64,000 nt of DNA, from the NCBI GenBank assembly GCA_963804385.1, contig CAWDQD010000036.1:13250-77249 (forward strand), in the 5' to 3' direction. Numbering within the stretch: the stretch's first letter is position 1; each line of letters begins with the position of its first letter. The stretch is from an uncultured Candidatus Micrarchaeota archaeon (lineage in GTDB: Archaea > Micrarchaeota > Micrarchaeia > Anstonellales > Bilamarchaeaceae). The notes beneath the pieces are model-generated. The model saw only the letters and a program-made list of their open reading frames with translations. It did no database searches and was not told the DNA's origin. Below are positions 1 through 64,000 of this stretch, piece after piece. Both the position numbers and the translations under genes were made by a program.

Positions 1-56
1 GGTTCATCGAATCAACTCCTAACGATATAACCGTTTATCCTATTGATAAGCTGCAT

Positions 57-971
57 TTGGCACCGGACAACCATATTTCTATCCTGGAAGTGTACTTTCT
101 GGGGCAGCTTGAGGATTTGCCTCCTCATGCTGGAGGGTGCCCCGAAGGAGCGCTTCTGACCCACCATAGCACGAAATGCCTGCGCGATTCCATAAGAACG
201 AAGAAATTCCTGCTCGGAGTTCGGGATGCGGTAAAAAAGCTGGAATCGGAGAGGGACGAGATACGCGTATGCGATGCGGGCTGCGGCGCGATACCGATTC
301 AGGCGATATACGCCGCGCTATGCTCGGAAAGGGTACATGGCATTGCATTGGAATTGAATTCGTGGTCTGCAGATATAGCCCGGATGATTGTTGATAGGTT
401 GGGGCTTGCTAAACGGATAGATGTCATCGAAGCAGATGCGATAAAATACACCCCTATGCATGGGATAGATCTGCTTGTTTCTGAAACGATGCAATCTGGC
501 CTGACAGCAGAGCCGCTCGTGCAGATAATGTCCAATCTTTCAACGCATGTCACCCCACGCGGTATAATATTGCCGAGCAGAGTAAGTGTTATGGCTGCGC
601 TCGGTTCGGTGGAGGAGTATAAGCTGGCGGATAAGTACGTAAGTATTGGCGGCGGCAACAGCAAAGTCATGAAACTGGATTGGAAGATGGTGACAGACTA
701 CATTCCAGGTGCTAAGCTCGATAGAATCGAGGCCAGATTTTCCACGAGCGAGCTCACGCCAGGATATTATTTTGCGGTAGTCACGAGCGAAGTCGAGATA
801 GGAACTCATATGCTCGGGATGAACCAATCCGCGATCACGGTGCCGCAGATTGCCAGGGAAGCCAAAGGGGAGCCGATGTTCTTTTGCGTGGGGGGCGGCA
901 GGTCCTATGTCGAAATCAGGTATGCACCGGGCGAATTGTTGAACGCCAAAGCCGCGATTGTTCCATGGTGA
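57..971 (+). CDS. Class I SAM-dependent methyltransferase (PRMT-like fold)
   Basis: 304-aa ORF with SAM-binding motif I VCDAGCGAIPIQ, an acidic post-I segment IALELN, and LLVSETMQSGL resembling the PRMT acidic loop. The listed start at 57 is TTG. The frame stays open to base 3, so the true 5' end may lie outside the window. Confidence 0.55.
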   Translation: MAPDNHISILEVYFLGQLEDLPPHAGGCPEGALLTHHSTKCLRDSIRTKKFLLGVRDAVKKLESERDEIRVCDAGCGAIPIQAIYAALCSERVHGIALELNSWSADIARMIVDRLGLAKRIDVIEADAIKYTPMHGIDLLVSETMQSGLTAEPLVQIMSNLSTHVTPRGIILPSRVSVMAALGSVEEYKLADKYVSIGGGNSKVMKLDWKMVTDYIPGAKLDRIEARFSTSELTPGYYFAVVTSEVEIGTHMLGMNQSAITVPQIAREAKGEPMFFCVGGGRSYVEIRYAPGELLNAKAAIVPW

Positions 972-1027
972 GCGGGGTTTTCCCGGGCCCTGAGAATTAT
1001 AAATAGCAACTTCTCTAATCTTAACCG

Positions 1028-2269
1028 ATGAAACGCCCCATATTGGTCCTCTGCATAGACCGCGACAACGACCTTTTCGAGAAGGCCAAGGTCAGCGGCC
1101 CGCTCATAGGCAGGGAGAAGAACCTTGAAGGGGCAGTCAAGCTATCGCTCGCTGACCCGGAGGATCCGGATTCCAACGCCATCTATTGCGCTATCAAGAC
1201 ATTCGACCAGATGCGCGCGGACGGGGAGACGGTCGAGATAGCGACCCTGACCGGGGACAAGAACCTCGGTTTCCGCGCCGACAAGGAGATAAGCGCGCAG
1301 CTGGACCGCATAATACGGGAGATGAACCCCACATCATGCGTGCTCATCACGGACGGGGCCTCGGACGAGGAGATGCTCCCTATCATCAAGTCCAGGCTGA
1401 AGGTCGATTCCACAAAGATCGTCTTCATCAAGCAGGCCAAGGAGCTGGAGAAGACGTATTTCGTGCTCCTCGAGAAGCTCCGCGACCCGTATTTCGCCAA
1501 GATCATCTTCGGCATACCCGGCCTCCTCATACTCCTCCTTTCCCTGTCGTTCTACTTCCAGCTCGGCTGGGCCCCGGTTGGCGTGATAGTCGGGCTCTAC
1601 CTCATAACCAGGGTGCTCGGCATAGAGCATGTCCTGCAGGGGTTGATCAACGACGTGCGCTTCTCGTTCGAGAGGACGAGCTGGGTCGGATACATCGGCG
1701 CAATGGCCATATTCATGATCGGGATCTTCGTGGGGTACCAATCATTCGAGAACGGGATCGCGCTCAGGCTGGCCCCGGAGAAGCTGATCGCGCTGGTCAT
1801 AGGGAACACGGTATGGATACTGCTGATAAGCTTCCTGCTAATCATGGCCGGAGAGGCCATCGACGCCATAATGGACAAGAAGAAATTCAAGACCACCAGA
1901 TACATCCTGTATTCCTCGGCGGCGATCCTCACTTCGTTCATCGTCCTGGTGGGCAGCATCTGGATAGTCAACATCAACCCGCCGTACGTGGATTTCGGGA
2001 CGTTCCTGCTCTGCATCGGAATCGCCATGGTGCTCGGATACGTGTCCATGAGCTTCGTGAACTGGTACCGCAAGGAAGTGATATTGGAGCTTAAGATAGA
2101 GGGCAAGGAAGCGATATCCGAGAACGGCACCTACATCGGCAAGATCGTCGGCATCGACGCTAACAAAGGGAAGCTGATCGTGCAGACCATGTTCGAGAAG
2201 AGGTACACCATACCGCTCTCGGCGGTCAATTCGGTGGACGAGAACGTGGTGCTCAAATCAGAGCAATGA
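1028..2269 (+). CDS. DUF373-family archaeal membrane protein
   Basis: The N-terminal soluble domain (ILVLCIDRDNDL...GREKNLEGAVKLSLADPEDPDSNAIYCAIK) matches my recollection of the DUF373 consensus. It is followed by about 6 hydrophobic helices and a C-terminal soluble tail. Confidence 0.6.
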   Translation: MKRPILVLCIDRDNDLFEKAKVSGPLIGREKNLEGAVKLSLADPEDPDSNAIYCAIKTFDQMRADGETVEIATLTGDKNLGFRADKEISAQLDRIIREMNPTSCVLITDGASDEEMLPIIKSRLKVDSTKIVFIKQAKELEKTYFVLLEKLRDPYFAKIIFGIPGLLILLLSLSFYFQLGWAPVGVIVGLYLITRVLGIEHVLQGLINDVRFSFERTSWVGYIGAMAIFMIGIFVGYQSFENGIALRLAPEKLIALVIGNTVWILLISFLLIMAGEAIDAIMDKKKFKTTRYILYSSAAILTSFIVLVGSIWIVNINPPYVDFGTFLLCIGIAMVLGYVSMSFVNWYRKEVILELKIEGKEAISENGTYIGKIVGIDANKGKLIVQTMFEKRYTIPLSAVNSVDENVVLKSEQ

Positions 2270-4249
2270 TCATTTTATCTTCCTGAGGAGCTCCTCCTTC
2301 TTTTTGCCATCGGCAAGCGCATGCTCGAGGACCTCGTGGATGTCGTTCACCTTGATTATCTCGATCTTGTCGCGCTTGTCTTTCGGGAGGTAGACGTCCT
2401 CGGCATTGGCTGAGGGGATGAGCGCGGTCTTGATGCCGGTCTCTATCGCGGCCTCTATCTTGCCGGTCACGCCGCCCACAGGGAGGACCCTGCCGCGCAC
2501 ATCGAGCGAACCGGTCATCGCGACGTCCTGCTTCACCGGAATGCCGGAAAGGGCGGATATCACCGCCACCGCGGTCGAGATGGAAGCGCTGTCCCCTTCC
2601 ACGCCTTCGTATGTCTGGAGGTATTGTATGTGGAGGTCCATCCGCGATATCTCTGTGCCTATGTATTTCTTGAATATGGCGGAAACATTATCTACTGCCT
2701 CTTTCGCTATGGTCCCGAGCTTCCCTGTCGCTATCACGCGGCCTTCGCTCCTCGAAGCGGAAGGCGTGGCTTCCGCGACTATCGGGAGGACCAATCCTGA
2801 GCGCGAATCGCCGAGAATGGCGAGCCCGTTCACGCGGCCGACTTCCGCGCCTTTGGTGATTATGGTCTGGTACTCCTTTTTCATCTCAATCATCTTGGCA
2901 CCGACCTGGCTCTCCACGGAGCGGAACACCTGCTTGGCTTCGACCACGTCGGACTTCAGGACCAGCTGGTGCGATCTTTCCTTGGCGACATCCCCTGCCG
3001 CGCGGACTAGGCCGCCGAGCTCGCGCAGGTTGAGCGAGAACCTCTTCCTCCGTCCCGCCATGCGCCTCGCTTCCTCGATTATCTCGTTCACGGCATCCGC
3101 ATCGAAATGCGGGATCTTCCCGTCGCGCTTCACTTCCTGCGCGATGAAGCGCACGAGCTTCTCCTCGTTCTCCGGAGTGTCCTCCATGGAATCCTCCACG
3201 TAGACGTCGTATCCTCCGCCCCTGACACGAGATCGCAGGGCGGGGTGGATGTTCACCATGTCCGGGACGTTGCCCGCGGCGACGAGCACGAAATCGGTCG
3301 GCACCGGCTGCGTCTTCACCAATGCGCCCGAGCTCATCTCGCTCTGGCCCGTGATCGGGTATTTCTTCTCCTGCATGGCCGTGAGTATCTCCTGCTGCGA
3401 GTTCAGCTTCATCGAAGCGATCTCGTCTATGAAGAGCACCCCCTTGTTCGCCTGGTGGATCGCCCCGGCCTCCACACGGAGGTGAGCCGGCGTTCCGAGG
3501 CCGCCTGACTGCAACGGATCGTGCTTGATGTCCCCTAGAAGGGATCCCGACCGCGAACCGGTCGCATCTATGAATGGCGCCGTGGATTTGTCGCTGTTGT
3601 CGATTATCAGCTTCGGCCCGACGGACTCGTTCGACATGAGGCGTCGGCCGAGCCCGGACGTGGCGTTCGATATTATGAACAGGAGGCCGAGGCCCAGAAT
3701 CGAGACCACTGCGAGGAGTTTCATGCTGTCCGGGATCTCGCTTGAGAAGGCGATCGCCAGCAGCAATATCCCGGCCAAGGCGATTATGAGGAACGATGAG
3801 GGGCCCTTCTGGTCATCCTTGGGCTTCTGGTAGTTCATTATCCTGCGCCCCAGACCGAAGCGGAGCTGCTTTGCCAGATCCAATTTAAGCTTCGGGTCGT
3901 CGGCCGCCCTCTTTATCTTCGCTAGCTCTTGCGGCGAGTAGAATTTCACGAATTCGGGGTTCTTCTTGATATACTCTGCGTCGGGGAAGGCTTTCAGCAC
4001 CCGCACCAATGGCTGGTTCTCGTTGTTCGGGTTCGGATACACGAGCACGTCTTCGAGCTCCTCCTTCTGCATCAGCTCGGCCATTGCCTGGGCCATCATG
4101 CTCTTGCCTGTGCCCGGCGGTCCGACTAGAAGCACGTTCCTTTTCTGCCTGGCGGCCTTCTTCACTATGTCGACCGCCTTATCCTGGCCGATTATCTGGT
4201 CTATCAGCCGTTCCGGTACAGGTACATCTGCCGTGGTCGTGTATTTCAT
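2270..4249 (-). CDS. lonB: Membrane-bound archaeal Lon protease (LonB)
   Basis: Walker A GPPGTGKS, hydrophobic insert [16 protein letters not shown]...[11 protein letters not shown], Walker B VLFIDEI, and a Lon proteolytic domain [24 protein letters not shown]. The start is moved from 4303 to the ATG at 4249 ([22 protein letters not shown]). That start sits 26 nt downstream of a TATA-like box and matches the usual LonB N-terminus. Confidence 0.9.
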
Positions 4250-4274
4250 CGGTAATACTGAGAGTATTAGGTGT

Positions 4275-4281
4275 ATAAATG
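4275..4281 (-). promoter_or_regulatory. TATA-like box for leaderless lonB
   Basis: The minus-strand sequence ATTTATA lies about 26 nt upstream of the proposed ATG at 4249. Confidence 0.4.
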
Positions 4282-4373
4282 TTTTTCCGTATTTTCGGGC
4301 CAAATCCGGCCCTGTGGGGTGGTTTTATAAGCATAATTAACCATCAATTTTAACCTATATTGAGGGAAATCCG

Positions 4374-5393
4374 ATGCATATGGGCAATGGCGGAGGGAGA
4401 TTAGCTAGCGATGCTTCAGCCGCCGCCACGAAACGGTTCGGCAGTTATGAAGTTGAGACCGAGCGCTCGGCTAGGACACATCAAGTGGGATCGAATCCTG
4501 CCTTGGATGGGATATGGGGAGCGTGGGCGGCTTGCAGACTCGGGATATATTTTGGCGGTAGCCAGCTACAGAGGAGTTATGAGAAGATCCTTTATGGGAT
4601 AAGGGAACTAAAATATTCCGCGGCTGATATCGAGTCGCTTTCCCTTGAGCTCATCAATTGGCAAGGTGAAGAAAGTTTCTCGGAGAAAGCAGGTCTTTTC
4701 CTGAGCGCATTGATAAACACCTCCCAAGAGGATGGATTCGTCATCCATACCGCGAATCTGAATCGCATAAATCTCATAGGATACTGCAACGAGAAGGAAG
4801 TCATTGTGAAGGGGAATTGCAATAGGGGGGTCGGCTCTGAAATGAAAGGGGGTAGTATCCAGGTCGACGGGAATGCCGAGGAGATCGGGTCTGGCATGGA
4901 ATGCGGCAAAATAACAGTGAATGGAAACGCGGATGGCAATATCGGATGGTTCATGAAAGGCGGGGAGATAACGGTGGAAGGAAATGCGGGCGAAGTCGGC
5001 AGATGCATGTTCAATGGCTCCATCACTGTGACTGGAGATGTTGAGCAGCTTGGGTGTCATATGCTTGAGGGCACGATCCTTGTGGGGGGAAACACGGGGG
5101 ATAATTTATGCTTGAATATGTCTGGCGGTTTGATAACGATACGCGGGAATGCAGGTATCGGGATTGGACAGGGACAAAACGGCGGATCAATAACTGTGAA
5201 CGGGAACGCGGGCGAATTGCTTGGCATCCAGATGGCAGATGGGATAATCATGGTGAATGGGAATGCTGGCAAAGATATCGGCTTGGAAATGAGCGGGGGA
5301 GAGATCCACATCGATGGGGATCAGCCTCGCATAAGCGATGAACTCGTATCAGGCAAGGTCTTCCACAAGGGCAGATTGATATTCGAAAAGTGA
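4374..5393 (+). CDS. GXGXG beta-helix repeat protein, paralog A (FwdC/GltB C-terminal-like repeats, novel N-domain)
   Basis: The roughly 150-aa N-domain shares KAGLFLSALIN..EDGFVIHTA with the next three ORFs. It is followed by 9 units of 18-19 aa of the type GNAG..IG..M.GG.I.V.G. A GAGGG Shine-Dalgarno sequence lies 8 nt upstream of the ATG. Confidence 0.75.
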   Translation: MHMGNGGGRLASDASAAATKRFGSYEVETERSARTHQVGSNPALDGIWGAWAACRLGIYFGGSQLQRSYEKILYGIRELKYSAADIESLSLELINWQGEESFSEKAGLFLSALINTSQEDGFVIHTANLNRINLIGYCNEKEVIVKGNCNRGVGSEMKGGSIQVDGNAEEIGSGMECGKITVNGNADGNIGWFMKGGEITVEGNAGEVGRCMFNGSITVTGDVEQLGCHMLEGTILVGGNTGDNLCLNMSGGLITIRGNAGIGIGQGQNGGSITVNGNAGELLGIQMADGIIMVNGNAGKDIGLEMSGGEIHIDGDQPRISDELVSGKVFHKGRLIFEK

Positions 5394-5397
5394 CCCC

Positions 5398-6135
5398 ATG
5401 GATGCTGCATACCAAATTATAAGAAAAATCCCGCCTACGCTGGCAGCTTCCAGGATGTTCAGGGGATTCAATCTAGAAACCGAGCGCCCGGTAAGAGCAC
5501 GACAAGTGGAATCGAATCAAGTCCTTGAGGATATGAAAGGGCTGTGGGCAAGATTCAGCATCGATAACAGGGTACTGACTGATGAAAACGCATATGCCGA
5601 GACGCATGAAGAAGTAAGAAAGCTGGGGCATTCCGCGGATGATGTGGAGGAATTTTCCATCGCGCTCGCTGAATTCCAGGGCGAACCGGATTTCTCTGCT
5701 AAAGCAGGCGCTTTCCTCAGCATATTGATCAACGACTGCCGAGAAGATAAATTCGTCATCCATACTGCCCATATCACCAAGCAAATCCACCATATTGGGA
5801 CGCGAAACACGAAGGATATCATCGTGGAAGGAGATGCTGGCTATGCTGTCGGCTATTGTATGAAAAGCGGTTCGATTGCAGTGAAGGGGGATGCGGACCA
5901 TTCTGTCGGTTGCGGGATGAAAAGCGGGACGATAACCGTGAGGGGGAATGCAGGCACCAATGTCGGGATCAGGATGGAAGGCGGCACCATAATTGTCGAA
6001 GGGAATGCTGACGGTAATATCGGAGTTTGGATGAAAGACGGTTCCATAATCGTAAGAGGCTATGGCGGCAATGGCGCCAGCAAGGACTGCTCGGGCGGAA
6101 GCATAATCGTGGAATGCTGGCTGGGCAATAGGTGA
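5398..6135 (+). CDS. GXGXG beta-helix repeat protein, paralog B
   Basis: Same N-domain (TLAASRMFRGF..., KAGAFLSILIN..EDKFVIHTAH) followed by 5 GXGXG units. It starts 4 nt after paralog A. Confidence 0.75.
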   Translation: MDAAYQIIRKIPPTLAASRMFRGFNLETERPVRARQVESNQVLEDMKGLWARFSIDNRVLTDENAYAETHEEVRKLGHSADDVEEFSIALAEFQGEPDFSAKAGAFLSILINDCREDKFVIHTAHITKQIHHIGTRNTKDIIVEGDAGYAVGYCMKSGSIAVKGDADHSVGCGMKSGTITVRGNAGTNVGIRMEGGTIIVEGNADGNIGVWMKDGSIIVRGYGGNGASKDCSGGSIIVECWLGNR

Positions 6136-6140
6136 TTCTC

Positions 6141-6929
6141 ATGGAAACTGCACTTCAGGTTGAAAGAAGACCTACGAGACTTGCAGCATCCGGCAGATTC
6201 AGACAGTTCATGCCAGAGATTGAGCACGATGTGAGGATAGCCAAAGTCGAGATTAATCCGCAGCTCGAAGAATTGTGCGCGGTTTGGAGAAGGATCAAAG
6301 TTGCTGATGCCGTATATATCGCGCATTATTATAGCATGATTCGCGATGCGGCGGGAGGCCTCAGATATTCGGCAAAAGACGTCGAAACATTTTCCATCGC
6401 GCTCAGCGCATACCAAAGGGATGGATGGTTCCCGTACAAAGCCGGCCTTTTTCTCAGCGCTTTGATCAACATAAGCAAAGAGGACGAATTCGTCATCCAT
6501 ACCACTCATCTTGCCGAACCAGTCCATTATCTCGGAATATACAACACGAAAAGAATCTCTGTGCATGGGGATGCAGGGATGTATGCGGGCAACCTGATGA
6601 AGAGCGGCACGATGATCGTTGATGGGAACACTGATTTCCGTCTTGGTTGCGATATGAAGGGCGGATGCATAATCCTTAAGGGGGATACCGGGAATGAGGT
6701 CGGCTCGCGTATGGCTGACGGATCAATCGTCGTAGAAGGGAATGCCCATGATTTTGTCGGAGCGTATATGGATGGGGGCGAAATCACGATTGGGGGGAAC
6801 ACCCGGGGCCTTGGCCACCACATGAGGGGAGGCCGCATCTCCATCAACGGGAATTTTGAATTCATCTCCACAGGCCAGATGATAAGCGGGAAGATTTTCC
6901 ATAAGGGAGAATTAATCGTGGAAAAGTGA
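6141..6929 (+). CDS. GXGXG beta-helix repeat protein, paralog C
   Basis: Same architecture with 5 repeat units, ending GKIFHKGELIVEK. The ORF track starts at GTG 6132, but ATG 6141 (METALQVERR) aligns with the starts of paralogs B and D. Confidence 0.75.
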   Translation: METALQVERRPTRLAASGRFRQFMPEIEHDVRIAKVEINPQLEELCAVWRRIKVADAVYIAHYYSMIRDAAGGLRYSAKDVETFSIALSAYQRDGWFPYKAGLFLSALINISKEDEFVIHTTHLAEPVHYLGIYNTKRISVHGDAGMYAGNLMKSGTMIVDGNTDFRLGCDMKGGCIILKGDTGNEVGSRMADGSIVVEGNAHDFVGAYMDGGEITIGGNTRGLGHHMRGGRISINGNFEFISTGQMISGKIFHKGELIVEK

Positions 6930-6934
6930 TTCTC

Positions 6935-7663
6935 ATGGACGCTGCACTTCAGATTGAACGGAGATCTACGAGACTTGCGGCTTCCGGCAGGTTCGGCGCT
7001 TTCAAGTCAGAGAGCGAGCAGCGGGTCAGAAAACATGAAGTGGAATCGAATCATGCCGTCGAAAGTATGCGGGAGGCTTGGTTAAGATGCACCCCCGGAC
7101 CCAAAGAGATAGGAGCGCGTTACGAGATTTTTCTTGATGGGATAAAAGATTTGGAATATTCGGCTGGAGATGTCGGGTCCTTTTCCATCTTGCTATCCGA
7201 ATTCCGGGATGATGGTTTTTTCCGCACGAGCGCAGGGCTTTTCCTCAGCGCATTAATCAACAATTGCAAAGATGATGGATTCACAATCCACACGGCCCAT
7301 TTTACAGAGCCGATCTTCTTCATCGGATATAGGAACACGAAGGATATGACAGTGGACGGCGATGCCGAATCGACGCTCGGGGAAAATATGTTGGGAGGCT
7401 CCATAATCGTGGAGGGGGCTGCTAAGAATATGGTCGGAGAGCTGATGGAAGAGGGCTCAATAATCGTGAAGGGGGATGCTGGCGAGCATGTCGGCATAAA
7501 TATGAAAGGCGGCGTGATAACCGTGGAAGGCAATGCCAAAAAGGCTGCCGGCTGGCAAATGACGGGCGGCGAGATCCGTATAGAAGGCGATATCGAAAGC
7601 ATCGCCAAAAACCTAATCCACGGAAAGATATTCCACAAAGGGAGATTGATTGTGGATAAGTGA
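6935..7663 (+). CDS. GXGXG beta-helix repeat protein, paralog D
   Basis: Same architecture with 4 repeat units, ending GKIFHKGRLIVDK. ATG 6935 (MDAALQIERR) is preferred over GTG 6926. Confidence 0.75.
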   Translation: MDAALQIERRSTRLAASGRFGAFKSESEQRVRKHEVESNHAVESMREAWLRCTPGPKEIGARYEIFLDGIKDLEYSAGDVGSFSILLSEFRDDGFFRTSAGLFLSALINNCKDDGFTIHTAHFTEPIFFIGYRNTKDMTVDGDAESTLGENMLGGSIIVEGAAKNMVGELMEEGSIIVKGDAGEHVGINMKGGVITVEGNAKKAAGWQMTGGEIRIEGDIESIAKNLIHGKIFHKGRLIVDK

Positions 7664-7664
7664 T

Positions 7665-8906
7665 TCAGGACACTATCCTCACGTTCTTGAAAGCGATGCG
7701 CGGGGATATCAGCGAGCCGAAGGATTTCTGCCCTTTCTCTATCCCTTCGATGTTCGAGAGCATGTCGAATATGTTCCCGGTTATCATGAAGCCCTTGATC
7801 GGAGTCCGCTTGCCCTTCTCGACCAGGAACGCGGCGCTCGCTTCCAGCCCTATGTCCCCGGTAGTTGGGTTCGCGGTGTGGGAGCCGTGCGCGTAATGGA
7901 GCTCTATGAACCGATCCAATTCGCCGAAATCCGAGACATCTCCGGGAGATATGACGATGTTCGATGATCCGATGGATGGGGCGGAATCGTACCCGTCGCG
8001 GGTGCACACGCCAGGCTTGGGGCCCAGCGTGCCGCCTTGCCGGGCTTCCAGAGCGGACGTCTCGCGATCGTACATGAACGATTTCACAGCCCCGTTCTCG
8101 ACAAGCGGTTTTCTTTCAGACGGGGTGCCTTCGTCATCGAACGGCCTGCTCTCCGTGCCCTGGGCCAGACCGTCCTCGTACATGCTGAATTTTTCCGAGA
8201 ACAACTTCGCCCCGACGGATAATCTCGTTATGCCGCGGCGCTTCCAGTCTCCTGAGAATGAAGGGATGAACGTGTCCAGGAGGCTCATGAGGGCTTCGGG
8301 CTCCGCCACCAAGGTGTAGGTCCCGGATTCGGGCTTCTTCGCCCCGCGCATGTCGGAGGCCATCCGCCCTGCTTCGGTGCCCAGATCATGCACGGACGAT
8401 GGCCGCTTGCACGAGCCCAGATACCCTGATCCGTATCCGTCATCGTGCATGCACTCGATGTAAAGCGAGAAATCGGTCTTGTCGTACTCGCCCCGGAACC
8501 CTTCGGTGTTCTCGAGGCTGACGTGCGAGCGACTGACCGACAGCATGACGCGCGCTTTCCCGCCGAGGGCTTCAGCGCCGTCGCGCGCCTCGTCCACGAA
8601 GCCGCGCAGGGACTGGTAGTCATCAGTTGAAAGCGACGAATCGGATATGTCGGATTTCGGATAGGATGAGGACGGGGGGAACGAGAAGCCGCTCTGCACC
8701 GAGAAACGGGACATCTTCTTCGCCTCTTCCACGGTTTTCTTCAGGTCATCCGATTTCTGGCAGTACGCGAAGCCCAGCCGCCCCTTGTCGAATGCGCGGA
8801 CGCCATAGCCCAGGGAAGAGTCCATCTCTTTCGTCTTGAGCTCGCCGCTAGAGAAGAGCAGGGATATGGAATCTGCGGAGAGCGAATACACCTCATGGAT
8901 GGACAT
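7665..8906 (-). CDS. TldD/PmbA-family metallopeptidase
   Basis: The N-terminus GYGVRAFDKGRLGFAYCQ and the C-terminus HGSHTANPTTGDIGLEASAAFLVEKGKRTPIKG are typical of the PmbA/TldD fold. The product is 413 aa. Confidence 0.8.
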   Translation of the reverse strand: MSIHEVYSLSADSISLLFSSGELKTKEMDSSLGYGVRAFDKGRLGFAYCQKSDDLKKTVEEAKKMSRFSVQSGFSFPPSSSYPKSDISDSSLSTDDYQSLRGFVDEARDGAEALGGKARVMLSVSRSHVSLENTEGFRGEYDKTDFSLYIECMHDDGYGSGYLGSCKRPSSVHDLGTEAGRMASDMRGAKKPESGTYTLVAEPEALMSLLDTFIPSFSGDWKRRGITRLSVGAKLFSEKFSMYEDGLAQGTESRPFDDEGTPSERKPLVENGAVKSFMYDRETSALEARQGGTLGPKPGVCTRDGYDSAPSIGSSNIVISPGDVSDFGELDRFIELHYAHGSHTANPTTGDIGLEASAAFLVEKGKRTPIKGFMITGNIFDMLSNIEGIEKGQKSFGSLISPRIAFKNVRIVS

Positions 8907-8938
8907 ATCCTTAAAATTGGTGGGCGGGATTTAAAACC

Positions 8939-9463
8939 ATGAGACTCTTTGTTGCCGTGCAGGTGCCGCAAGCGCTGAAAGAGAAGGCTGCCTCGCTCTC
9001 TAACGAGCTGCCCGCCGCTGCCATAACCCCGGTCCGGCCGGAGAACATGCACCTCACCCTCAGATTCATCGGAGAAACGGATGAGAAGGCCAAGGATGAG
9101 ATCGTGCAAAAACTGGAGAAGATACGAATCAAGATGTTCAGATGCACGCTGCGCGGAGTCGGCGTTTTCCCGAGCAAGGATTACGTCCGGGTCGTCTGGG
9201 CCGGGGTGGAGAGCGGAGGGGCGCTCGAAGCGTTGGCGAACGAAGTGATAGGCGCGCTCCAAGGATACGGCAAAGAAGAGGAAAGGGACTTCATAGCGCA
9301 CCTCACAATAGTGAGAGTGAGAAGGAAGATCGATGCAGCGCCATTCCTCAAGAAACACAAGGATGACGTCTTCGGGGAATTCACGATACCGCGATTCGAG
9401 CTGATGGAAAGCATACTTGGCCCCTCGGGTCCGGAATACCGGCTGGTGAAAGCATTTGGCTGA
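8939..9463 (+). CDS. thpR: RNA 2',3'-cyclic phosphodiesterase / 2'-5' RNA ligase (LigT/ThpR family)
   Basis: Two HxT motifs (HLTLRF and HLTIVR) are present in a 174-aa protein that begins MRLFVAV. Confidence 0.85.
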   Translation: MRLFVAVQVPQALKEKAASLSNELPAAAITPVRPENMHLTLRFIGETDEKAKDEIVQKLEKIRIKMFRCTLRGVGVFPSKDYVRVVWAGVESGGALEALANEVIGALQGYGKEEERDFIAHLTIVRVRRKIDAAPFLKKHKDDVFGEFTIPRFELMESILGPSGPEYRLVKAFG

Positions 9464-10289
9464 CCTGATACCCGCTATCGGCTCGTTCCTCTCCTTCGGG
9501 ATCAACGGGACTGCCAACAAGAATTCCATGAACAAGGTCGGGCGCCACAAGGCCATAGTTTACGGTTATGCGATCATATCTATCATCCTCCTTGCAGGCG
9601 CATTGATCTTCCGGCTGGACCTTAGCATCCCGCAGCGGCTTCTGCCGCTATACGCATTGGACATAGCCATAGGTGCCGGAGCGGTCATCGCATATTACAA
9701 GGCCATGGACCTGGGCCGCGCCAGCACCACGCTCGCGCTCTCCCAGTCATACGTGCTGCTGGTGCTGCTCGCAGGCGTGCTGCTGCTCGGGGAGAAACTG
9801 AGCCTGCCCCAGATCGCGGGCTCGCTTGTCATACTGTCCTCGGCCATCGCGATCAGCATCCCCAAAGGCGGGCGGCTGGAAGGTGGGACCATCTTCCTTC
9901 CTATCACGATCATCGGCTGGACCGCGTATTACTCCATCATAAAGGTCTTCGTGGATGCCATGGGGCCGTACAGTGCGACGGTCGTTCTCGAATCCGGGAT
10001 TTTCGTAGTGGTGTCGCTGTTCTATCTCGCCAGGGGGAAGGACCTCTCATTGCCGGATAAAAAAGGATGGCCGAGCATCGGTGTGCAGCAGGTCGCCGCC
10101 TGCTTCGGCGCGGTCCTCTATTCCATGTCGGTCCTCGCGATAGGTGCTGGCCTCACAGCCGCAATAGGGTCCGGCAGCCTGATTGTCAATTCCATAGCGT
10201 CTTATTTCTGGCTCAATGAGAAGCTGGATACCCGCACATACCTGGCCATAGTGGCCATGGTCGTGGGCTTGATACTGATAGCGATATGA
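9456..10289 (+). CDS. EamA/DMT-superfamily transporter
   Basis: 277 aa with about 9-10 hydrophobic helices arranged as two similar halves. It overlaps thpR by 8 nt. Confidence 0.6.
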   Translation: MADLIPAIGSFLSFGINGTANKNSMNKVGRHKAIVYGYAIISIILLAGALIFRLDLSIPQRLLPLYALDIAIGAGAVIAYYKAMDLGRASTTLALSQSYVLLVLLAGVLLLGEKLSLPQIAGSLVILSSAIAISIPKGGRLEGGTIFLPITIIGWTAYYSIIKVFVDAMGPYSATVVLESGIFVVVSLFYLARGKDLSLPDKKGWPSIGVQQVAACFGAVLYSMSVLAIGAGLTAAIGSGSLIVNSIASYFWLNEKLDTRTYLAIVAMVVGLILIAI

Positions 10290-10317
10290 GAAAAAGAGGA
10301 AAATGAAAAAGAAAAAA

Positions 10318-11241
10318 TCAGCCGAGCAGCGAGGCCAGCGTCTGGTTGATGTTCGCGTATTGCGGGCTCGCGAGGATGACGTACGTCTTCTGGTCGCTCG
10401 TGAGACCCCAATTGAAGCCGCCTGCCGCAGCTGCCGCGGAGACCTTATCTTTCGTGACCTTGCTCGCATCCACGAGGATATAGAATGTAGGCGTGCCCGC
10501 GCTGCCGGTGTTGGCTTCCGAGACGGTCTGCCATTCGCTCGTGAACTCGCTGACTTCCGAAACGTACGTGTTGTTGCTCAAGCACGCGGTGAATGCTGCG
10601 GTGTTCAGTCCGGTCACATTGGCCGCGATGGTCGTGAGGTTGGAGATGGAGTATTTACCATCGTCCTCGTTCGGGTCCTGGGCGTTGAACAGGGCGTTGT
10701 ACATGCCCCAGAACTTGCCCTGGGCGCCGGCGCACATTGACGCATCGGCCGCATTCGTGGATTCCTGCCCCAGGAATGCGAGCGGCATGACCTGGAAGTT
10801 GGCCTTGCCGGTCGTGACATAGTCGCTCTCGTATTGCTGCACGGTGCCGGTGATATCGGCGTATTGGGCCGAGTATTCCTTGCCCCACGCCAATCCGCAG
10901 TACGGGCACTGGAAGTCGAAGAACTCCAATACGGTGACCGCGTTGCTCGGAGAGCCCTCGAGCGGAGCTATGCTCAGAGACTGGGGGATCTGCATCGTAG
11001 TGCCCGATGTGGGTGCAGCTTGGGTCGGCTGCGTGGGCTGGGTCGGCTGTTGCTGGGCCGCTTGAGCAGTGTTATTAGTCCCTGACGGGCAGGTCGTGTT
11101 GCAGACCGGGCATGCCGCAGGTGCGGATTTTGCCAATCCGAACCCTTGCGTGAATATGGATAGCACAACGAGGCAGGCGAGTATGACGATCGCCGCTCCA
11201 TAAAGCGTATCCTTTCCAACAGTAACTGTGTTTTCAGCCAA
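10318..11241 (-). CDS. Membrane-anchored DsbA-like thiol:disulfide oxidoreductase, paralog 1
   Basis: Thioredoxin-fold active site FFDFQCPYCG, an N-terminal TM anchor AAIVILACLVVLSIF, and a CPVCNTTCPSG motif plus a QPTQPTQPTQ linker. The start is set to TTG 11241 (MAEN...), which is shared with paralog 2 and lies 4-5 nt after GAGGTGAT. The ORF track uses GTG 11250. Confidence 0.75.
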   Translation of the reverse strand: MAENTVTVGKDTLYGAAIVILACLVVLSIFTQGFGLAKSAPAACPVCNTTCPSGTNNTAQAAQQQPTQPTQPTQAAPTSGTTMQIPQSLSIAPLEGSPSNAVTVLEFFDFQCPYCGLAWGKEYSAQYADITGTVQQYESDYVTTGKANFQVMPLAFLGQESTNAADASMCAGAQGKFWGMYNALFNAQDPNEDDGKYSISNLTTIAANVTGLNTAAFTACLSNNTYVSEVSEFTSEWQTVSEANTGSAGTPTFYILVDASKVTKDKVSAAAAAGGFNWGLTSDQKTYVILASPQYANINQTLASLLG

Positions 11242-11347
11242 ACATATCACCTCAACTAGGGAATAAGCAGCGGTACTATCCGTTGCAGGTATTTAATTGT
11301 ATTGAAATGGTTCAGAAAAAGAAGATAGAAAAAAGAAAGGGGCGGTC

Positions 11348-12220
11348 TCAGTACGAGACCTTGCTCAGCACCGCATCGAACGCCGCATACGGGAACGCGC
11401 CTGGAACGAGGACGATGTAGTCGTCGGTGTTCTCGTAGAGCGTCAAAGCACCCGCGCCATATTGCTGGTTCAATGCGCTCACTGCCGATGATATCGTATC
11501 ATTGCTGATCTTCGATTTCGGCACGATGATGAACGATGCGGGTGTACCCTGCACGCCGTATGTCTGGCCTTCCGCCTCATCAGCGTTTATAGCGTTCAGC
11601 GGCGTCTGGCTGGCATAGCAGCTCGCGAAGGTCGCGTTGTTGAGCCCGATTGCTTGAGCGTACTGGTAGAAGTACGAGCTCGGGTCCGAGGCTCCGCTCC
11701 AGTTAGCCTGGTTGGAGAACAGCTCGTCGTGCATCGCCCAGAACTGGTTCTGAGCGGCCGCGCATCCTGCGGCTATGGCTGCTGGCATCGCATTGGGGTG
11801 GAAGCTCAGCGGGAAGTTCCTGAAGTATATCTGGACCTTTCCCGAACTTACGTAGTTCGTCCTGATCCCGGCTTCTGCATCACCGTATAGCCTGCTGCAA
11901 TACGGGCACTGGAAGTCCGAGAACTGGACTATCGTGACCGGTGCGCTGGCCTGGCCTAGGGCAGGGTAGTTCCCGACAGCCACGCTAAGGCCGGGTGTCG
12001 AAGGCTGTGTGGGCTGCGTATTGTTAGCGAGATTTCCTGTCCCGCTCGGGCAGGTCGTGTTGCAGACCGGGCATGTGGTCACGGGTTTAACGACACCGAA
12101 GCCCTGCGTGAAGATAGATACCACAAGAAGGCATGCGAGTATGACGATCGCCGCTCCATAAAGAGTATCGGTTCCGATAGTGACTGAATCTTTTTTCGTA
12201 TTTCCAACATTTTCCGCCAA
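11348..12220 (-). CDS. Membrane-anchored DsbA-like thiol:disulfide oxidoreductase, paralog 2
   Basis: Active site FSDFQCPYCS with the same N-terminal anchor and the same CPVCNTTCPSG motif. It uses a TTG start after GAGGTGAT. Confidence 0.75.
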   Translation of the reverse strand: MAENVGNTKKDSVTIGTDTLYGAAIVILACLLVVSIFTQGFGVVKPVTTCPVCNTTCPSGTGNLANNTQPTQPSTPGLSVAVGNYPALGQASAPVTIVQFSDFQCPYCSRLYGDAEAGIRTNYVSSGKVQIYFRNFPLSFHPNAMPAAIAAGCAAAQNQFWAMHDELFSNQANWSGASDPSSYFYQYAQAIGLNNATFASCYASQTPLNAINADEAEGQTYGVQGTPASFIIVPKSKISNDTISSAVSALNQQYGAGALTLYENTDDYIVLVPGAFPYAAFDAVLSKVSY

Positions 12221-12290
12221 AATATCACCTCAACTAGGGAATAAGTAGCGGGTACTGCTCGCTGCAGGTATTTAATTGTTTTGAAATGCT

Positions 12291-13382
12291 TCAGGGAACG
12301 ATAGCGTTCCCGCCCAGTTTTTTCGCCGCACCCAGCCGGAGCACGCACTCATCAAGCATCTTACGCCAGCCGACGCCCGCAGCGCTGCTGGCGATGCCGA
12401 AGCTGCAGGTGGCGCGGATATCGTCTTCTAGGGGCAGATCCAGGGAAAACGGTTCGCCTGCCACGGAGAGCCGCAACCAGTCGGCTATCTTGGCCGCTTC
12501 GGCTGCGGGCATCTGGAGCAACACGGCGAACTCATCGTGCTTCAGGGAGGGATTGGCTCCGGCTTCCGATTCTTTCCTGGCCCCATGCAGGAATTTGCTC
12601 TTCCCGGGCCTGAAGACCACGCTGCCCTTGTAACCGAGGACGGCCAGCTCATCGCGGAACCGATCCGCCACCCCCGCCAGCACGATGTCCCCTGCGGCAT
12701 AGCCATGGGTGGTGTTCAACTGCTTGAGGTCGTCTATGTCTGCGAGTATTATCGAGAATTCCTTGGATTCTCTCATGAAAGCGGCTTCAGCGGCTTGCGC
12801 GGCAGCCTCGAACGCCGCCGAGTTGGGAAGCAGCGTAAGGGCCCCTATGCGCGTGTGGAGCGCGTCGGAGAACAGGGCGCCGAGCTTGTTCATGATCAGC
12901 AGGGTCTCGCTTTCCGATGCATCCTGCACGCTGAGCTCCCTTTTGGAGAATATCATCAGGTTGTCTGCGAGATCCTCATCGGTCTTGAGCACGATGTCGG
13001 TCATCACCGCATGGCGCAGCGACTCGCACTCGTCCCCGCTCGAGACGGGAACGATGTGGTTTATCATCATCCTCCGGTCCGTGAAGCCCCTCACATAGCG
13101 GGTGTACCCCGGCCTCGCATCCGCGGTCGCGAGCTCCACCGCGATCACCCCATCGAAGGTCGCCGGAATCAGCTCCATGAGCTCGAAAAGGCTCGAACTC
13201 CCCGCGCATTTTTCTATCTTCTGCTTGGCGCTGAGATACCCGTTGGATGGAGATGGCGGTTCGGCCATGACCTGGCCGCCCCTGAACAAGCGTGGCCTGC
13301 GGATGTTCTGGGGGGAGGGAGCGGATTCGAAAACCCGGGCGAGGGTGATGGGGATGTCTACCATGTCGATCAACTTGAGCAA
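12291..13382 (-). CDS. GGDEF-fold (diguanylate-cyclase-like) protein with a degenerate, split signature motif and an unknown N-terminal domain
   Basis: The C-terminal half follows the GGDEF domain pattern: ILADIDDLKQLNTTHGYAAGDIVL ... VVFRPG-[about 22 aa]-KHDEFAVLL ... SFGIAS ... RLGAAKKLGGNAIV. No canonical GG(D/E)EF motif is present. Confidence 0.6.
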   Translation of the reverse strand: MLKLIDMVDIPITLARVFESAPSPQNIRRPRLFRGGQVMAEPPSPSNGYLSAKQKIEKCAGSSSLFELMELIPATFDGVIAVELATADARPGYTRYVRGFTDRRMMINHIVPVSSGDECESLRHAVMTDIVLKTDEDLADNLMIFSKRELSVQDASESETLLIMNKLGALFSDALHTRIGALTLLPNSAAFEAAAQAAEAAFMRESKEFSIILADIDDLKQLNTTHGYAAGDIVLAGVADRFRDELAVLGYKGSVVFRPGKSKFLHGARKESEAGANPSLKHDEFAVLLQMPAAEAAKIADWLRLSVAGEPFSLDLPLEDDIRATCSFGIASSAAGVGWRKMLDECVLRLGAAKKLGGNAIVP

Positions 13383-13514
13383 AGCTGGGGATTGTTCTAT
13401 TCTGAGTGAGGTGGGAAGAATTTATAAAACATGCTTCAATTGCGTTGACGAATCCGGTTGCGCTGGCCACCCAAAACCTGTATATATATTAGCGAAGGAT
13501 ATGGAATCGATTCT

Positions 13515-14210
13515 ATGGTTTCTCTTGACAAGGCAGTGATCGCTTCATACGAAAGGGCCGGAGTGAGATTCGAGATATATGTCGATCCGGATGCGGCGTA
13601 CGCTTACCTGGAGAAGAAAAAACCGGACCTGAAGAACATCCTGGTCGCCGAAGAGGTGTACTCGGATGCGCATAAAGGCGAGAAGGCGAAGCCGAGCGAC
13701 ATACAGAAGGCTTTCGGCTCCACGGACATAATGGCCATCCTGGAATTCGTGCTCAAGAACGGCGAGGTCCAGCTCACCACCGAGCAGAGGCGCAAGAAGG
13801 TCGAGGAGAAGCGCAAGCAGGTGATCGCGATCCTCCTGCGCGAGGCTATAGACCCGAGAACGAATACCCCCCACACGCAGATTAGGATAGAGAACGCGCT
13901 CGAGCAGGCGAAGGTGCATTTCGACCCCTTCAGGGACCCGCGCGAGCAGCTGACCGACATAGTGAAGGAGCTCCGCCCGATCCTCCCGATGAAATTCGAG
14001 AAGATAAAGGTCGCGGTGAAGGTGCCGGCGCAGTTCGCCAACAAATGCTACGGGACCCTCAAGAGCTATGGCATCCAGAAGGAGGAATGGACCAAAAGCG
14101 GCGACCTCGTCGTGGTGGTCGAGATATTCGGCGGCCTCGCCGGTGAGTTCTACGACAAGCTGAACAAGCAGACAGGCGGCCAGGTCGAGACTAAGCAGCT
14201 CCCTAGCTGA
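13515..14210 (+). CDS. SBDS-family ribosome maturation protein (Sdo1)
   Basis: MVSLDKAVIASYERAGVRFEIYVDPDAAYAYLE is typical of archaeal SBDS, and the gene sits at the head of the exosome superoperon. ATG 13515 is preferred over the upstream ATG at 13458. Confidence 0.85.
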   Translation: MVSLDKAVIASYERAGVRFEIYVDPDAAYAYLEKKKPDLKNILVAEEVYSDAHKGEKAKPSDIQKAFGSTDIMAILEFVLKNGEVQLTTEQRRKKVEEKRKQVIAILLREAIDPRTNTPHTQIRIENALEQAKVHFDPFRDPREQLTDIVKELRPILPMKFEKIKVAVKVPAQFANKCYGTLKSYGIQKEEWTKSGDLVVVVEIFGGLAGEFYDKLNKQTGGQVETKQLPS

Positions 14211-14320
14211 AGATACAGCAGATTCTTCTCCATTATTAGATGCGCTAGCACACACCTTTAAATATTGTCCGCCCACAAATCGACATTTGTAATCTGCATT
14301 TCCATCGCAGGGGCAATACC

Positions 14321-15793
14321 ATGAAGATCGCTCAGATTCCAAAAAGACAGGACGGTTTTATCGACGTCCCGGTGATAATCCGGGCCAACCGCGTAAGGGA
14401 ATTCTACCCGGGGCTCATCGACAACGGACGGATGCGCCAGGAGGATTTCCCGTCACTCATGAGCTCCGGCAGGCGCTACTTCGATTCCGCGGCAACGAGC
14501 CAGGAGCCCCTCAGCGTGAGGAAAAAAATGCTCGACTACGCTTTGACCCATGCGCGGGGCAGCAACCATTCGAAAAATTCCAGAGAGGCGAGGGAAGCGC
14601 AAGGGATGTATGACGATGCGAAGGCCAAGCTCGCGCATCTTCTGCATGCCGGGGATTACCTGACGGCTTTCACCGCCGGGACCACAGACTCCTCGAATTG
14701 GGTGGCGACGAGGTTCCCTTTCGAGAAGGGGGACCTGCTCCTGCTGAGCGAGCTCGAGCACAATTCACAGATACTCACCGCGAGGAATTCCGCGAGAAGG
14801 GCCGGGGCTGATGTGAAATACATCCCGGTCTCGGTGCCTGATGGGGCGCTGGACCTGGATTACATACGCCGCGTGGTGGAATCCAGAAAGCATGGGAAGA
14901 TATTGATCAACCTCGTGCAGGCATCCAATCTCACCGGAACCGTAAGCCCGGTCATGGATATCAGGCGGATCGTAGGGGATCGCGCGTACATCTACCTCGA
15001 CATGGCGCAATCCGCGGGCCACATGATCGTAGACCTGAACGCGCTCGATGTGGATTTCGCCGGCGTCTCGGCGCACAAGATGAACGGACCGATGGGCATC
15101 GGAGCGATCTTCATTAACAGCAGGAGCAAGCGGGCCGAGAGGATCCTCGGCAACCACGTGAGCGGCGGAAGCGCGGTCGAGCTCGTGTCCAGGGATGTCA
15201 CGGTCTACGAAAAAGGCCTGCGGAGATTCGAGCCGGGGACGCAGGATATAGAAGGCGCCATAGAATGGGGCTTCGCGATTGACTATATATCCCGTCTCGG
15301 GATGGACTGGATCAGGTGCCACGACAAGGCTCTGGGCGGATATTTCATGGGCGAGCTGCAGAAGATAGAGGGCGTGCGGATCTACGGGCCGCAGTCCCCG
15401 GAGAACCGCAGCGGCATCGTGACATTCAACATAGGTTCGTTCTTGAGGAAGAATTATGAGAAGGTCGCCATCCGCCTCGACGAGCTGGGAGACAGCGTAC
15501 GGGACGGCTGCTTCTGCGTCCATATCGGGACCGCGAAGCTCCTCGGCATCAGCAAGGTCCAGAACGCACGCGCATGGCTATTGCAGCATGGCATGACCCA
15601 AAAGTTCCTGAACCTCCCTAATCTATTGGTGAAGCTTCCGGGCGCGGTTAGGTTCTCCTTCACGTTCTACAACACGCTTGAAGAGGTCCACCAGGCGGTA
15701 TTGGACGTGCGGCAGGTCAGGGACGAGATTTTCGGGGTGCGCCCGCGCGCCGGGTCCGGCCAAGCCGAGAACATCGCGCCTCCACAGCCATAG
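14321..15793 (+). CDS. Class V aminotransferase / cysteine desulfurase-like PLP enzyme
   Basis: PLP-lysine motif SAHKMNGPMGIGAIF, plus FDSAATSQ, HNSQIL and a C-terminal RDGCFCVH reminiscent of the SufS/NifS active-site Cys loop. Both termini are extended (490 aa). Confidence 0.7.
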   Translation: MKIAQIPKRQDGFIDVPVIIRANRVREFYPGLIDNGRMRQEDFPSLMSSGRRYFDSAATSQEPLSVRKKMLDYALTHARGSNHSKNSREAREAQGMYDDAKAKLAHLLHAGDYLTAFTAGTTDSSNWVATRFPFEKGDLLLLSELEHNSQILTARNSARRAGADVKYIPVSVPDGALDLDYIRRVVESRKHGKILINLVQASNLTGTVSPVMDIRRIVGDRAYIYLDMAQSAGHMIVDLNALDVDFAGVSAHKMNGPMGIGAIFINSRSKRAERILGNHVSGGSAVELVSRDVTVYEKGLRRFEPGTQDIEGAIEWGFAIDYISRLGMDWIRCHDKALGGYFMGELQKIEGVRIYGPQSPENRSGIVTFNIGSFLRKNYEKVAIRLDELGDSVRDGCFCVHIGTAKLLGISKVQNARAWLLQHGMTQKFLNLPNLLVKLPGAVRFSFTFYNTLEEVHQAVLDVRQVRDEIFGVRPRAGSGQAENIAPPQP

Positions 15794-15920
15794 CCGGCCC
15801 ATGCCGTCATTTAAAAATATTTCCATTTAACTATCAAACCAGAGAGACAGAAAGGAAGAATATCGATTCTCCTTATGGGTTGCTGGATCCCCGATTAAAT
15901 CCTGTAAATGAGGTCATAGA

Positions 15921-16610
15921 ATGGAAAGGACGATAGTTTTACCAGGAGAGAAGATAGCCGACGGCAGGGTGAACGCCCCCAACACTTTTTCCAATGAGAG
16001 CGGGACGTATGCAGCGGTCGTCGGGATGAGAGACGAGGAAGGGCGATACATACCGCTCGAGAACAGATACAGGCCTACGGTCGGCGACGTGGTCGTCGGC
16101 ATGGTGACCGACGTGAGACACGCCGGATACGAGGTGGACCTGAACCTGCCCCAAGGCGGTTTCATCCCCACGCGCGACGTGCGCCTCACGCTCCAGCTCG
16201 GCGATTTCGTGATATGCCGCGTGAAGATGGTGAACGAGGTCGGCGACGTGGACCTGGGCGAGGTCAGACGCCTGCCCAAGGGCAAAATCATAGAGTTCCC
16301 TTCGGCCAAGGTGCCGCGGCTGATCGGCCGCAAGAGCAGCATGATAAGCCTGCTCAAGGACTACACCGGCGGAGACATCATGGTAGGCAACAACGGGTAC
16401 GTCTGGATAAGCGAGAACTCGGACATGCCATTACTGCTGAAAACGATAAAGCTCATAGAGAGGAAAGCCCACAAATCAGGCCTCACGGACGAGGTCGCGA
16501 ACATGCTCGCGGCAGCCAAAGGCGGTCCTGTCAGGACGCGCGAGCAGATAGAGGGCGGGATTGCCCCGAGCGAAGAAGCCGGGGATGAGCAGAGATTCGA
16601 GCAAAGGTGA
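15921..16610 (+). CDS. rrp4: Exosome RNA-binding subunit Rrp4
   Basis: VLPGEKIA N-terminal domain, S1 domain (VGDVVVGMVTDV...YEVDL) and KH motif IGRKSSMISLL. It has the expected synteny with rrp41 and rrp42. Confidence 0.9.
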   Translation: MERTIVLPGEKIADGRVNAPNTFSNESGTYAAVVGMRDEEGRYIPLENRYRPTVGDVVVGMVTDVRHAGYEVDLNLPQGGFIPTRDVRLTLQLGDFVICRVKMVNEVGDVDLGEVRRLPKGKIIEFPSAKVPRLIGRKSSMISLLKDYTGGDIMVGNNGYVWISENSDMPLLLKTIKLIERKAHKSGLTDEVANMLAAAKGGPVRTREQIEGGIAPSEEAGDEQRFEQR

Positions 16611-16614
16611 AACA

Positions 16615-17358
16615 ATGGGCGGAAAAAGCGATATCCAACTGATAGTCAATGGGAAAAGGACAGACGGCCGGGGCATGGAAGACCTCCGCGACCTCCGAAT
16701 CGAGGTCGGCGTGATCCCTGAAGCGGACGGATCGGCTTACGTGCAGTGGGGCGGCAACAAGATCGTGTGCGGCGTCTATGGACCCAGGGAGTGCATCCCG
16801 AGGCATGACGCGAGCCCGTACCACGCTCTCGTGAAATGCAGGTACATGATGTCCCCGTTCTCATCCCTCGAGGAGCACAGCAGGAGCGGCCCTTCCAGGA
16901 GGAGCAACGAGCTCTCCAAGGTCATACGCGAAGCATTCGAGAACCTCGTGATAGCGGAGAAATTCCCGAACACGCAGATAGACATCTACATCGATGTCCT
17001 CCAGGCCGACGGCGGCACGAGAACCGCGTCCATCACGGCTGCGTCGGTCGCGCTCGCGAACGCGGGGATCCCGATGAAGGACATGGTCGCCGCAGTGGCG
17101 GTCGGCAAGGCCGGCGAGACGCTCGCGCTAGATTTGAACAAATTGGAAGACAACTTCGGGCAATCGGACATGCCGATAGCCATATCGCACCGGGACAGGA
17201 AGATCCTGCTCGTGCAGATGGACGGCCTGCTCACGAAAGACCAGGTCATCCAGGCATTGGACATGGCCGAACGCGGTTGCGACAAGGTACACGAAGTGCA
17301 GGCGGATGCGCTCAAACGATTCTACGAGAAGGGCGAGAAAGAGAAGATGCAGTGGTGA
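16615..17358 (+). CDS. rrp41: Exosome catalytic subunit Rrp41 (RNase PH fold)
   Basis: RTDGRGMEDLRDLRIEVGV...ADGSAYVQWGGNKIVCGVYGP is the RNase PH signature. The ATG lies 5 nt after the rrp4 stop. Confidence 0.9.
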   Translation: MGGKSDIQLIVNGKRTDGRGMEDLRDLRIEVGVIPEADGSAYVQWGGNKIVCGVYGPRECIPRHDASPYHALVKCRYMMSPFSSLEEHSRSGPSRRSNELSKVIREAFENLVIAEKFPNTQIDIYIDVLQADGGTRTASITAASVALANAGIPMKDMVAAVAVGKAGETLALDLNKLEDNFGQSDMPIAISHRDRKILLVQMDGLLTKDQVIQALDMAERGCDKVHEVQADALKRFYEKGEKEKMQW

Positions 17359-17362
17359 TGAC

Positions 17363-18157
17363 ATGGGAGAAGAAGTAAGAGACATCATAATGTCCCATAT
17401 AAGAAGGGACGTCATGGGAAATACACTCAGCAAAGGCATCAGGTTCGACGGCAGGGGCTTCAGCGACATGAGACCCGTGACCATCCAGCGCGGCGTGATA
17501 ACGACCGCGGAAGGATCCGCCATCGCGACGATAGGCGACACGACCGTGCTGGTAGCCAACAAATTCGACGTGCTCAAGCCGTTCGCGGACAGGCCCAAGG
17601 AAGGCGTGCTCATGACGAACGCGGAGCTGCTCCCGAGCGCATCGGCGAGATTCGAACCAGGTCCTCCGGACGAGAATTCGATCGAGATGGCGAGGGTCGT
17701 CGACCGAGCGGTCAGGAGCGCGGAGTGCGTGGATGTGAAATCATTCTTCATCGAGGACGACAAGGTCCTCGGGCTCTACATGGACATATATGTCATGAAC
17801 GACGCTGGCAACTACACCGACGCGGCATCCATCGCGGCGGCTGCGGCCCTCATGGACACCAGGATACCGAAGGTCGAGAACGCGAAGATAGTGAGGGGTG
17901 AATACGAGAAGTCCCTCAACCCGCAGGTGCTTCCGGTCACGACCACGATGATCAAGGTCGGGAACAGCTGGCTCGTGGACCCCTCGAGGGAGGAGGAGCG
18001 CGTGCTGGAGACCAAGATGACGATCGGGACCACCGAGGAGCACGTCTGCGCGATGCAGAAATCCAAGGGCGCCCTATCGAGGGATGAGCTCCTGGAGCTC
18101 ATAGACATAGCATTTAAAACCGGAAACGACATAAGAGAGTTGCTCAAGAGGGATTAA
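17363..18157 (+). CDS. rrp42: Exosome subunit Rrp42 (RNase PH fold)
   Basis: RFDGRGFSDMRPVTIQRGVITTAEGSAIATIGDTTVLV, supported by synteny. The ATG lies 5 nt after the rrp41 stop. Confidence 0.9.
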   Translation: MGEEVRDIIMSHIRRDVMGNTLSKGIRFDGRGFSDMRPVTIQRGVITTAEGSAIATIGDTTVLVANKFDVLKPFADRPKEGVLMTNAELLPSASARFEPGPPDENSIEMARVVDRAVRSAECVDVKSFFIEDDKVLGLYMDIYVMNDAGNYTDAASIAAAAALMDTRIPKVENAKIVRGEYEKSLNPQVLPVTTTMIKVGNSWLVDPSREEERVLETKMTIGTTEEHVCAMQKSKGALSRDELLELIDIAFKTGNDIRELLKRD

Positions 18158-18158
18158 A

Positions 18159-18395
18159 ATGCACACTCAGAAATACGGAGCCTCGATAAGGAAGGCCGTT
18201 GACAAGCAGATATTAGCCAAGCGATCGCGCTACGAATGCCCGAAATGCCACAAGCTGAAGCTGGTGCGCAAGGCGAACGCGCTCTGGAAATGCAAGGGCT
18301 GCGAAGCGGTCTTCGCAGGTGCGGCATATTCCTTCACGAGCGAAGCGGGCGAGATCGCCACGCGCATGATAGCGGAATTCGCGAAATCATCCTGA
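18159..18395 (+). CDS. rpl37ae: Ribosomal protein eL43 (L37Ae)
   Basis: YGASIRK...YECPKCHK...WKCKGCEAVFAGAAY is a zinc-ribbon ribosomal protein signature, and the gene is in the expected superoperon position. Confidence 0.9.
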   Translation: MHTQKYGASIRKAVDKQILAKRSRYECPKCHKLKLVRKANALWKCKGCEAVFAGAAYSFTSEAGEIATRMIAEFAKSS

Positions 18396-18405
18396 GGTGT
18401 ATCGA

Positions 18406-18543
18406 ATGGCAGAATACAAGGATCTGAAAACAGGGGCCACAGTCACGGTCGCTGGCGGGGACAAGTTCGTCTTCCCGACGACCGGGGCGAAGATACTTCT
18501 CAAGATAACGCCCCCGATCGTGAGAGAGTTCAAGACGGACTGA
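18406..18543 (+). CDS. Small conserved-position ORF, possible cysteine-less RNA polymerase subunit Rpo12/RpoP homolog
   Basis: A 45-aa ORF not present in the supplied track: MAEYKDLKTGATVTVAGGDKFVFPTTGAKILLKITPPIVREFKTD. It occupies the slot directly after rpl37ae where rpoP normally sits. Its C-terminal G.KILLK..PP.V.EF resembles the RpoP/Rpb12 tail, but all four zinc-binding Cys are absent. Confidence 0.4.
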   Translation: MAEYKDLKTGATVTVAGGDKFVFPTTGAKILLKITPPIVREFKTD

Positions 18544-18559
18544 TTTTTCCTATTTTTTT
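18544..18559 (+). terminator. Oligo-T tract (T5 and T7), candidate archaeal terminator
   Basis: The sequence tttttcctattttttt lies immediately after the stop codon at 18541-18543. Confidence 0.4.
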
Positions 18560-18593
18560 ATTCCTGGTTTTTATCCAAAGAAGGGGGATTCAG

Positions 18594-27336: not shown

Positions 27337-28581
27337 ATGCATCGTGCGGGCCAAGGATTGCTGCTTCTCTTATTGTTCACCATAGCTTCCGCAAGCCCGA
27401 CAGCCAGTGTACAGCCGATAGACCTCACGTTCGTGGTACCGATCATCGCCTTGATTGTCATAATATTCCTGGCTGCGGTCAACATGCTGGCCACGTCCAT
27501 CTCAGACCCTAAGCTCGAGGCCTGGGCGAAGACCGAGATACGGGAGTTCATAGTCGCACTCATCCTCATCGGCCTGATATTGGGCTTCTTCATAAGCTCG
27601 AACGGCATAAGCATAGCGCTGACAGGCACCACGGATTACGTGGGCCATTCCCAGACGATACTGGACAGCTGGCTCGGGAAATTCGACGACGCGTACGCCG
27701 GAGTCATACTCGCCGCGGCGAGGGTGAGGGTCGCGGCCACATTCGCGCCGTACATAAACGTCCCGCTATGGTACGTCTCGATAAGCTATTCCACGAACCC
27801 TCTCGCGGGCATCGCCATCATACTCACCACGCTGACCATGGCGACGCAGGGGCTCACGAACGCCATCTTCCTGATAGAGGCCGTGAGGATGCTCATAATA
27901 TATATGAAGGTGGTCGGACCGAAGATCCTGCTCCCGCTCGCATTCATGATCAGGTTGATACCGTTCAGCCGGAGGCTGGGCAACACCCTCATCGCCCTCG
28001 CCTTGGCAGGAATGGTATTGCTCCCGTATTCGGTGATAGTCGCGGATGCGCTGAACGGGACCATCCCACCAGCCATAATGCCAGCCCCGCATCTGAGCGC
28101 CGGCGACCTGAGGAGCATGATCCCGGAGCCGCTCTCTTTGATCACATCCACTGTGGGGCCGCTCTGCCAATCGGCGTTCATCAGGACGATGCTCGGCCTC
28201 ACGGACCCGCTGTTCGCTCTCGTCGTATGCTCCCCCCTCCTGCTCATTCCGTTCGTGGGAGAAGGCCTGTTCGCCGCATGCTTCCCTCTGGTGCAGTATG
28301 TCATCTATCCGCTCATAACCGAGATACTCCAGCTCGTGATGGCGGCGCTCCTGCTCACGTGGGAAGCGGCCATAGTGGCGAGGGATGCGGTCGCATCGAC
28401 CAACTACGGCCTGGACGTATACGGCACGCTCCAGACTTTCCTGATGGCCATCAACGACCTGGTGCTGCTCATCTATCTTGATATAATCATAATCATGACA
28501 TTCACTGTAGTGGGAGCGAGAAGCATCTCGACCGCGCTCGGCGGCGAATGGTATATGGCGGGCATACAGAGGCTGGTATGA
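27337..28581 (+). CDS. Paralogous polytopic membrane protein MP1 (unknown family)
   Basis: 414 aa with a signal-like N-terminus, a TM, motif SDPKLEAWAKTEIREF, a second TM, a loop, motif LLPLAFMIRLIPFSRRLGNTLIALALAGMVLLP, further TMs and the tail LGGEWYMAGIQRLV. Confidence 0.8.
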   Translation: MHRAGQGLLLLLLFTIASASPTASVQPIDLTFVVPIIALIVIIFLAAVNMLATSISDPKLEAWAKTEIREFIVALILIGLILGFFISSNGISIALTGTTDYVGHSQTILDSWLGKFDDAYAGVILAAARVRVAATFAPYINVPLWYVSISYSTNPLAGIAIILTTLTMATQGLTNAIFLIEAVRMLIIYMKVVGPKILLPLAFMIRLIPFSRRLGNTLIALALAGMVLLPYSVIVADALNGTIPPAIMPAPHLSAGDLRSMIPEPLSLITSTVGPLCQSAFIRTMLGLTDPLFALVVCSPLLLIPFVGEGLFAACFPLVQYVIYPLITEILQLVMAALLLTWEAAIVARDAVASTNYGLDVYGTLQTFLMAINDLVLLIYLDIIIIMTFTVVGARSISTALGGEWYMAGIQRLV

Positions 28582-29585
28582 TGAACAAACTCGCGCTCTT
28601 CATGCTCCTGCTATGCTCGGCCGCGTTCGCCAACATGGCGTGCATGGCAAACGCCACGGATGTCATACTGGGCCAGGCGAACGGCGTGCAGGGCCTCATA
28701 ATCGTGGTCATCATCTTCACGATAGTCATAATAGCGCTTGCGTACACGATCGGGACCGCAGCCAACAACCCGTCGCTCACCATATTCGCAAAGGACGAGA
28801 TATACCACCTGGGTTTCTCGATACTCATCCTCCTCGCCATGAGCGGCATCGTGCTCACATCCTGCTCGGTGATAGATTTCTTCAGCGCATCCGTCTTCGC
28901 GAACGCCGGGATCACCACGACGACGTGCTACAACAGCGGCAGCTCGATGACGAGCGTGGCCACGTGCTATGCCAAGTCCGCGCTGGATGACGCGCAGCAG
29001 ATGTCTACGGTCTACATCCAGAAATATCTCGACAACATAATGGATTCCACGATGTCGTGGAGTCTGCAGTTCCCGCTCTTGAATTCCTACACGTCCACCG
29101 CGGCATCGTACAAGAGGATCGTCTCGAACCAGTATGATATGATACTGAACTCGTTCCTGATCCCGGCCATGATGAGCATCAGCATGCAGAAGCTCGCGCT
29201 GCAGTTCATCGACGGCAACGTGGTCACATGGCTGCTGCCGATCGCGTTCCTGCTCCGCATCTTCATCCCGACGAGGCAGATGGGGAACATGCTCATAGCG
29301 CTCTCGCTCGCGCTCTATGTCATCGTCCCTTTCCTCTACGTGTTCAATTTCGCCATGTACGATTCCCTGCTTAGCAAGAGCGACTGCTCGGAGTTCTCGG
29401 GAGCGGTATGCGACTATGTGGCGGACGGAGGCAACTGCACCCCGGATTCGGTCTGCACCAACACGGAAGGGTTCTGGATGGTGGCCAGATTGATACCCCA
29501 GGCGTTCTTCCTTCCGAACCTGACGATAGTAATAGTCATAACGTTCCTTACCGCGATGAATAAGGCACTGAAGGTGATGGGATGA
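28578..29585 (+). CDS. Paralogous polytopic membrane protein MP2
   Basis: 335 aa, joined to MP1 by an ATGATGA overlap. Motifs NNPSLTIFAKDEIYHL and LLPIAFLLRIFIPTRQMGNMLIALSLALYVIVP are present, with a shorter C-terminal tail. Confidence 0.8.
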   Translation: MMNKLALFMLLLCSAAFANMACMANATDVILGQANGVQGLIIVVIIFTIVIIALAYTIGTAANNPSLTIFAKDEIYHLGFSILILLAMSGIVLTSCSVIDFFSASVFANAGITTTTCYNSGSSMTSVATCYAKSALDDAQQMSTVYIQKYLDNIMDSTMSWSLQFPLLNSYTSTAASYKRIVSNQYDMILNSFLIPAMMSISMQKLALQFIDGNVVTWLLPIAFLLRIFIPTRQMGNMLIALSLALYVIVPFLYVFNFAMYDSLLSKSDCSEFSGAVCDYVADGGNCTPDSVCTNTEGFWMVARLIPQAFFLPNLTIVIVITFLTAMNKALKVMG

Positions 29586-31774
29586 AGAAACTGCTCGCGC
29601 TCCTGGCCCTGTTCCTGCTAGTCGGGATGGCTTCTGCAGACAGCAATGTCACGCAGATATTCCAGCAGAAGACGACGAATTCGGCCCTGGAAGTAGCGAA
29701 CAACTGGATGGTGCTCTCCATCATCGCCATCATGATATCGATCATACTCGTCGCGATGGCTTACGCGGTGGGCATCGGCTTCGAGATGCCCGAGCTCCAG
29801 GCATGGGCCGGAAACGAGCTCGTCCAGGTCTTCACCAACGCGATCATGATCGCGGCGCTGATCGGTGCCATAGCTTTCATCGAGATAGTCGTCATCGGGA
29901 TAGCCGCATCGAGCGGCATAAACGTCCCCGAATGCATGCCCACGGGCTCGGGCGTCGCGCCGAGCGGAGCCACATGCCTCCAGGCGGTCACGCAACGATA
30001 CCTCGACAATTACATCAACACCGCGATAGACAAGTCCAAAGGCGTGCTGAAGAACAACGTGGATGCTGGCGGCTGGATGAACCGGAGGCTCGGCCTCACG
30101 TGCATATCCATATACTGCCTCCAGGTCAGCGTATCCGGAACGTTCGCGGCGCAGAATGTCCTGAACATGGACAAATACGGCATCGTGTTCGAATACTATT
30201 CCAACCTCCTGTCCTTCATGGAGTCCCAGCGGTTCTTCGTGATGGCGATATCGTTCAATATGGCCCCGGTGGTGCTCGCGATAGGGATTGTGCTGCGCAG
30301 TTTCTTCTTCTCGAGGAAACTCGGCGGGCTGCTGATGGCGATAGCGATAGGCGTGATGTTCTTCTTCCCGGGGATGTATATCTTCGACTGGCTGACGCTC
30401 AACACGGTCACAAATGGGGATCAGGCGTATGGGCAGGAGACGCAGAACTGCCCTTCGGAATGCCTGATAGAGACCCCGCTCGCGTACCTGAAGGAAGGGA
30501 CGAGCACGATGGCGTTCAACGACACCGAAAGCATCTACCTGGCCTTCAGCGACGAGAATACCGCCGAAGGGATCATAAACGGGAGCCTGGATTCCGCACA
30601 GGCGACTACGACCAATAGCACATATTTCGCGTATAACCAGAATGTCCAGTCCTGCTTCCCATACAACAACGGCACCAAGCTGGGGCCGAACATAAACGGG
30701 AATTACGCGAGCCAGTGCCCCACGGTCTGCAGGGAGCTGCCATACCCCACCGCGCCGGATTGCGTGAACCTCACATCGGGCGTCGCCTACGCGTGCGCAG
30801 CGGTTCCTGCCGAATGCAAGGTGACGAGGCTCGTGCCCAGCGACGAGATAAACCAGACGGAATACGATAGCTGCCCCCTGGCCTGCAAATCCATCCCGCC
30901 GCTGCGGAGCAACTGCGATCTCGATGCCACGAACAAGAACCAGACCGGAGGCACCTGCCTCAATTCGTCTTTCGAGTGCCGGATGGCATACATAAACGAG
31001 TCGCCGACCTTCAAGTCGAGGGCGACCAAGCCGTCGCAGGCCAGCTCTTCCGTGGTGCAAGCATGCAACTACGCCAAGGACTGCGTCGTCAGCCTGAATG
31101 CGAGCCAATCCTGCACATTCGTCGTCCCGCCCACAGGGACATGCGATGACATCTGCGCGGGCTGCCCCTCGGTGTGCCGGGTAGCTGATTTCTGGAACGG
31201 GAGCGTCCCGTCCAGCCAGCTCCCATCCGTTTGCACGGGAAAAGACCCCGTAACCGGCACGGACGTCTCCGCGCAGTGCCGAAAATGCCATGCGGGCTGC
31301 GAGGTCACCGAATCGGATCTGCAGGCGGACAAGGAAGCCGCGACCGCCACCGGGAACTGCACGTCCTGCAACTGGGACCATCTGCTGACCGGAGGCACGA
31401 ACATGCCTTACGAGTACACGAACGGCAATTGCGGGGACGACAGCTGCCCGGTGCAATACCGCACGGACATACCGTTCAACGTCTGCGAATCATGCCTCTT
31501 CGATGAGTCAGAGTACATGTACAACCCTCCGATAAACACCGAATGCTCGGACATCTGCAAACCGCCGGACAACGCTCCGGTGAACCAGCCGGGCACCAAT
31601 ATAGGAGGGGACGGGCTGGCCGGAGACGCGGACATACAGGACCTGTCCAGGCTCATGGTGCCGGTCTACGTGCTGCCGCTGTTCAACATCGTCGCGACAT
31701 TGGTGTTCATCAAGGGTCTATCAACATTCCTAGGAGGGGACGTCGAGATCCCGGGCATATCGAAGGTGTTCTGA
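29582..31774 (+). CDS. Paralogous polytopic membrane protein MP3 with a roughly 370-aa Cys-rich extracytoplasmic insertion
   Basis: 730 aa, joined to MP2 by an ATGA overlap. Motifs EMPELQAWAGNELVQV and VLAIGIVLRSFFFSRKLGGLLMAIAIGVMFFFP and the tail LGGDVEIPGISKVF are present. An insertion with about 35 Cys and many NxS/T sequons lies between the core and the last TM. Confidence 0.8.
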   Translation: MKKLLALLALFLLVGMASADSNVTQIFQQKTTNSALEVANNWMVLSIIAIMISIILVAMAYAVGIGFEMPELQAWAGNELVQVFTNAIMIAALIGAIAFIEIVVIGIAASSGINVPECMPTGSGVAPSGATCLQAVTQRYLDNYINTAIDKSKGVLKNNVDAGGWMNRRLGLTCISIYCLQVSVSGTFAAQNVLNMDKYGIVFEYYSNLLSFMESQRFFVMAISFNMAPVVLAIGIVLRSFFFSRKLGGLLMAIAIGVMFFFPGMYIFDWLTLNTVTNGDQAYGQETQNCPSECLIETPLAYLKEGTSTMAFNDTESIYLAFSDENTAEGIINGSLDSAQATTTNSTYFAYNQNVQSCFPYNNGTKLGPNINGNYASQCPTVCRELPYPTAPDCVNLTSGVAYACAAVPAECKVTRLVPSDEINQTEYDSCPLACKSIPPLRSNCDLDATNKNQTGGTCLNSSFECRMAYINESPTFKSRATKPSQASSSVVQACNYAKDCVVSLNASQSCTFVVPPTGTCDDICAGCPSVCRVADFWNGSVPSSQLPSVCTGKDPVTGTDVSAQCRKCHAGCEVTESDLQADKEAATATGNCTSCNWDHLLTGGTNMPYEYTNGNCGDDSCPVQYRTDIPFNVCESCLFDESEYMYNPPINTECSDICKPPDNAPVNQPGTNIGGDGLAGDADIQDLSRLMVPVYVLPLFNIVATLVFIKGLSTFLGGDVEIPGISKVF

Positions 31775-32841
31775 TGAAGAAACTGGCATTGCTGCTGTTG
31801 CTCATCCCGCTCGCGTTCGCGGCATGGCAGGCCACGGCAGCGCTCGCCATAGTGACTTCGGTCAGCCTGCTCGCCCTATTGTATATGATAGGCATGGGGT
31901 TCGGGATCAACGAGCTGCAGCTGACGGCCAAGGAGGAGTTCTTCCAGGTCATCGCCGTCGCGATCATGATGGTCCTGCTCGTGGGCTCGGACGGCGTGCT
32001 CAACACGATATCGAACAATGTGGCTTTCAGCGGCTCCGGCACCAACATGCAGGACGGGGCCATGATGATCATAAACGACACCACCACGAACGTCACGAAC
32101 CTGTTCAACACGATAACCAGCATCGATCACACCATAGCCAATGAAGCGTCCAAAGGCGGCTCGTGCAATATCATACAGGTAGGGTATTCGGTCAGCGCAT
32201 GCGGCGGCTACAGCATGCTGCCCACGCCCATGTCCATGGCCGGCAGCATAGCCGGCTTCGCGCTCGGGGAGCTGGCCGCCATGTACAAGCTGCTGGAGAT
32301 AGCCACGCAGTTCGGCCTCTCGTTCCTGCTTCCGCTGGGCATAATACTGCGCACATTCAAGCTCACGCGCGGGGCCGGCGGATTCCTGATCGCCCTTGGC
32401 ATATCGATGTACATACTCCTGCCTATGGGGATCATATTCAACGAGATGATGGCTGTCACGTTCATAAGCACGGCAGGGACCAGCAGCCCGGATGCGGCCA
32501 ATGTCGCGCAGTACGCCCCGGTGAGCGGCACGCCGAGCATACCCTCATGCAATCCGCTGGACACCGGATCCTTCATGTCCGGGCTGGGCACCCCGGTCAG
32601 TTGCGGCTCCGGAGGGGGCAATGCCCTTAGCAACACGTTCCTCGGGGGGAGCAACGATGCGAACGCGGTCGGCACATACTGCATGTTGAGGGGAGACATC
32701 AAGGGCTACCTATACGTCATGCTCATCCAAGCCACGCTCGGCCCGGTGATAGCCCTCCTGATGATGATAGCGGGCATAAGGACGCTGAGTTCGATAGCGG
32801 GCGCTGAAGTCGACGTCACAGCGATCTCGAGGTTTGTCTGA
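31774..32841 (+). CDS. Paralogous polytopic membrane protein MP4
   Basis: 355 aa, joined by a TGATG 1-nt overlap. Motifs GINELQLTAKEEFFQV and LLPLGIILRTFKLTRGAGGFLIALGISMYILLP and the tail AGAEVDVTAISRFV are present. The track ORF start at 31543 is an out-of-context extension inside MP3. Confidence 0.8.
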   Translation: MKKLALLLLLIPLAFAAWQATAALAIVTSVSLLALLYMIGMGFGINELQLTAKEEFFQVIAVAIMMVLLVGSDGVLNTISNNVAFSGSGTNMQDGAMMIINDTTTNVTNLFNTITSIDHTIANEASKGGSCNIIQVGYSVSACGGYSMLPTPMSMAGSIAGFALGELAAMYKLLEIATQFGLSFLLPLGIILRTFKLTRGAGGFLIALGISMYILLPMGIIFNEMMAVTFISTAGTSSPDAANVAQYAPVSGTPSIPSCNPLDTGSFMSGLGTPVSCGSGGGNALSNTFLGGSNDANAVGTYCMLRGDIKGYLYVMLIQATLGPVIALLMMIAGIRTLSSIAGAEVDVTAISRFV

Positions 32842-33944
32842 TGTCTCTCACGAAGTTCGCTCTGCTCGCGCTCCTGGTATCATCGATGGCATGGGCAGAC
32901 ACCGTGATGTGCGGCAGCGGCACCGTGTTCGACAACGCGGTGCTCCCCCTCCTCGCATACGCTTCCGTGGGCACGATGATACTCATCGCATTGAGCTATA
33001 TGGCAGGGACCGCATTCTCGAACCCCAAGCTCACGCTGTGGTCCAAGACAGAGATCGTCCAGCTGGTCATATCGATCGCTTCGGTCGCGCTGATCATGCT
33101 CGCGGTCACGACGTTCTGCTCGATAGACATGCATGAGATCGCGGGCATATTCAGCCTCCCCGGCACCCACCCCAGCATCAACGTCTACGACGCCGCGAAG
33201 GATTACCTCGAAGGCTCCGTGAACTATTCGCACAACGCCATGATAATGGTGAGATACCACCTGGAGGCGTACACGGTGCTCTCGTATTTCAACGCGTTCA
33301 TCTGCGACTACAACATCGGCCGTATCGGCCTGGGATGCTTCTTCGGCTATTCGGGAGACACCGAGCAGCCCTTCGGAGGGTACGGAGCGGTAATCGCCGC
33401 GTTGAACGTGTTCTTCAACTCCACGATCATCGCGTACTTCACCGCGCTCAATTTCCTGTTCATACTCCTGTTCATCTACCACGGTTTCGTCTTCCTGTTC
33501 CTGCCGCTGGGGGTTTTCCTCCGCGCCCTCCCGTACATGCGTCCGGTGGGCTCGCTGCTGATAGCGCTCGCGCTGTCGTTCCTGACGATCTACCCGCTCA
33601 TGCTGGGGATATACTACCTGATGAGCCCGGTGCTTCTGGACACCCCGGCGTATGCGCCCGCGGGGATCAATATGGGCAACTACGGGGAGAGCATATTCCC
33701 GGATTCCACGAACCCGGCATCGCAGCTGGCGGTCAGCACGGCAGGCGAATCGTATGTGCATGACCATTATTTCGGGGGCGGCAAGGAGAACCTGGGCGGC
33801 GCGATCGCGTTCTCGGCTGACGCGTTCATCGCGGCAGTGTTCTTCCCGACCTCCGCGCTGCTGGCCGCGATAGCGAGCGTCGCTTACATGGCCAGGATGA
33901 TGGGCGAGGAGATAGATTTAAGCAGGCTAACGCAATTGGTGTAG
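32841..33944 (+). CDS. Paralogous polytopic membrane protein MP5
   Basis: 367 aa, joined by a TGATG 1-nt overlap. Motifs SNPKLTLWSKTEIVQL and FLPLGVFLRALPYMRPVGSLLIALALSFLTIYP and the tail MGEEIDLSRLTQLV are present. Confidence 0.8.
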   Translation: MSLTKFALLALLVSSMAWADTVMCGSGTVFDNAVLPLLAYASVGTMILIALSYMAGTAFSNPKLTLWSKTEIVQLVISIASVALIMLAVTTFCSIDMHEIAGIFSLPGTHPSINVYDAAKDYLEGSVNYSHNAMIMVRYHLEAYTVLSYFNAFICDYNIGRIGLGCFFGYSGDTEQPFGGYGAVIAALNVFFNSTIIAYFTALNFLFILLFIYHGFVFLFLPLGVFLRALPYMRPVGSLLIALALSFLTIYPLMLGIYYLMSPVLLDTPAYAPAGINMGNYGESIFPDSTNPASQLAVSTAGESYVHDHYFGGGKENLGGAIAFSADAFIAAVFFPTSALLAAIASVAYMARMMGEEIDLSRLTQLV

Positions 33945-33946
33945 GT

Positions 33947-34996
33947 ATGATGCTGCTGTCGATACAGAGTTTCATGGGCAACGCGGGCGTCTCGTGGGCA
34001 GCCACATGGCTGCCGCTCTCCATACTGGCGGTGCTTGCGACGGTCATGTTCCATTCCTTACTACTTATGCTCGGCAGGGCGTTCAACATAAAAGAGCTTG
34101 AGAGCTTCGCGATGTCCGAGATACTCCAGGCCGCCGCGACCGCGTTCATCGCGATATTCCTGGTCGTGATGGTCACGAGCGCCATGCAGCTCGCCTCGGG
34201 TTACATAGGCGGCGGCACCCTCGCTTGCAGTGGGACCGCCATGAACATAGGCACCAACACGGCCATCTCGACCTCGGGCGGCTCGGTCATGGACGACGCG
34301 TACAAAGCGATAGAATGCACGCTGCAGCAGCGGGCCATCAGCGTGTCGAGCATCCAGCAGAGCATCCTCACCAGCAGCACGGCTGCGGCGGAATTCAATT
34401 TCCTCAACACGATGGCCAGCGTATTCGGCGTGACCTTCATAAGGGGCGACTGGGTAGGCTCGGTGTACAGCGACACCGAGACCATGAGGCTGACGAACAA
34501 CCTCGCGACAGTGATGCTGATAGGGCTCAACGGCCAGTCGGCGCTGCTCGAATACATGAGGGTCAACCTGCTCAACATCTTCCTCCCGGTCGGGATACTC
34601 CTGCGATCGTTCTATTTCACCCGGGGCCCCGGAGCGCTGTTCATCGCGATAGCCATCGGGATGTACTTCCTGTTCCCGGTGTTCTATATCCTCCTGGATC
34701 CCGGATTCACCCCTGCGCCTCCCGAAGCGGCGACTCCGCCCAATATCCATCCCTACTGCTATTCCACGATGTCCACCACAGTCTCAATGGTGAACACCAT
34801 GCAGAGCGCCGGGGTAGGGACGAGCTCGTCGCTCTCGTTCTCGTCCATGAGGGAGGACCTGTCCAAATCGTATATCAGCCTCATGCTCCAGCCGCTGGTC
34901 GCGCTGTTCCTCACGCTCGTCTTCGTGAGGTACATGATGAGCGTGCTCGGAGGGGACGCGTACGAGCTAACGAAGATGGTTTCGAAAGTGATCTGA
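33947..34996 (+). CDS. Paralogous polytopic membrane protein MP6
   Basis: 349 aa, starting 2 nt after the MP5 stop. Motifs NIKELESFAMSEILQA and FLPVGILLRSFYFTRGPGALFIAIAIGMYFLFP and the tail LGGDAYELTKMVSKVI are present. Confidence 0.8.
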   Translation: MMLLSIQSFMGNAGVSWAATWLPLSILAVLATVMFHSLLLMLGRAFNIKELESFAMSEILQAAATAFIAIFLVVMVTSAMQLASGYIGGGTLACSGTAMNIGTNTAISTSGGSVMDDAYKAIECTLQQRAISVSSIQQSILTSSTAAAEFNFLNTMASVFGVTFIRGDWVGSVYSDTETMRLTNNLATVMLIGLNGQSALLEYMRVNLLNIFLPVGILLRSFYFTRGPGALFIAIAIGMYFLFPVFYILLDPGFTPAPPEAATPPNIHPYCYSTMSTTVSMVNTMQSAGVGTSSSLSFSSMREDLSKSYISLMLQPLVALFLTLVFVRYMMSVLGGDAYELTKMVSKVI

Positions 34997-37900
34997 TGAA
35001 ACACGCATACATACTGGCCGCCATGGCGATTATCATCTTCCTTTCCGGTTGCGTCAGCGACAATGTCCAGCTGGGCTGCTGCATCCAGGCCAATGCCACG
35101 GACCTTTCGAACCAAGGATGCGTGCTCTACAACACCACGAGCTTCACCAGCACCGACGATTACTTCTCGAGCACTCACGGATGCAACCTCACCACCCTGA
35201 ACTGCAATGTGACGATAGGGACCGCGGATTATATCATCCCCATCTGCAGCGGGAGCGAGCTGGTATCATGCGTCGAACCCTCGTGCACCGCGATGGTCTG
35301 CGGGGATTTCGCCTTCAAGCCGCAAGCAGCCCCGGGATACAACGATGTGAGCTCGGCGCAGGGGGACGTGCCCGTGAACGGGCAGAGCGCGACCCTCCAG
35401 TTCTACAAGGCGCAATGCAGGTTCCTGCCCATGGATGCGAACCTGAAGAACATCATGTCGAGCTCGAAATCCCAGATAAACGTTTTCAGGATGGGCGTGG
35501 GCGGCTCGTTCGACGACTTCGATCAATACAGGTATTTCTTCCCGATGTCGGATCAGTACTGCAACATCAACCCCCCGCAGAAGGCAGAAGACAAGAGGGT
35601 GGACAGATACATGAACTACCTCTCCGCGGCCAACGGCGGGACCGCGTATGACGGCAACATAACGACAGATTGCCTCAACGACACGACCGCCCCGCCGCCG
35701 TTCCAGTTCAGCGAGGCGCAGGTGCAGAAGACATCCACGCTGCCGAGCGGAGGCACGGTGACGTACGACACGAAAGCGCCGGACAAATCCGAATACGCGA
35801 GCACCTACGAATACCGTCTCGATTATTCAGCCGTATGGAAATCAGGATATTATTCCTATAGCGGCACGAACCCGCTCCCGACCGACGACCAGGTCATGAA
35901 GCAGATAGACGACAATTTCTACAGGAGGGCGCTCACCATAGCGCATGCGAACGATATATACGCCACTGACAACAACGGAGTCTCCAGGGCGGAATTCGAA
36001 TGCGATATCTCTTCGAACGATTGCTTCTCCGGAAGCTGCGATACGAGCGTCTACAACCGGGGCGTGCTCCAGAGCACCGATGCCGCCACTGGAGTGACGA
36101 CGGACGTGGTCGGTGACTGCAACAAGGTTCAGGACGATGTCGGCCTCACGAGGGTCGTTTGCGGAGCCACCAAGAGCGTCACGATCAACAGCGGCAATAC
36201 CGAACCGACCATCGCTCCGGTGGACGTGAACATGCAGACCGCCCTGCTCGTGGACCAGAGGGGGCTGAACGAAGGCAATTCGGGCAGCGGGGCTGGCGAG
36301 AATGGGAACCCGGGCTTCAACGACTACCAATCGCAGAACAATAACCTCTATCAGAGCTACTGGGGCAATTTCTCTTCGTCTGAGATAGTGGACAAAAGCT
36401 TCATGGGGGTAGGATTGTCATACCCGTACGCCCCATGGGCGATCGATTTCTATCTGGCGAAGAAGAAGGACTGCCCGGCCCTTTATGGCTATATCGCCCC
36501 GGGAAGCGCGGATGAGAATGTCACCGTGAACTGCTCCATGGCATTCCCATCAGATTCCCAGCCGCCGGTAATTTTCGGCGTCACGCTGCCTTCGCTGCCC
36601 CCGGACCTCGGAGGCGCGGTGTTCTTCGGCAAGACAGGCGACACGCAGGTGAACTATGCCGGCAGCGACATACTCGGATACGCGATAGCGTCCCCGGATG
36701 ATATCGCGAACATGTACGTCGTGAAGAACTGCGGCATAGACCTCACTCCGATCCAGACGACATTCCCGATCGCGGTGGATAACACCCCGGCATCCTTGTC
36801 TGATTGCCTGAGCCAATGCACGAACATATGCGCCCCTGCGCCCCAAGGCAGCAATATATACAAGAGCTGCAGCACATGGTGCAGCAACGACACTCCGGAC
36901 CCCTCGACACAGCCATGCGAGATGCCCCCCGAGAGCAAAGACGCCATAATGCTGGATGTCCCTGCCCCGACCCAATGGGGAAGGCTGCTCAACGCATTCG
37001 AACCGTATTACGAGCAGAGGATGAAGGCGCTCATCGGCACGGGTTTCAGCGACGGGTGCGGCGGCAGCCTCAATGTGCTGGACGGTGCGATCTCATCAAT
37101 GCCGTGGGTGATGGAGTACAAGAAAGGGGTGAGGACTCCGGATTTCGTACTGGGTGGCGACAGCGATCCGGTGGGATCCGGCCCGCCGGATACGGCGTTT
37201 CCTGAGCAGAACCAATACGACACCGAGGGCGGCCACCTGTTCCTAACATCCCTGCCGGCGCAGATACAGCGGGATAGGAACGTGTTCGATGACCGTATGC
37301 TCAACTTCTCCGGGACGAGCAGCTGCGAGCTGCGCCGGGACACCTACGGCTACTGGGATACCGACGGCCTCAACTATGTCGATACCAACGACGGCTTCGT
37401 TGCACAATATACATACAACCCGTATTACAGCATCGCGTATTCCACGAACATATACCTGTTCAAGTACAACGCCACGACCAACAAGCTCGGCAAATGCGAC
37501 ATAGATTCCGACACGCTGCTGCCGGTCATCAAGACGCTGGGGTGGTGCAAGCCATGCACGACGTCCACGCTCGCGTACCAGAACATAAGCACCACGTCGC
37601 GCGTGTATATCTCCAATTACACGGTGGATGTCGGAGGTCCGACCGCCAAGGACGAGGAAGGGATATGCTCGGTGCAATACGACCACTCGCAGGTGGGTTG
37701 GTTCACCACGACCGCAGACAACGTCTCGTGCTTCAATCCGCATATAAGCGATCTCCAGGACTACCAAGGGGAACTAGGCATCCAGGGTTCGCCCAGGACA
37801 ATCCCTGATGCCACGATAATAAAACAGAAGATCGGGAATTACATGAAATCAGGCGTGCTGCCGGTGCTCGATTTGTCAGATATCAGCAACTGGATCAAGA

Positions 37901-39297
37901 GCAACCCGGATTGCGACTGGGACGCCGCGCACAACAGATGCCGCAACAACGCATTCAATTTCAATTGGTGGAGCACCGCCACATACGGCCCCAAAGGCAA
38001 TTACCTGGACTATGATTTCCAGAACCTGTTCGGCAATATGGGAGCTGCGGTCGTCATAGTCGAGCATGTGAGCAACCTGACGGACCTTAACACAGGGGTA
38101 TCGTACCAATTCCCGTTCTTGGGGGACATAATGGTGGAACCGCCGAAGATACAGACGATCAAGGACCGCGCCCAGATAGTCAGGGATTACTGCCACGACT
38201 GCCTCATCGCTTTCCAGGTGGATTCCCCGGACAATAGCACGGTTTTCGGGGATGTGGTCAGATCGGCCATGGCAGACCCCACCGCGAGAGCGGACGTGGA
38301 CATGATAACATTCGATTATTCCGTGACTTCGCACGATGCCCGCACGCTTGGAAATGCCACCGCGGTGGCCGATGACATAGCGTCCTACGGCCTCGCATCG
38401 TTGCAGAACACCGGAAAACCGACCATGGTGGTCGGACTGAGCGTGAGCGACATCGACATCTATTGGAACAGCAACAATTACAAGACGCTTTTCGACACCA
38501 TAGTGGATGGGCAGGACACGCTCCTCAAGGCGGGCATCATGGGGATAATCTACAGCCCCGCCAGGGACCAGCAGATCGTGGATTCGGGCGGACGGGCGAG
38601 GCCGATACTGCCCGGCTCGCTGAACGGGATAGTCAGCGTGGATCCGACAGGCGCAGGAGTCAAAGACGCGAAATTCTGCGCCCTACAGGACGCGATGCAC
38701 AGGATGTCCACCATACCTCCGAACGCGCTGATCACCAAGACTGAATCTCTGGACAGCGTGAACTGCACCGCATGCACGAGCCTCGATATCAGCCAGGGGA
38801 CGTGCGGGCCTCCGGCAGGCCATTCCGCTCCGGTCTGCGACGACGGGGTGGAATGCACCCTCCCGCCAGGCCTGAGCGCGGGACTCGCGAAATGCCCGGA
38901 AGGTACGGTCATAGCGCAGTGCCCGCTCTGCAGCGACATGACAGGCACCTTCAACTGCACCAAGACGTACGCCAACGGCACGGAAGAGAACATCGCCGGC
39001 GACATGTCGGAGCTTACAGGAGACACGTGGATGGACGTCCTCGCAGGGCTGCCCAAACCGGACAAATGCTGCATACAGGACAGCGCAGGCAACAACTACA
39101 CATACACGAAGCAGACGTATGAGAGCCCGCAGGACAAGCCGGTCGTCTTCTCTAAAACAGGCGACCAGAACCTGGATTGCGGGTTCGGGACTTCGACCAG
39201 CCAGGTCGACACGGTGACATCGTTCTGCAACATCCCGGCCCCGCCGATGAAGGATTACGACATAAACTGCTGCATAGACTGCTCGAAGGCGCCGTGA
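34996..39297 (+). CDS. Giant (1433 aa) Cys-rich secreted lipoprotein-like protein of unknown function
   Basis: TGATG overlap with MP6. The N-terminus MKHAYILAAMAIIIFLSGC carries a lipobox-like LSGC. I count about 55 Cys, dozens of NxS/T sequons, and no further TM. The track ORF start at 34225 is a spurious extension inside MP6. Confidence 0.8.
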   Translation: MKHAYILAAMAIIIFLSGCVSDNVQLGCCIQANATDLSNQGCVLYNTTSFTSTDDYFSSTHGCNLTTLNCNVTIGTADYIIPICSGSELVSCVEPSCTAMVCGDFAFKPQAAPGYNDVSSAQGDVPVNGQSATLQFYKAQCRFLPMDANLKNIMSSSKSQINVFRMGVGGSFDDFDQYRYFFPMSDQYCNINPPQKAEDKRVDRYMNYLSAANGGTAYDGNITTDCLNDTTAPPPFQFSEAQVQKTSTLPSGGTVTYDTKAPDKSEYASTYEYRLDYSAVWKSGYYSYSGTNPLPTDDQVMKQIDDNFYRRALTIAHANDIYATDNNGVSRAEFECDISSNDCFSGSCDTSVYNRGVLQSTDAATGVTTDVVGDCNKVQDDVGLTRVVCGATKSVTINSGNTEPTIAPVDVNMQTALLVDQRGLNEGNSGSGAGENGNPGFNDYQSQNNNLYQSYWGNFSSSEIVDKSFMGVGLSYPYAPWAIDFYLAKKKDCPALYGYIAPGSADENVTVNCSMAFPSDSQPPVIFGVTLPSLPPDLGGAVFFGKTGDTQVNYAGSDILGYAIASPDDIANMYVVKNCGIDLTPIQTTFPIAVDNTPASLSDCLSQCTNICAPAPQGSNIYKSCSTWCSNDTPDPSTQPCEMPPESKDAIMLDVPAPTQWGRLLNAFEPYYEQRMKALIGTGFSDGCGGSLNVLDGAISSMPWVMEYKKGVRTPDFVLGGDSDPVGSGPPDTAFPEQNQYDTEGGHLFLTSLPAQIQRDRNVFDDRMLNFSGTSSCELRRDTYGYWDTDGLNYVDTNDGFVAQYTYNPYYSIAYSTNIYLFKYNATTNKLGKCDIDSDTLLPVIKTLGWCKPCTTSTLAYQNISTTSRVYISNYTVDVGGPTAKDEEGICSVQYDHSQVGWFTTTADNVSCFNPHISDLQDYQGELGIQGSPRTIPDATIIKQKIGNYMKSGVLPVLDLSDISNWIKSNPDCDWDAAHNRCRNNAFNFNWWSTATYGPKGNYLDYDFQNLFGNMGAAVVIVEHVSNLTDLNTGVSYQFPFLGDIMVEPPKIQTIKDRAQIVRDYCHDCLIAFQVDSPDNSTVFGDVVRSAMADPTARADVDMITFDYSVTSHDARTLGNATAVADDIASYGLASLQNTGKPTMVVGLSVSDIDIYWNSNNYKTLFDTIVDGQDTLLKAGIMGIIYSPARDQQIVDSGGRARPILPGSLNGIVSVDPTGAGVKDAKFCALQDAMHRMSTIPPNALITKTESLDSVNCTACTSLDISQGTCGPPAGHSAPVCDDGVECTLPPGLSAGLAKCPEGTVIAQCPLCSDMTGTFNCTKTYANGTEENIAGDMSELTGDTWMDVLAGLPKPDKCCIQDSAGNNYTYTKQTYESPQDKPVVFSKTGDQNLDCGFGTSTSQVDTVTSFCNIPAPPMKDYDINCCIDCSKAP

Positions 39298-39299
39298 CT

Positions 39300-39635
39300 A
39301 TGGGGATAAGAGAAATATTGAAAGGCATGCTCAATCCGCCCAAAAGCGGCGGCAAAGGCCAGCGTCAGTCATGCCCCAACTGCGGGGAGTCGATCAACCT
39401 GAGCATGGAGCGCTGCCCCAAATGCGGGGTCCGGATAAAGAGCATGTTCCGGAGGAAGTGCCCCAGATGCGGCACCCTGAACGAGCTGGACATAAAATCA
39501 TGCGCGAACTGCCATTACGATTTCGAAGCAGAATTGGAAAGGGCTAAAAAAACGTTTTACGTATGCCCTATCTGCGGATATAAGATGGAGGCGCTGCTCA
39601 CGCAGTGCCCTTCCTGCAACACCCGTTTCATGTGA
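39300..39635 (+). CDS. Triple zinc-ribbon protein
   Basis: 111 aa with three CxxC-N11-16-CxxC/H units: CPNCG...CPKCG, CPRCG...CANCH and CPICG...CPSCN. It starts 2 nt after the giant gene's stop. Confidence 0.7.
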   Translation: MGIREILKGMLNPPKSGGKGQRQSCPNCGESINLSMERCPKCGVRIKSMFRRKCPRCGTLNELDIKSCANCHYDFEAELERAKKTFYVCPICGYKMEALLTQCPSCNTRFM

Positions 39636-39639
39636 GTTT

Positions 39640-40206
39640 ATGGTCGAATCATTCAAGCAAGCTGAGAAGAAAATCGAGGCCGAGGCCGCACCCAAGAAGA
39701 AGTTCGTCCACCTACTGGACGAAGAGAACGTGGAGGTCAAGAAGCTCACGGAAGAGGACATCGAGGACTGTGTCAAGGTCATGAGGAGATGCGCCTTCGA
39801 TGTCACCGAAGCCGAGGTCGGGAACATAATATCCTACGGCAAGAGCTTCGGCGCCACGGTCAACCGCATGATAGTTGGCGTCGGCCTCGCGTGGCCCGCG
39901 CACATAGACATGGAAGGGAAGCGCATAACGAGCGGGGAACCGAACGCGCTCTACCTGGAGGATCCGGCCATCCTGCTCTCCTACGAAGGCAGGGGGGTCA
40001 GGAGGATACTGCTCTCGGAAAGGGAGAAGGAGGCGGCATCGTCCAACCTGAAATACGTGATCGGATACCTCTACGAGGACATCCCGAAAGACGAGATCGC
40101 GCATTACATAACCGAGGCAGGCAGCGCCCTGGAGAGGCTCTACCTCTCGGAAGGGTACGAATTCTACAGGACCGACAAGGGCATACTGGCGTTCAAGAAG
40201 GTCTAG
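39640..40206 (+). CDS. Hypothetical protein, weak GNAT-acetyltransferase-like features
   Basis: 188 aa, starting 4 nt after the zinc-ribbon gene. YEGRGVRRILLSEREKEAAS loosely resembles GNAT motif A, and the C-terminal YLSEGYEF..D.G...FKK resembles the GNAT beta-bulge end. This is a weak by-eye call. Confidence 0.3.
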   Translation: MVESFKQAEKKIEAEAAPKKKFVHLLDEENVEVKKLTEEDIEDCVKVMRRCAFDVTEAEVGNIISYGKSFGATVNRMIVGVGLAWPAHIDMEGKRITSGEPNALYLEDPAILLSYEGRGVRRILLSEREKEAASSNLKYVIGYLYEDIPKDEIAHYITEAGSALERLYLSEGYEFYRTDKGILAFKKV

Positions 40207-40898
40207 CACAGCTTCAGCAGCACTTCCGAGAAGCCGAGCGAGCGCATCTTGCCTATTATCGCTTGTGATTTCCTGGTCAGGTGGACCAGATCTGCGTTGC
40301 AGACGCTTATGCTTATCTTCTTGCCGCTCACCTTGAGGGTCGCATCCTTGAATCCGAGCGAAACCACGTATTTCCTCGCGATCTCGGTTTTCCTGGAGAG
40401 GGTCCGTTCATCGTTCGCAGGACGCTCCCAGTTCGGCAGCCCCAGCTCCTTGGCCAGGAGGCGCACCTCCCCCTTGGATGTGTTGCTCTCGAGTATCGGG
40501 CTCTGCAACCCGGCGCTCCTGAAGATGACCATGTTCTTGGCCTTCTGCTTATTGACCGCCGATTTCTCGAAGGCATGCTCCAGCTTGGTTCGCATGGCAA
40601 GGCTTTTCAATGAAGAGTAGGTGTGCATGCTCCTGGGCATCGGCGTACGCTTGCCGGAATCTGATGGGGCCTCCCTAGTATCCATGATCTTGGCCACCCT
40701 TCTGGCCATGGAAAGCTCGTCGCTCGGGTAGGACGATGAGAGCGCCTTGAGCGCCACGGCCTTGTCACCGAGCTCTTGGTGGAGTATCCGTACGAGGAAG
40801 GAATTGTCGACCTCCCCGGATACCGCGGCCAGCGCGCTGTCCAGCTTCCTGATGCTGCTGCGCAGGTCCTTGAGTTTGCTCTCCAAGCTTTTGGCCAT
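40203..40898 (-). CDS. LarE/TIGR00268-like PP-loop family protein with degenerate active-site motifs
   Basis: ALAAVSGEVDNSFLVRILHQELGDKAVALKALSSSYPSDELSMARRVAKIM parallels the family N-terminus (VAFSGGVDSS...), but SGGxDS is replaced by SGEVDN. SPILESNTSKGEVRLLAKELGLPNWERPAN and SLGFKDATLKVSGKKISISV parallel the conserved C-terminal half. The central Cys-containing segment and the CLASR Cys are absent. Confidence 0.55.
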   Translation of the reverse strand: MAKSLESKLKDLRSSIRKLDSALAAVSGEVDNSFLVRILHQELGDKAVALKALSSSYPSDELSMARRVAKIMDTREAPSDSGKRTPMPRSMHTYSSLKSLAMRTKLEHAFEKSAVNKQKAKNMVIFRSAGLQSPILESNTSKGEVRLLAKELGLPNWERPANDERTLSRKTEIARKYVVSLGFKDATLKVSGKKISISVCNADLVHLTRKSQAIIGKMRSLGFSEVLLKLC

Positions 40899-40951
40899 GA
40901 CAAGGCTTATCGATGAATAAGATTAATAAGGTGCTAAGCTGAGTTCTGGTG

Positions 40952-42712
40952 ATGCGCTTACTACATGTGCTCTGTCTCCTGCTGATATCATCGATAGCGT
41001 TCGCTTCTTCGATAGCGCCCGGATCATCCGCGCCATATTGCAACGGAAGCATCACGCAGTACGTGCCTGCGGTCGTAGGGACCGGAGGCGGTCTGGTAGG
41101 GGTGACATTGCAGCTCGTCCCATCGACGGAAGGGAACGGTACCATCTATGCCGGGGTCTATCCGACGCTCGGGACCGACACCCAGGACTCCATCGACCAG
41201 GCGGTCACATACGCATTCGCCGCGTCTAGCAAGGAGCTCTCATGCAACGCGCTCGTCTCCTTCAGTTCTGGGTATGGCACGGGCTACATAGACGGCCCGA
41301 GCGCCGGAGCCGCGTTCACGGTCATGACATACGCCCTGGTGAACAACCGGACGATGCGGAACGACACTATCATGACCGGGACTATAGAGGATGGGGGAGA
41401 TATCGGCGCGGTCGGGGGCCTCTACGAGAAAGCCGATAGCGCCGCCAAGGGCGGTGCGAAGTATTTCATCGCTCCGGTGGAAGGGATATACGAGATGCTG
41501 ATATTGCGGAACGTGGAGAAGATGGATGGCATAACGATCCTCCAGGCGCGCAATGTGAAAGATGCCATAGGTTTCATGCTGGACAACATATCGATAGACC
41601 AGGAGGGCATGCTACCCCAGAACCGGACCGCCCCGGATATACCGTCCTATGATTCCGGCGGGATCTCGTCGTTCATCCCGGTCGCCTCTGGCATGGTATC
41701 GCTCGAGAACGAGACCCTCGCCACCATAAGCGGCACCGACAACGATTCGAACGCGGTGCGCGATTTCTACTCCAGCGAGACGGAAAGGCAATCGAAGATC
41801 CTCAGGATGGGGTACCTCTTCACTGCGGCCAACGAGGCGTTCCTGAATTACATCGACCTCTCCACCATAAAGTCCATACTGGCCAATGACACGGACGTAT
41901 CGGCCAAGAGGGGCGATCTCGGCGTATGCCTCGGCTCCATAACCAGGCCTGCCTTGACCGACAATAATTTCCAGTGGGTGATCGGCGCGGACCTGCGCCA
42001 GGCATGGGCTTATGACAAGATGGCGGGGGACCAGAACGTGAGCGGCATGCTCGAAGACGAGCGGTACCTCGCGATAAACGACATGTCATACGGGATCGCG
42101 TGGTGCGATGTCGCGAAATCCATCCTGGCGGCTGCGCCCCAGGGCGGCACTCCGATAGATGAGAACGCGTGGAAGGCTCTCGCGACGCAGGAGATAGATG
42201 ACGCCAAGAACCTCCCGCTGCAGAAGCCCGACAGCATAGCGAGGCTGGGGATAGCCCAGAACTCGTACAACAACGGCAAATACGGGGCCGCGATATACGA
42301 CGCGGTGTACGCGATGAACAACGAGGAGACCCCGCCCACGGATCCGGAGACCGAGAAGGCCCAGGTCAGCGCGCTCCTCGGGGAGAACATCACTTCGCTC
42401 TGGGGGCAGATATACATGTCCCATGCCGCGTTCCTCTATCAGGACAACGACAGCGCATCGGCCTGGACCGTGGCGAGATTCGCCAAGGAGCTCGATGACG
42501 TGACGAAGCAGATGGAAAACAGCACGGCCACGCAGACTCCCGCGGCTGCGGTCCCGATCAGCCCCCCGGCGCAGGACTATCTCCTCCTGGCAGAGGGATT
42601 CGCGGCATTATCAATCTTTTTATTGGTTGTCGCTGTAATACTACTGATAAGGCGAGCGGATGGAAACGAACGAACTGGTAGGGATTATAGAGCTAAACAA
42701 AAAAAGGGCTGA
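40952..42712 (+). CDS. Secreted, C-terminally membrane-anchored Lon-like (S16) serine peptidase domain protein
   Basis: Signal peptide MRLLHVLCLLLISSIAFASS, followed by the Lon proteolytic core YIDGPSAGAAFTVMTYAL...MTGTIEDGGDIGAVGGLYEKADSAAKGGAKYFIAP (Ser-Lys dyad context). This is followed by a roughly 350-aa unknown domain and the C-terminal TM LLLAEGFAALSIFLLVVAVILLI. No AAA+ module is present. A TATA-like ATTAATAA lies 23 nt upstream. Confidence 0.7.
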   Translation: MRLLHVLCLLLISSIAFASSIAPGSSAPYCNGSITQYVPAVVGTGGGLVGVTLQLVPSTEGNGTIYAGVYPTLGTDTQDSIDQAVTYAFAASSKELSCNALVSFSSGYGTGYIDGPSAGAAFTVMTYALVNNRTMRNDTIMTGTIEDGGDIGAVGGLYEKADSAAKGGAKYFIAPVEGIYEMLILRNVEKMDGITILQARNVKDAIGFMLDNISIDQEGMLPQNRTAPDIPSYDSGGISSFIPVASGMVSLENETLATISGTDNDSNAVRDFYSSETERQSKILRMGYLFTAANEAFLNYIDLSTIKSILANDTDVSAKRGDLGVCLGSITRPALTDNNFQWVIGADLRQAWAYDKMAGDQNVSGMLEDERYLAINDMSYGIAWCDVAKSILAAAPQGGTPIDENAWKALATQEIDDAKNLPLQKPDSIARLGIAQNSYNNGKYGAAIYDAVYAMNNEETPPTDPETEKAQVSALLGENITSLWGQIYMSHAAFLYQDNDSASAWTVARFAKELDDVTKQMENSTATQTPAAAVPISPPAQDYLLLAEGFAALSIFLLVVAVILLIRRADGNERTGRDYRAKQKKG

Positions 42713-43430
42713 GCTCGAATTCAAGAAATCGATTCTCTGTCAACCTTGCGAAGCCGAGATCCTCGAGAACAAAAAAAGGCTGGACGAGCTTTCAGCCAAA
42801 GGCATCGAAGTGGTGCTCCCGAACCAGCGCAGGCTGGATGATCTCGGCAAGGTCCTCTCGGGCTACGGGCCCGCTGAGATCAAGGAGGCCGTGAGGACGA
42901 AAAGCGGCCCCGCCTACGACGCATTGATGCAGCGCGGCGCCATCGTGAAGGCTAACACCGAGAACCGGTTCGAAATCGCCAAGCTCAACATGGAGATAGG
43001 GCGGCTGAGCGTGGAGGAGAAGGCGAAGGCCTTCGAGGTCCTCAAGCTGGGCGCGATATTCGGCCCTATAACATTCACTACGGCAGATGAAGCGGCTATC
43101 AAACGGATAGCGAAATTCATGAGGCGCTGCGGCATCCCGTGCGTGGCTTCTGGCAAGGATATCGTGGCCGGCTCCGATGACGGGGAGGTCAAGATGCCGT
43201 TCGCCAACCGCACGGTGTGGGTGAGCGACGAGGTCCGCAAGAAGCTGGAGGACAACCTGAAGCGCACCCAGCAGGTGAGCATGAAGGTGCAGCTCCGGAA
43301 CGCCGAGAGGCAGGTGCTCTCCTTCGATGAAGCGCAGGAGAAGGACTTCGAGGCGTTGCAGCACGAGTACCTCAATCTCCTCAAAGAGCAGGACGACCTC
43401 CTGAAGGATTTCTTCGGAGAGGAGAAGTAG
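42660..43430 (+). CDS. Hypothetical coiled-coil-rich protein
   Basis: A 256-aa ORF with plausible coding composition and no recognisable motif. It overlaps the preceding gene by 53 nt, so the true start is uncertain. Confidence 0.4.
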   Translation: METNELVGIIELNKKRAELEFKKSILCQPCEAEILENKKRLDELSAKGIEVVLPNQRRLDDLGKVLSGYGPAEIKEAVRTKSGPAYDALMQRGAIVKANTENRFEIAKLNMEIGRLSVEEKAKAFEVLKLGAIFGPITFTTADEAAIKRIAKFMRRCGIPCVASGKDIVAGSDDGEVKMPFANRTVWVSDEVRKKLEDNLKRTQQVSMKVQLRNAERQVLSFDEAQEKDFEALQHEYLNLLKEQDDLLKDFFGEEK

Positions 43431-44960
43431 TCACAATCCCTTCGCCATATAGTATCCTTCGCGCGAGTACCCGAATTTCCGGTAATAATCCCGCACGCCG
43501 ACTCCGCTTATTATCAGCATCTTTTCTTTTCCTGACCCTCGCGCGATCTCTTCGGCCTCTTTCAGCAGATTAGAGCCGATGCCCTTGTGCTGGACCTTTC
43601 CGCGCTGCTCGAGCGGGGCTTCGGACCCGTAAACGTGGAGCTCGCGGATGAGCGCTGCACCTTCAGATGGCAGCCTAAGCCGTATGAAGCCGGCTATCAG
43701 CCCGTCCTCGCTCTCCGATGAAAGGAATACCTCCTTCCCTCCGCTAGCTGCATAATCCATGCGCGCAACGGAGAATGATTTTGGATCGAACCTGCGCCCG
43801 AGCAGGCCTATCTCCCTGGAACGTATCTCTTTTGGGATTACGCCTTTTTCCCTGAGCTTCGCTTCCACGAGCTCCCGGAGATTGCTGTTGCTGACGCCTT
43901 TCTCTATCTTCTGGAGCGGGATATCCCGCTGGATACGCATCACCCGGACGTATTTGGGTATGTTCCGGTACATCTCGGATATCACATCGGCGGCCTCTTC
44001 GGTCGAATACGGAGTATACTTCCCTTCCTTGTACAACGATTCGAGCTCTGTGCCCCCGATTACTAGGGTGGGGTATATCTTGAGCATGTCCGGCCGGAAA
44101 CGTTCGTCCTCGAAAAGCAGCTTCGAGAACGCCACATCCTTGGTCTTATCCGAACCGGGCAATCCGGGCATGATATGGTAGAGGACCTTGAAGGCGGCGT
44201 CCTTGAGCTCCCGGGTCGCATCCGAGACATCCTTCACGGTATGCCCTCGCTTGATGGCCAGGTAGATGTCGTCATCCGGATGCTGGACCCCGAGCTCCAC
44301 GCGCGTCGCCCCGTAGGATAGCATCTCGCCTATATGGCCCACGCAGACGTCCGGCCGGGTCTCGATGGTGAGCCCGATCACCCGATGCATCTTGCCATGC
44401 TCGTTGGCATCTTGCGCGGCCTGGAGCGAATCGGAGCGGAAGCCGTTGAGGCCGTCATAGACGCCTTTGATGAAATTTTGCTTGTAATCCGTATCCGTCT
44501 GGAGGAACGTGCCGCCCATCACTATGACTTCGCATTTGTCGGTCGGATGCCCGGCCTCCTCCAAGGACTTGACGCGGCTCTCAGCCTGGAGATAGGGGTC
44601 GAAATTGAATTGCCTCCCCCGCCGGGCCGCGGGCTCGAATCCGGTATAGCTTTTCGGGGCCAACCCGGCTGCGGGGCAGTATATGCATCCGTGCCTGCAG
44701 GAACCCTGCGGCAGTATCATCACGGCCACGGGCGTCACACCTGAGAGGGTCTTGGTGGGTTTCTTGATGAGCAGCGCCTGTATCTTCGGCGTGAGCTTGC
44801 CCTTCGGGAATAGAGCCAAAATCTCGGAGTTCCTGATGAATGGATCCAAAGCGTATCTGCGCGACGCTTCGTGCTTGAGCAGGCTGAGGTCATACTCACC
44901 TTCGAGAATACGATTGATGATGGAGAGTATCGCTTCCTTCCTGTCGCTGGCCCGGTCCAT
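43431..44960 (-). CDS. elp3: Elp3-family radical SAM/GNAT tRNA wobble-uridine modification enzyme
   Basis: Radical SAM cluster motif CRHGCIYCP and a C-terminal GNAT domain with HKGIGSNLLKEAEEIA. The 509-aa size and domain order are typical of archaeal Elp3. Confidence 0.9.
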   Translation of the reverse strand: MDRASDRKEAILSIINRILEGEYDLSLLKHEASRRYALDPFIRNSEILALFPKGKLTPKIQALLIKKPTKTLSGVTPVAVMILPQGSCRHGCIYCPAAGLAPKSYTGFEPAARRGRQFNFDPYLQAESRVKSLEEAGHPTDKCEVIVMGGTFLQTDTDYKQNFIKGVYDGLNGFRSDSLQAAQDANEHGKMHRVIGLTIETRPDVCVGHIGEMLSYGATRVELGVQHPDDDIYLAIKRGHTVKDVSDATRELKDAAFKVLYHIMPGLPGSDKTKDVAFSKLLFEDERFRPDMLKIYPTLVIGGTELESLYKEGKYTPYSTEEAADVISEMYRNIPKYVRVMRIQRDIPLQKIEKGVSNSNLRELVEAKLREKGVIPKEIRSREIGLLGRRFDPKSFSVARMDYAASGGKEVFLSSESEDGLIAGFIRLRLPSEGAALIRELHVYGSEAPLEQRGKVQHKGIGSNLLKEAEEIARGSGKEKMLIISGVGVRDYYRKFGYSREGYYMAKGL

Positions 44961-45030
44961 GAATTATACTCAGTCTGACGATTTTTAAAAAAGATTAGAA
45001 AGGCTAGGAAAAAGATGGTGGGGGGTTTCT

Positions 45031-45109
45031 ATTATCCCCACAGGTATCAGTCTTGTGTGTGGGTATAACTGTTATCCCCACATTATTTAAACTTTATTGT
45101 GGGTATAAC
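45031..45109. promoter_or_regulatory. Four-site operator-like array overlapping the fic promoter
   Basis: Four sites: TTATCCCCACA (45032-45042), TGTGGGTATAAC (45058-45069), GTTATCCCCACA (45071-45082) and TGTGGGTATAAC (45098-45109). They form two inverted repeats with 15-nt spacers, joined head to head by a 1-nt spacer. The second spacer contains TTTAAA about 30 nt upstream of ATG 45121. Confidence 0.6.
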
Positions 45110-45120
45110 TACGTGGTCCG

Positions 45121-46086
45121 ATGCCGATAAAGAAACGCAACGTCAGGGGAAAAACATATTACTACTTGGAGAAGAACATCCGTATAGGGGAAAATGCGTG
45201 GAAGACGTTCTCTATCTACATTGGTTCCAAAAAACCCGCAACGCCCGGAGTAGCGAAGCTGGAAAGGAGATTGGGACGGGATATTGCCGCGTTCATAAGA
45301 AATCAGATTTTGAAGCCTAAAACGCGGTTTATAGACGCGAAAACAGCCCTGAAACTGGAAAGAATCAGGACGTCCCACCGGAGAGCACTTGCTGCCTTGG
45401 ATAAGGCTAGCAGGGAAAACTACCTCCAAAGGCAACGGGAGATTTTCATCACCAATACAAATGCCATCGAAGGAAGCCGATTGACATTCGAGCAGACAAA
45501 AAAGATACTTGGGCTAAAAAAGGGTTACGAAACGCAGAACAGAGAAGAACTCGAAGTCACCAACATGGAGCGGTGCCTTGAACTGTATGATAGACTATTG
45601 GGGCAAAAGGCAGGACTTAATGAAAAAATCGTACTCAGACTGCATTTGATGCTACTGAAAGCGATACCGGATTATGAAGGATATGCAGGCGTCTGGCGGC
45701 CCGTCGATGTTTATATCAGGGACTCGGAATATGAATTTCCTGCATGGAAAGATGTTCCCAAGCTCATGGCGGATCTTTTGGAATGGTATGACGAAAACAA
45801 GGATAGTGTGCATCCGGTGGAATTGGCAGCCATATTCCATGCCAAGTTTGTCACAATACATCCTTTTGCGGACGGCAACGGGAGGATGGCCCGCCTTCTC
45901 ATGAATTACATACTGCAGATGAACGGTTTCTCATTCACGGACATTCCTTTTTCGAAGAGAGACGAATATTTTGAAACGCAGGAAGAAGGCCACTTCGGAA
46001 AGCACGGGCCGTTCGTCCGGTTTTTAGTGAACCAGATAAAAGCCCAGTTCGCAGAACTAAGGAAAAGAACTATGAAGCGGAGATGA
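45121..46086 (+). CDS. fic: Fic-family protein (AMPylase/Fido domain)
   Basis: The canonical Fic motif HPFADGNGRMARLL is present. The gene has lower GC than its surroundings. Confidence 0.9.
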   Translation: MPIKKRNVRGKTYYYLEKNIRIGENAWKTFSIYIGSKKPATPGVAKLERRLGRDIAAFIRNQILKPKTRFIDAKTALKLERIRTSHRRALAALDKASRENYLQRQREIFITNTNAIEGSRLTFEQTKKILGLKKGYETQNREELEVTNMERCLELYDRLLGQKAGLNEKIVLRLHLMLLKAIPDYEGYAGVWRPVDVYIRDSEYEFPAWKDVPKLMADLLEWYDENKDSVHPVELAAIFHAKFVTIHPFADGNGRMARLLMNYILQMNGFSFTDIPFSKRDEYFETQEEGHFGKHGPFVRFLVNQIKAQFAELRKRTMKRR

Positions 46087-46104
46087 ATTTACCGGCCGAC
46101 TCCA

Positions 46105-46908
46105 TCAGAAGAAATTCGAGATGAGCCCGGCGATCGAGTACGGCAGGCTCTCGAATATGGGGAACACGACGACTCCGTCGTTCGTGGCTTTCCAGTCCCC
46201 GATGAGGGTGGATTTAACGACCAATGTCACGTTCTGCTCTCCGGATATCTTGGAGCTCGCGAGCGAGACCACGCGGATCGGGGTCGTGTACGTCTGCTCC
46301 TCCTGGCCGACGATCTCGTAATAGAGCGTCTTGGAGCTCTCTGCAGGAACGAAGACCTGCCTGTCGAACGCCCAGCGTTTGGCTCCGGTGGCGCTCACAT
46401 CGAACGCGTCCCCGGTAGCACCGGTGTTTGTGATGTTTATCGCGAAACGCGCTGGCTGGCCGGGGCCGACTTCCAGGTAGTTTGGAGACACCGCGAAGCT
46501 CATTACGTCGTAGGTCACGTGTATCTCCACCGTGAATGTGAAATTACCGAGCTGCTCTCCGTTGTGCTCGTTGATGGCGACTATCTGCGCGGAATAATTG
46601 CCTTCGGTGGCGTTGGGATCCGCGGTTATCGTGACCTGGAGCGGGTTCTGGTACAGCGTGCTGCCCTGGCTCGTCCAGCCGCGCGGAAGGCCCGTCGCGA
46701 CGGCAGAATCGTACGTCCCTCCCTGGCCGTAGATGCCGCCGGCGGTGGCTATGGGGTTTAACAGGATGGATATCGTCTGGCCCGGGCCGATGGTGCCTAG
46801 GTCTATGACCGCCCCGCTCTGGACGTTGGATATGGCCGGGGATACGAGGTCTATCGCGAAAGACATTGAAAGCAGCAGGAGGGCTGCAACGATAATGCGT
46901 CTGAACAT
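46105..46908 (-). CDS. Secreted surface protein with two Ig/CARDB-like beta-sandwich domains and a C-terminal anchor
   Basis: Signal peptide MFRRIIVAALLLLSMSFA, two roughly 100-aa Thr/Val/Asn-rich repeats (LQVTITADPNATEGNYSAQIVAINE and ARFAINITNTGATGDAFDVSA), and a hydrophobic C-terminus VVVFPIFESLPYSIAGLISNFF. Confidence 0.5.
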   Translation of the reverse strand: MFRRIIVAALLLLSMSFAIDLVSPAISNVQSGAVIDLGTIGPGQTISILLNPIATAGGIYGQGGTYDSAVATGLPRGWTSQGSTLYQNPLQVTITADPNATEGNYSAQIVAINEHNGEQLGNFTFTVEIHVTYDVMSFAVSPNYLEVGPGQPARFAINITNTGATGDAFDVSATGAKRWAFDRQVFVPAESSKTLYYEIVGQEEQTYTTPIRVVSLASSKISGEQNVTLVVKSTLIGDWKATNDGVVVFPIFESLPYSIAGLISNFF

Positions 46909-46944
46909 GGAACCACTATCTCTATCAAGGATTAAAAAGTTGTC

Positions 46945-48447
46945 TTAGATGAACGCTTCAACGTTCTTCTCCTTCTTCTCGGCCTTATCCTCGAACTCTA
47001 TCGCCTGCAGATGGAGCGGCGCGCCTTTCTCGCGCTTCTTCGACTTCCGGTCGCGGACGCGAATGAATACCGGGGAATTGACCGCTTCGCCCACCAGGAT
47101 GGCTTCGCCGACCTTGAGCCCGCTGATGCTTTTGGCCACCCTCGCATCTATCCCTTCCGAGCTCATCTGGATATGGTCCAGGTCGTTCGGGTTGGTGACG
47201 CGGAGGATTATATGAGTGTTGCACTGGGAAAGCGCGGTGGTGCTCAGGTTCACGGGCCGCTGGCTTATCAGGCAGAGCGATGCGCCGAATTTCCTGCCTT
47301 CTCTCGCGATGGTCTCTATTATGCTCCGCGACACCGCTTCGCTCGCTTCGGCCTTCTCCCTCGCGAAATTGTGCGCTTCCTCTATGAGGAGCATGAATGG
47401 CGGTATCTTCCCTTTCTTCCGGAGGTTGAAGAGCCGCCTCGCTATCAGGGAGACCAGGATCTGCTTCTTCCGCAGCGAATCGATGTCGTTGAGGTCCAGT
47501 ATGAGGAGGTTGCCCGGCTTGATATCAGTGAGGAGCCGGGGATTCTCCGTTTTCTCTGATAGGAAATGATAGCGTTTGAGCTCGGACATGCTGCGCTTGA
47601 GGGCGCGCTTCACATCCTCTTTCGATATGTCCGCGGATTCGATCGTATCCATCAGGTCCTTGAAACCGTATGCGTCCTTCTTCTCTTTCTTGAGCGAGAC
47701 GAGCGCGTGCCGCAGGACGTCGCGCTGCGGGGCGGACAGGTTCGGGACCCATTCCATCATCGTCTCGGGCGCCACTTTCTTCAATGGGATGGTTATGTCC
47801 GAGCCTTCGATGACTTTCGTCTGCTTCCCGTAGACCGGGTCATGCAGGAAACCTGAATACTCGCCATGTATGTCGATTATGACCACGGCTATCCTCCCCT
47901 CTTCTTTCTTCCGGTCCAGGAGCTCTTCGAGCAGGACGCTCGCCAGGTGGGATTTGCCCGCGCCGCTCATGGCCAATATCGCGAGGTGCTTCTGGAGAAG
48001 GCGGGTCATGGAAACCTGCGCGGCGACATCGTGATGCTCGATGGACCCGAGATTGAGTCCGTTGTCCTCGAAACCCAGGAAAGCGCGGAGCATGGCGGGA
48101 TCCGCACCCTGGACGCTGGCGCCCGGAGACGGGGGGGAGAACGCCCGCTCGAATCGCCCCTTATCGAATACGCCTAGGATCTTCACATTGCCGACGACGT
48201 ATTCCCATGAATCCGAAGGGAACTGCGCCGCCATCCCGCTCCCTTTCTCGAACTCGGCCACGCTCTCAGCGCGCTCGAAATAGCGGTTCGACTTGTAGAC
48301 TTCCGAGACGAAGCCGAAGAGCTCGCCCTGGCGGTGCTTGACCTGGACGTATTGGCCTTTGTTGACCTCGTGCTTGAGGACGAACGAGAACTCGGATGTG
48401 GAAGGCGACTCTTCTTCGGTGATTATGATGCCCAAGGATTCGGCCAT
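46945..48447 (-). CDS. herA: HerA-like (DUF87/COG0433) hexameric ATPase
   Basis: N-terminal HAS-barrel-like segment (GQYVQVKHRQGELFGFVSEV), Walker A ILAMSGAGKSH and Walker B LLIEEAHNF. The 500-aa size fits the family. Confidence 0.8.
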   Translation of the reverse strand: MAESLGIIITEEESPSTSEFSFVLKHEVNKGQYVQVKHRQGELFGFVSEVYKSNRYFERAESVAEFEKGSGMAAQFPSDSWEYVVGNVKILGVFDKGRFERAFSPPSPGASVQGADPAMLRAFLGFEDNGLNLGSIEHHDVAAQVSMTRLLQKHLAILAMSGAGKSHLASVLLEELLDRKKEEGRIAVVIIDIHGEYSGFLHDPVYGKQTKVIEGSDITIPLKKVAPETMMEWVPNLSAPQRDVLRHALVSLKKEKKDAYGFKDLMDTIESADISKEDVKRALKRSMSELKRYHFLSEKTENPRLLTDIKPGNLLILDLNDIDSLRKKQILVSLIARRLFNLRKKGKIPPFMLLIEEAHNFAREKAEASEAVSRSIIETIAREGRKFGASLCLISQRPVNLSTTALSQCNTHIILRVTNPNDLDHIQMSSEGIDARVAKSISGLKVGEAILVGEAVNSPVFIRVRDRKSKKREKGAPLHLQAIEFEDKAEKKEKNVEAFI

Positions 48448-48490
48448 GCATGATATATCCGGCTGAAATTAAAAAAGCCTTCTGAAGACA

Positions 48491-48985
48491 TCAGCCGCTG
48501 AACGCCCTTCGCTTGCGCATATGATTTTCTGGGCGGACGTGGGGTTTTCTCTGTATATCGGTCACGGATGGGACTCCGCACTGCGGGATGACCCGATCCA
48601 CCGCATTGCCGCGCAATTGGGGCACATATGGCTGCAGATGACCCTCCACCTGAGTGACCCCTGAGAGCGAACCGTCATTATGGACATGCGCCATGGAAAA
48701 ATGCTTGGGCTGCGGCATGCGTTCGAAGAAGTACAATGTCGGTTGGGCCGAAGGGATCCCGACCAGCTCCACCGCTTCCACGGATTCGATCTTCTCGAAT
48801 CCCATCTTATCGAGCATCCTCCGATCTGGGGCTTTGGGCATCTCCGTCTCCAATGCTTTCGGGACGATCAACACCCCTACGGATGGCTTCAGCCTCCCGT
48901 CCCTCCTGAATCCGACGATGACGTAGGCCTTCCCTTTCGGTGTAGCCTCCGCGGATTCTGCCGCGTCGGTATGTGTGTCGCTCAT
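48491..48985 (-). CDS. Hypothetical protein
   Basis: A 164-aa ORF with coding-like composition and no recognisable motif. Confidence 0.3.
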   Translation of the reverse strand: MSDTHTDAAESAEATPKGKAYVIVGFRRDGRLKPSVGVLIVPKALETEMPKAPDRRMLDKMGFEKIESVEAVELVGIPSAQPTLYFFERMPQPKHFSMAHVHNDGSLSGVTQVEGHLQPYVPQLRGNAVDRVIPQCGVPSVTDIQRKPHVRPENHMRKRRAFSG

Positions 48986-49031
48986 TGGGCAACAACCTGG
49001 ATGTTAGTATTTATATTATTATGTAACCAGG

Positions 49032-49514
49032 CTATTCGAAGTTCATCCTTCCGAATTTTATGAAAAGTGGCGAGTCCTGCTCGGGGTCCACCACGGCTAT
49101 CGCGAGCTCTTTCCTCAAGCGCCCTGCAGCCTCGAGCGAGAGAATGAGGTCCTCCGGAGTCGCCTTCCAGGTCTTCGGGACCACTTCTATCAGGTAGTAG
49201 GTCTTATCCTCTCCGGGCCGGTAGCCCTTGCGGTGGAGCCTCAGGTAAGGCGTGCCGTCCAGGCTGGGCCTCACGATATATCCCCGGTCCCGCAGGAACT
49301 TGAGCACGAAATATTTCTCGTTCGCGAGCGGATCGGTCTTCAATGCCCGTTTGAGGAGCTCGTCCTTGTCCATCGGCAGCACCTTGCGGTCCGCGAAATA
49401 AGCCGCCTCGAGAAGCGATACTTTCGTCTCGTCGGCTTCCTCCACCCCGGCCCCGAGGCTGCGCATCTTCAGTATGAGCGGCTTGTCCTTGAGGATGATA
49501 TAGTCGTCAGTCAT
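49032..49514 (-). CDS. tRNA-splicing endonuclease family protein (EndA-like, catalytic residues apparently substituted)
   Basis: SLLEAAYFADRKVL, KYFVLKFLRDRGYIVRPS, YLRLHRKG...YYLIEV and LRKELAIAVVD parallel the EndA blocks LSLVEALYL, KYLVYKDLRTRGYIVK, FRLYERG...HSVYLVKV and VRKKLLIAIVD. The comparison to M. jannaschii EndA is from memory. Confidence 0.55.
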   Translation of the reverse strand: MTDDYIILKDKPLILKMRSLGAGVEEADETKVSLLEAAYFADRKVLPMDKDELLKRALKTDPLANEKYFVLKFLRDRGYIVRPSLDGTPYLRLHRKGYRPGEDKTYYLIEVVPKTWKATPEDLILSLEAAGRLRKELAIAVVDPEQDSPLFIKFGRMNFE

Positions 49515-49964
49515 TCAGATCCCGCTGTCTTTCCCTGTCTTCGTGTTTATGTCTCCGAGTATCGCCACGAGGTCCGAGTGCTTCACGTCATTCATGCGGA
49601 TGGCGACATTCCCGCCTCCGGCCGTGGATATGTTGAGGTTCCCGACGCCGAAAATCCGCTGGATGATGGTCTGGGTGAAGCTAGCCTCGGTCACCCTGGC
49701 GTATGGGATGATTATCTTCCGGGTGGAGAGCACGCCGCCCTTGTATGTGATGACCTGGTCGTCGAGTTCGATGCTGTAGAACTTCGAGCGGATGAAAGCC
49801 ACCAGGATGAAGAACAATGCAGCGAGCCAGCAGATGGCGAAGGCTTGGATCAGGAAATCACCCAATGCATCCCTGAGGAGATAGATGGCTCCGCTCACGA
49901 TGACCCCTAGCAGGAGAAGCTTCGCCATCGCGACGGCGGGATAGGGATTAAAAGCATGCGACAT
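49515..49964 (-). CDS. Membrane protein with a bacterial-type PH (bPH_2/YdbS-like) domain
   Basis: Two N-terminal TMs followed by YSIELDDQVITYKGGVLSTRKIIIPYARVTEASFTQTIIQRIFGVGNLNISTAGG. Confidence 0.65.
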   Translation of the reverse strand: MSHAFNPYPAVAMAKLLLLGVIVSGAIYLLRDALGDFLIQAFAICWLAALFFILVAFIRSKFYSIELDDQVITYKGGVLSTRKIIIPYARVTEASFTQTIIQRIFGVGNLNISTAGGGNVAIRMNDVKHSDLVAILGDINTKTGKDSGI

Positions 49965-50015
49965 AGGTTGAGCTAGGACAAAATACTATATAAAACGTTC
50001 AGCGGGTGTGTATTC

Positions 50016-50432
50016 ATGCTTGTGATATTCACGGACGGGGCTTCATTCGGGAATCCGGGCCCGATGGGCATCGGGATCGTGATCTACAAGGACGGGATCC
50101 GGATAGAGGAGCTCAGCGAATACATCGGCAACGGCACCAACAACATCGCCGAGTACTCGGCTGTCATAAAGGCCCTCGAGACGGTGCACAGACTGGGCGA
50201 GTTGGAAGCGCAGGTTAAAAGCGACAGCCAGCTTGTCGTGAGGCAGCTCAACGGCGAGTACAAGGTGCGGGACATGGATCTGCGCGAGCTCAAGAGGAGG
50301 GTGGACGAGCTCTGCCACGGATTGAAGGTGCAGTTCGAGCACATACCCCGCGAGCGCAACAGCGAAGCCGATTCGCTTTCGAAAGAAGGCGCTGAGATAG
50401 GCAAGAAGAGGATGCTCCATGAAGATAAATGA
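50016..50432 (+). CDS. rnhA: Ribonuclease HI
   Basis: The DEDD context is present: FTDGAS, NNIAEYSAVIKALE, SDSQLVV and ERNSEADSLS. Confidence 0.85.
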   Translation: MLVIFTDGASFGNPGPMGIGIVIYKDGIRIEELSEYIGNGTNNIAEYSAVIKALETVHRLGELEAQVKSDSQLVVRQLNGEYKVRDMDLRELKRRVDELCHGLKVQFEHIPRERNSEADSLSKEGAEIGKKRMLHEDK

Positions 50433-51567
50433 CAATCCGGCCCTCGGGCGGTACATGACCTTCGATCTCTCTAAAGAGAAACCGATCCACGGCTGGTTCT
50501 GGTACAAGGAAGGCTTCGCCCCGGAGCTCGTCAGATGGGCTATCGACGATTACCGTGCAAGGACGGCCATGGAACCCAAAGACGTCCTCGACCCGTTCTG
50601 CGGCGTCGGGACCACGCTCTTGTCGGCCAAGGAAGCCAGCCTGCAGTCCGCTGGAGTGGACGCATCCCCCCTGGCCGTTTTCGTATCGAAGGTCAAGACC
50701 CAGGATTATGAAGCCGGGGAGCTTGAAGCCGCGCTCGCTTTCCTGGATAAGAGGCTGACCCCGGTCGAAGCTGACTGGCAGTTCGAGCTGTTCAGCCCGC
50801 GGGCCGCTTTCCCGAAACGCAATTACAACGAGATCCTGGCCCTGCGCGCTGCCATAGAGCAGGAAGAGGGCAAGACCATGGAGCTGCTACTCTTCGCGCT
50901 GCTTTCCGTGATCCCGCAGGCGAGCATCATACTCAAGGACGGCGGCGTGCTCAAGATCATGAAGGACAAGAGGGCGCTCCCCGCGCGCGAGATATTCAGG
51001 CGGAAAGTCAAGAGGATGGTCCGCGAGCTCCAGACCGCGACGGTCGGCCACGTGCCGCAGGTTTTCCTCGGAGACGCCCGTGCGCTCGACATCCCCGGAG
51101 AAGAGGTGGATCTGGTGGTCACATCGCCGCCTTACCTGAACAACGTGGACTATTCCAAGATATACGGGCTCGAGCTCAGCCTCCTCCATATGAGCAAGGC
51201 CGAGGCGGAAGGGATGAGGATGCGCGCCATCCGATCTTTCATCGGGAAGCAGATGGCCGTAACGGAGATGCCGCCCGAAGTCGGAGAGATAGGGGACAAG
51301 ATACCGATAATCGGCACCTATTTCAAGGATATGGAAGGCGCGATGGCGGAGATGCTCCGGGTCCTGAGGCCGGGCGGCGTCGCTTATGTCAACGTCTCCA
51401 ATTCCGTCATACACGAGACGCATGTCATAGTGGATGAGGTGTTCGCGGACATCGCGCTGCGCCTCGGATTCTCCGATGCCGAGATAGTGGTGGGAGCGGA
51501 ACGCATTGCGGACGTGCGGCCGCAGAAAGTGAAGACCAGGGAAAGCGTAGTGATCATGAGGAAATGA
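50419..51567 (+). CDS. Putative N6-adenine/N4-cytosine DNA methyltransferase (SPPY motif), orphan
   Basis: SAM motif I VLDPFCGVGTTLLSA precedes the catalytic motif IV VVTSPPYLNNVDY. The N-terminal IHGWFWYKEGFAPELV resembles DUF1156/COG1743-type methylases. No restriction endonuclease is adjacent. It overlaps rnhA by 14 nt. Confidence 0.6.
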   Translation: MKINDNPALGRYMTFDLSKEKPIHGWFWYKEGFAPELVRWAIDDYRARTAMEPKDVLDPFCGVGTTLLSAKEASLQSAGVDASPLAVFVSKVKTQDYEAGELEAALAFLDKRLTPVEADWQFELFSPRAAFPKRNYNEILALRAAIEQEEGKTMELLLFALLSVIPQASIILKDGGVLKIMKDKRALPAREIFRRKVKRMVRELQTATVGHVPQVFLGDARALDIPGEEVDLVVTSPPYLNNVDYSKIYGLELSLLHMSKAEAEGMRMRAIRSFIGKQMAVTEMPPEVGEIGDKIPIIGTYFKDMEGAMAEMLRVLRPGGVAYVNVSNSVIHETHVIVDEVFADIALRLGFSDAEIVVGAERIADVRPQKVKTRESVVIMRK

Positions 51568-51576
51568 ACGCTATTA

Positions 51577-52326
51577 TCACTCTGCGATTTCCGGCGCGTA
51601 TGGCAAGGCCACCTTATCCCAGAGGTACTTGTGGAATCCTATATAATTCTGCGCGATCTCCTTGTTTTCTATTACGAATGAGAATGCCTCTTCTTCCCAG
51701 GATACGTTCGCAACCTTATTCCCGTAGATGTAGACCACAACAGGATTCCCGCTGAACTCCTTCGGCAGAATCTTGACATGCATCAGTTTCTTTTCCGGAA
51801 GCGGGTCGTTCCTGTATTCGTATCGCACAAGATTATACCATGCAATTCCAGCCTCAATCCTTCTCTTGTTATATCTGGGCCAGTAATATTTCAGCATGTT
51901 CGGTATGAACCAAGTGCCTCCAATGAACCTTATGGAATTGTAATTCAGGCTGTCCTCCAAGATAGCCTTGATTCCTTCCTTACCCCTATAGATTTCGGCA
52001 CTGATACGGGGTTTGTAGCTTTCATATAGGCTCTTTATCTCTGGAAGTTGTGCCTCAAGGCGACCTAGCGATTCCCGCCGTTTCCCAATCTCGTCGGATA
52101 TCATGCTCGGATTTGATACATTGTATACCCTTTTGCCGCGTTCCATGGTATATCCGACAAATCCCTTCTCGATCAGCTTGTTCAGGATGTCATAGATATT
52201 GCGCCGTTCTATACCTGTTTTCTCATGGATTTGATTGAGCGTCGCGACTCCGGTTCCCAAAACCGCGGCATAGACCCTGCGTTCGCCGTTGCTCAGACCG
52301 AGTTCAGAAAAAAGTTCAAGGTCCAT
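51577..52326 (-). CDS. TrmB-family transcriptional regulator
   Basis: The N-terminal winged HTH LGLSNGERRVYAAVLGTGVATLNQIHEKTGIERRNIYDILNKLIEKGFV is followed by a C-terminal effector-like domain. The gene is AT-richer than its surroundings. Confidence 0.75.
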   Translation of the reverse strand: MDLELFSELGLSNGERRVYAAVLGTGVATLNQIHEKTGIERRNIYDILNKLIEKGFVGYTMERGKRVYNVSNPSMISDEIGKRRESLGRLEAQLPEIKSLYESYKPRISAEIYRGKEGIKAILEDSLNYNSIRFIGGTWFIPNMLKYYWPRYNKRRIEAGIAWYNLVRYEYRNDPLPEKKLMHVKILPKEFSGNPVVVYIYGNKVANVSWEEEAFSFVIENKEIAQNYIGFHKYLWDKVALPYAPEIAE

Positions 52327-52422
52327 GGATTATTCTTCCCGATAGAATTTATAATTATGGTGTTGCCCAATACCACGAATCATTAAATACATTTAAGTCT
52401 TCCATATACCACTGGTGATCGA

Positions 52423-61046: not shown

Positions 61047-61436
61047 ATGAAGATGAACCCGGTCGTACATTTCGAGATGCCTGCGGATGATAGGAAGCGC
61101 ATGATTGCCTTCTATGAGAAGGTGTTCGGCTGGAAAACCCAGCAGCTCGGCCCCGAGATGGGGGATTTCGTCCTTGCCCAGACTACGGAATCGACCAATA
61201 ACGCCCCGAAGAAAGCCGGCACGATCAACGGCGGATTCTACCAGAAAACCGGCGACGCCTCCCAGACCACCACGGTGTCCATCCAGGTGGATGACATCAG
61301 GGAGCACATGAAGAAGATCTTGGCTGCTGGAGGAAAACTGACCGGCGAACCCATGAATACTCCGGGCGTCGGCTGGTTCGTCTCGTTCTTCGATACTGAA
61401 GGCAATAGGGTGAACCTCATCCAGCCCTTCAAGTGA
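61047..61436 (+). CDS. VOC (glyoxalase/bleomycin-resistance) family protein
   Basis: NPVVHFEMPADDRKRMIAFYEKVFGW... and GGKLTGEPMNTPGVGWFVSFFDTEGNRVNLIQ. Confidence 0.7.
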   Translation: MKMNPVVHFEMPADDRKRMIAFYEKVFGWKTQQLGPEMGDFVLAQTTESTNNAPKKAGTINGGFYQKTGDASQTTTVSIQVDDIREHMKKILAAGGKLTGEPMNTPGVGWFVSFFDTEGNRVNLIQPFK

Positions 61437-61498
61437 ACGTACCTGGTCAATACTTTTAGTCGCAGTATGAGGGTAGGGTTATAGGAATCATACGTCAA

Positions 61499-61693
61499 GT
61501 GAATACGATGAAAGATTCGCTGTTCAAGCTGATCGTGGACACGGTCATAGTCCTGGCAGGATTCGCTATCGCCATGGTCGGCGCCGCGGAGTTGTTCGTC
61601 AATAGCGACCTCACAAGTTTACTCATCTTCCTTTTTGGATTCATCATCGTATGCTACGGGATGGGAAGGCGGATGAAAGTCCGCTGGTATTAG
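61499..61693 (+). CDS. Hypothetical small two-TM membrane protein
   Basis: A 64-aa ORF with two hydrophobic helices. Confidence 0.3.
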   Translation: MNTMKDSLFKLIVDTVIVLAGFAIAMVGAAELFVNSDLTSLLIFLFGFIIVCYGMGRRMKVRWY

Positions 61694-61705
61694 CGAGGCG
61701 AGGAC

Positions 61706-62413
61706 ATGGACGGACTTTTGAAAATCATGCAGGAGAGGCATTCGACAAGGGCGGCATTCGATCCGCAGAGGCAAGTGCCCAAGGGGGATGTGAAACGGAT
61801 TTTGGAGGCGGGCCGATGGGCACCAACGCCGCATAACATGCAGAATTTCGAGATAATCGTTGTTGACGATAAGAAGGTGCTGGAGCGGATAGGAAACATA
61901 AGGACGTATCCATCGCCTGACTTCATCCGCGAGAATTTCGAGCAATTATCAATGAGCGAGGAAGAGCTATTGAAGAGAAAAGTGGGGATACTCGGGGCCG
62001 GGTTTCCGCCTGCATGGCGTGACAAGGCTAAACTCGAGGGGGCCATGAGTGATAGAACTCCAGGGACGCTGAATCAGACGATCAAGGGGAGCCCGACCAT
62101 ACTGATAGTAGTTTACGATACGAGAAAGAGGGCGCCGGCATCAGAAGGCGACGTCCTCGGAACGCTCGGCCTGGGATGTTTGATGGAGAACATGTGGCTC
62201 GCCGCCCATGAACTAGGCATCGGTTTCCAGATAATGAGCGTCTTCAGCGATCCTGACCAGAAGGAGCTCAGGAAAACCCTGGACATCCCGGACCACATGG
62301 CAGTATCATTCGCGGTCAGGCTGGGGTACCCGACCACCCAATCGGGATATCTACGGGTCCGCAGGGATATCGAAACTTATGCATATGGCAACAGGTACGG
62401 GGAACGGCTATAG
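61706..62413 (+). CDS. Nitroreductase-family protein
   Basis: MQERHSTRAAFDPQRQVPKGDVKRILEAGRWAPTPHNMQNFEIIVVDD. Confidence 0.75.
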   Translation: MDGLLKIMQERHSTRAAFDPQRQVPKGDVKRILEAGRWAPTPHNMQNFEIIVVDDKKVLERIGNIRTYPSPDFIRENFEQLSMSEEELLKRKVGILGAGFPPAWRDKAKLEGAMSDRTPGTLNQTIKGSPTILIVVYDTRKRAPASEGDVLGTLGLGCLMENMWLAAHELGIGFQIMSVFSDPDQKELRKTLDIPDHMAVSFAVRLGYPTTQSGYLRVRRDIETYAYGNRYGERL

Positions 62414-62486
62414 GCTGTTCCGCGTTTTCATTTGAACAGCGATGCTGGTGCTTAGCCTTTTAAAGATTCTATGAGTTTCTTCGACT

Positions 62487-62846
62487 ATGTTCATAGGACA
62501 ATTGCGCCAGACCGCGATGCCATCTGAAACGGAGGAGCCCTCGCAGACCCAGAAACCCCAGGAGTCGCAGAAATCCTCTGATTCGACGTCTTTCCTCAAG
62601 ACGCCGGAAGCTCAGAAATTCGTCGCCAACTGGGGCCCGAAATTCACGAAACGCGGCCTGAACGACCTTCTCACCGAGCTCCACAGCAACGAGGCCCTCA
62701 CCACGGATAAGGCGGTCCTGAATACCGCGCAACGAATCCTCATGAAGCTCGGGAACGAGGATGGGTTGCAGAGCTTCCTCTCTAAGCTGAAAGCCAAACC
62801 CGAGGGCATAATCAAGACGTTGAAAAGCGTGTTTGGCGGTGGCTGA
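62487..62846 (+). CDS. Hypothetical protein
   Basis: A 119-aa ORF with an acidic, Gln/Ser-rich N-terminus. No motif was recognised. Confidence 0.3.
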   Translation: MFIGQLRQTAMPSETEEPSQTQKPQESQKSSDSTSFLKTPEAQKFVANWGPKFTKRGLNDLLTELHSNEALTTDKAVLNTAQRILMKLGNEDGLQSFLSKLKAKPEGIIKTLKSVFGGG

Positions 62847-62849
62847 GCA

Positions 62850-62981
62850 ATGGCCAACAAAGAGGACATCGCCCGGCTGATGGAAAAGGGCATCTGCCCC
62901 GAGTGCGGCGGGAAACTTCTCCACATCGAGGGCTGCATCGAATGCTCCACGTGCGGATGGAGCCTTTGCGAAGAAGCGTGA
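62850..62981 (+). CDS. Small zinc-ribbon protein
   Basis: A 43-aa ORF not in the supplied track: MANKEDIARLMEKGICPECGGKLLHIEGCIECSTCGWSLCEEA. It contains CPECG...CIECSTCG and starts 4 nt after the preceding stop. Confidence 0.45.
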   Translation: MANKEDIARLMEKGICPECGGKLLHIEGCIECSTCGWSLCEEA

Positions 62982-63044
62982 GTTTTATTCACAAATATAG
63001 CTAATTAGTAACTATTAAAAGAGCAACCGCTGACAAATCATACC

Positions 63045-64000
63045 ATGCAGTTCATCGGAGGGATGGCGCGCCCCCTAGAGAGGCAGTATTTCAATTCCGT
63101 CGTAAGGACAGCCCGCGAGATGGGCGCCATCATAACCACGCACAACATCCCGGACGTTGACGGCTTGGGCGCCGCCCATGTCCTGAAGAACGAGATCGCT
63201 GGAAGCAACGTGGACATAGTCACTGATAAGACAATAGAACGCACCGATCCGCTCGTTGATAGGCTGGGCATGCGCTTGAAGATGTGGGATGAGATACCTG
63301 ATTCCGACGAACGCCCGATAATCGTGGTCGATACCAACACCACGTCGCTGCTCAACGGCGCGGTCAAAAAGAGGAACAATATCTTCGCCGTCATAGACCA
63401 CCACCGCGTGACTTCGGTCCCACTGGACAGCATCATAACCATAAGGAACGAGACGGCGATATCGGTGTGCGAGATCCTCGCGTCGATCATACCGAGCAAC
63501 AGGATTGACCGTTCCAACGCTCTCGCATTGGCTGTTGGCATAGCCGGAGACAGCGAACGTCTGCTGGATACGGACAGGGAGACGTTGCACATATTCGAGC
63601 AGCTCGTCACCATATCGCAAGAGAGCAAAGACACCATAGACACCCTCGCTTATCCGCCGCTTAGGCCCGAGACCTTGGTGGCATTGCACAAAGACCTCAG
63701 GCACCTGAGGACAGAGATATACAGGGGGAACGTAATCGCCATCGGAAAGACCACCCAGGAGATCCCGGCGCTCCTCGCCATCATGCTCAAGGATATGGGC
63801 AACAACGTCTCTATCGCGATAGCCAAGGTCAAGAGCAGCCTTTATCGGCTTTCTTTCCGGGTGAAGTACCGTGATGCCGCCCAGGGTCTATACGCCAGCG
63901 AGATCGCGAAGAAAACGAGCCAGAAGTGCGGCATGTGCGAGAGCGAATGGGGGGGTGGCCACATAGACAAGGCAGGCGCGCTGATCCACGGCTCTTTCGA
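63045..64000 (+). CDS. DHH-family phosphoesterase (second copy), 3'-partial at the window edge
   Basis: The frame is open from ATG 63045 to the end of the window. Motifs TTHNIPDVDGLGAA, VVDTN, IDHH and GGGHIDKAGA (DHHA1) are present. Confidence 0.75.
   Translation, partial: MQFIGGMARPLERQYFNSVVRTAREMGAIITTHNIPDVDGLGAAHVLKNEIAGSNVDIVTDKTIERTDPLVDRLGMRLKMWDEIPDSDERPIIVVDTNTTSLLNGAVKKRNNIFAVIDHHRVTSVPLDSIITIRNETAISVCEILASIIPSNRIDRSNALALAVGIAGDSERLLDTDRETLHIFEQLVTISQESKDTIDTLAYPPLRPETLVALHKDLRHLRTEIYRGNVIAIGKTTQEIPALLAIMLKDMGNNVSIAIAKVKSSLYRLSFRVKYRDAAQGLYASEIAKKTSQKCGMCESEWGGGHIDKAGALIHGSF

Follow-up and report, generated by a model that had tools for sequence, protein, structure and literature searches.

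What do four adjacent genes do whose products carry the repeat of two well-known enzyme complexes, and why do they stand in tandem? The window analysed here, a stretch of 64,000 nucleotides from an uncultured Candidatus Micrarchaeota archaeon, contains four co-oriented paralogs, A to D, which follow one another on the + strand at positions 4374-7663 according to the ORF call. They combine an N-terminal part that resembles nothing known with GXGXG beta-helix repeats of the type found in subunit C of formylmethanofuran dehydrogenase (FwdC) and in glutamate synthase (GltB). The proteins are not subunits of either enzyme, but members of an uncharacterised multigene family, named F1 here, on which a literature search found no paper.

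Layout and junctions of the array

The original prediction of four tandem ORFs of 339, 245, 262 and 242 amino acids with 9, 5, 5 and 4 GXGXG repeats, respectively, was borne out by the ORF call and by segmentation into units of 18-19 amino acids. All four products start with a short peptide (the N-peptide), followed by a helix bundle and the GXGXG turns. Gene A (4374-5393, + strand) encodes a bundle of four helices, nine turns and the tail GKVFHKGRLIFEK, and its N-peptide is the most divergent copy of the four. Gene B (5398-6135, + strand) encodes five turns and ends in ...IIVECWLGNR, without the conserved C-terminal tail of the other three. Gene C (6141-6929 from its ATG, + strand; 265 amino acids from an alternative GTG at 6132) encodes five turns and the tail GKIFHKGELIVEK, and gene D (6935-7663 from its ATG, + strand; 245 amino acids from an alternative GTG at 6926) encodes four turns and the tail GKIFHKGRLIVDK; the product of gene D is identical to database protein P0001. 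An extra, degenerate last turn is present in A, C and D, and it is these three proteins that share the predicted C-terminal end, which reads GK(V/I)FHKG(R/E)LI(F/V)(E/D)K. The products are acidic and, in the absence of any hydrophobic segment (the maximum Kyte-Doolittle value of a 19-residue window is 0.71-0.97 and thus below 1.0), soluble.

At the A/B junction (5390..5400, + strand), the sequence GTGAC, which includes the TGA stop codon of A, is followed by CCC and ATG, leaving a 4-nt spacer. The B/C junction (6132..6143, + strand) consists of the Shine-Dalgarno-like GTGAT, which includes the TGA stop codon of B, followed by TCTC and ATG, and the same cassette is present at the C/D junction (6926..6937, + strand). 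The spacing that had been described for these two junctions, namely 5 nt when the genes start with ATG or a 4-nt GTGA overlap when they start with GTG, was found as stated. The form consisting of a stop codon, 5 nt and ATG, with GTGAT placed 4-5 nt before the ATG, occurs at 27 of 45 junctions, and GTGAT keeps this distance from the ATG also at junctions whose upstream gene stops at another position. The shared gtgattctcatgg junction is a GUGAU ribosome-binding motif plus ATG, and the gtgattctcatgga element is a ribosome-binding motif with its start codon, a point that the original prediction did not contain. The presence of the GUGAU motif together with ATG at the shared junction points to translational coupling, and the family alignment and the GTGAT-N4-ATG junction consensus favour the ATG start of gene C.

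A TATA-like element, TTTTATAAG (4323..4331, + strand), precedes the ATG of gene A by about 45 nt and, as read from the sequence, is a candidate archaeal promoter of the four-gene operon. It should be noted that the sigma-70 promoter/terminator scan uses a bacterial model, which is not applicable to an archaeal host, and was uninformative.

Architecture of the encoded proteins

The first 130-150 amino acids had been described as an unrecognised N-domain. That this part matches no known family has stood, as no relative was found in Pfam, NCBIfam, the PDB (sequence and profile searches) or with Foldseek; similarity to a known enzyme family, which had been named as an argument against the prediction, was looked for and not found. 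For the helix bundle, the best Foldseek match in the PDB had an E value of 3.2 (N-part alone) and the best PDB profile match one of 0.19. The N-part is not one domain, however, but comprises a peptide, a helix bundle and the first turns of the beta-helix. The conserved blocks that had been noticed in it are LAAS.RF..F..E.E..VR, YSA.DVE.FS and KAG.FLSALIN...F.IHT.H....G..NTK, and they hold in alignments of 28 and of 168 family members.

In protein D, residues 1-38 (6935..7048, + strand) form the N-peptide RLAASGRFGAFKSESEQRVRKHEV, which is predicted to be disordered (pLDDT below 50 in two AlphaFold runs). Residues 40-110 (7052..7264, + strand) are predicted by AlphaFold to form a four-helix bundle (helices 40-52, 59-70, 77-90 and 96-110, with pLDDT mostly above 90), and the full-length model has a pLDDT of 86. 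The first beta-helix turns, which are also covered by the FwdC profile, begin at about residue 116, and residues 116-242 (7280..7660, + strand) form, according to PDB sequence search, Foldseek and AlphaFold, a right-handed GXGXG beta-helix of the FwdC/FhcC/GltB type plus a two-strand C-terminal hairpin. In the model, the bundle probably caps the N-terminal end of the beta-helix, and both ends appear capped, with the bundle at one and the hairpin at the other, which argues against simple end-to-end stacking of the beta-helices.

The assignment of the repeat to the FwdC/GltB type was upheld by Pfam, TIGR03122, the PDB and Foldseek. The beta-helix of D retrieved the FwdC chains 9sfi_R (E 2.5e-21) and 5t5i_C (E 2.2e-20) in the PDB sequence search, and 5t5i_C, 6s6y_C and 7mfm_G with Foldseek (probability 1.0). 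The FwdC profile TIGR03122 matched all four ORFs with E values of 1e-21 to 1e-48, the matches starting at model positions 42-102, while the Pfam profile PF01493 (GXGXG) gave 42.4, 39.9, 32.7 and 33.9 bits for A to D at a threshold of 32.5, three of these scores being only marginal.

A feature absent from the original prediction is that the N-terminal stretch of about 40 amino acids is a separable tag, which is common to a second, unrelated family. Its motif is h-x-A-x-x-x-F-x-(R/K/G)-(Y/F)-x-P-E-x-E-x-x-V-R, and F20, E26 and R32 are conserved in at least 95% of the 168 members. A reading of (F/Y)KPE as a SUMO-like psi-K-x-E motif was rejected because the lysine is not conserved among the window paralogs.

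Distribution of the family and uniformity of the N-peptide

An exhaustive profile search with the N-part of F1 yielded 1,473 clusters (at 50% identity) at E <= 1e-3 and 238 clusters at E <= 1e-30, overturning the reading as a rare family that 14 word-indexed matches of the N-part had suggested. All F1 sources with identified names are Micrarchaeota, which is a lower-bound picture, since the genome scan, built on seven closer sequences, used strict patterns. The host of the array is likewise assigned to Micrarchaeota, its SBDS protein sharing 75-78% identity with named proteins of this group. That F1 stems from a phage, a virus or a defence system was rejected, as PADLOC contained nothing below an E value of 0.026, tblastn against phages gave no match, the best BFVD match had an E value of 0.15 and no relative was present in IMG/VR.

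F1 arrays comprise 2-12 genes, and some genomes contain at least 12-15 copies. Nevertheless, the genomic survey did not bear out that the genes always stand in tandem arrays, for a lone copy is present at about 8 of 23 independent loci. A link to Lon or TldD/PmbA, which had also been considered, exists only in syntenic relatives of the window; other arrays adjoin unrelated genes, and Lon/TldD was rejected as a general neighbour after all-against-all clustering of the flanking genes. No recurring neighbour of the arrays (receptor, protease or partner enzyme) was found at the 23 loci except for orthologous synteny (GlnRS, RNR, three loci). The syntenic locus L004 has paralogs too, but none of them is a one-to-one orthologue of A, B, C or D, every pair being 29-52% identical.

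The arrays of most Micrarchaeota include one or two genes of the unrelated second family, F2, for which no match was found in Pfam, PADLOC or the PDB. Comparison of the two families with hhalign gave a probability of 96% and an E value of 2e-9, confined to the N-terminal 53 or so columns; F1 and F2 have only the N-peptide in common. In addition, natural fusions of two complete F1 units exist, and the second unit is devoid of the N-peptide in four of the five that were examined.

Gene conversion at the 5' end or recent duplication had been proposed for genes C and D. At the nucleotide level, codons 1-25 of the two genes are 81% identical (72% when third positions alone are counted) compared with 60% over the whole gene, and in steps of 30 nt the identity amounts to 83-87% across the first 60 nt. 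When 57 paralogs were compared over the 145 N-terminal profile positions, the ratio of likeness within genomes to likeness between genomes was 1.54 for the N-peptide and 1.10-1.11 for the remaining positions. Copies of the N-peptide in one genome are homogenised, and the proposal is supported, moderately in the window and more clearly in its relatives.

Possible functions and comparison with known systems

The explanation that we favour, tentatively and with somewhat less than an even chance, is that A to D are beta-helix modules without catalytic activity which, being made together, would assemble via the shared N-peptide into a hetero-oligomeric scaffold. The paralogs would be produced in fixed proportion from a translationally coupled operon and would associate with one another and, in most Micrarchaeota, also with one F2 member; the N-peptide would serve as the docking arm ('plug'), and the size of the scaffold would be set by the paralogs present and by their helix lengths. 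That the paralogs are made together is suggested by the frequency of the GTGAT-ATG form among the junctions, that they act together by the two-unit fusions and by the F2 genes within the arrays that share the N-peptide, and a specific constraint on this peptide by the conservation of F20, E26 and R32 and by its homogenisation within genomes. However, tight spacing of genes is common in compact DPANN genomes and alone is no proof of a complex, and hetero-oligomers cannot be obligatory, because about one-third of the loci have a lone copy. Furthermore, the bundle, the obvious candidate 'socket', does not co-vary with the peptide in a genome-specific manner (its ratio is 1.11 compared with 1.54 for the peptide), and this is at least equally compatible with a common partner from outside.

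The main rival to co-assembly is that separate machinery reads the N-peptide as a tag for sorting or recognition, for instance, for export (possibly to the host), for the loading of a compartment, or in the form of a dedicated chaperone or protease, so that F1 and F2 would be classes of client or cargo and not partners. This is possible, if on the unlikely side. One short disordered peptide is present on two unrelated multi-copy families in one lineage, its uniformity per genome, not extending to the rest of the protein, would be expected if one genome-specific receptor must fit all copies, and the loss of the second N-peptide in most fusions would be expected for a tag that is needed once per polypeptide. 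Expanded tagged families, which are typical of effector or sorting systems, would fit as well. On the other hand, no receptor, translocase or peptidase gene was found to recur beside the arrays, the flanking of the array by LonB and PmbA/TldD is confined to close relatives of the window, and neither Sec, Tat or class III pilin-type signal features (hydrophobic core, twin-arginine) nor a hydrophobic stretch were found in the N-peptide by motif and hydropathy. A broader and more doubtful proposal is that the N-peptide of about 40 amino acids is the address label of an undescribed targeting or assembly system of Micrarchaeota, which would comprise F1 and F2 and in which the label would be kept uniform by 5'-end gene conversion. 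The one common destination would be a dedicated receptor or translocon, which might deliver the proteins to the host cell that these DPANN archaea need, or else a large intracellular structure of modular build. The tandem arrays with their conserved junction cassettes would at the same time serve recombination, by which helix length and content would be shuffled.

A pure scaffold is also put in question by polar residues that hardly vary where bundle and helix meet (D79, S105, T120, H122, N134 and K136), and that could belong to a catalytic site or to one for a ligand. In that case, F1 proteins would be enzymes or binders with a ligand, metal or substrate site on the surface where the bundle meets the first beta-helix turns, the beta-helix being a stalk. 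Among 168 members, D79 is conserved in 97%, E81 in 87%, Q91 in 89%, S105 in 98%, N109 in 92%, H119 in 80%, T120 in 93%, H122 in 89%, and N134 and K136 each in 96%, and the HTxH motif is peculiar to F1, as FwdC lacks it in the alignment of the two. Nevertheless, we consider such a site unlikely: searches of Pfam and NCBIfam, Foldseek and the PDB profile search revealed no resemblance to an enzyme fold or family, an enzyme would not usually be present as a dozen or more paralogs in so small a genome, and the NTK motif occurs also in FwdC, the GXGXG domain of which is regarded as architectural (PDB 5T5I; GltS literature). Very improbable, finally, is that F1 proteins are genuine, divergent FwdC or GltB-domain-3 subunits of a formylmethanofuran dehydrogenase, a formyltransferase/hydrolase or a glutamate synthase encoded elsewhere in the genome. 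Protein A does exceed the curated TIGR03122 cutoff (164.6 versus 130.65 bits), the best PDB matches in sequence and fold are FwdC and FhcC, and IMG labels some F1 members as FwdC or 'glutamate synthase domain-containing protein 3'. However, A passes only by the sum of three repeat matches, B, C and D remain below the cutoff (93.8, 100.7 and 76.0 bits), and with NF042910 the four ORFs reach 65-136 bits against a cutoff of 340. In agreement with the original prediction, no fwdA/B/D or glt partner domain is encoded by window ORFs of at least 200 amino acids, and none was found beside the arrays at the 23 loci. Another fold stands in the place of the N-terminal region of FwdC, and the hosts are Micrarchaeota, which can carry 12-15 or more copies per genome and are not known to possess these pathways.

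As long F1 members pass the FwdC equivalog threshold and are mislabelled as FwdC by annotation pipelines, false calls of C1 metabolism are possible in DPANN genomes. Micrarchaeota genomes comprise roughly 1 Mb, and a dozen or more F1 copies in such tiny genomes, together with the tag-bearing F2, make it likely that the family matters for the life of these archaea. Moreover, a disordered tag that is carried by unrelated families and homogenised per genome offers a concrete point at which a possible new system of assembly or targeting in DPANN archaea can be tested.

Among known systems, FwdC/FmdC/FhcC, the C subunits of formylmethanofuran dehydrogenase and of the formyltransferase/hydrolase complex, provide the best matches of F1 in both sequence and fold. 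They share the unit G(N/D)AG..(V/I)G..M.GG.I.V. of 18-19 residues, its right-handed beta-helix (TIGR03122; 5T5I chain C, 6S6Y chain C) and the NTK motif with which the helix begins. In contrast to FwdC, the region from profile position 1 to about 41-50 is replaced in F1 by the disordered tag and the four-helix bundle, the number of turns varies from 4 to 9, a conserved GKIFHKGxLIVDK tail is carried, and the genes occur in multiple copies and tandem arrays in Micrarchaeota, without a fwdA/B/D context. The C-terminal domain of glutamate synthase (PF01493; 1OFD/1OFE, 7MFM) has the same beta-helix fold (Foldseek probability 0.6-1.0), but its similarity to F1 is weaker than that of FwdC (NF008730, E 0.003), and F1 proteins stand alone, the amidotransferase, FMN and central domains or gltD being neither fused nor adjacent in the window and at related loci.

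Two further systems are comparable by analogy only. Bactofilins (PF04519) are small proteins that consist of a beta-helix and disordered tails at the termini, often encoded by several adjacent paralogs that co-assemble, and F1 resembles them in the small beta-helical protein, the disordered terminus and the adjacent paralogs. However, bactofilins polymerise via open helix ends, whereas those of F1 appear capped, and no bactofilin match to F1 was found in Pfam at E <= 1 or, beyond 2n3d with an E value of 5.2 and a probability of 0.02, with Foldseek. In NHLP/Nif11-type leaders and in the N-domains of LXG/polymorphic toxins, a conserved N-terminal module precedes differing downstream domains. To our knowledge, no sequence relation links them to F1 and F2, which are full-size folded proteins without an associated processing or export gene; what F1 and F2 have in common with these systems is a shared N-terminal module, an arrangement of genes in tandem, and recombination at a conserved junction.

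Architecture of the four paralogs

The four co-oriented open reading frames (ORFs) of the original prediction were found on the + strand at 4374-5393 (ORF A, 339 aa), 5398-6135 (B, 245 aa), 6132 or 6141-6929 (C, 265 or 262 aa, depending on the start codon) and 6926 or 6935-7663 (D, 245 or 242 aa, again depending on the start), and full-length comparison of B, C and D with ORF A gives identities of 39-44%. Segmentation of the C-terminal halves returned the predicted numbers of GXGXG units of 18-19 residues, namely nine, five, five and four in A to D. The repeats are indeed of the type of FwdC (formylmethanofuran dehydrogenase subunit C) and glutamate synthase, as all four ORFs score above the threshold of the Pfam GXGXG model (three by a narrow margin) and match the NCBIfam FwdC model TIGR03122, the cutoff of which is exceeded only by A, through the summing of three repeat matches. 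Among PDB sequences, FwdC chains match best, over residues ~141-241 only. The degenerate last turn forms the tail GK(I/V)FHKGxLI(V/F)(E/D)K in A, C and D, in agreement with the claim that three of the four ORFs carry it, and ORF B ends with ...IIVECWLGNR. In gene B, the sole paralog without the GKIFHKGxLIVxK tail, the last turn leads directly into the B/C junction, suggestive of a 3' deletion or of a scar left by recombination. Proteins of this family (F1) are acidic, and no hydrophobic segment was found in them.

An AlphaFold2 model of ORF D (16-sequence alignment) reached a mean pLDDT of 86.4, and a second run with the N-terminal part (N-part) alone agreed with the full model. Residues 1-38 have a pLDDT below 50, even though the block LAASGRFGxFKxExExxVRxxxV within them is conserved; four helices, for the most part with pLDDT above 90, span residues 40-110; and the beta-helix starts at residue 116 and has a two-strand hairpin at its end. 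Its first turns are already reached by the FwdC profile, from profile positions 42-52. The full model matched, by way of its helix, FwdC (5t5i_C), FhcC (6s6y_C) and glutamate synthase (7mfm, 1ofe) in Foldseek; the N-part alone found no match with Foldseek (best E 3.2), and neither did 28 N-parts in a PDB profile search (best E 0.19). Taken together, these results point to an N-terminal region that is predicted to begin with a conserved but disordered peptide, to continue with a helical bundle that is novel and to end in the first helix turns. What had been described as one unrecognised N-domain of roughly 130-150 aa is thus not a single unit, its last part being beta-helix already.

Spread of F1, a second family with the same peptide, and genomic surroundings

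A word-indexed search with the F1 N-part retrieved only 14 proteins. When 1.84 billion cluster representatives were searched exhaustively with a profile, 1,473, 1,081 and 238 clusters matched at E thresholds of 1e-3, 1e-10 and 1e-30, respectively. Scanning by pattern, with each GTDB species represented by one genome, yielded 19 loci, all in Micrarchaeota MAGs and several per genome. In HMM searches of all retrieved loci, the arrays had 2-12 members in the same orientation; 11 F1 genes and one gene of a second family (F2, described below) lie on a Ca. ainarchaeum contig (L014), and the MAGs Sv348 and nzgw32 contain at least 15 copies over four contigs and at least 12 copies, respectively. A lone copy is present in ~8/23 independent loci; therefore, arrays are common, and the suggestion that the domain might always occur in tandem does not hold. 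The searches connected F1 with neither defence systems nor phages or viruses.

Most Micrarchaeota arrays include one or two genes, inside or beside the F1 genes, for a second protein of ~260 aa (F2), the first ~45 residues of which carry the F1 N-peptide motif, while the remainder is unrelated to F1. When F1 N-parts and F2 were compared profile to profile, the probability was 96% (E 2e-9), with the match restricted to the N-terminal ~53 columns. For F2, 164 relatives are detectable, all named ones being 'hypothetical protein' from Micrarchaeota, and matches in Pfam, PADLOC and PDB are lacking. Genes were located at 6199-6987 in L002, 1084-1875 in L014, 42-815 and 5862-6716 in L015, 1-840 in L017, 853-1686 and 1655-2533 in L019, 7472-8548 (- strand) in L020 and 9833-10636 in L024, all of them related loci from other genomes; Sv348 has at least six copies, and the window has none.

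The SBDS protein of the window shares 75-78% identity with proteins named Candidatus Micrarchaeota, Micrarchaeia, ainarchaeum or Bilamarchaeum, which places the window in a Micrarchaeota (DPANN) archaeon. A divergent gene for LonB (2270-4303, - strand) and a convergent one for PmbA/TldD (7665-8906, - strand) border the array, and its region (4001-8000) has a GC content of 0.51 versus 0.585 in both flanks and a strongly positive GC skew (+0.15 to +0.18), as may result from amino-acid composition or a foreign origin. The flanks of F1 arrays vary by lineage (GlnRS and RNR; MCM, RFC and XPD; or PmbA and LigT), and clustering of all flanking genes revealed no recurrent non-family neighbour beyond orthologous synteny. 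The Lon/PmbA neighbourhood, which had been raised as a possible constant, was seen only in the syntenic relatives L004-L006.

Several other loci of the window deserve mention. A second Lon_C protease-domain protein (40949-42712, +, 587 aa) has no detectable AAA+ domain. Two adjacent DsbA/thioredoxin-like paralogs (10318-11250 and 11348-12220, both -) share a hydrophobic N-terminal segment followed by CPVCNTTCPSG. A GGDEF-domain protein (12291-13382, -; partial Pfam match, E 1e-13) keeps its position in L004, a related contig; in archaea, signalling through c-di-GMP is unusual. At 23418-39297, very large ORFs follow one another (- strand, 1404 aa; + strand, 345, 730, 432, 367, 349 and 1690 aa), none of them with a Pfam match. 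A Fic/DOC protein (45121-46086) is separated by an unannotated 267-aa ORF from a HerA-like DUF87 ATPase (46945-48447, -). A 124-nt tRNA at 58801-58924 (+; Rfam, 53 bits), presumably intron-containing, was missed by ARAGORN; it overlaps the 5' extension of an opposite-strand nitroreductase ORF (58173-58925), the true start of which is therefore probably further downstream.

Gene junctions and homogenisation of the N-peptide

A survey of 45 intra-array junctions found TGA as the upstream stop codon in 38, AAG as the last sense codon in 25 and an ATG 5 nt past the stop in 27. Where the upstream gene ends differently, the GTGAT motif still lies 4-5 nt ahead of the ATG (e.g. tagGTGATattcATG, caaGTGATcctcATG). 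In archaea, the 3' end of 16S rRNA contains AUCAC, to which GUGAU is complementary; the window contains no rRNA gene. The position of the motif and this complementarity indicate that the common 'gtgattctcatgga' is a putative Shine-Dalgarno-like site plus start codon, that the ATG starts are likely to be the true ones, and that the array genes, as judged from sequence, are arranged so as to be translated in a coupled way. Sequence inspection revealed a single obvious candidate for a promoter, a TATA-like TTTTATAAG at 4323-4331.

The original prediction had proposed gene conversion or recent duplication at the 5' ends of C and D, and three lines of evidence support it. C and D share 81% of nucleotides in their initial 25 codons (72% when only third positions are counted) versus 60% over the whole gene; three L002 genes, F2 included, are 83-100% identical from -30 to +120 of the ATG, after which identity collapses; and among 57 F1 paralogs, the N-peptide has an identity of 0.49 within and 0.32 between genomes (ratio 1.54), versus 0.46 and 0.42 for the helix bundle (1.11) and 0.48 and 0.44 for the first helix turns (1.10). 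The pattern shows the putative conversion tract to be a junction cassette of upstream tail, spacer and N-peptide. F20, E26 and R32 of this peptide, predicted to be disordered, are at least 95% conserved among 168 members.

Possible function and relation to known proteins

Natural F1 fusions with two complete units exist (P0017, P0019, P0042, P0106 and P0142, each one polypeptide of 451-529 aa), and in 4/5 of those read the second unit lacks the N-peptide. Because of these fusions, the coupled expression and the pattern of one or two F2 genes per array, we consider it most likely, though tentatively, that F1 proteins are non-catalytic beta-helix modules, the N-terminal peptide of which would join them to one another and, where present, to F2. 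The main rival, which we consider somewhat less likely, sees in the peptide a tag by which separate machinery would recognise or sort the proteins. It is favoured by the helix bundle, the candidate socket for the peptide, which carries no genome-specific signal, and by the one tag kept per fused protein, which suits it equally well. A ligand or catalytic site is a further possibility, in view of the conserved polar residues D79, S105, H119, T120, H122, N134 and K136 at the bundle-helix junction.

It is highly improbable that F1 proteins are real Fwd or glutamate synthase subunits. The point is of practical importance, given that ORF A scores above the FwdC threshold and that IMG already labels some members as FwdC or as 'glutamate synthase domain-containing protein 3'. 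The F1 helix is homologous to that of FwdC/FhcC and, more distantly, to the C-terminal domain of glutamate synthase; however, B-D remain below the curated FwdC score, the N-terminal region differs, and the Fwd genomic partners are missing: as originally noted, no FwdA/B/D or glutamate-synthase domain was detected by Pfam among the window ORFs with a length of 200 aa or more. Bactofilins, and leader-type tags common to several families, are functional analogies only to F1 and its tag, respectively, with no similarity detected, and no published description of the family was found in the literature. F1 combines a known beta-helix fold with a new architecture, a lineage-specific expansion and a shared tag.

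Follow-up and report, generated by a model that had tools for sequence, protein, structure and literature searches.

A conserved array of six membrane-protein paralogs with two giant partners in Micrarchaeota, probably encoding one multi-subunit cell-envelope machine of unknown function

Among described systems, the VirB6 proteins of the Rickettsiales (PF04610) are encoded by tandem, diverged polytopic paralogs, some copies of which bear large extracytoplasmic loops or extensions. Cryo-EM structures of the eukaryotic Tweety (TTYH) proteins reveal five transmembrane (TM) helices, an external N-terminus, an internal C-terminus and an outer helical bundle. Connexins span the membrane with four helices and have both termini on the inner side, and connexin/innexin-type channels have outer-loop Cys residues conserved across the family. 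S-layers form lattices built on p2, p3 or p6 symmetry. The Micrarchaeota S-layer protein contains S_layer_N or S_layer_C domains and few Cys residues, and a second, stalk-like membrane protein has been proposed by analogy with the Sulfolobales (bioRxiv 10.1101/2021.04.28.441871).

The locus described here lies in a 64,000-nt stretch of DNA from an uncultured Candidatus Micrarchaeota archaeon (GCA_963804385.1 CAWDQD010000036.1:13250-77249), hereafter the window, with positions counted from its first nucleotide. The six ORFs that a sequence-only reading of the window had reported on the + strand are all present: MP1 (27337-28581, 414 aa), MP2 (28578-29585, 335 aa), MP3 (29582-31774, 730 aa), MP4 (31774-32841, 355 aa), MP5 (32841-33944, 367 aa) and MP6 (33947-34996, 349 aa). 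For MP4, the raw ORF opens at 31543 and the real start is the ATG at 31774 (MKKLALLL); MP5 is 100% identical to sequence P0001. Successive genes overlap by 4, 4, 1 and 1 nt, followed by a 2-nt gap before MP6, which itself overlaps the next gene, BIGdn, by 1 nt. The interval 27337-34996 is therefore a run of six stop/start-coupled genes, with the coupling extending through MP6 into BIGdn. Upstream, the divergent intergenic region (27219-27336) contains two TATA-like boxes, read from the sequence: TTTATAAA at 27240-27247, about 25 nt from the ATG of the divergent gene BIGup, and TTTTAATA at 27309-27316, about 24 nt from that of MP1. Archaeal TATA boxes usually lie some 26 nt upstream of the transcription start; a promoter role for both boxes is inferred from this geometry, without promoter data. 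The window also carries an intron-containing tRNA, which together with the Micrarchaeota homologues bears out an archaeal origin, and it has no family members other than these six.

Are the six proteins genuinely related? The motifs quoted in support of a single family occur in all of them and fall in register in a multiple alignment, where L60, E67, G97, L199, R206, R212, G215, A220, P230 and P265 (MP1 numbering) are invariant. BLASTP with composition-based statistics, run on a six-sequence database, matched 15 of 15 pairs (E 2.6e-4 to 1.7e-14). Orthogroup HMMs built from other genomes, with the window sequences excluded, gave each of the remaining five window paralogs 20-99 bits, whereas none of 1,200 composition-preserving shuffles exceeded 9.8 bits. 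Together, the alignment, the BLASTP matches and the HMM scores rule out hydrophobic or compositional bias as the sole source of the likeness. Identity between paralogs is only about 20-24%, and these comparisons establish, at the level of sequence, that MP1-MP6 are paralogs that diverged long ago within an undescribed family of all-alpha polytopic membrane proteins. Across 130 sequences, the only invariant or nearly invariant residues are E58, R220, R226, G229 and P244 (MP6 numbering), which are also invariant or at least 90% conserved in 95 further members drawn from 15 clusters (14 in Micrarchaeota genomes, one on a metagenome contig), a rearranged lineage included. The members fulfil the core signature proposed for the family, which consists of the motif 1 Glu, the stretch L-P-x-G-x-x-L-R-x5-R-x2-G-x14-P running from TM3 through the loop into TM4, and a last TM helix that in most cases precedes an LGGE-type tail. 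No Cys column is common to all six paralogs; outer-loop Cys residues are conserved within orthogroups.

The claim that the family had gone unrecognised is borne out by the searches. None of the six window proteins matched Pfam, NCBIfam, PHROGs, PADLOC or PDB sequences, no Pfam family was matched by more than two of the 95 further members, and PDB profile searches with 6-sequence and 130-sequence profiles returned no relative. Every database homologue is annotated as hypothetical. AlphaFold2 (AF2) models of MP1 (pLDDT 86.8, pTM 0.74) and MP6 (pLDDT 83.4, pTM 0.77) are both confident and have one common architecture, for which Foldseek comparison of the two with the PDB gave no convincing relative.

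The topology was deduced from hydropathy, the positive-inside rule and the distribution of Cys residues and sequons, without a dedicated predictor. Sec-type signal peptides are present. The proteins are inferred to have a cleaved signal peptide, an external N-terminus, five TM helices and an internal C-terminus, an arrangement that, with an outer helical bundle, agrees with hydropathy, Cys and sequon distribution and AF2 secondary structure. The two long, variable loops, which hold the Cys residues and glycosylation sequons, would face outward; in the models the TM helices are continued by these loops as an outer bundle of helices with small beta-hairpins. The short TM3/TM4 loop holds Arg and Lys. 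Three short, conserved elements are inferred to be cytoplasmic: motif 1 (P-x-L-x-x-W-A-K-x-E), which lies in the TM1/TM2 turn; motif 2 (L-R-x-F-x-x-T-R-x-x-G), in the TM3/TM4 turn; and the LGGE...I..L helix at the C-terminus. Within the individual orthogroups, conservation peaks on this predicted cytoplasmic face (motif 1, 0.45-0.62; motif 2 loop, 0.59-0.78; C-tail, 0.46-0.65; compared with 0.29-0.62 for the TM helices and 0.14-0.35 for the outer loops).

The common layout proposed for all six proteins holds with some exceptions. A TM1 ending in Y-x-x-G is found in four of the six, MP1 and MP6 having no Tyr there, and MP6 lacks a separate signal-like segment ahead of TM1. MP1, which has by far the most orthologs of the six in a word-indexed search (identity 41-87% in the main clade and 25-35% in deep branches), has, at residues ~286-348 of the second outer loop, an additional hydrophobic insert that contains three invariant Cys. 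MP2 had been singled out for its tail, and it is indeed the sole paralog without the LGGE-type tail; the MP2-like member of a distant lineage lacks this tail too. MP3 consists of the family core plus an ectodomain of about 420 aa in the second outer loop, with 32 Cys and 12 N-x-S/T sequons; most of these Cys are retained in 15-21 of 21 orthologs, and ortholog lengths range from 604 to 1,346 aa.

The family comprises 2,851 representatives at 50% identity. Named homologues are nearly all from Micrarchaeota, which are tiny, symbiotic DPANN archaea, with one short contig labelled Nitrososphaera. In a scan of a genome collection, all 48 loci not cut by a contig end contained exactly six members in the order MP1-2-3-4-5-6, and each position in the array is its own orthogroup: for 127 of 130 sequences, at least 20 same-position orthologs rank above any paralog. 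This supports an old duplication and non-redundant copies, as had been suspected. No uncut locus has an extra or a missing single paralog. Duplications involve the whole cluster, three MAGs having two complete clusters each. In one locus (L001), MP identity is 46-56% vs 58-66% for the neighbouring AAA18 and DHH proteins; judged by such identities, the MPs diverge about as slowly as the adjoining housekeeping genes. A rearranged lineage (L063) encodes, all on one strand, a 661-aa bitopic protein, a 570-aa Cys-rich lipobox protein and six family members, so that the parts list, as read from these genes, survives rearrangement.

Two giant genes complete the conserved chromosomal module, which consists of BIGup, MP1-6 and BIGdn. 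BIGup (23418-27218, - strand; ~1,266 aa) is divergent and bitopic, and starts at 27218 (MLSDV...) or 27254 (MKIYK...). Its N-terminal part comprises a signal peptide, a Cys-rich ectodomain of about 195 aa and one TM helix, followed by a conserved juxtamembrane motif (TGRNPF..FN.GG.R.G.HIRYQARGRGF) and a cytoplasmic region of about 1,040 aa that is Cys-free, rich in A, K, E and G, and poorly conserved. In the ortholog alignment, conservation is confined to the ectodomain, TM helix and juxtamembrane motif. Of the 48 loci uncut within the array, 38 have a divergent BIGup ahead of MP1, a few of the others being cut upstream of MP1. It is absent or unrecognisable in a set of deep-branching clusters (L047-L059), where small Cys-rich secreted ORFs or unrelated genes occupy this position. 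No Pfam or PDB match was found for it.

BIGdn (34996-39297, + strand; 1,433 aa) has a lipobox-like signal (FLSGC), no other TM helix, 55 Cys and 22 sequons, features by which it is predicted to be a secreted or lipid-anchored giant surface protein. Apart from L049, all loci of sufficient length have it after MP6. Many of the 34 invariant columns in its ortholog alignment are Cys, and its residues 1060-1186 align with the 570-aa lipobox protein encoded in L063 (hhalign probability 90%, E 1.6e-6). BIGdn matched nothing in Pfam, NCBIfam or the PDB. That it could be an S-layer protein of the PF05123/TIGR01564 type was considered and rejected, given its 55 Cys, the lack of any Pfam or NCBIfam match and the failure of all 16 orthologs to match PF05123. 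Starting 2 nt past the BIGdn stop is a gene for a 111-aa zinc-ribbon protein (39300-39635, + strand; Pfam DZR and Zn_ribbon matches), also called in L064, and with it travels a gene for a 188-aa soluble protein of unknown family (39640-40206, + strand). Both often adjoin the module, the zinc-ribbon gene at either end depending on lineage, and each is possibly an accessory. Besides the MP genes and these two ORFs, no genes occur in the cluster and the flanks conserved with it except those for BIGup, BIGdn, a Lon_C-like peptidase and housekeeping functions; the locus belongs to the chromosome and shares synteny with exosome, PurA, DHH and ELP3 genes.

Why should these membrane proteins be kept at exactly six? 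Fixed number, fixed order and translational coupling lead to the inference that the products form a hetero-oligomer. This is the best-supported reading, although still an inference, as there are no physical interaction data. The six MPs and their two giant partners probably constitute one multi-subunit cell-envelope machine, whose function is unknown. The account that we favour, if only by a little, is that MP1-6 form a hetero-oligomeric complex that acts with BIGup and BIGdn in envelope contact or exchange. A single, translationally coupled operon would yield the six products in equal amounts, and one copy of each would enter a single membrane complex, in its simplest form 30 TM helices arranged as a pseudo-sixfold ring or bundle. 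The conserved cytoplasmic face would join the subunits, the motif 1 Glu of one lying against the motif 2 Arg of its neighbour. Alternatively, or in addition, this face may dock the BIGup juxtamembrane motif. Outside, the paralog-specific ectodomains, chiefly the disulfide-rich 420-aa domain of MP3, could build with BIGdn a fixed asymmetric structure between the membrane and the S-layer.

The least certain step is that this structure would serve envelope-level contact or material exchange with a partner cell, on which reduced-genome archaea of this kind are thought to depend. No direct link of the module to host contact was found, and none of the eight proteins (MP1-6, BIGup, BIGdn) carries an enzymatic, ATPase or transport signature, so that nothing points to an energy source or a substrate. 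In a cryo-tomography study of one DPANN co-culture, the intercellular nanotubes are assigned to the host and not to the symbiont (PMC11329633). A bolder version, in which the ring surrounds a central conduit, flanked by BIGup on the inner side and by BIGdn and the MP3 ectodomain on the outer, docks a partner cell and takes up lipids or metabolites, is a long shot. If true, it would represent a Micrarchaeota-specific envelope-spanning machine and a new kind of apparatus for exchange between cells, with no relation to secretion systems, pili or gap junctions.

The same hetero-oligomer might instead have a structural job, tethering the S-layer or setting its distance from the membrane through the outer stalks and BIGdn, with BIGup as the link to the cytoplasm. 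The PF05123-type S-layer protein of Micrarchaeota lacks an obvious membrane anchor, module and S-layer gene are both widespread in the phylum, the TM helices run on into long outer helices in the AF2 models, and there is no catalytic or transport motif. Six different subunits would, however, make an asymmetric anchor for symmetric lattices, and six conserved paralogs with a 1,000-aa cytoplasmic tail are much machinery for anchoring. Moreover, no S-layer gene was seen beside the module in the window, none of the proteins scanned there having matched PF05123. An anchoring role thus seems unlikely, without being excluded.

Could the six act separately, alone or as homo-oligomers (channels, receptors, adhesin anchors), clustered only through tandem duplication? 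Their low mutual identity would suit this, as would outer loops as unlike as the 420 aa of MP3 and the ~40 aa of MP2. Independent paralogs, however, normally show lineage-specific gain and loss, whereas here number, order and one-to-one orthology are fixed throughout the 48 uncut loci, the genes overlap stop-to-start, the whole cluster is the unit of duplication and the rearranged lineage also retains six. Independence is accordingly improbable.

A distant structural relationship to five-TM TTYH proteins, perhaps with a role in lipid handling or transfer that would suit lipid-auxotrophic DPANN cells, is very doubtful. TTYH1, 2 and 3 chains hold 9 of the 12 top Foldseek places for the MP1 model, in end-to-end alignments of ~400 columns (best E 2.1e-3, probability 0.94), and the TM number, orientation and loop placement predicted for the MPs are those of TTYH. 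Yet the TM-scores are only 0.15-0.19 (rmsd 20-25 A, 13-14% identity), the equally confident MP6 model has no TTYH match (best E 0.5), none of the 95 members matches Tweety (PF04906) at E up to 0.1 and the PDB profile searches are empty. With neither a fold-level superposition (TM-score of ~0.5 or more) nor reproducibility nor a sequence match, the lead is not supported.

A VirB6-, Ced- or Ted-like channel of a type IV secretion-like apparatus for conjugation or DNA uptake is hardly credible. It was suggested, purely as an analogy, by the tandem VirB6 arrays, and the nearest ATPase, of HerA type and weakly similar to CedD and TraC, is encoded ~8 kb beyond the downstream end of the module (46945-48447); this ATPase, however, scores best as a DNA-repair HerA, and several unrelated genes intervene. 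PF04610 (TrbL/VirB6) was matched neither by the six window proteins (E up to 1) nor by the 95 members (E up to 0.1), and at the latter cut-off no NCBIfam model, those of CedA, CedA1, CedA2, CedB and TedC included, matched an MP, BIGup or BIGdn. The synteny is that of housekeeping genes, and no ATPase, pilin or coupling protein was found inside the cluster, in the window or in related loci, which leaves the analogy without support and Archaeal Ced/Ted DNA import rejected. Five predicted TM helices after a signal peptide, the absence of a family-wide Cys column and the lack of a sequence or fold match dismiss a connexin/innexin-type channel.

How does the module then compare with known systems? 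With Rickettsiales VirB6 it shares tandem diverged polytopic paralogs with large outer extensions in some copies; unlike those arrays, its cluster has no VirB4, VirB11 or VirD4 ATPases, no VirB2-like or other pilins and no VirB8/9/10 partners, and its copy number is strictly six, with one-to-one orthology in a housekeeping context. Like TTYH (PF04906; PDB 7P5J, 7RTT, 9G71), the MPs are predicted to have two long outer loops, after TM2 and TM4, and an outer bundle with disulfides, but TTYH proteins assemble as homo-dimers or homo-tetramers from a single gene product instead of from six fixed paralogs, and have no partners resembling BIGup and BIGdn. A possible six-subunit ring, Cys residues in the outer loops and conceivable cell-to-cell exchange recall connexin/innexin hemichannels, from which the MPs differ in their five predicted TM helices and external N-terminus. 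Mcm2-7, CCT/TRiC, the eukaryotic proteasome rings and the FliP/FliQ/FliR export gate have unrelated folds and functions, and the assembly of the MPs is only inferred; even so, these complexes resemble the six MPs in their fixed number of one-to-one orthogroups, each indispensable, and in combining conserved inter-subunit elements with a diverged periphery.

The six tandem genes MP1 to MP6, which encode the paralogous polytopic membrane proteins under study, are found by ORF listing on the plus strand at 27337-34996, where the sequence-only reading had placed them. ORF and start-codon inspection gives MP1 at 27337-28581 (414 aa), MP2 at 28578-29585 (335 aa), MP3 at 29582-31774 (730 aa), MP4 at 31774-32841 (355 aa), MP5 at 32841-33944 (367 aa) and MP6 at 33947-34996 (349 aa); a longer ORF for MP4, from 31543, is an in-frame upstream extension overlapping MP3. 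Successive genes overlap by 4, 4, 1 and 1 nt, followed by a 2-nt gap between MP5 and MP6, and a further 1-nt overlap joins MP6 to BIGdn (34996-39297, plus strand), a 1,433-aa ORF encoding a giant Cys-rich lipobox protein. On the other side, a divergent ORF of ~1,266 aa (23418-27218 or 27254, minus strand) encodes the bitopic protein BIGup. The 118-nt spacer between BIGup and MP1 contains two TATA-like boxes, each ~25 nt from a start codon, which are inferred to be putative promoters. The gene boundaries are identical in an independent gene call made on a different assembly of this sequence. A zinc-ribbon gene starts at 39300, 2 nt past the end of BIGdn, and a 188-aa ORF at 39640.

Do the motifs shared by the six proteins reflect common descent, or only hydrophobic bias? 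In a MAFFT alignment MP1-MP6 are in register across the motifs, including motif 1 (a conserved element with a Glu at the TM1/TM2 turn) and motif 2 (R-x5-R-x2-G, at the TM3/TM4 turn), with 20-24% identity and L60, E67, G97, L199, R206, R212, G215, A220, P230 and P265 invariant (MP1 numbering). BLASTP with composition-based statistics matches 15 of the 15 pairs (E 2.6e-4 to 1.7e-14, six-sequence database). With one HMM per paralog position, drawn from 21 other genomes and excluding the window sequences, the five window paralogs of the other positions score 20-99 bits, whereas none of 1,200 composition-preserving shuffles scores above 9.8 bits. A compositional artefact is thus ruled out and the proposed paralogy is upheld. 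The common layout proposed along with it holds only in part: the Y-x-x-G ending TM1 is found in only four of the paralogs, and the signal-like N-terminus ascribed to all of them fails for MP6, where no such segment stands apart from TM1. An extra hydrophobic stretch (residues ~286-348) is inserted in MP1. No internal duplication was detected by hhalign between the TM1-TM2 and TM3-TM4 hairpins (probability 0.1%).

The window is archaeal, with an intron-containing tRNA (58801-58924, plus strand), an exosome operon and PurA, DHH and ELP3 genes. The tRNA was missed by ARAGORN, and its intron is deduced from the 124-nt span of the Rfam match; the only other tRNA in the window is tRNA-Ser(TGA), at 21924-22007. 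Among 5.8 billion proteins, profile and single-sequence searches find no MP match other than unnamed or ‘hypothetical’ proteins, none with a Pfam domain. The named homologues are Candidatus Micrarchaeota, Micrarchaeia, Bilamarchaeum or ‘ainarchaeum’ in all cases but one, a protein on a contig of 1.7 kb that carries the label Nitrososphaera. Scanning one genome per GTDB species with a profile of MP1 orthologs only, and not a mixed-paralog alignment, finds 60 loci, all in Micrarchaeota or unclassified ‘archaeon’ MAGs. The six-paralog profile, run exhaustively with HMMER against 1.84 billion representatives, recovers 2,851 proteins at E<=1e-3, 1,963 at E<=1e-10 and 248 at E<=1e-30; the family amounts to ~2,850 clusters at 50% identity. 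Its long members (1,100-1,680 aa) are not regarded as fusions or as proteins from outside Micrarchaeota, the three with a source name being Micrarchaeia or Anstonellaceae; they probably owe their length to enlarged outer loops of the MP3 type, of which the 1,346-aa MP3 of locus L056 is an example. A peripheral-profile search for relatives beyond Micrarchaeota gave 12 matches and no new taxon names. Such relatives cannot be excluded, as the taxa of the low-scoring matches from the exhaustive search are not covered.

ORFs in the loci were classified against the window proteins and with the family HMM, which recognizes six members in the window and no others. Each of the 48 genome-scan loci uncut by a contig end (48/48) contains exactly six members in the order MP1-MP2-MP3-MP4-MP5-MP6. 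Only L049 among these loci lacks BIGdn downstream of the array, and in 38 of them BIGup precedes the array on the opposite strand. Protein size is position-specific, MP3 always being the longest (604-1,346 aa). When 130 sequences from 22 clusters are compared all against all, 127 rank at least 20 same-position orthologs before any other paralog. The fixed number, order and positional orthology across loci show that the six-fold duplication is older than the sampled Micrarchaeota radiation and that no copy has been lost or replaced since, in agreement with the earlier suggestion of an old duplication with probably non-redundant copies. The divergent lineage of L061 and L063 has altered the gene order and kept the inventory. 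It encodes a 661-aa protein of BIGup architecture and a Cys-rich lipobox protein of 570 aa whose counterpart in BIGdn is residues 1060-1186 (hhalign probability 90%, E 1.6e-6); six MP-family members follow. In the deepest branches BIGup is unrecognizable and smaller Cys-rich secreted ORFs or unrelated genes are found upstream instead. Three MAGs have two complete clusters each (L006/L034, L025/L044 and L015/L051), only one per pair being at the usual position near the housekeeping genes AAA18 and PurA; the pairs could represent whole-module duplication or mixed bins. The MP module evolves about as slowly as the neighbouring housekeeping genes.

The zinc-ribbon gene and the 188-aa ORF (39300-40206, plus strand) also adjoin the cluster in L047, L055, L059, L018, L066 and L067, at different ends depending on the lineage, past BIGdn in some and before MP1 in others. 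Because both stay adjacent at either end, their position hints at a possible functional link with the MP cluster. A 587-aa protein (40949-42712, plus strand) combines a signal peptide and a C-terminal TM anchor with many sequons and, at residues ~61-207, a Lon_C/S16 protease-like domain, and is apparently an ATPase-less, extracellular Lon-like peptidase, to judge from these predicted features. Its gene is syntenic downstream of the module elsewhere (L066, 16626-18374; L067, 16441-18201), and the peptidase might process surface proteins of the module. In the window, a 231-aa LarE-like ORF on the opposite strand (40203-40898, minus strand; partial match, 71 bits, below cutoff) breaks up the stretch between the 188-aa ORF and the Lon-like gene, whose order is otherwise conserved. 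A Fic/DOC-domain protein (45121-46086, plus strand) and, ~8 kb downstream of the module, a HerA-type DUF87 ATPase (46945-48447, minus strand) are also encoded, the latter with sub-threshold NCBIfam likeness to DNA-repair HerA, anti-phage HerA, CedD and TraC. A 363-aa GGDEF (diguanylate-cyclase-type) protein is encoded at 12291-13382 on the minus strand (Pfam E 1e-13; TIGR00254 53 bits, cutoff 37.4); GGDEF domains are rare in archaea.

The MP sequences contain Sec-type signal peptides as well as TM segments visible by hydropathy. Arg and Lys are concentrated in the short TM3/TM4 loop, while Cys and N-x-S/T sequons are restricted to two long loops, the second of which holds 32 Cys and 12 sequons in MP3. 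A topology with the N-terminus out, five TM and the C-terminus in is inferred from these features, without a dedicated predictor, and would place motif 1, motif 2 and the LGGE-type C-tail in the cytoplasm. The AF2 models of MP1 (pLDDT 86.8, pTM 0.74) and MP6 (pLDDT 83.4, pTM 0.77), both confident and built from deep ortholog alignments, agree on an all-alpha fold: long helices leave the membrane to form an outer bundle, one or two small beta-hairpins are added, and the chain ends in a short helix. Conservation, taken as mean pairwise column identity within orthogroups (range over the six orthogroups), is 0.59-0.78 in the motif 2 loop, 0.46-0.65 in the C-tail, 0.45-0.62 in motif 1, 0.29-0.62 in the TM helices and 0.14-0.35 in the outer loops; it is strongest on the predicted cytoplasmic face. 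Over the 130 sequences, complete or near-complete invariance is limited to E58, R220, R226, G229 and P244 (MP6 numbering).

Despite the variable outer loops, the MP3 ectodomain is, by its cysteine pattern, a folded, conserved unit, the majority of its 32 Cys being retained in 15-21 of the 21 orthologs. Between residues 290 and 659 these are found mainly as CxxC/CxxxC pairs (CPSEC, CPTVC, CPLAC, CDDICAGCPSVC, CRKCHAGC, CTSC, CESC and CSDIC). The pairs are kept in orthologs, and their spacing suggests a putative stack of disulfide or metal-binding knuckles at the cell surface. The conserved parts of BIGup are a Cys-rich ectodomain of ~195 aa, the TM and a cytoplasmic juxtamembrane motif (NPF..FN.GG.R.G.HIRYQARGRGF); its other ~1,000 residues are Cys-free and weakly conserved. 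BIGdn carries a lipobox-like signal and 55 Cys, and cysteines make up many of its 34 invariant columns. Its region ~950-1190, with an alternating hydrophobic strand/helix pattern (VLPVLDL, AAVVIVEH, CLIAFQVD, VDMITFDY, KPTMVVGLSV, GIMGIIYSP), resembles a TIM barrel, a fold that no Pfam or PDB match confirms; the region overlaps BIGdn's only match to the L063 lipoprotein of 570 aa. hhalign detected no domain common to the MP3 ectodomain, BIGdn and the BIGup ectodomain (probability <1%). BIGdn is not taken for the Micrarchaeota S-layer protein, being Cys-rich and without PF05123; that protein is a Cys-poor PF05123 protein (bioRxiv 10.1101/2021.04.28.441871).

What could such a module build? The six paralogs are ancient, non-interchangeable, fixed in number and order and translationally coupled, and their array is co-inherited with BIGdn, the giant secreted protein, and usually also with BIGup, which is bitopic and has a cytoplasmic tail. 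It is inferred that MP1-MP6 would assemble, one each, into a single hetero-oligomeric membrane complex. The motif 1 Glu, the two motif 2 Arg and the terminal helix may provide inter-subunit contacts and/or the docking surface for the BIGup juxtamembrane motif, and the paralog-specific ectodomains would build an asymmetric surface structure together with BIGdn. A role of the complex in contact or exchange with a partner cell is speculative, and anchoring or scaffolding of the S-layer is the main alternative. The sequences of the module give no hint of an energy source, substrate or catalytic site.

Known families offer little guidance. Pfam and NCBIfam return nothing significant for the MPs, BIGup or BIGdn, and Pfam has no match for the BIGup and BIGdn orthologs. 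Among 95 family members searched against Pfam (E<=0.1), no family is matched more than twice; a WCOR413 match of MP2 (22.8 bits, cutoff 25), seen in two of the 95, is taken as hydrophobic noise. Sequence searches of the PDB with the profiles A1, A4 and A7, and with BIGup and BIGdn as single queries, are empty, the only entries being 49-aa AcrZ TM helices at E>1. Literature searches for an earlier description of the module found nothing relevant. The family was thus rightly called unrecognized. The topology predicted for the MPs (five TM, an outside N-terminus and an outer helical bundle) resembles that of TTYH proteins, and TTYH1, 2 and 3 rank first when the MP1 model is compared with the PDB by Foldseek (E 2e-3, probability 0.94). 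However, the TM-scores are only 0.15-0.19 and the MP6 model retrieves no TTYH chain (best E 0.5), so TTYH is treated as a topological look-alike of the modelled proteins and not as a relative. Foldseek finds no viral relative in BFVD. The analogy drawn earlier with VirB6 is not supported, there being no PF04610 match and neither secretion ATPases nor pilins in the cluster. A mobile element, virus or defence island is contradicted by the conserved housekeeping synteny and has no supporting PHROGs or PADLOC match for the MPs, BIGup or BIGdn, the one weak PHROGs match of BIGdn being sub-threshold (E 0.0064) and to a family of unknown function. The MP family is a new protein family and fold.

The module, ~16 kb and at least eight genes in the sampled Micrarchaeota loci, is real and novel, and its function remains open. 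It occupies ~16 kb of genomes of only ~1-1.6 Mb, and its one-to-one orthology is kept in Micrarchaeota genomes from many different environments. Together with slow evolution and the lack of described relatives, this marks it as a core, lineage-defining component of the cell envelope. The genomes of DPANN archaea are tiny, and these cells are thought to depend on partner cells; to our knowledge, the molecules of contact and exchange are largely unknown, bar pili and a few giant adhesins. The proposed hetero-oligomeric complex of MP1-MP6 with its giant partners is a concrete, testable candidate for work on existing Micrarchaeota co-cultures, and the module defines at least one new protein family, a candidate for addition to Pfam. 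Fixed sets of ancient paralogs are better known from Mcm2-7 or CCT, and the MP set is a rare prokaryotic membrane case of six.

What the first reader, a model, noticed from the sequence alone, without database searches (positions are those of the whole stretch)
34996..39297. A giant lipobox-bearing protein with about 55 cysteines and dense N-glycosylation sequons is the terminal cargo-like gene of the MP operon
The N-terminus MKHAYILAAMAIIIFLSGC has a lipobox-like L-S-G-C. There is no other hydrophobic segment in 1433 aa.

Cysteines occur in clusters, including LGCC, CNLTTLNCNVT, CSGSELVSCVEPSCTAMVC, CLSQCTNICAP...CSTWCS, CTACTSLDISQGTCGPP...CDDGVEC...CPEGTVIAQCPLC, DKCC and NCCIDC.

NxS/T sequons are very frequent (NAT, NTT, NLT, NVT, NIT, NDT, NCS, NYT and others).

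This composition fits an extracellular, disulfide-stabilised glycoprotein. The two DsbA-like genes at 10318-12220 could supply the oxidising machinery. I recognise no enzymatic or adhesin domain.
Basis: partly seen in the sequence, partly recalled or inferred. Interest (0 to 1): 0.7.

Follow-up and report, generated by a model that had tools for sequence, protein, structure and literature searches.

The report
Giant disulfide-rich Micrarchaeota surface lipoprotein
This 1433-residue gene encodes a membrane-tethered, cysteine-packed surface protein found only in the tiny symbiotic Micrarchaeota archaea, always encoded with six related membrane proteins and one other giant protein, so it looks like part of an undescribed cell-envelope machine whose job is still unknown.

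Summary
ORF 34996-39297 (+) encodes 1433 aa with 55 Cys, 22 NxS/T sequons, one hydrophobic segment and an L-S-G-C lipobox.

The window is from a Micrarchaeota (DPANN) archaeon. The protein founds a phylum-restricted superfamily of about 194 clusters at 50% identity. Members are 1100-1900 aa, and nearly all have a signal peptide, an xGC lipobox and a CC motif shortly after it. 43 of the 55 Cys are at least 90% conserved. Cys totals are nearly always odd, which fits one lipid-anchor Cys plus paired disulfide Cys. Only 4 sequons are conserved.

No Pfam, NCBIfam, PHROG, PADLOC or PDB sequence hit was found. A confident AlphaFold model of residues 1-700 has no Foldseek match. Residues ~938-1250 form a glycoside-hydrolase-like TIM barrel, but no conserved catalytic acid pair is present.

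The gene is the last of a strictly syntenic eight-gene module: a divergent giant bitopic protein, six paralogous ~5-TM proteins with 1:1 orthologs, then this gene. The module is intact in 38 of 40 informative loci and is sometimes duplicated whole.

Best reading: it is the lipid-anchored, disulfide-stabilised, glycosylated outer subunit of a new Micrarchaeota envelope complex, perhaps for cell or host contact. The function is inferred, not shown.

The parts
34996..39297 (+). GIANT: 1433-aa cysteine-rich lipobox protein (the finding)
   Evidence: Translation. 55 Cys and 22 sequons. 79 full-length relatives, all with Micrarchaeota names. 194 representative clusters.
34996..35052 (+). Signal peptide and lipobox (residues 1-19, ...F-L-S-G-C19)
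   Evidence: Only hydrophobic segment in the protein. G18-C19 invariant in 38 relatives. An xGC motif is present in almost all distant superfamily members.
35053..36195 (+). N-terminal conserved core (residues 20-400): the GCC motif, CTAMVCGDF, FRxGVGGSFDEFDQYRYYFP, RVDRYMNYL and ECD..C.SG.C; 17 invariant Cys. This is the part shared by the whole superfamily.
   Evidence: Invariant columns. Distant relatives match mainly query residues 5-212 or 5-400. The model has pLDDT mostly 80-95 and no Foldseek hit in PDB or BFVD.
36196..36945 (+). Variable middle region (residues 401-650), including a low-complexity loop (NEGNSGSGAGENGNPG) and a facultative Cys cluster (C604-C641, present in 53-63% of relatives)
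   Evidence: Lowest conservation and most gaps. Cys conservation. pLDDT below 50 at residues 428-434.
36946..37806 (+). Alpha/beta and beta-sandwich region (residues 651-937) with the invariant GWCxPCT motif (C851, C854)
   Evidence: Secondary structure and pLDDT of model m1ce7109f9c63. Conservation.
37807..38745 (+). TIM-barrel-like (beta/alpha)8 domain (residues ~938-1250) resembling glycoside hydrolase clan A, with a degenerate active site
   Evidence: Foldseek against PDB gave 235 hits at E<=1e-3. The top hits are GH10, GH53, GH5 and GH2 barrels (E ~4e-6, TM 0.4-0.5 on the target). Alternating beta/alpha pattern with pLDDT above 90. Residues at strand ends.
38746..39294 (+). C-terminal cysteine-rich domain (residues 1251-1433; 15 Cys invariant in 38 relatives; conserved sequon N1327)
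27337..34996 (+). MP1-MP6: six paralogous ~5-TM membrane proteins at 27337-28581, 28548-29585, 29582-31774, 31771-32841, 32841-33944 and 33947-34996. MP3 carries a ~420-aa extracellular insert with 36 Cys and 13 sequons.
   Evidence: Paralogy by blastp, E from 1e-14 to 3e-4. Invariant E58, R220, R226, G229 and P244. Gene junctions of -34, -4, -4, -1, +2 and -1 nt. 1:1 orthologs in the same order in 38 distinct loci.
23418..27254 (-). DIV: divergently transcribed 1278-aa bitopic protein, with signal/TM, a Cys-rich ectodomain of ~200 aa, a TM helix, then ~1000 aa rich in Ala, Gly and Lys; no P-loop
   Evidence: A homolog flanks the module in nearly all loci. In the distant locus L047 it lies downstream on the same strand.
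39300..40206 (+). Double zinc-ribbon protein (39300-39635) and a 188-aa soluble protein (39640-40206), tightly coupled downstream. They are conserved next to the primary module copy but absent from second copies.
   Evidence: PF12773 at 2.4e-10. Gaps of 2 and 4 nt. Synteny.
40949..42712 (+). Conserved neighbour: a Lon_C (S16) protease-domain protein with no ATPase, with a signal peptide, a C-terminal TM helix and 2.2 sequons per 100 aa
10318..12220 (-). Two membrane-anchored DsbA-like thioredoxin-fold proteins with CPYC. They could be the extracytoplasmic oxidants, about 23 kb away. Whether they are linked to the module was not tested.

Best explanation
GIANT is the outward-facing, lipid-anchored subunit of a previously undescribed Micrarchaeota-specific envelope complex.

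Proposed steps:
- It is exported by Sec.
- It is tethered to the outer leaflet through a thioether-linked lipid on Cys19.
- It folds outside the cell into a compact, non-repetitive multi-domain body locked by about 27 disulfides. Membrane-anchored DsbA-like oxidoreductases could catalyse this.
- It is N-glycosylated at a few conserved sites (N33, N46, N71, N1327) and at many variable ones.
- It assembles with the extracellular loops of six distinct paralogous ~5-TM proteins (MP1-6, presumably a hetero-oligomer of fixed composition) and with the Cys-rich ectodomain of the bitopic giant DIV. DIV's long cytoplasmic tail would connect the assembly to the cell interior.

The glycosidase-like TIM barrel has lost a conserved catalytic pair. 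It most likely binds rather than cleaves a carbohydrate.

The most probable role of the complex is contact with another cell surface (host or sibling) and/or exchange across that contact.

Shown: sequence features, conservation, synteny, the predicted fold, and restriction to one phylum. Inferred: lipidation, disulfides, glycosylation, physical assembly and the biological role.
For: Export and anchoring:
- A single N-terminal hydrophobic segment is followed by L-S-G-C.
- G18-C19 are invariant.
- The same signal peptide, xGC and downstream CC motif occur in almost every distant superfamily member.
- Archaeal lipobox lipidation by AliA is established, and AliA occurs in DPANN (PMC12462473).

Disulfides and glycosylation:
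- 43 of 55 Cys are at least 90% conserved.
- Cys totals in relatives are almost always odd (45, 47, 51, 53, 55, 57, 61), which fits one anchor Cys plus pairs.
- Cys is at 3.8% against about 1% in cytoplasmic proteins. Sequons are 3-4 times denser, as in MP3 and the LonC-like protein.
- CPYC DsbA-like proteins with TM anchors are encoded in the window.

Fold:
- The models are confident and compact: pLDDT 80.4 and 80.7, pTM 0.73 and 0.70.

Membership of a complex:
- Gene junctions run from -34 to +4 nt.
- The order DIV, MP1-6, GIANT recurs in 38 distinct loci, with exactly six MP-profile hits each.
- It also recurs in a distant relative where each MP has its own ortholog at 29-36% identity.
- Whole modules are duplicated within one MAG at 26-58% identity component by component, and in tandem on one contig (L039).

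Barrel not a conserved enzyme:
- Candidate acid positions vary. D1107 is Asp in 55 of 77 sequences. The beta7 position 1214 is Asp in 44 and Glu in 6 of 77, and is Ser in this window's protein.
Against: - There are no expression, localisation or interaction data.
- The MP proteins and DIV were not modelled, and no multimer prediction was possible, so physical assembly rests on synteny alone.
- No ATPase or other energy source lies in the module. That limits active-transport models but says nothing for or against adhesion.
- Two diverged relatives lack MP genes directly upstream (L037 and L048), so some family members may act alone.
- Whether the cultivated Micrarchaeota (A_DKE, Mia14, ARM-1) carry the module could not be tested. 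The link to host contact is therefore by analogy with the DPANN lifestyle only.
- The catalytic-residue argument uses strand positions read from secondary structure. It does not use a residue-level superposition.
Confidence: 0.5

Rival explanations
1. It is an active, surface-tethered glycoside hydrolase or other carbohydrate-active enzyme. The TIM barrel would cut host S-layer or cell-wall glycans, or scavenge sugars. The rest of the protein would be scaffold.
For: The Foldseek hits of the C-terminal model are dominated by GH10, GH53, GH5 and GH2 barrels, with probability 1.00 and E ~4e-6. The barrel has conserved polar and aromatic residues at strand ends: D959 in 75 of 77 sequences, N965, W966, Y1108, Y1186 and R1190. 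DPANN are thought to need tools to breach host envelopes (general knowledge).
Against: No Pfam or NCBIfam glycosidase model hits at E<=0.01. The family profile finds nothing in PDB sequences even at E<=10. There is no conserved Glu pair on beta4 and beta7. The best candidates are Asp residues replaced in 25-35% of members, and this window's protein has Ser at the beta7 position. TM-scores are only 0.4-0.5, with rmsd of 7-9 A.
Confidence: 0.12
2. It is a structural envelope protein: an S-layer or S-layer-associated canopy or stalk held on the membrane by its lipid anchor and the MP proteins. It would have no role in cell-cell contact.
For: It is large, secreted, glycosylated and lipid-anchored, like some archaeal S-layer glycoproteins (general knowledge). 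It is conserved throughout the phylum in a core-genome neighbourhood next to ELP3 and a LonC-like protein.
Against: The Micrarchaeota S-layer protein has been identified and is a different protein: 101 kDa, PF05123, almost no sulfur amino acids, with homologs in 38 of 49 genomes (bioRxiv 10.1101/2021.04.28.441871). GIANT has no S-layer domain hit and 3.8% Cys. A lattice protein would not need six distinct membrane partners.
Confidence: 0.13
3. The module is an uptake or export conduit, for example for host lipids or metabolites that Micrarchaeota cannot make. MP1-6 would form the ~30-TM channel, and GIANT would be its extracellular cap or substrate-binding lid.
For: The six paralogous polytopic proteins carry invariant charged residues next to TM segments (E58, R220, R226). 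In other systems, lipoproteins commonly serve as the extracellular binding components of transporters (general knowledge).
Against: The module has no ATPase, and DIV has no P-loop. The MP family matches no Pfam, NCBIfam or PDB-sequence transporter family. A 1433-aa cap with 27 disulfides is far larger than known binding proteins.
Confidence: 0.15
4. It belongs to an integrated virus or mobile element, for example as an envelope or fusion glycoprotein with accessory membrane proteins.
For: Cys-rich glycosylated ectodomains are typical of viral envelope proteins (general knowledge).
Against: GC content is uniform across the region. The flanking synteny with housekeeping genes is the same across dozens of species. 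There are no meaningful PHROG or PADLOC hits. No relative was found on IMG/VR contigs. Neither BFVD nor PDB gives a structural match for the N-terminal 700 aa.
Confidence: 0.02

Closest known systems
Archaeal lipobox lipoproteins (AliA/AliB-dependent, thioether-linked archaeol; Haloferax volcanii model)
   Same: N-terminal signal peptide ending in [L][S/A][G]C. The Cys is invariant across the family. The lipidation enzyme AliA is reported in DPANN (PMC12462473).
   Different: Known archaeal lipoproteins are mostly substrate-binding proteins of 30-70 kDa. This one is 1433 aa, has about 27 putative disulfides and orphan folds, and is locked into an eight-gene module.
Glycoside hydrolase clan GH-A (beta/alpha)8 barrels (GH10 xylanases, GH53 galactanases, GH5)
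   Same: The predicted fold of residues ~938-1250 is matched by Foldseek at E ~4e-6 over about 310-340 columns.
   Different: About 10% identity, no profile match, and no conserved Asn-Glu or Glu catalytic pair. The candidate acids are Asp and are not invariant. It is embedded in a much larger disulfide-rich protein.
SPEARE proteins of Nanohaloarchaeota (giant DPANN surface proteins implicated in host interaction)
   Same: Giant, secreted, lineage-specific proteins of a DPANN symbiont, suspected to mediate host contact (recalled from the literature; not tested here).
   Different: SPEARE proteins are defined by serine-protease, adhesion and restriction-endonuclease domains. None of these is detected here. 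There is no sequence relationship. SPEARE proteins are not encoded with a six-paralog membrane-protein array.
Micrarchaeota S-layer protein SLP_Mh (PF05123)
   Same: Same phylum; secreted, glycosylated, conserved surface protein.
   Different: It is a different protein family: 101 kDa, S-layer domains, almost no Cys or Met. GIANT has none of those domains.
Intercellular nanotubes of the Micrarchaeon ARM-1 (Johnson et al. 2024, PMC11329633)
   Same: A Micrarchaeota-specific envelope structure that spans to the host and whose protein components are unidentified. An orphan, phylum-specific envelope module is a natural candidate.
   Different: No evidence links the two. Presence of the module in ARM-1 was not testable here.

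Membership tests
Prokaryotic lipobox lipoprotein | N-terminal signal peptide with a positive n-region and a hydrophobic h-region | tested here: met
   MKH followed by AYILAAMAIIIF. This is the only segment with hydropathy above 1.6.
Prokaryotic lipobox lipoprotein | Lipobox [L/V/I][A/S/T/V/I][G/A/S]C at the end of the h-region, conserved in relatives | tested here: met
   L-S-G-C19. G18 and C19 are invariant in 38 relatives. xGC is present in most of about 90 distant relatives.
Prokaryotic lipobox lipoprotein | Covalent lipid on the Cys and cleavage of the signal peptide | not testable with these tools
   Needs Triton X-114 partitioning or mass spectrometry. Odd Cys totals are consistent with one unpaired anchor Cys.
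Glycoside hydrolase clan GH-A | (beta/alpha)8 barrel fold | tested here: met
   Foldseek gave 235 PDB hits at E<=1e-3, the top ones being GH10, GH53, GH5 and GH2. The model has pLDDT above 90 across the barrel.
Glycoside hydrolase clan GH-A | Conserved acid/base Glu (Asn-Glu) at the end of beta4 and nucleophile Glu at the end of beta7 | tested here: not met
   The strand ends read VTFD1107-Y and GLV(D/S)1214. D1107 is Asp in 55 of 77 sequences. Position 1214 is D44/E6 of 77 and is Ser in this protein. Caveat: strand numbering comes from predicted secondary structure, not from a superposition.
Glycoside hydrolase clan GH-A | Sequence-profile match to a GH family | tested here: not met
   No Pfam or NCBIfam hit at E<=0.01. 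The family profile against PDB sequences finds nothing at E<=10.
Archaeal S-layer glycoprotein (PF05123 / TIGR01564 type, as in Micrarchaeota SLP_Mh) | S-layer N- or C-terminal domains; few sulfur amino acids | tested here: not met
   No such domain. 3.8% Cys, whereas SLP_Mh has almost no sulfur amino acids.
Archaeal S-layer glycoprotein | Forms a 2-D lattice; among the most abundant cell proteins | not testable with these tools
   No expression or imaging data for this organism.
Repeat-type adhesins (Ig-like, cadherin, beta-helix) | Tandem repeated domains | tested here: not met
   Self-BLAST finds no internal repeat. No Pfam repeat family is detected.
SPEARE proteins (Nanohaloarchaeota) | Serine protease, adhesion and restriction-endonuclease domains | tested here: not met
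   No Pfam or NCBIfam domain of these kinds.
Viral or mobile-element envelope protein | Occurrence on viral contigs, viral protein families, or an atypical genomic island | tested here: not met
   No relative in IMG/VR. The only PHROG match is a chance-level 35-residue stretch. No BFVD fold match. Core-genome synteny is conserved.

The most novel reading that the evidence does not exclude
The eight-gene module (DIV, MP1-6, GIANT) encodes the still-unidentified host-contact apparatus of Micrarchaeota. This would be, for example, the membrane base and tip of the intercellular nanotubes or contact sites seen by cryo-ET, through which these lipid- and nucleotide-auxotrophic symbionts take material from their hosts. 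In this reading GIANT is the glycan-recognising, disulfide-armoured distal component built from folds not seen before.
Probability: 0.2. Interest if true: 0.9.

Novelty: categorically new. Interest (0 to 1): 0.68.

Why it matters
How DPANN archaea recognise, attach to and draw resources from their hosts is a central open question, and for Micrarchaeota no component is known. This finding gives a concrete candidate that can be tested.

- It is a phylum-wide, vertically inherited set of eight genes taking up about 16 kb of a very small genome, and it is sometimes kept in two copies.
- Its extracellular parts have no sequence relatives outside the phylum.
- For the first 700 residues of GIANT, no structural relative exists in PDB or BFVD.
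- Even if the role proves to be purely structural, it would be a new kind of archaeal envelope complex and a source of new disulfide-rich folds.
- It also supplies a large, clean family of archaeal lipobox proteins with an invariant anchor Cys, useful for studying lipoprotein biogenesis and extracytoplasmic oxidative folding in DPANN.

Tried and rejected
- Sequence-family assignment. Pfam, NCBIfam, PHROGs and PADLOC on GIANT, MP1-6, DIV and the neighbours gave nothing meaningful for the module proteins. Searching PDB sequences with phmmer and with family profiles gave nothing at E<=10 for GIANT or the MPs.
- S-layer identity. Rejected after reading the description of SLP_Mh.
- Viral origin. 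Rejected.
- Repeat adhesin. Rejected. GIANT also shows no similarity to the MP3 insert or the DIV ectodomain.
- HerA (46945-48447) as a possible motor of the module. It is not part of the conserved module, and in L002 it lies several genes away with a tRNA endonuclease. I treat it as an unrelated HerA.
- Profile search with distant members to obtain taxon names. It returned only 3 proteins, probably because Cys-rich words swamped the candidate list. Names were recovered through cluster look-ups instead.
- Literature searches. Searches on Micrarchaeota or DPANN combined with cysteine-rich, lipoprotein, gene cluster or nanotube found no description of this family or module.
- Full-length or profile query in the exhaustive search. 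Not possible because of the 1200-position limit. Residues 1-1200 were used as a single sequence.
- Residue-level mapping of catalytic positions onto GH10 or GH53. Not possible, because model coordinates and Foldseek alignments are not exposed.


Full report

Yes. ORF 34996-39297 (+) is uninterrupted and encodes 1433 aa starting MKHAYILAAMAIIIFLSGC.
- It has exactly 55 Cys (3.8%) and 22 NxS/T sequons.
- The only hydrophobic stretch of TM strength is residues 1-30.
- Relative to a shuffle of its own composition, the sequon count is only modestly high (mean 14.5, z = 2.2).
- Relative to cytoplasmic proteins of the same window, both features stand out. Cys is at about 1% elsewhere. Sequons are at about 0.4 per 100 aa elsewhere, against 1.54 here.
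- The two other clearly extracytoplasmic proteins nearby show the same sequon excess: the MP3 insert (1.78) and a LonC-like protein (2.21).
Each has an N-terminal TM helix and a CPYC motif.

**2. What organism, and how widespread is the family?**

The window is archaeal. It has an intron-containing tRNA at 58801-58924, archaeal LonB, exosome subunits and ELP3.
- A word-indexed search found 79 full-length relatives at 25-43% identity. Every named one comes from Candidatus Micrarchaeota, Bilamarchaeum or 'ainarchaeum'.
- A scan of one genome per GTDB species returned 42 loci, all Micrarchaeota.
- An exhaustive phmmer search with residues 1-1200 against 1.84 billion representatives found 194 clusters at E<=1e-3, of which 65 are at E<=1e-30.
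- The distant relatives are also 1100-1900 aa and share chiefly the N-terminal 200-400 residues.
- Almost all of them begin with a signal peptide, an xGC lipobox and a CC pair shortly after it, and they carry 3-8% Cys.
- They align to the close family over the whole architecture.
- Every distant member that has a source name is again Micrarchaeota, Anstonellaceae or Micrarchaeia.
- No relative lies on IMG/VR viral contigs.

This is a large superfamily restricted to one phylum.

**3. Anatomy of the protein**
- In 38 aligned relatives, 43 of the 55 Cys are at least 90% conserved, including C19 of the lipobox (G18-C19 are invariant).
- Total Cys counts are almost always odd (45, 47, 51, 53, 55, 57, 61). 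That is what one unpaired lipid-anchor Cys plus fully paired disulfide Cys would give.
- Only four sequons are conserved (N33, N46, N71, N1327). The others come and go, and relatives have 6-31.
- There are no internal repeats.
- Conservation is highest in residues 100-200 and 300-350 and in the C-terminal 130 residues. It is lowest at 400-650, 700-750 and 950-1050, where insertions and deletions concentrate.

**4. Structure**

Two AlphaFold2 models were built on 77-sequence alignments, and both are confident.
- Residues 1-700: pLDDT 80.4, pTM 0.73.
- Residues 639-1433: pLDDT 80.7, pTM 0.70.

The N-terminal 700 residues have no Foldseek match better than E = 1 in either PDB or BFVD. As far as these libraries go, they are structural orphans.

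The C-terminal model gave 235 PDB hits at E<=1e-3. All of the top 50 are (beta/alpha)8 barrels, mostly of glycoside hydrolase clan A (GH10, GH53, GH5, GH2) together with Kemp eliminases engineered on a GH10 scaffold. Values are E ~4e-6, about 310-340 aligned columns, about 10% identity, and TM 0.4-0.5 on the target. The barrel corresponds to residues ~938-1250, where strands and helices alternate and pLDDT exceeds 90.

I then looked for the clan's defining catalytic pair. The residues at the strand ends are:
- VLPVLD959
- VVIV(D/E)1023
- CLTAxH1074V
- VTFD1107-Y1108
- VGFN1149V
- IIY1186SPAR
- GLV(D)1214

There is no conserved Glu pair.
- D959 is nearly invariant (75 of 77).
- The positions equivalent to beta4 and beta7 are Asp in only 55 and 44 of 77 sequences. 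They are replaced by Ser, Asn, Trp or Thr in the rest.
- This window's own protein has Ser at the beta7 position.
- No glycosidase profile matches.

My conclusion is that the domain has a glycosidase-like fold but is not a conserved glycosidase. A carbohydrate-binding or purely structural role is more likely.

**5. Genomic context: the decisive evidence**

Upstream lie six tandem genes, MP1-MP6 (27337-34996).
- They are paralogs of one another (blastp E from 1e-14 to 3e-4).
- They share a signal-like N-terminus, about five TM helices and two extracellular loops.
- They share invariant E58, R220, R226, G229 and P244 (MP6 numbering) in short loops with a positive-inside pattern, and most share a conserved C-terminal tail, GGE..I..V.
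- MP3 carries a 420-aa insert with 36 Cys and 13 sequons in the second extracellular loop.

Successive genes overlap or are separated by -34, -4, -4, -1, +2 and -1 nt. GIANT begins on the last base of the MP6 stop codon. A Zn-ribbon gene and a 188-aa gene follow after 2 and 4 nt.

Divergently transcribed from the same 82-bp spacer is DIV (23418-27254, 1278 aa). It has a signal/TM segment, a Cys-rich ectodomain, a TM helix, then about 1000 residues rich in Ala, Gly and Lys, with no P-loop.

Synteny across other genomes:
- Blast and a profile HMM over all fetched loci show the order DIV(-), MP1, MP2, MP3, MP4, MP5, MP6, GIANT(+). There are exactly six MP hits in 38 distinct loci.
- The remaining loci are cut by contig ends, apart from two diverged relatives (L037, L048) that lack MPs directly upstream.
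- A distant superfamily member (L047, 42% GC, about 28% identity to GIANT) still has six MPs in the same order. Each is the reciprocal best match of its counterpart at 29-36% identity. There DIV lies downstream on the same strand.
- Second copies in the same MAG (L010/L012 and L035/L027) and a tandem pair on one contig (L039) duplicate the whole eight-gene unit, at 26-58% identity component by component. They lack the Zn-ribbon, the 188-aa gene and the LonC-like neighbours.

The functional unit is therefore DIV, MP1-6 and GIANT. GIANT is its last gene, and the Zn-ribbon and 188-aa genes are conserved neighbours of the primary copy. The MP family is also Micrarchaeota-only and has no Pfam or PDB-sequence relative.

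**6. How it most likely works**

Six paralogs are kept as six distinct orthologous lines in fixed order. The genes are tightly coupled, often overlapping. When duplication happens, the whole set duplicates. This pattern is typical of a hetero-oligomeric complex of fixed composition, not of a transporter with a cargo.

All the Cys- and sequon-rich parts are predicted to face outward: GIANT, the MP3 insert and the DIV ectodomain. The conserved charged loops and tails of the MPs and the long DIV tail face the cytoplasm.

I therefore read GIANT as the lipid-anchored, disulfide-locked, glycosylated outer subunit of a new envelope complex. Its degenerate glycosidase-like barrel would be a probable glycan-binding site. 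Its indel-rich segments could be adaptive surface.

The biological role is inferred only. The phylum is made of host-dependent symbionts, and no contact machinery is known for them. In particular, the components of the ARM-1 nanotubes are unidentified (PMC11329633). A cell or host contact and exchange apparatus is my preferred reading, at about 0.5 for the complex-subunit model and about 0.2 for the specific host-contact role.

Rivals are:
- an active glycosidase (0.12);
- an S-layer-type structural protein (0.13), although the known Micrarchaeota S-layer protein is a different, Cys-poor PF05123 protein;
- the cap of an uptake conduit (0.15);
- a mobile-element protein (0.02).

**7. Comparison with what is known, and novelty**
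- The lipobox features meet the sequence definition of a prokaryotic lipoprotein, and archaeal lipobox lipidation is now established, with AliA present in DPANN (PMC12462473).
- The barrel meets the fold criterion of clan GH-A but fails the catalytic-residue and profile criteria.
- It is not an S-layer protein, a repeat adhesin, a SPEARE-type protein or a viral protein by the tests listed in the membership table.
- I found no paper that describes the family or the module. Database entries call the members 'hypothetical protein'.
- I rate it categorically new as a system. The explicit limit is that the MP and DIV folds were not modelled and AlphaFold DB could not be searched.

**8. Verdict**

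- Extracellular disulfide-rich glycosylated lipoprotein: yes.
- 'Cargo': no evidence.
- 'Terminal': only with respect to the conserved module.
- 'No recognisable domain': there is a degenerate GH-like barrel.

Interest is 0.68. It gives a concrete and testable candidate for an undescribed Micrarchaeota envelope machine, but no functional data exist yet.

Noticed in passing
window 29582-31774 (+), residues ~270-690 of MP3: MP3 alone among the six paralogs carries a ~420-aa extracellular insert with 36 Cys and 13 sequons. The insert is conserved in orthologs (L001, L002, L047). It shows no detectable similarity to GIANT.
   Followed up: partly
window 23418-27254 (-): A divergent 1278-aa bitopic protein (DIV) has a Cys-rich ectodomain (including a CPVC motif) and a ~1000-aa Ala/Gly/Lys-rich cytoplasmic region with no Pfam hit and no P-loop. 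It is always linked to the module. In the distant locus L047 it sits downstream on the same strand.
   Followed up: partly
window 40949-42712 (+): A Lon_C (S16) protease domain with no ATPase module, carrying a signal peptide, a C-terminal TM anchor and the highest sequon density in the window (2.2 per 100 aa). It looks like an extracellular Lon-type protease. It is a conserved neighbour of the primary module copy. A canonical LonB is also present at 2270-4303 (-).
   Followed up: partly
L039 (CAILMU010000061.1); L010/L012 (JBNLBN01); L035/L027 (JAKEGJ01): The whole eight-gene module is duplicated, in tandem on one contig or on two contigs of one MAG. Copies are 26-58% identical component by component. 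This is a large investment for genomes of about 1 Mb.
   Followed up: yes
L037 3906-7841 and L048 972-5306: Two diverged GIANT-like genes have no MP genes directly upstream. In L048 the gene is preceded by an ORF6N-domain gene, and a DIV homolog lies 5 kb downstream. These may be 'solo' family members.
   Followed up: partly
window 4374-7663 (+): Four tandem paralogous genes each carry a GXGXG motif domain (PF01493, as in the glutamate synthase C-terminal domain and FwdC), with no accompanying catalytic subunit seen nearby.
   Followed up: no
window 12291-13382 (-): An ORF has a GGDEF diguanylate-cyclase domain hit (E = 1e-13), which is unusual for an archaeon. It lies next to the two DsbA-like genes.
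   Followed up: no
window 58801-58924 (+): Rfam finds a 124-nt tRNA (53 bits), presumably containing an intron. ARAGORN in bacterial mode missed it. It overlaps the end of the mechanical ORF 58173-58925 (-).
   Followed up: no
window 10318-12220 (-): Both DsbA-like proteins carry, besides the CPYC active site, a second conserved motif CPVCNTTCPSG just after the TM helix, followed by a Pro/Thr/Gln-rich linker.
   Followed up: no
window 29618-31456 (-) and other long antisense ORFs (e.g. 32880-33767, 34061-34750): Long ORFs antisense to the MP genes translate to Arg/His/Asp-rich nonsense. These are frame artefacts of the 57-59% GC coding sequence, not genes.
   Followed up: partly
window 45121-46086 (+) and 46945-48447 (-): A Fic/DOC-family protein and a HerA-type ATPase (DUF87 plus HAS barrel). 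In L002 the HerA lies several genes from the module, and I judge it unrelated to the module.
   Followed up: partly
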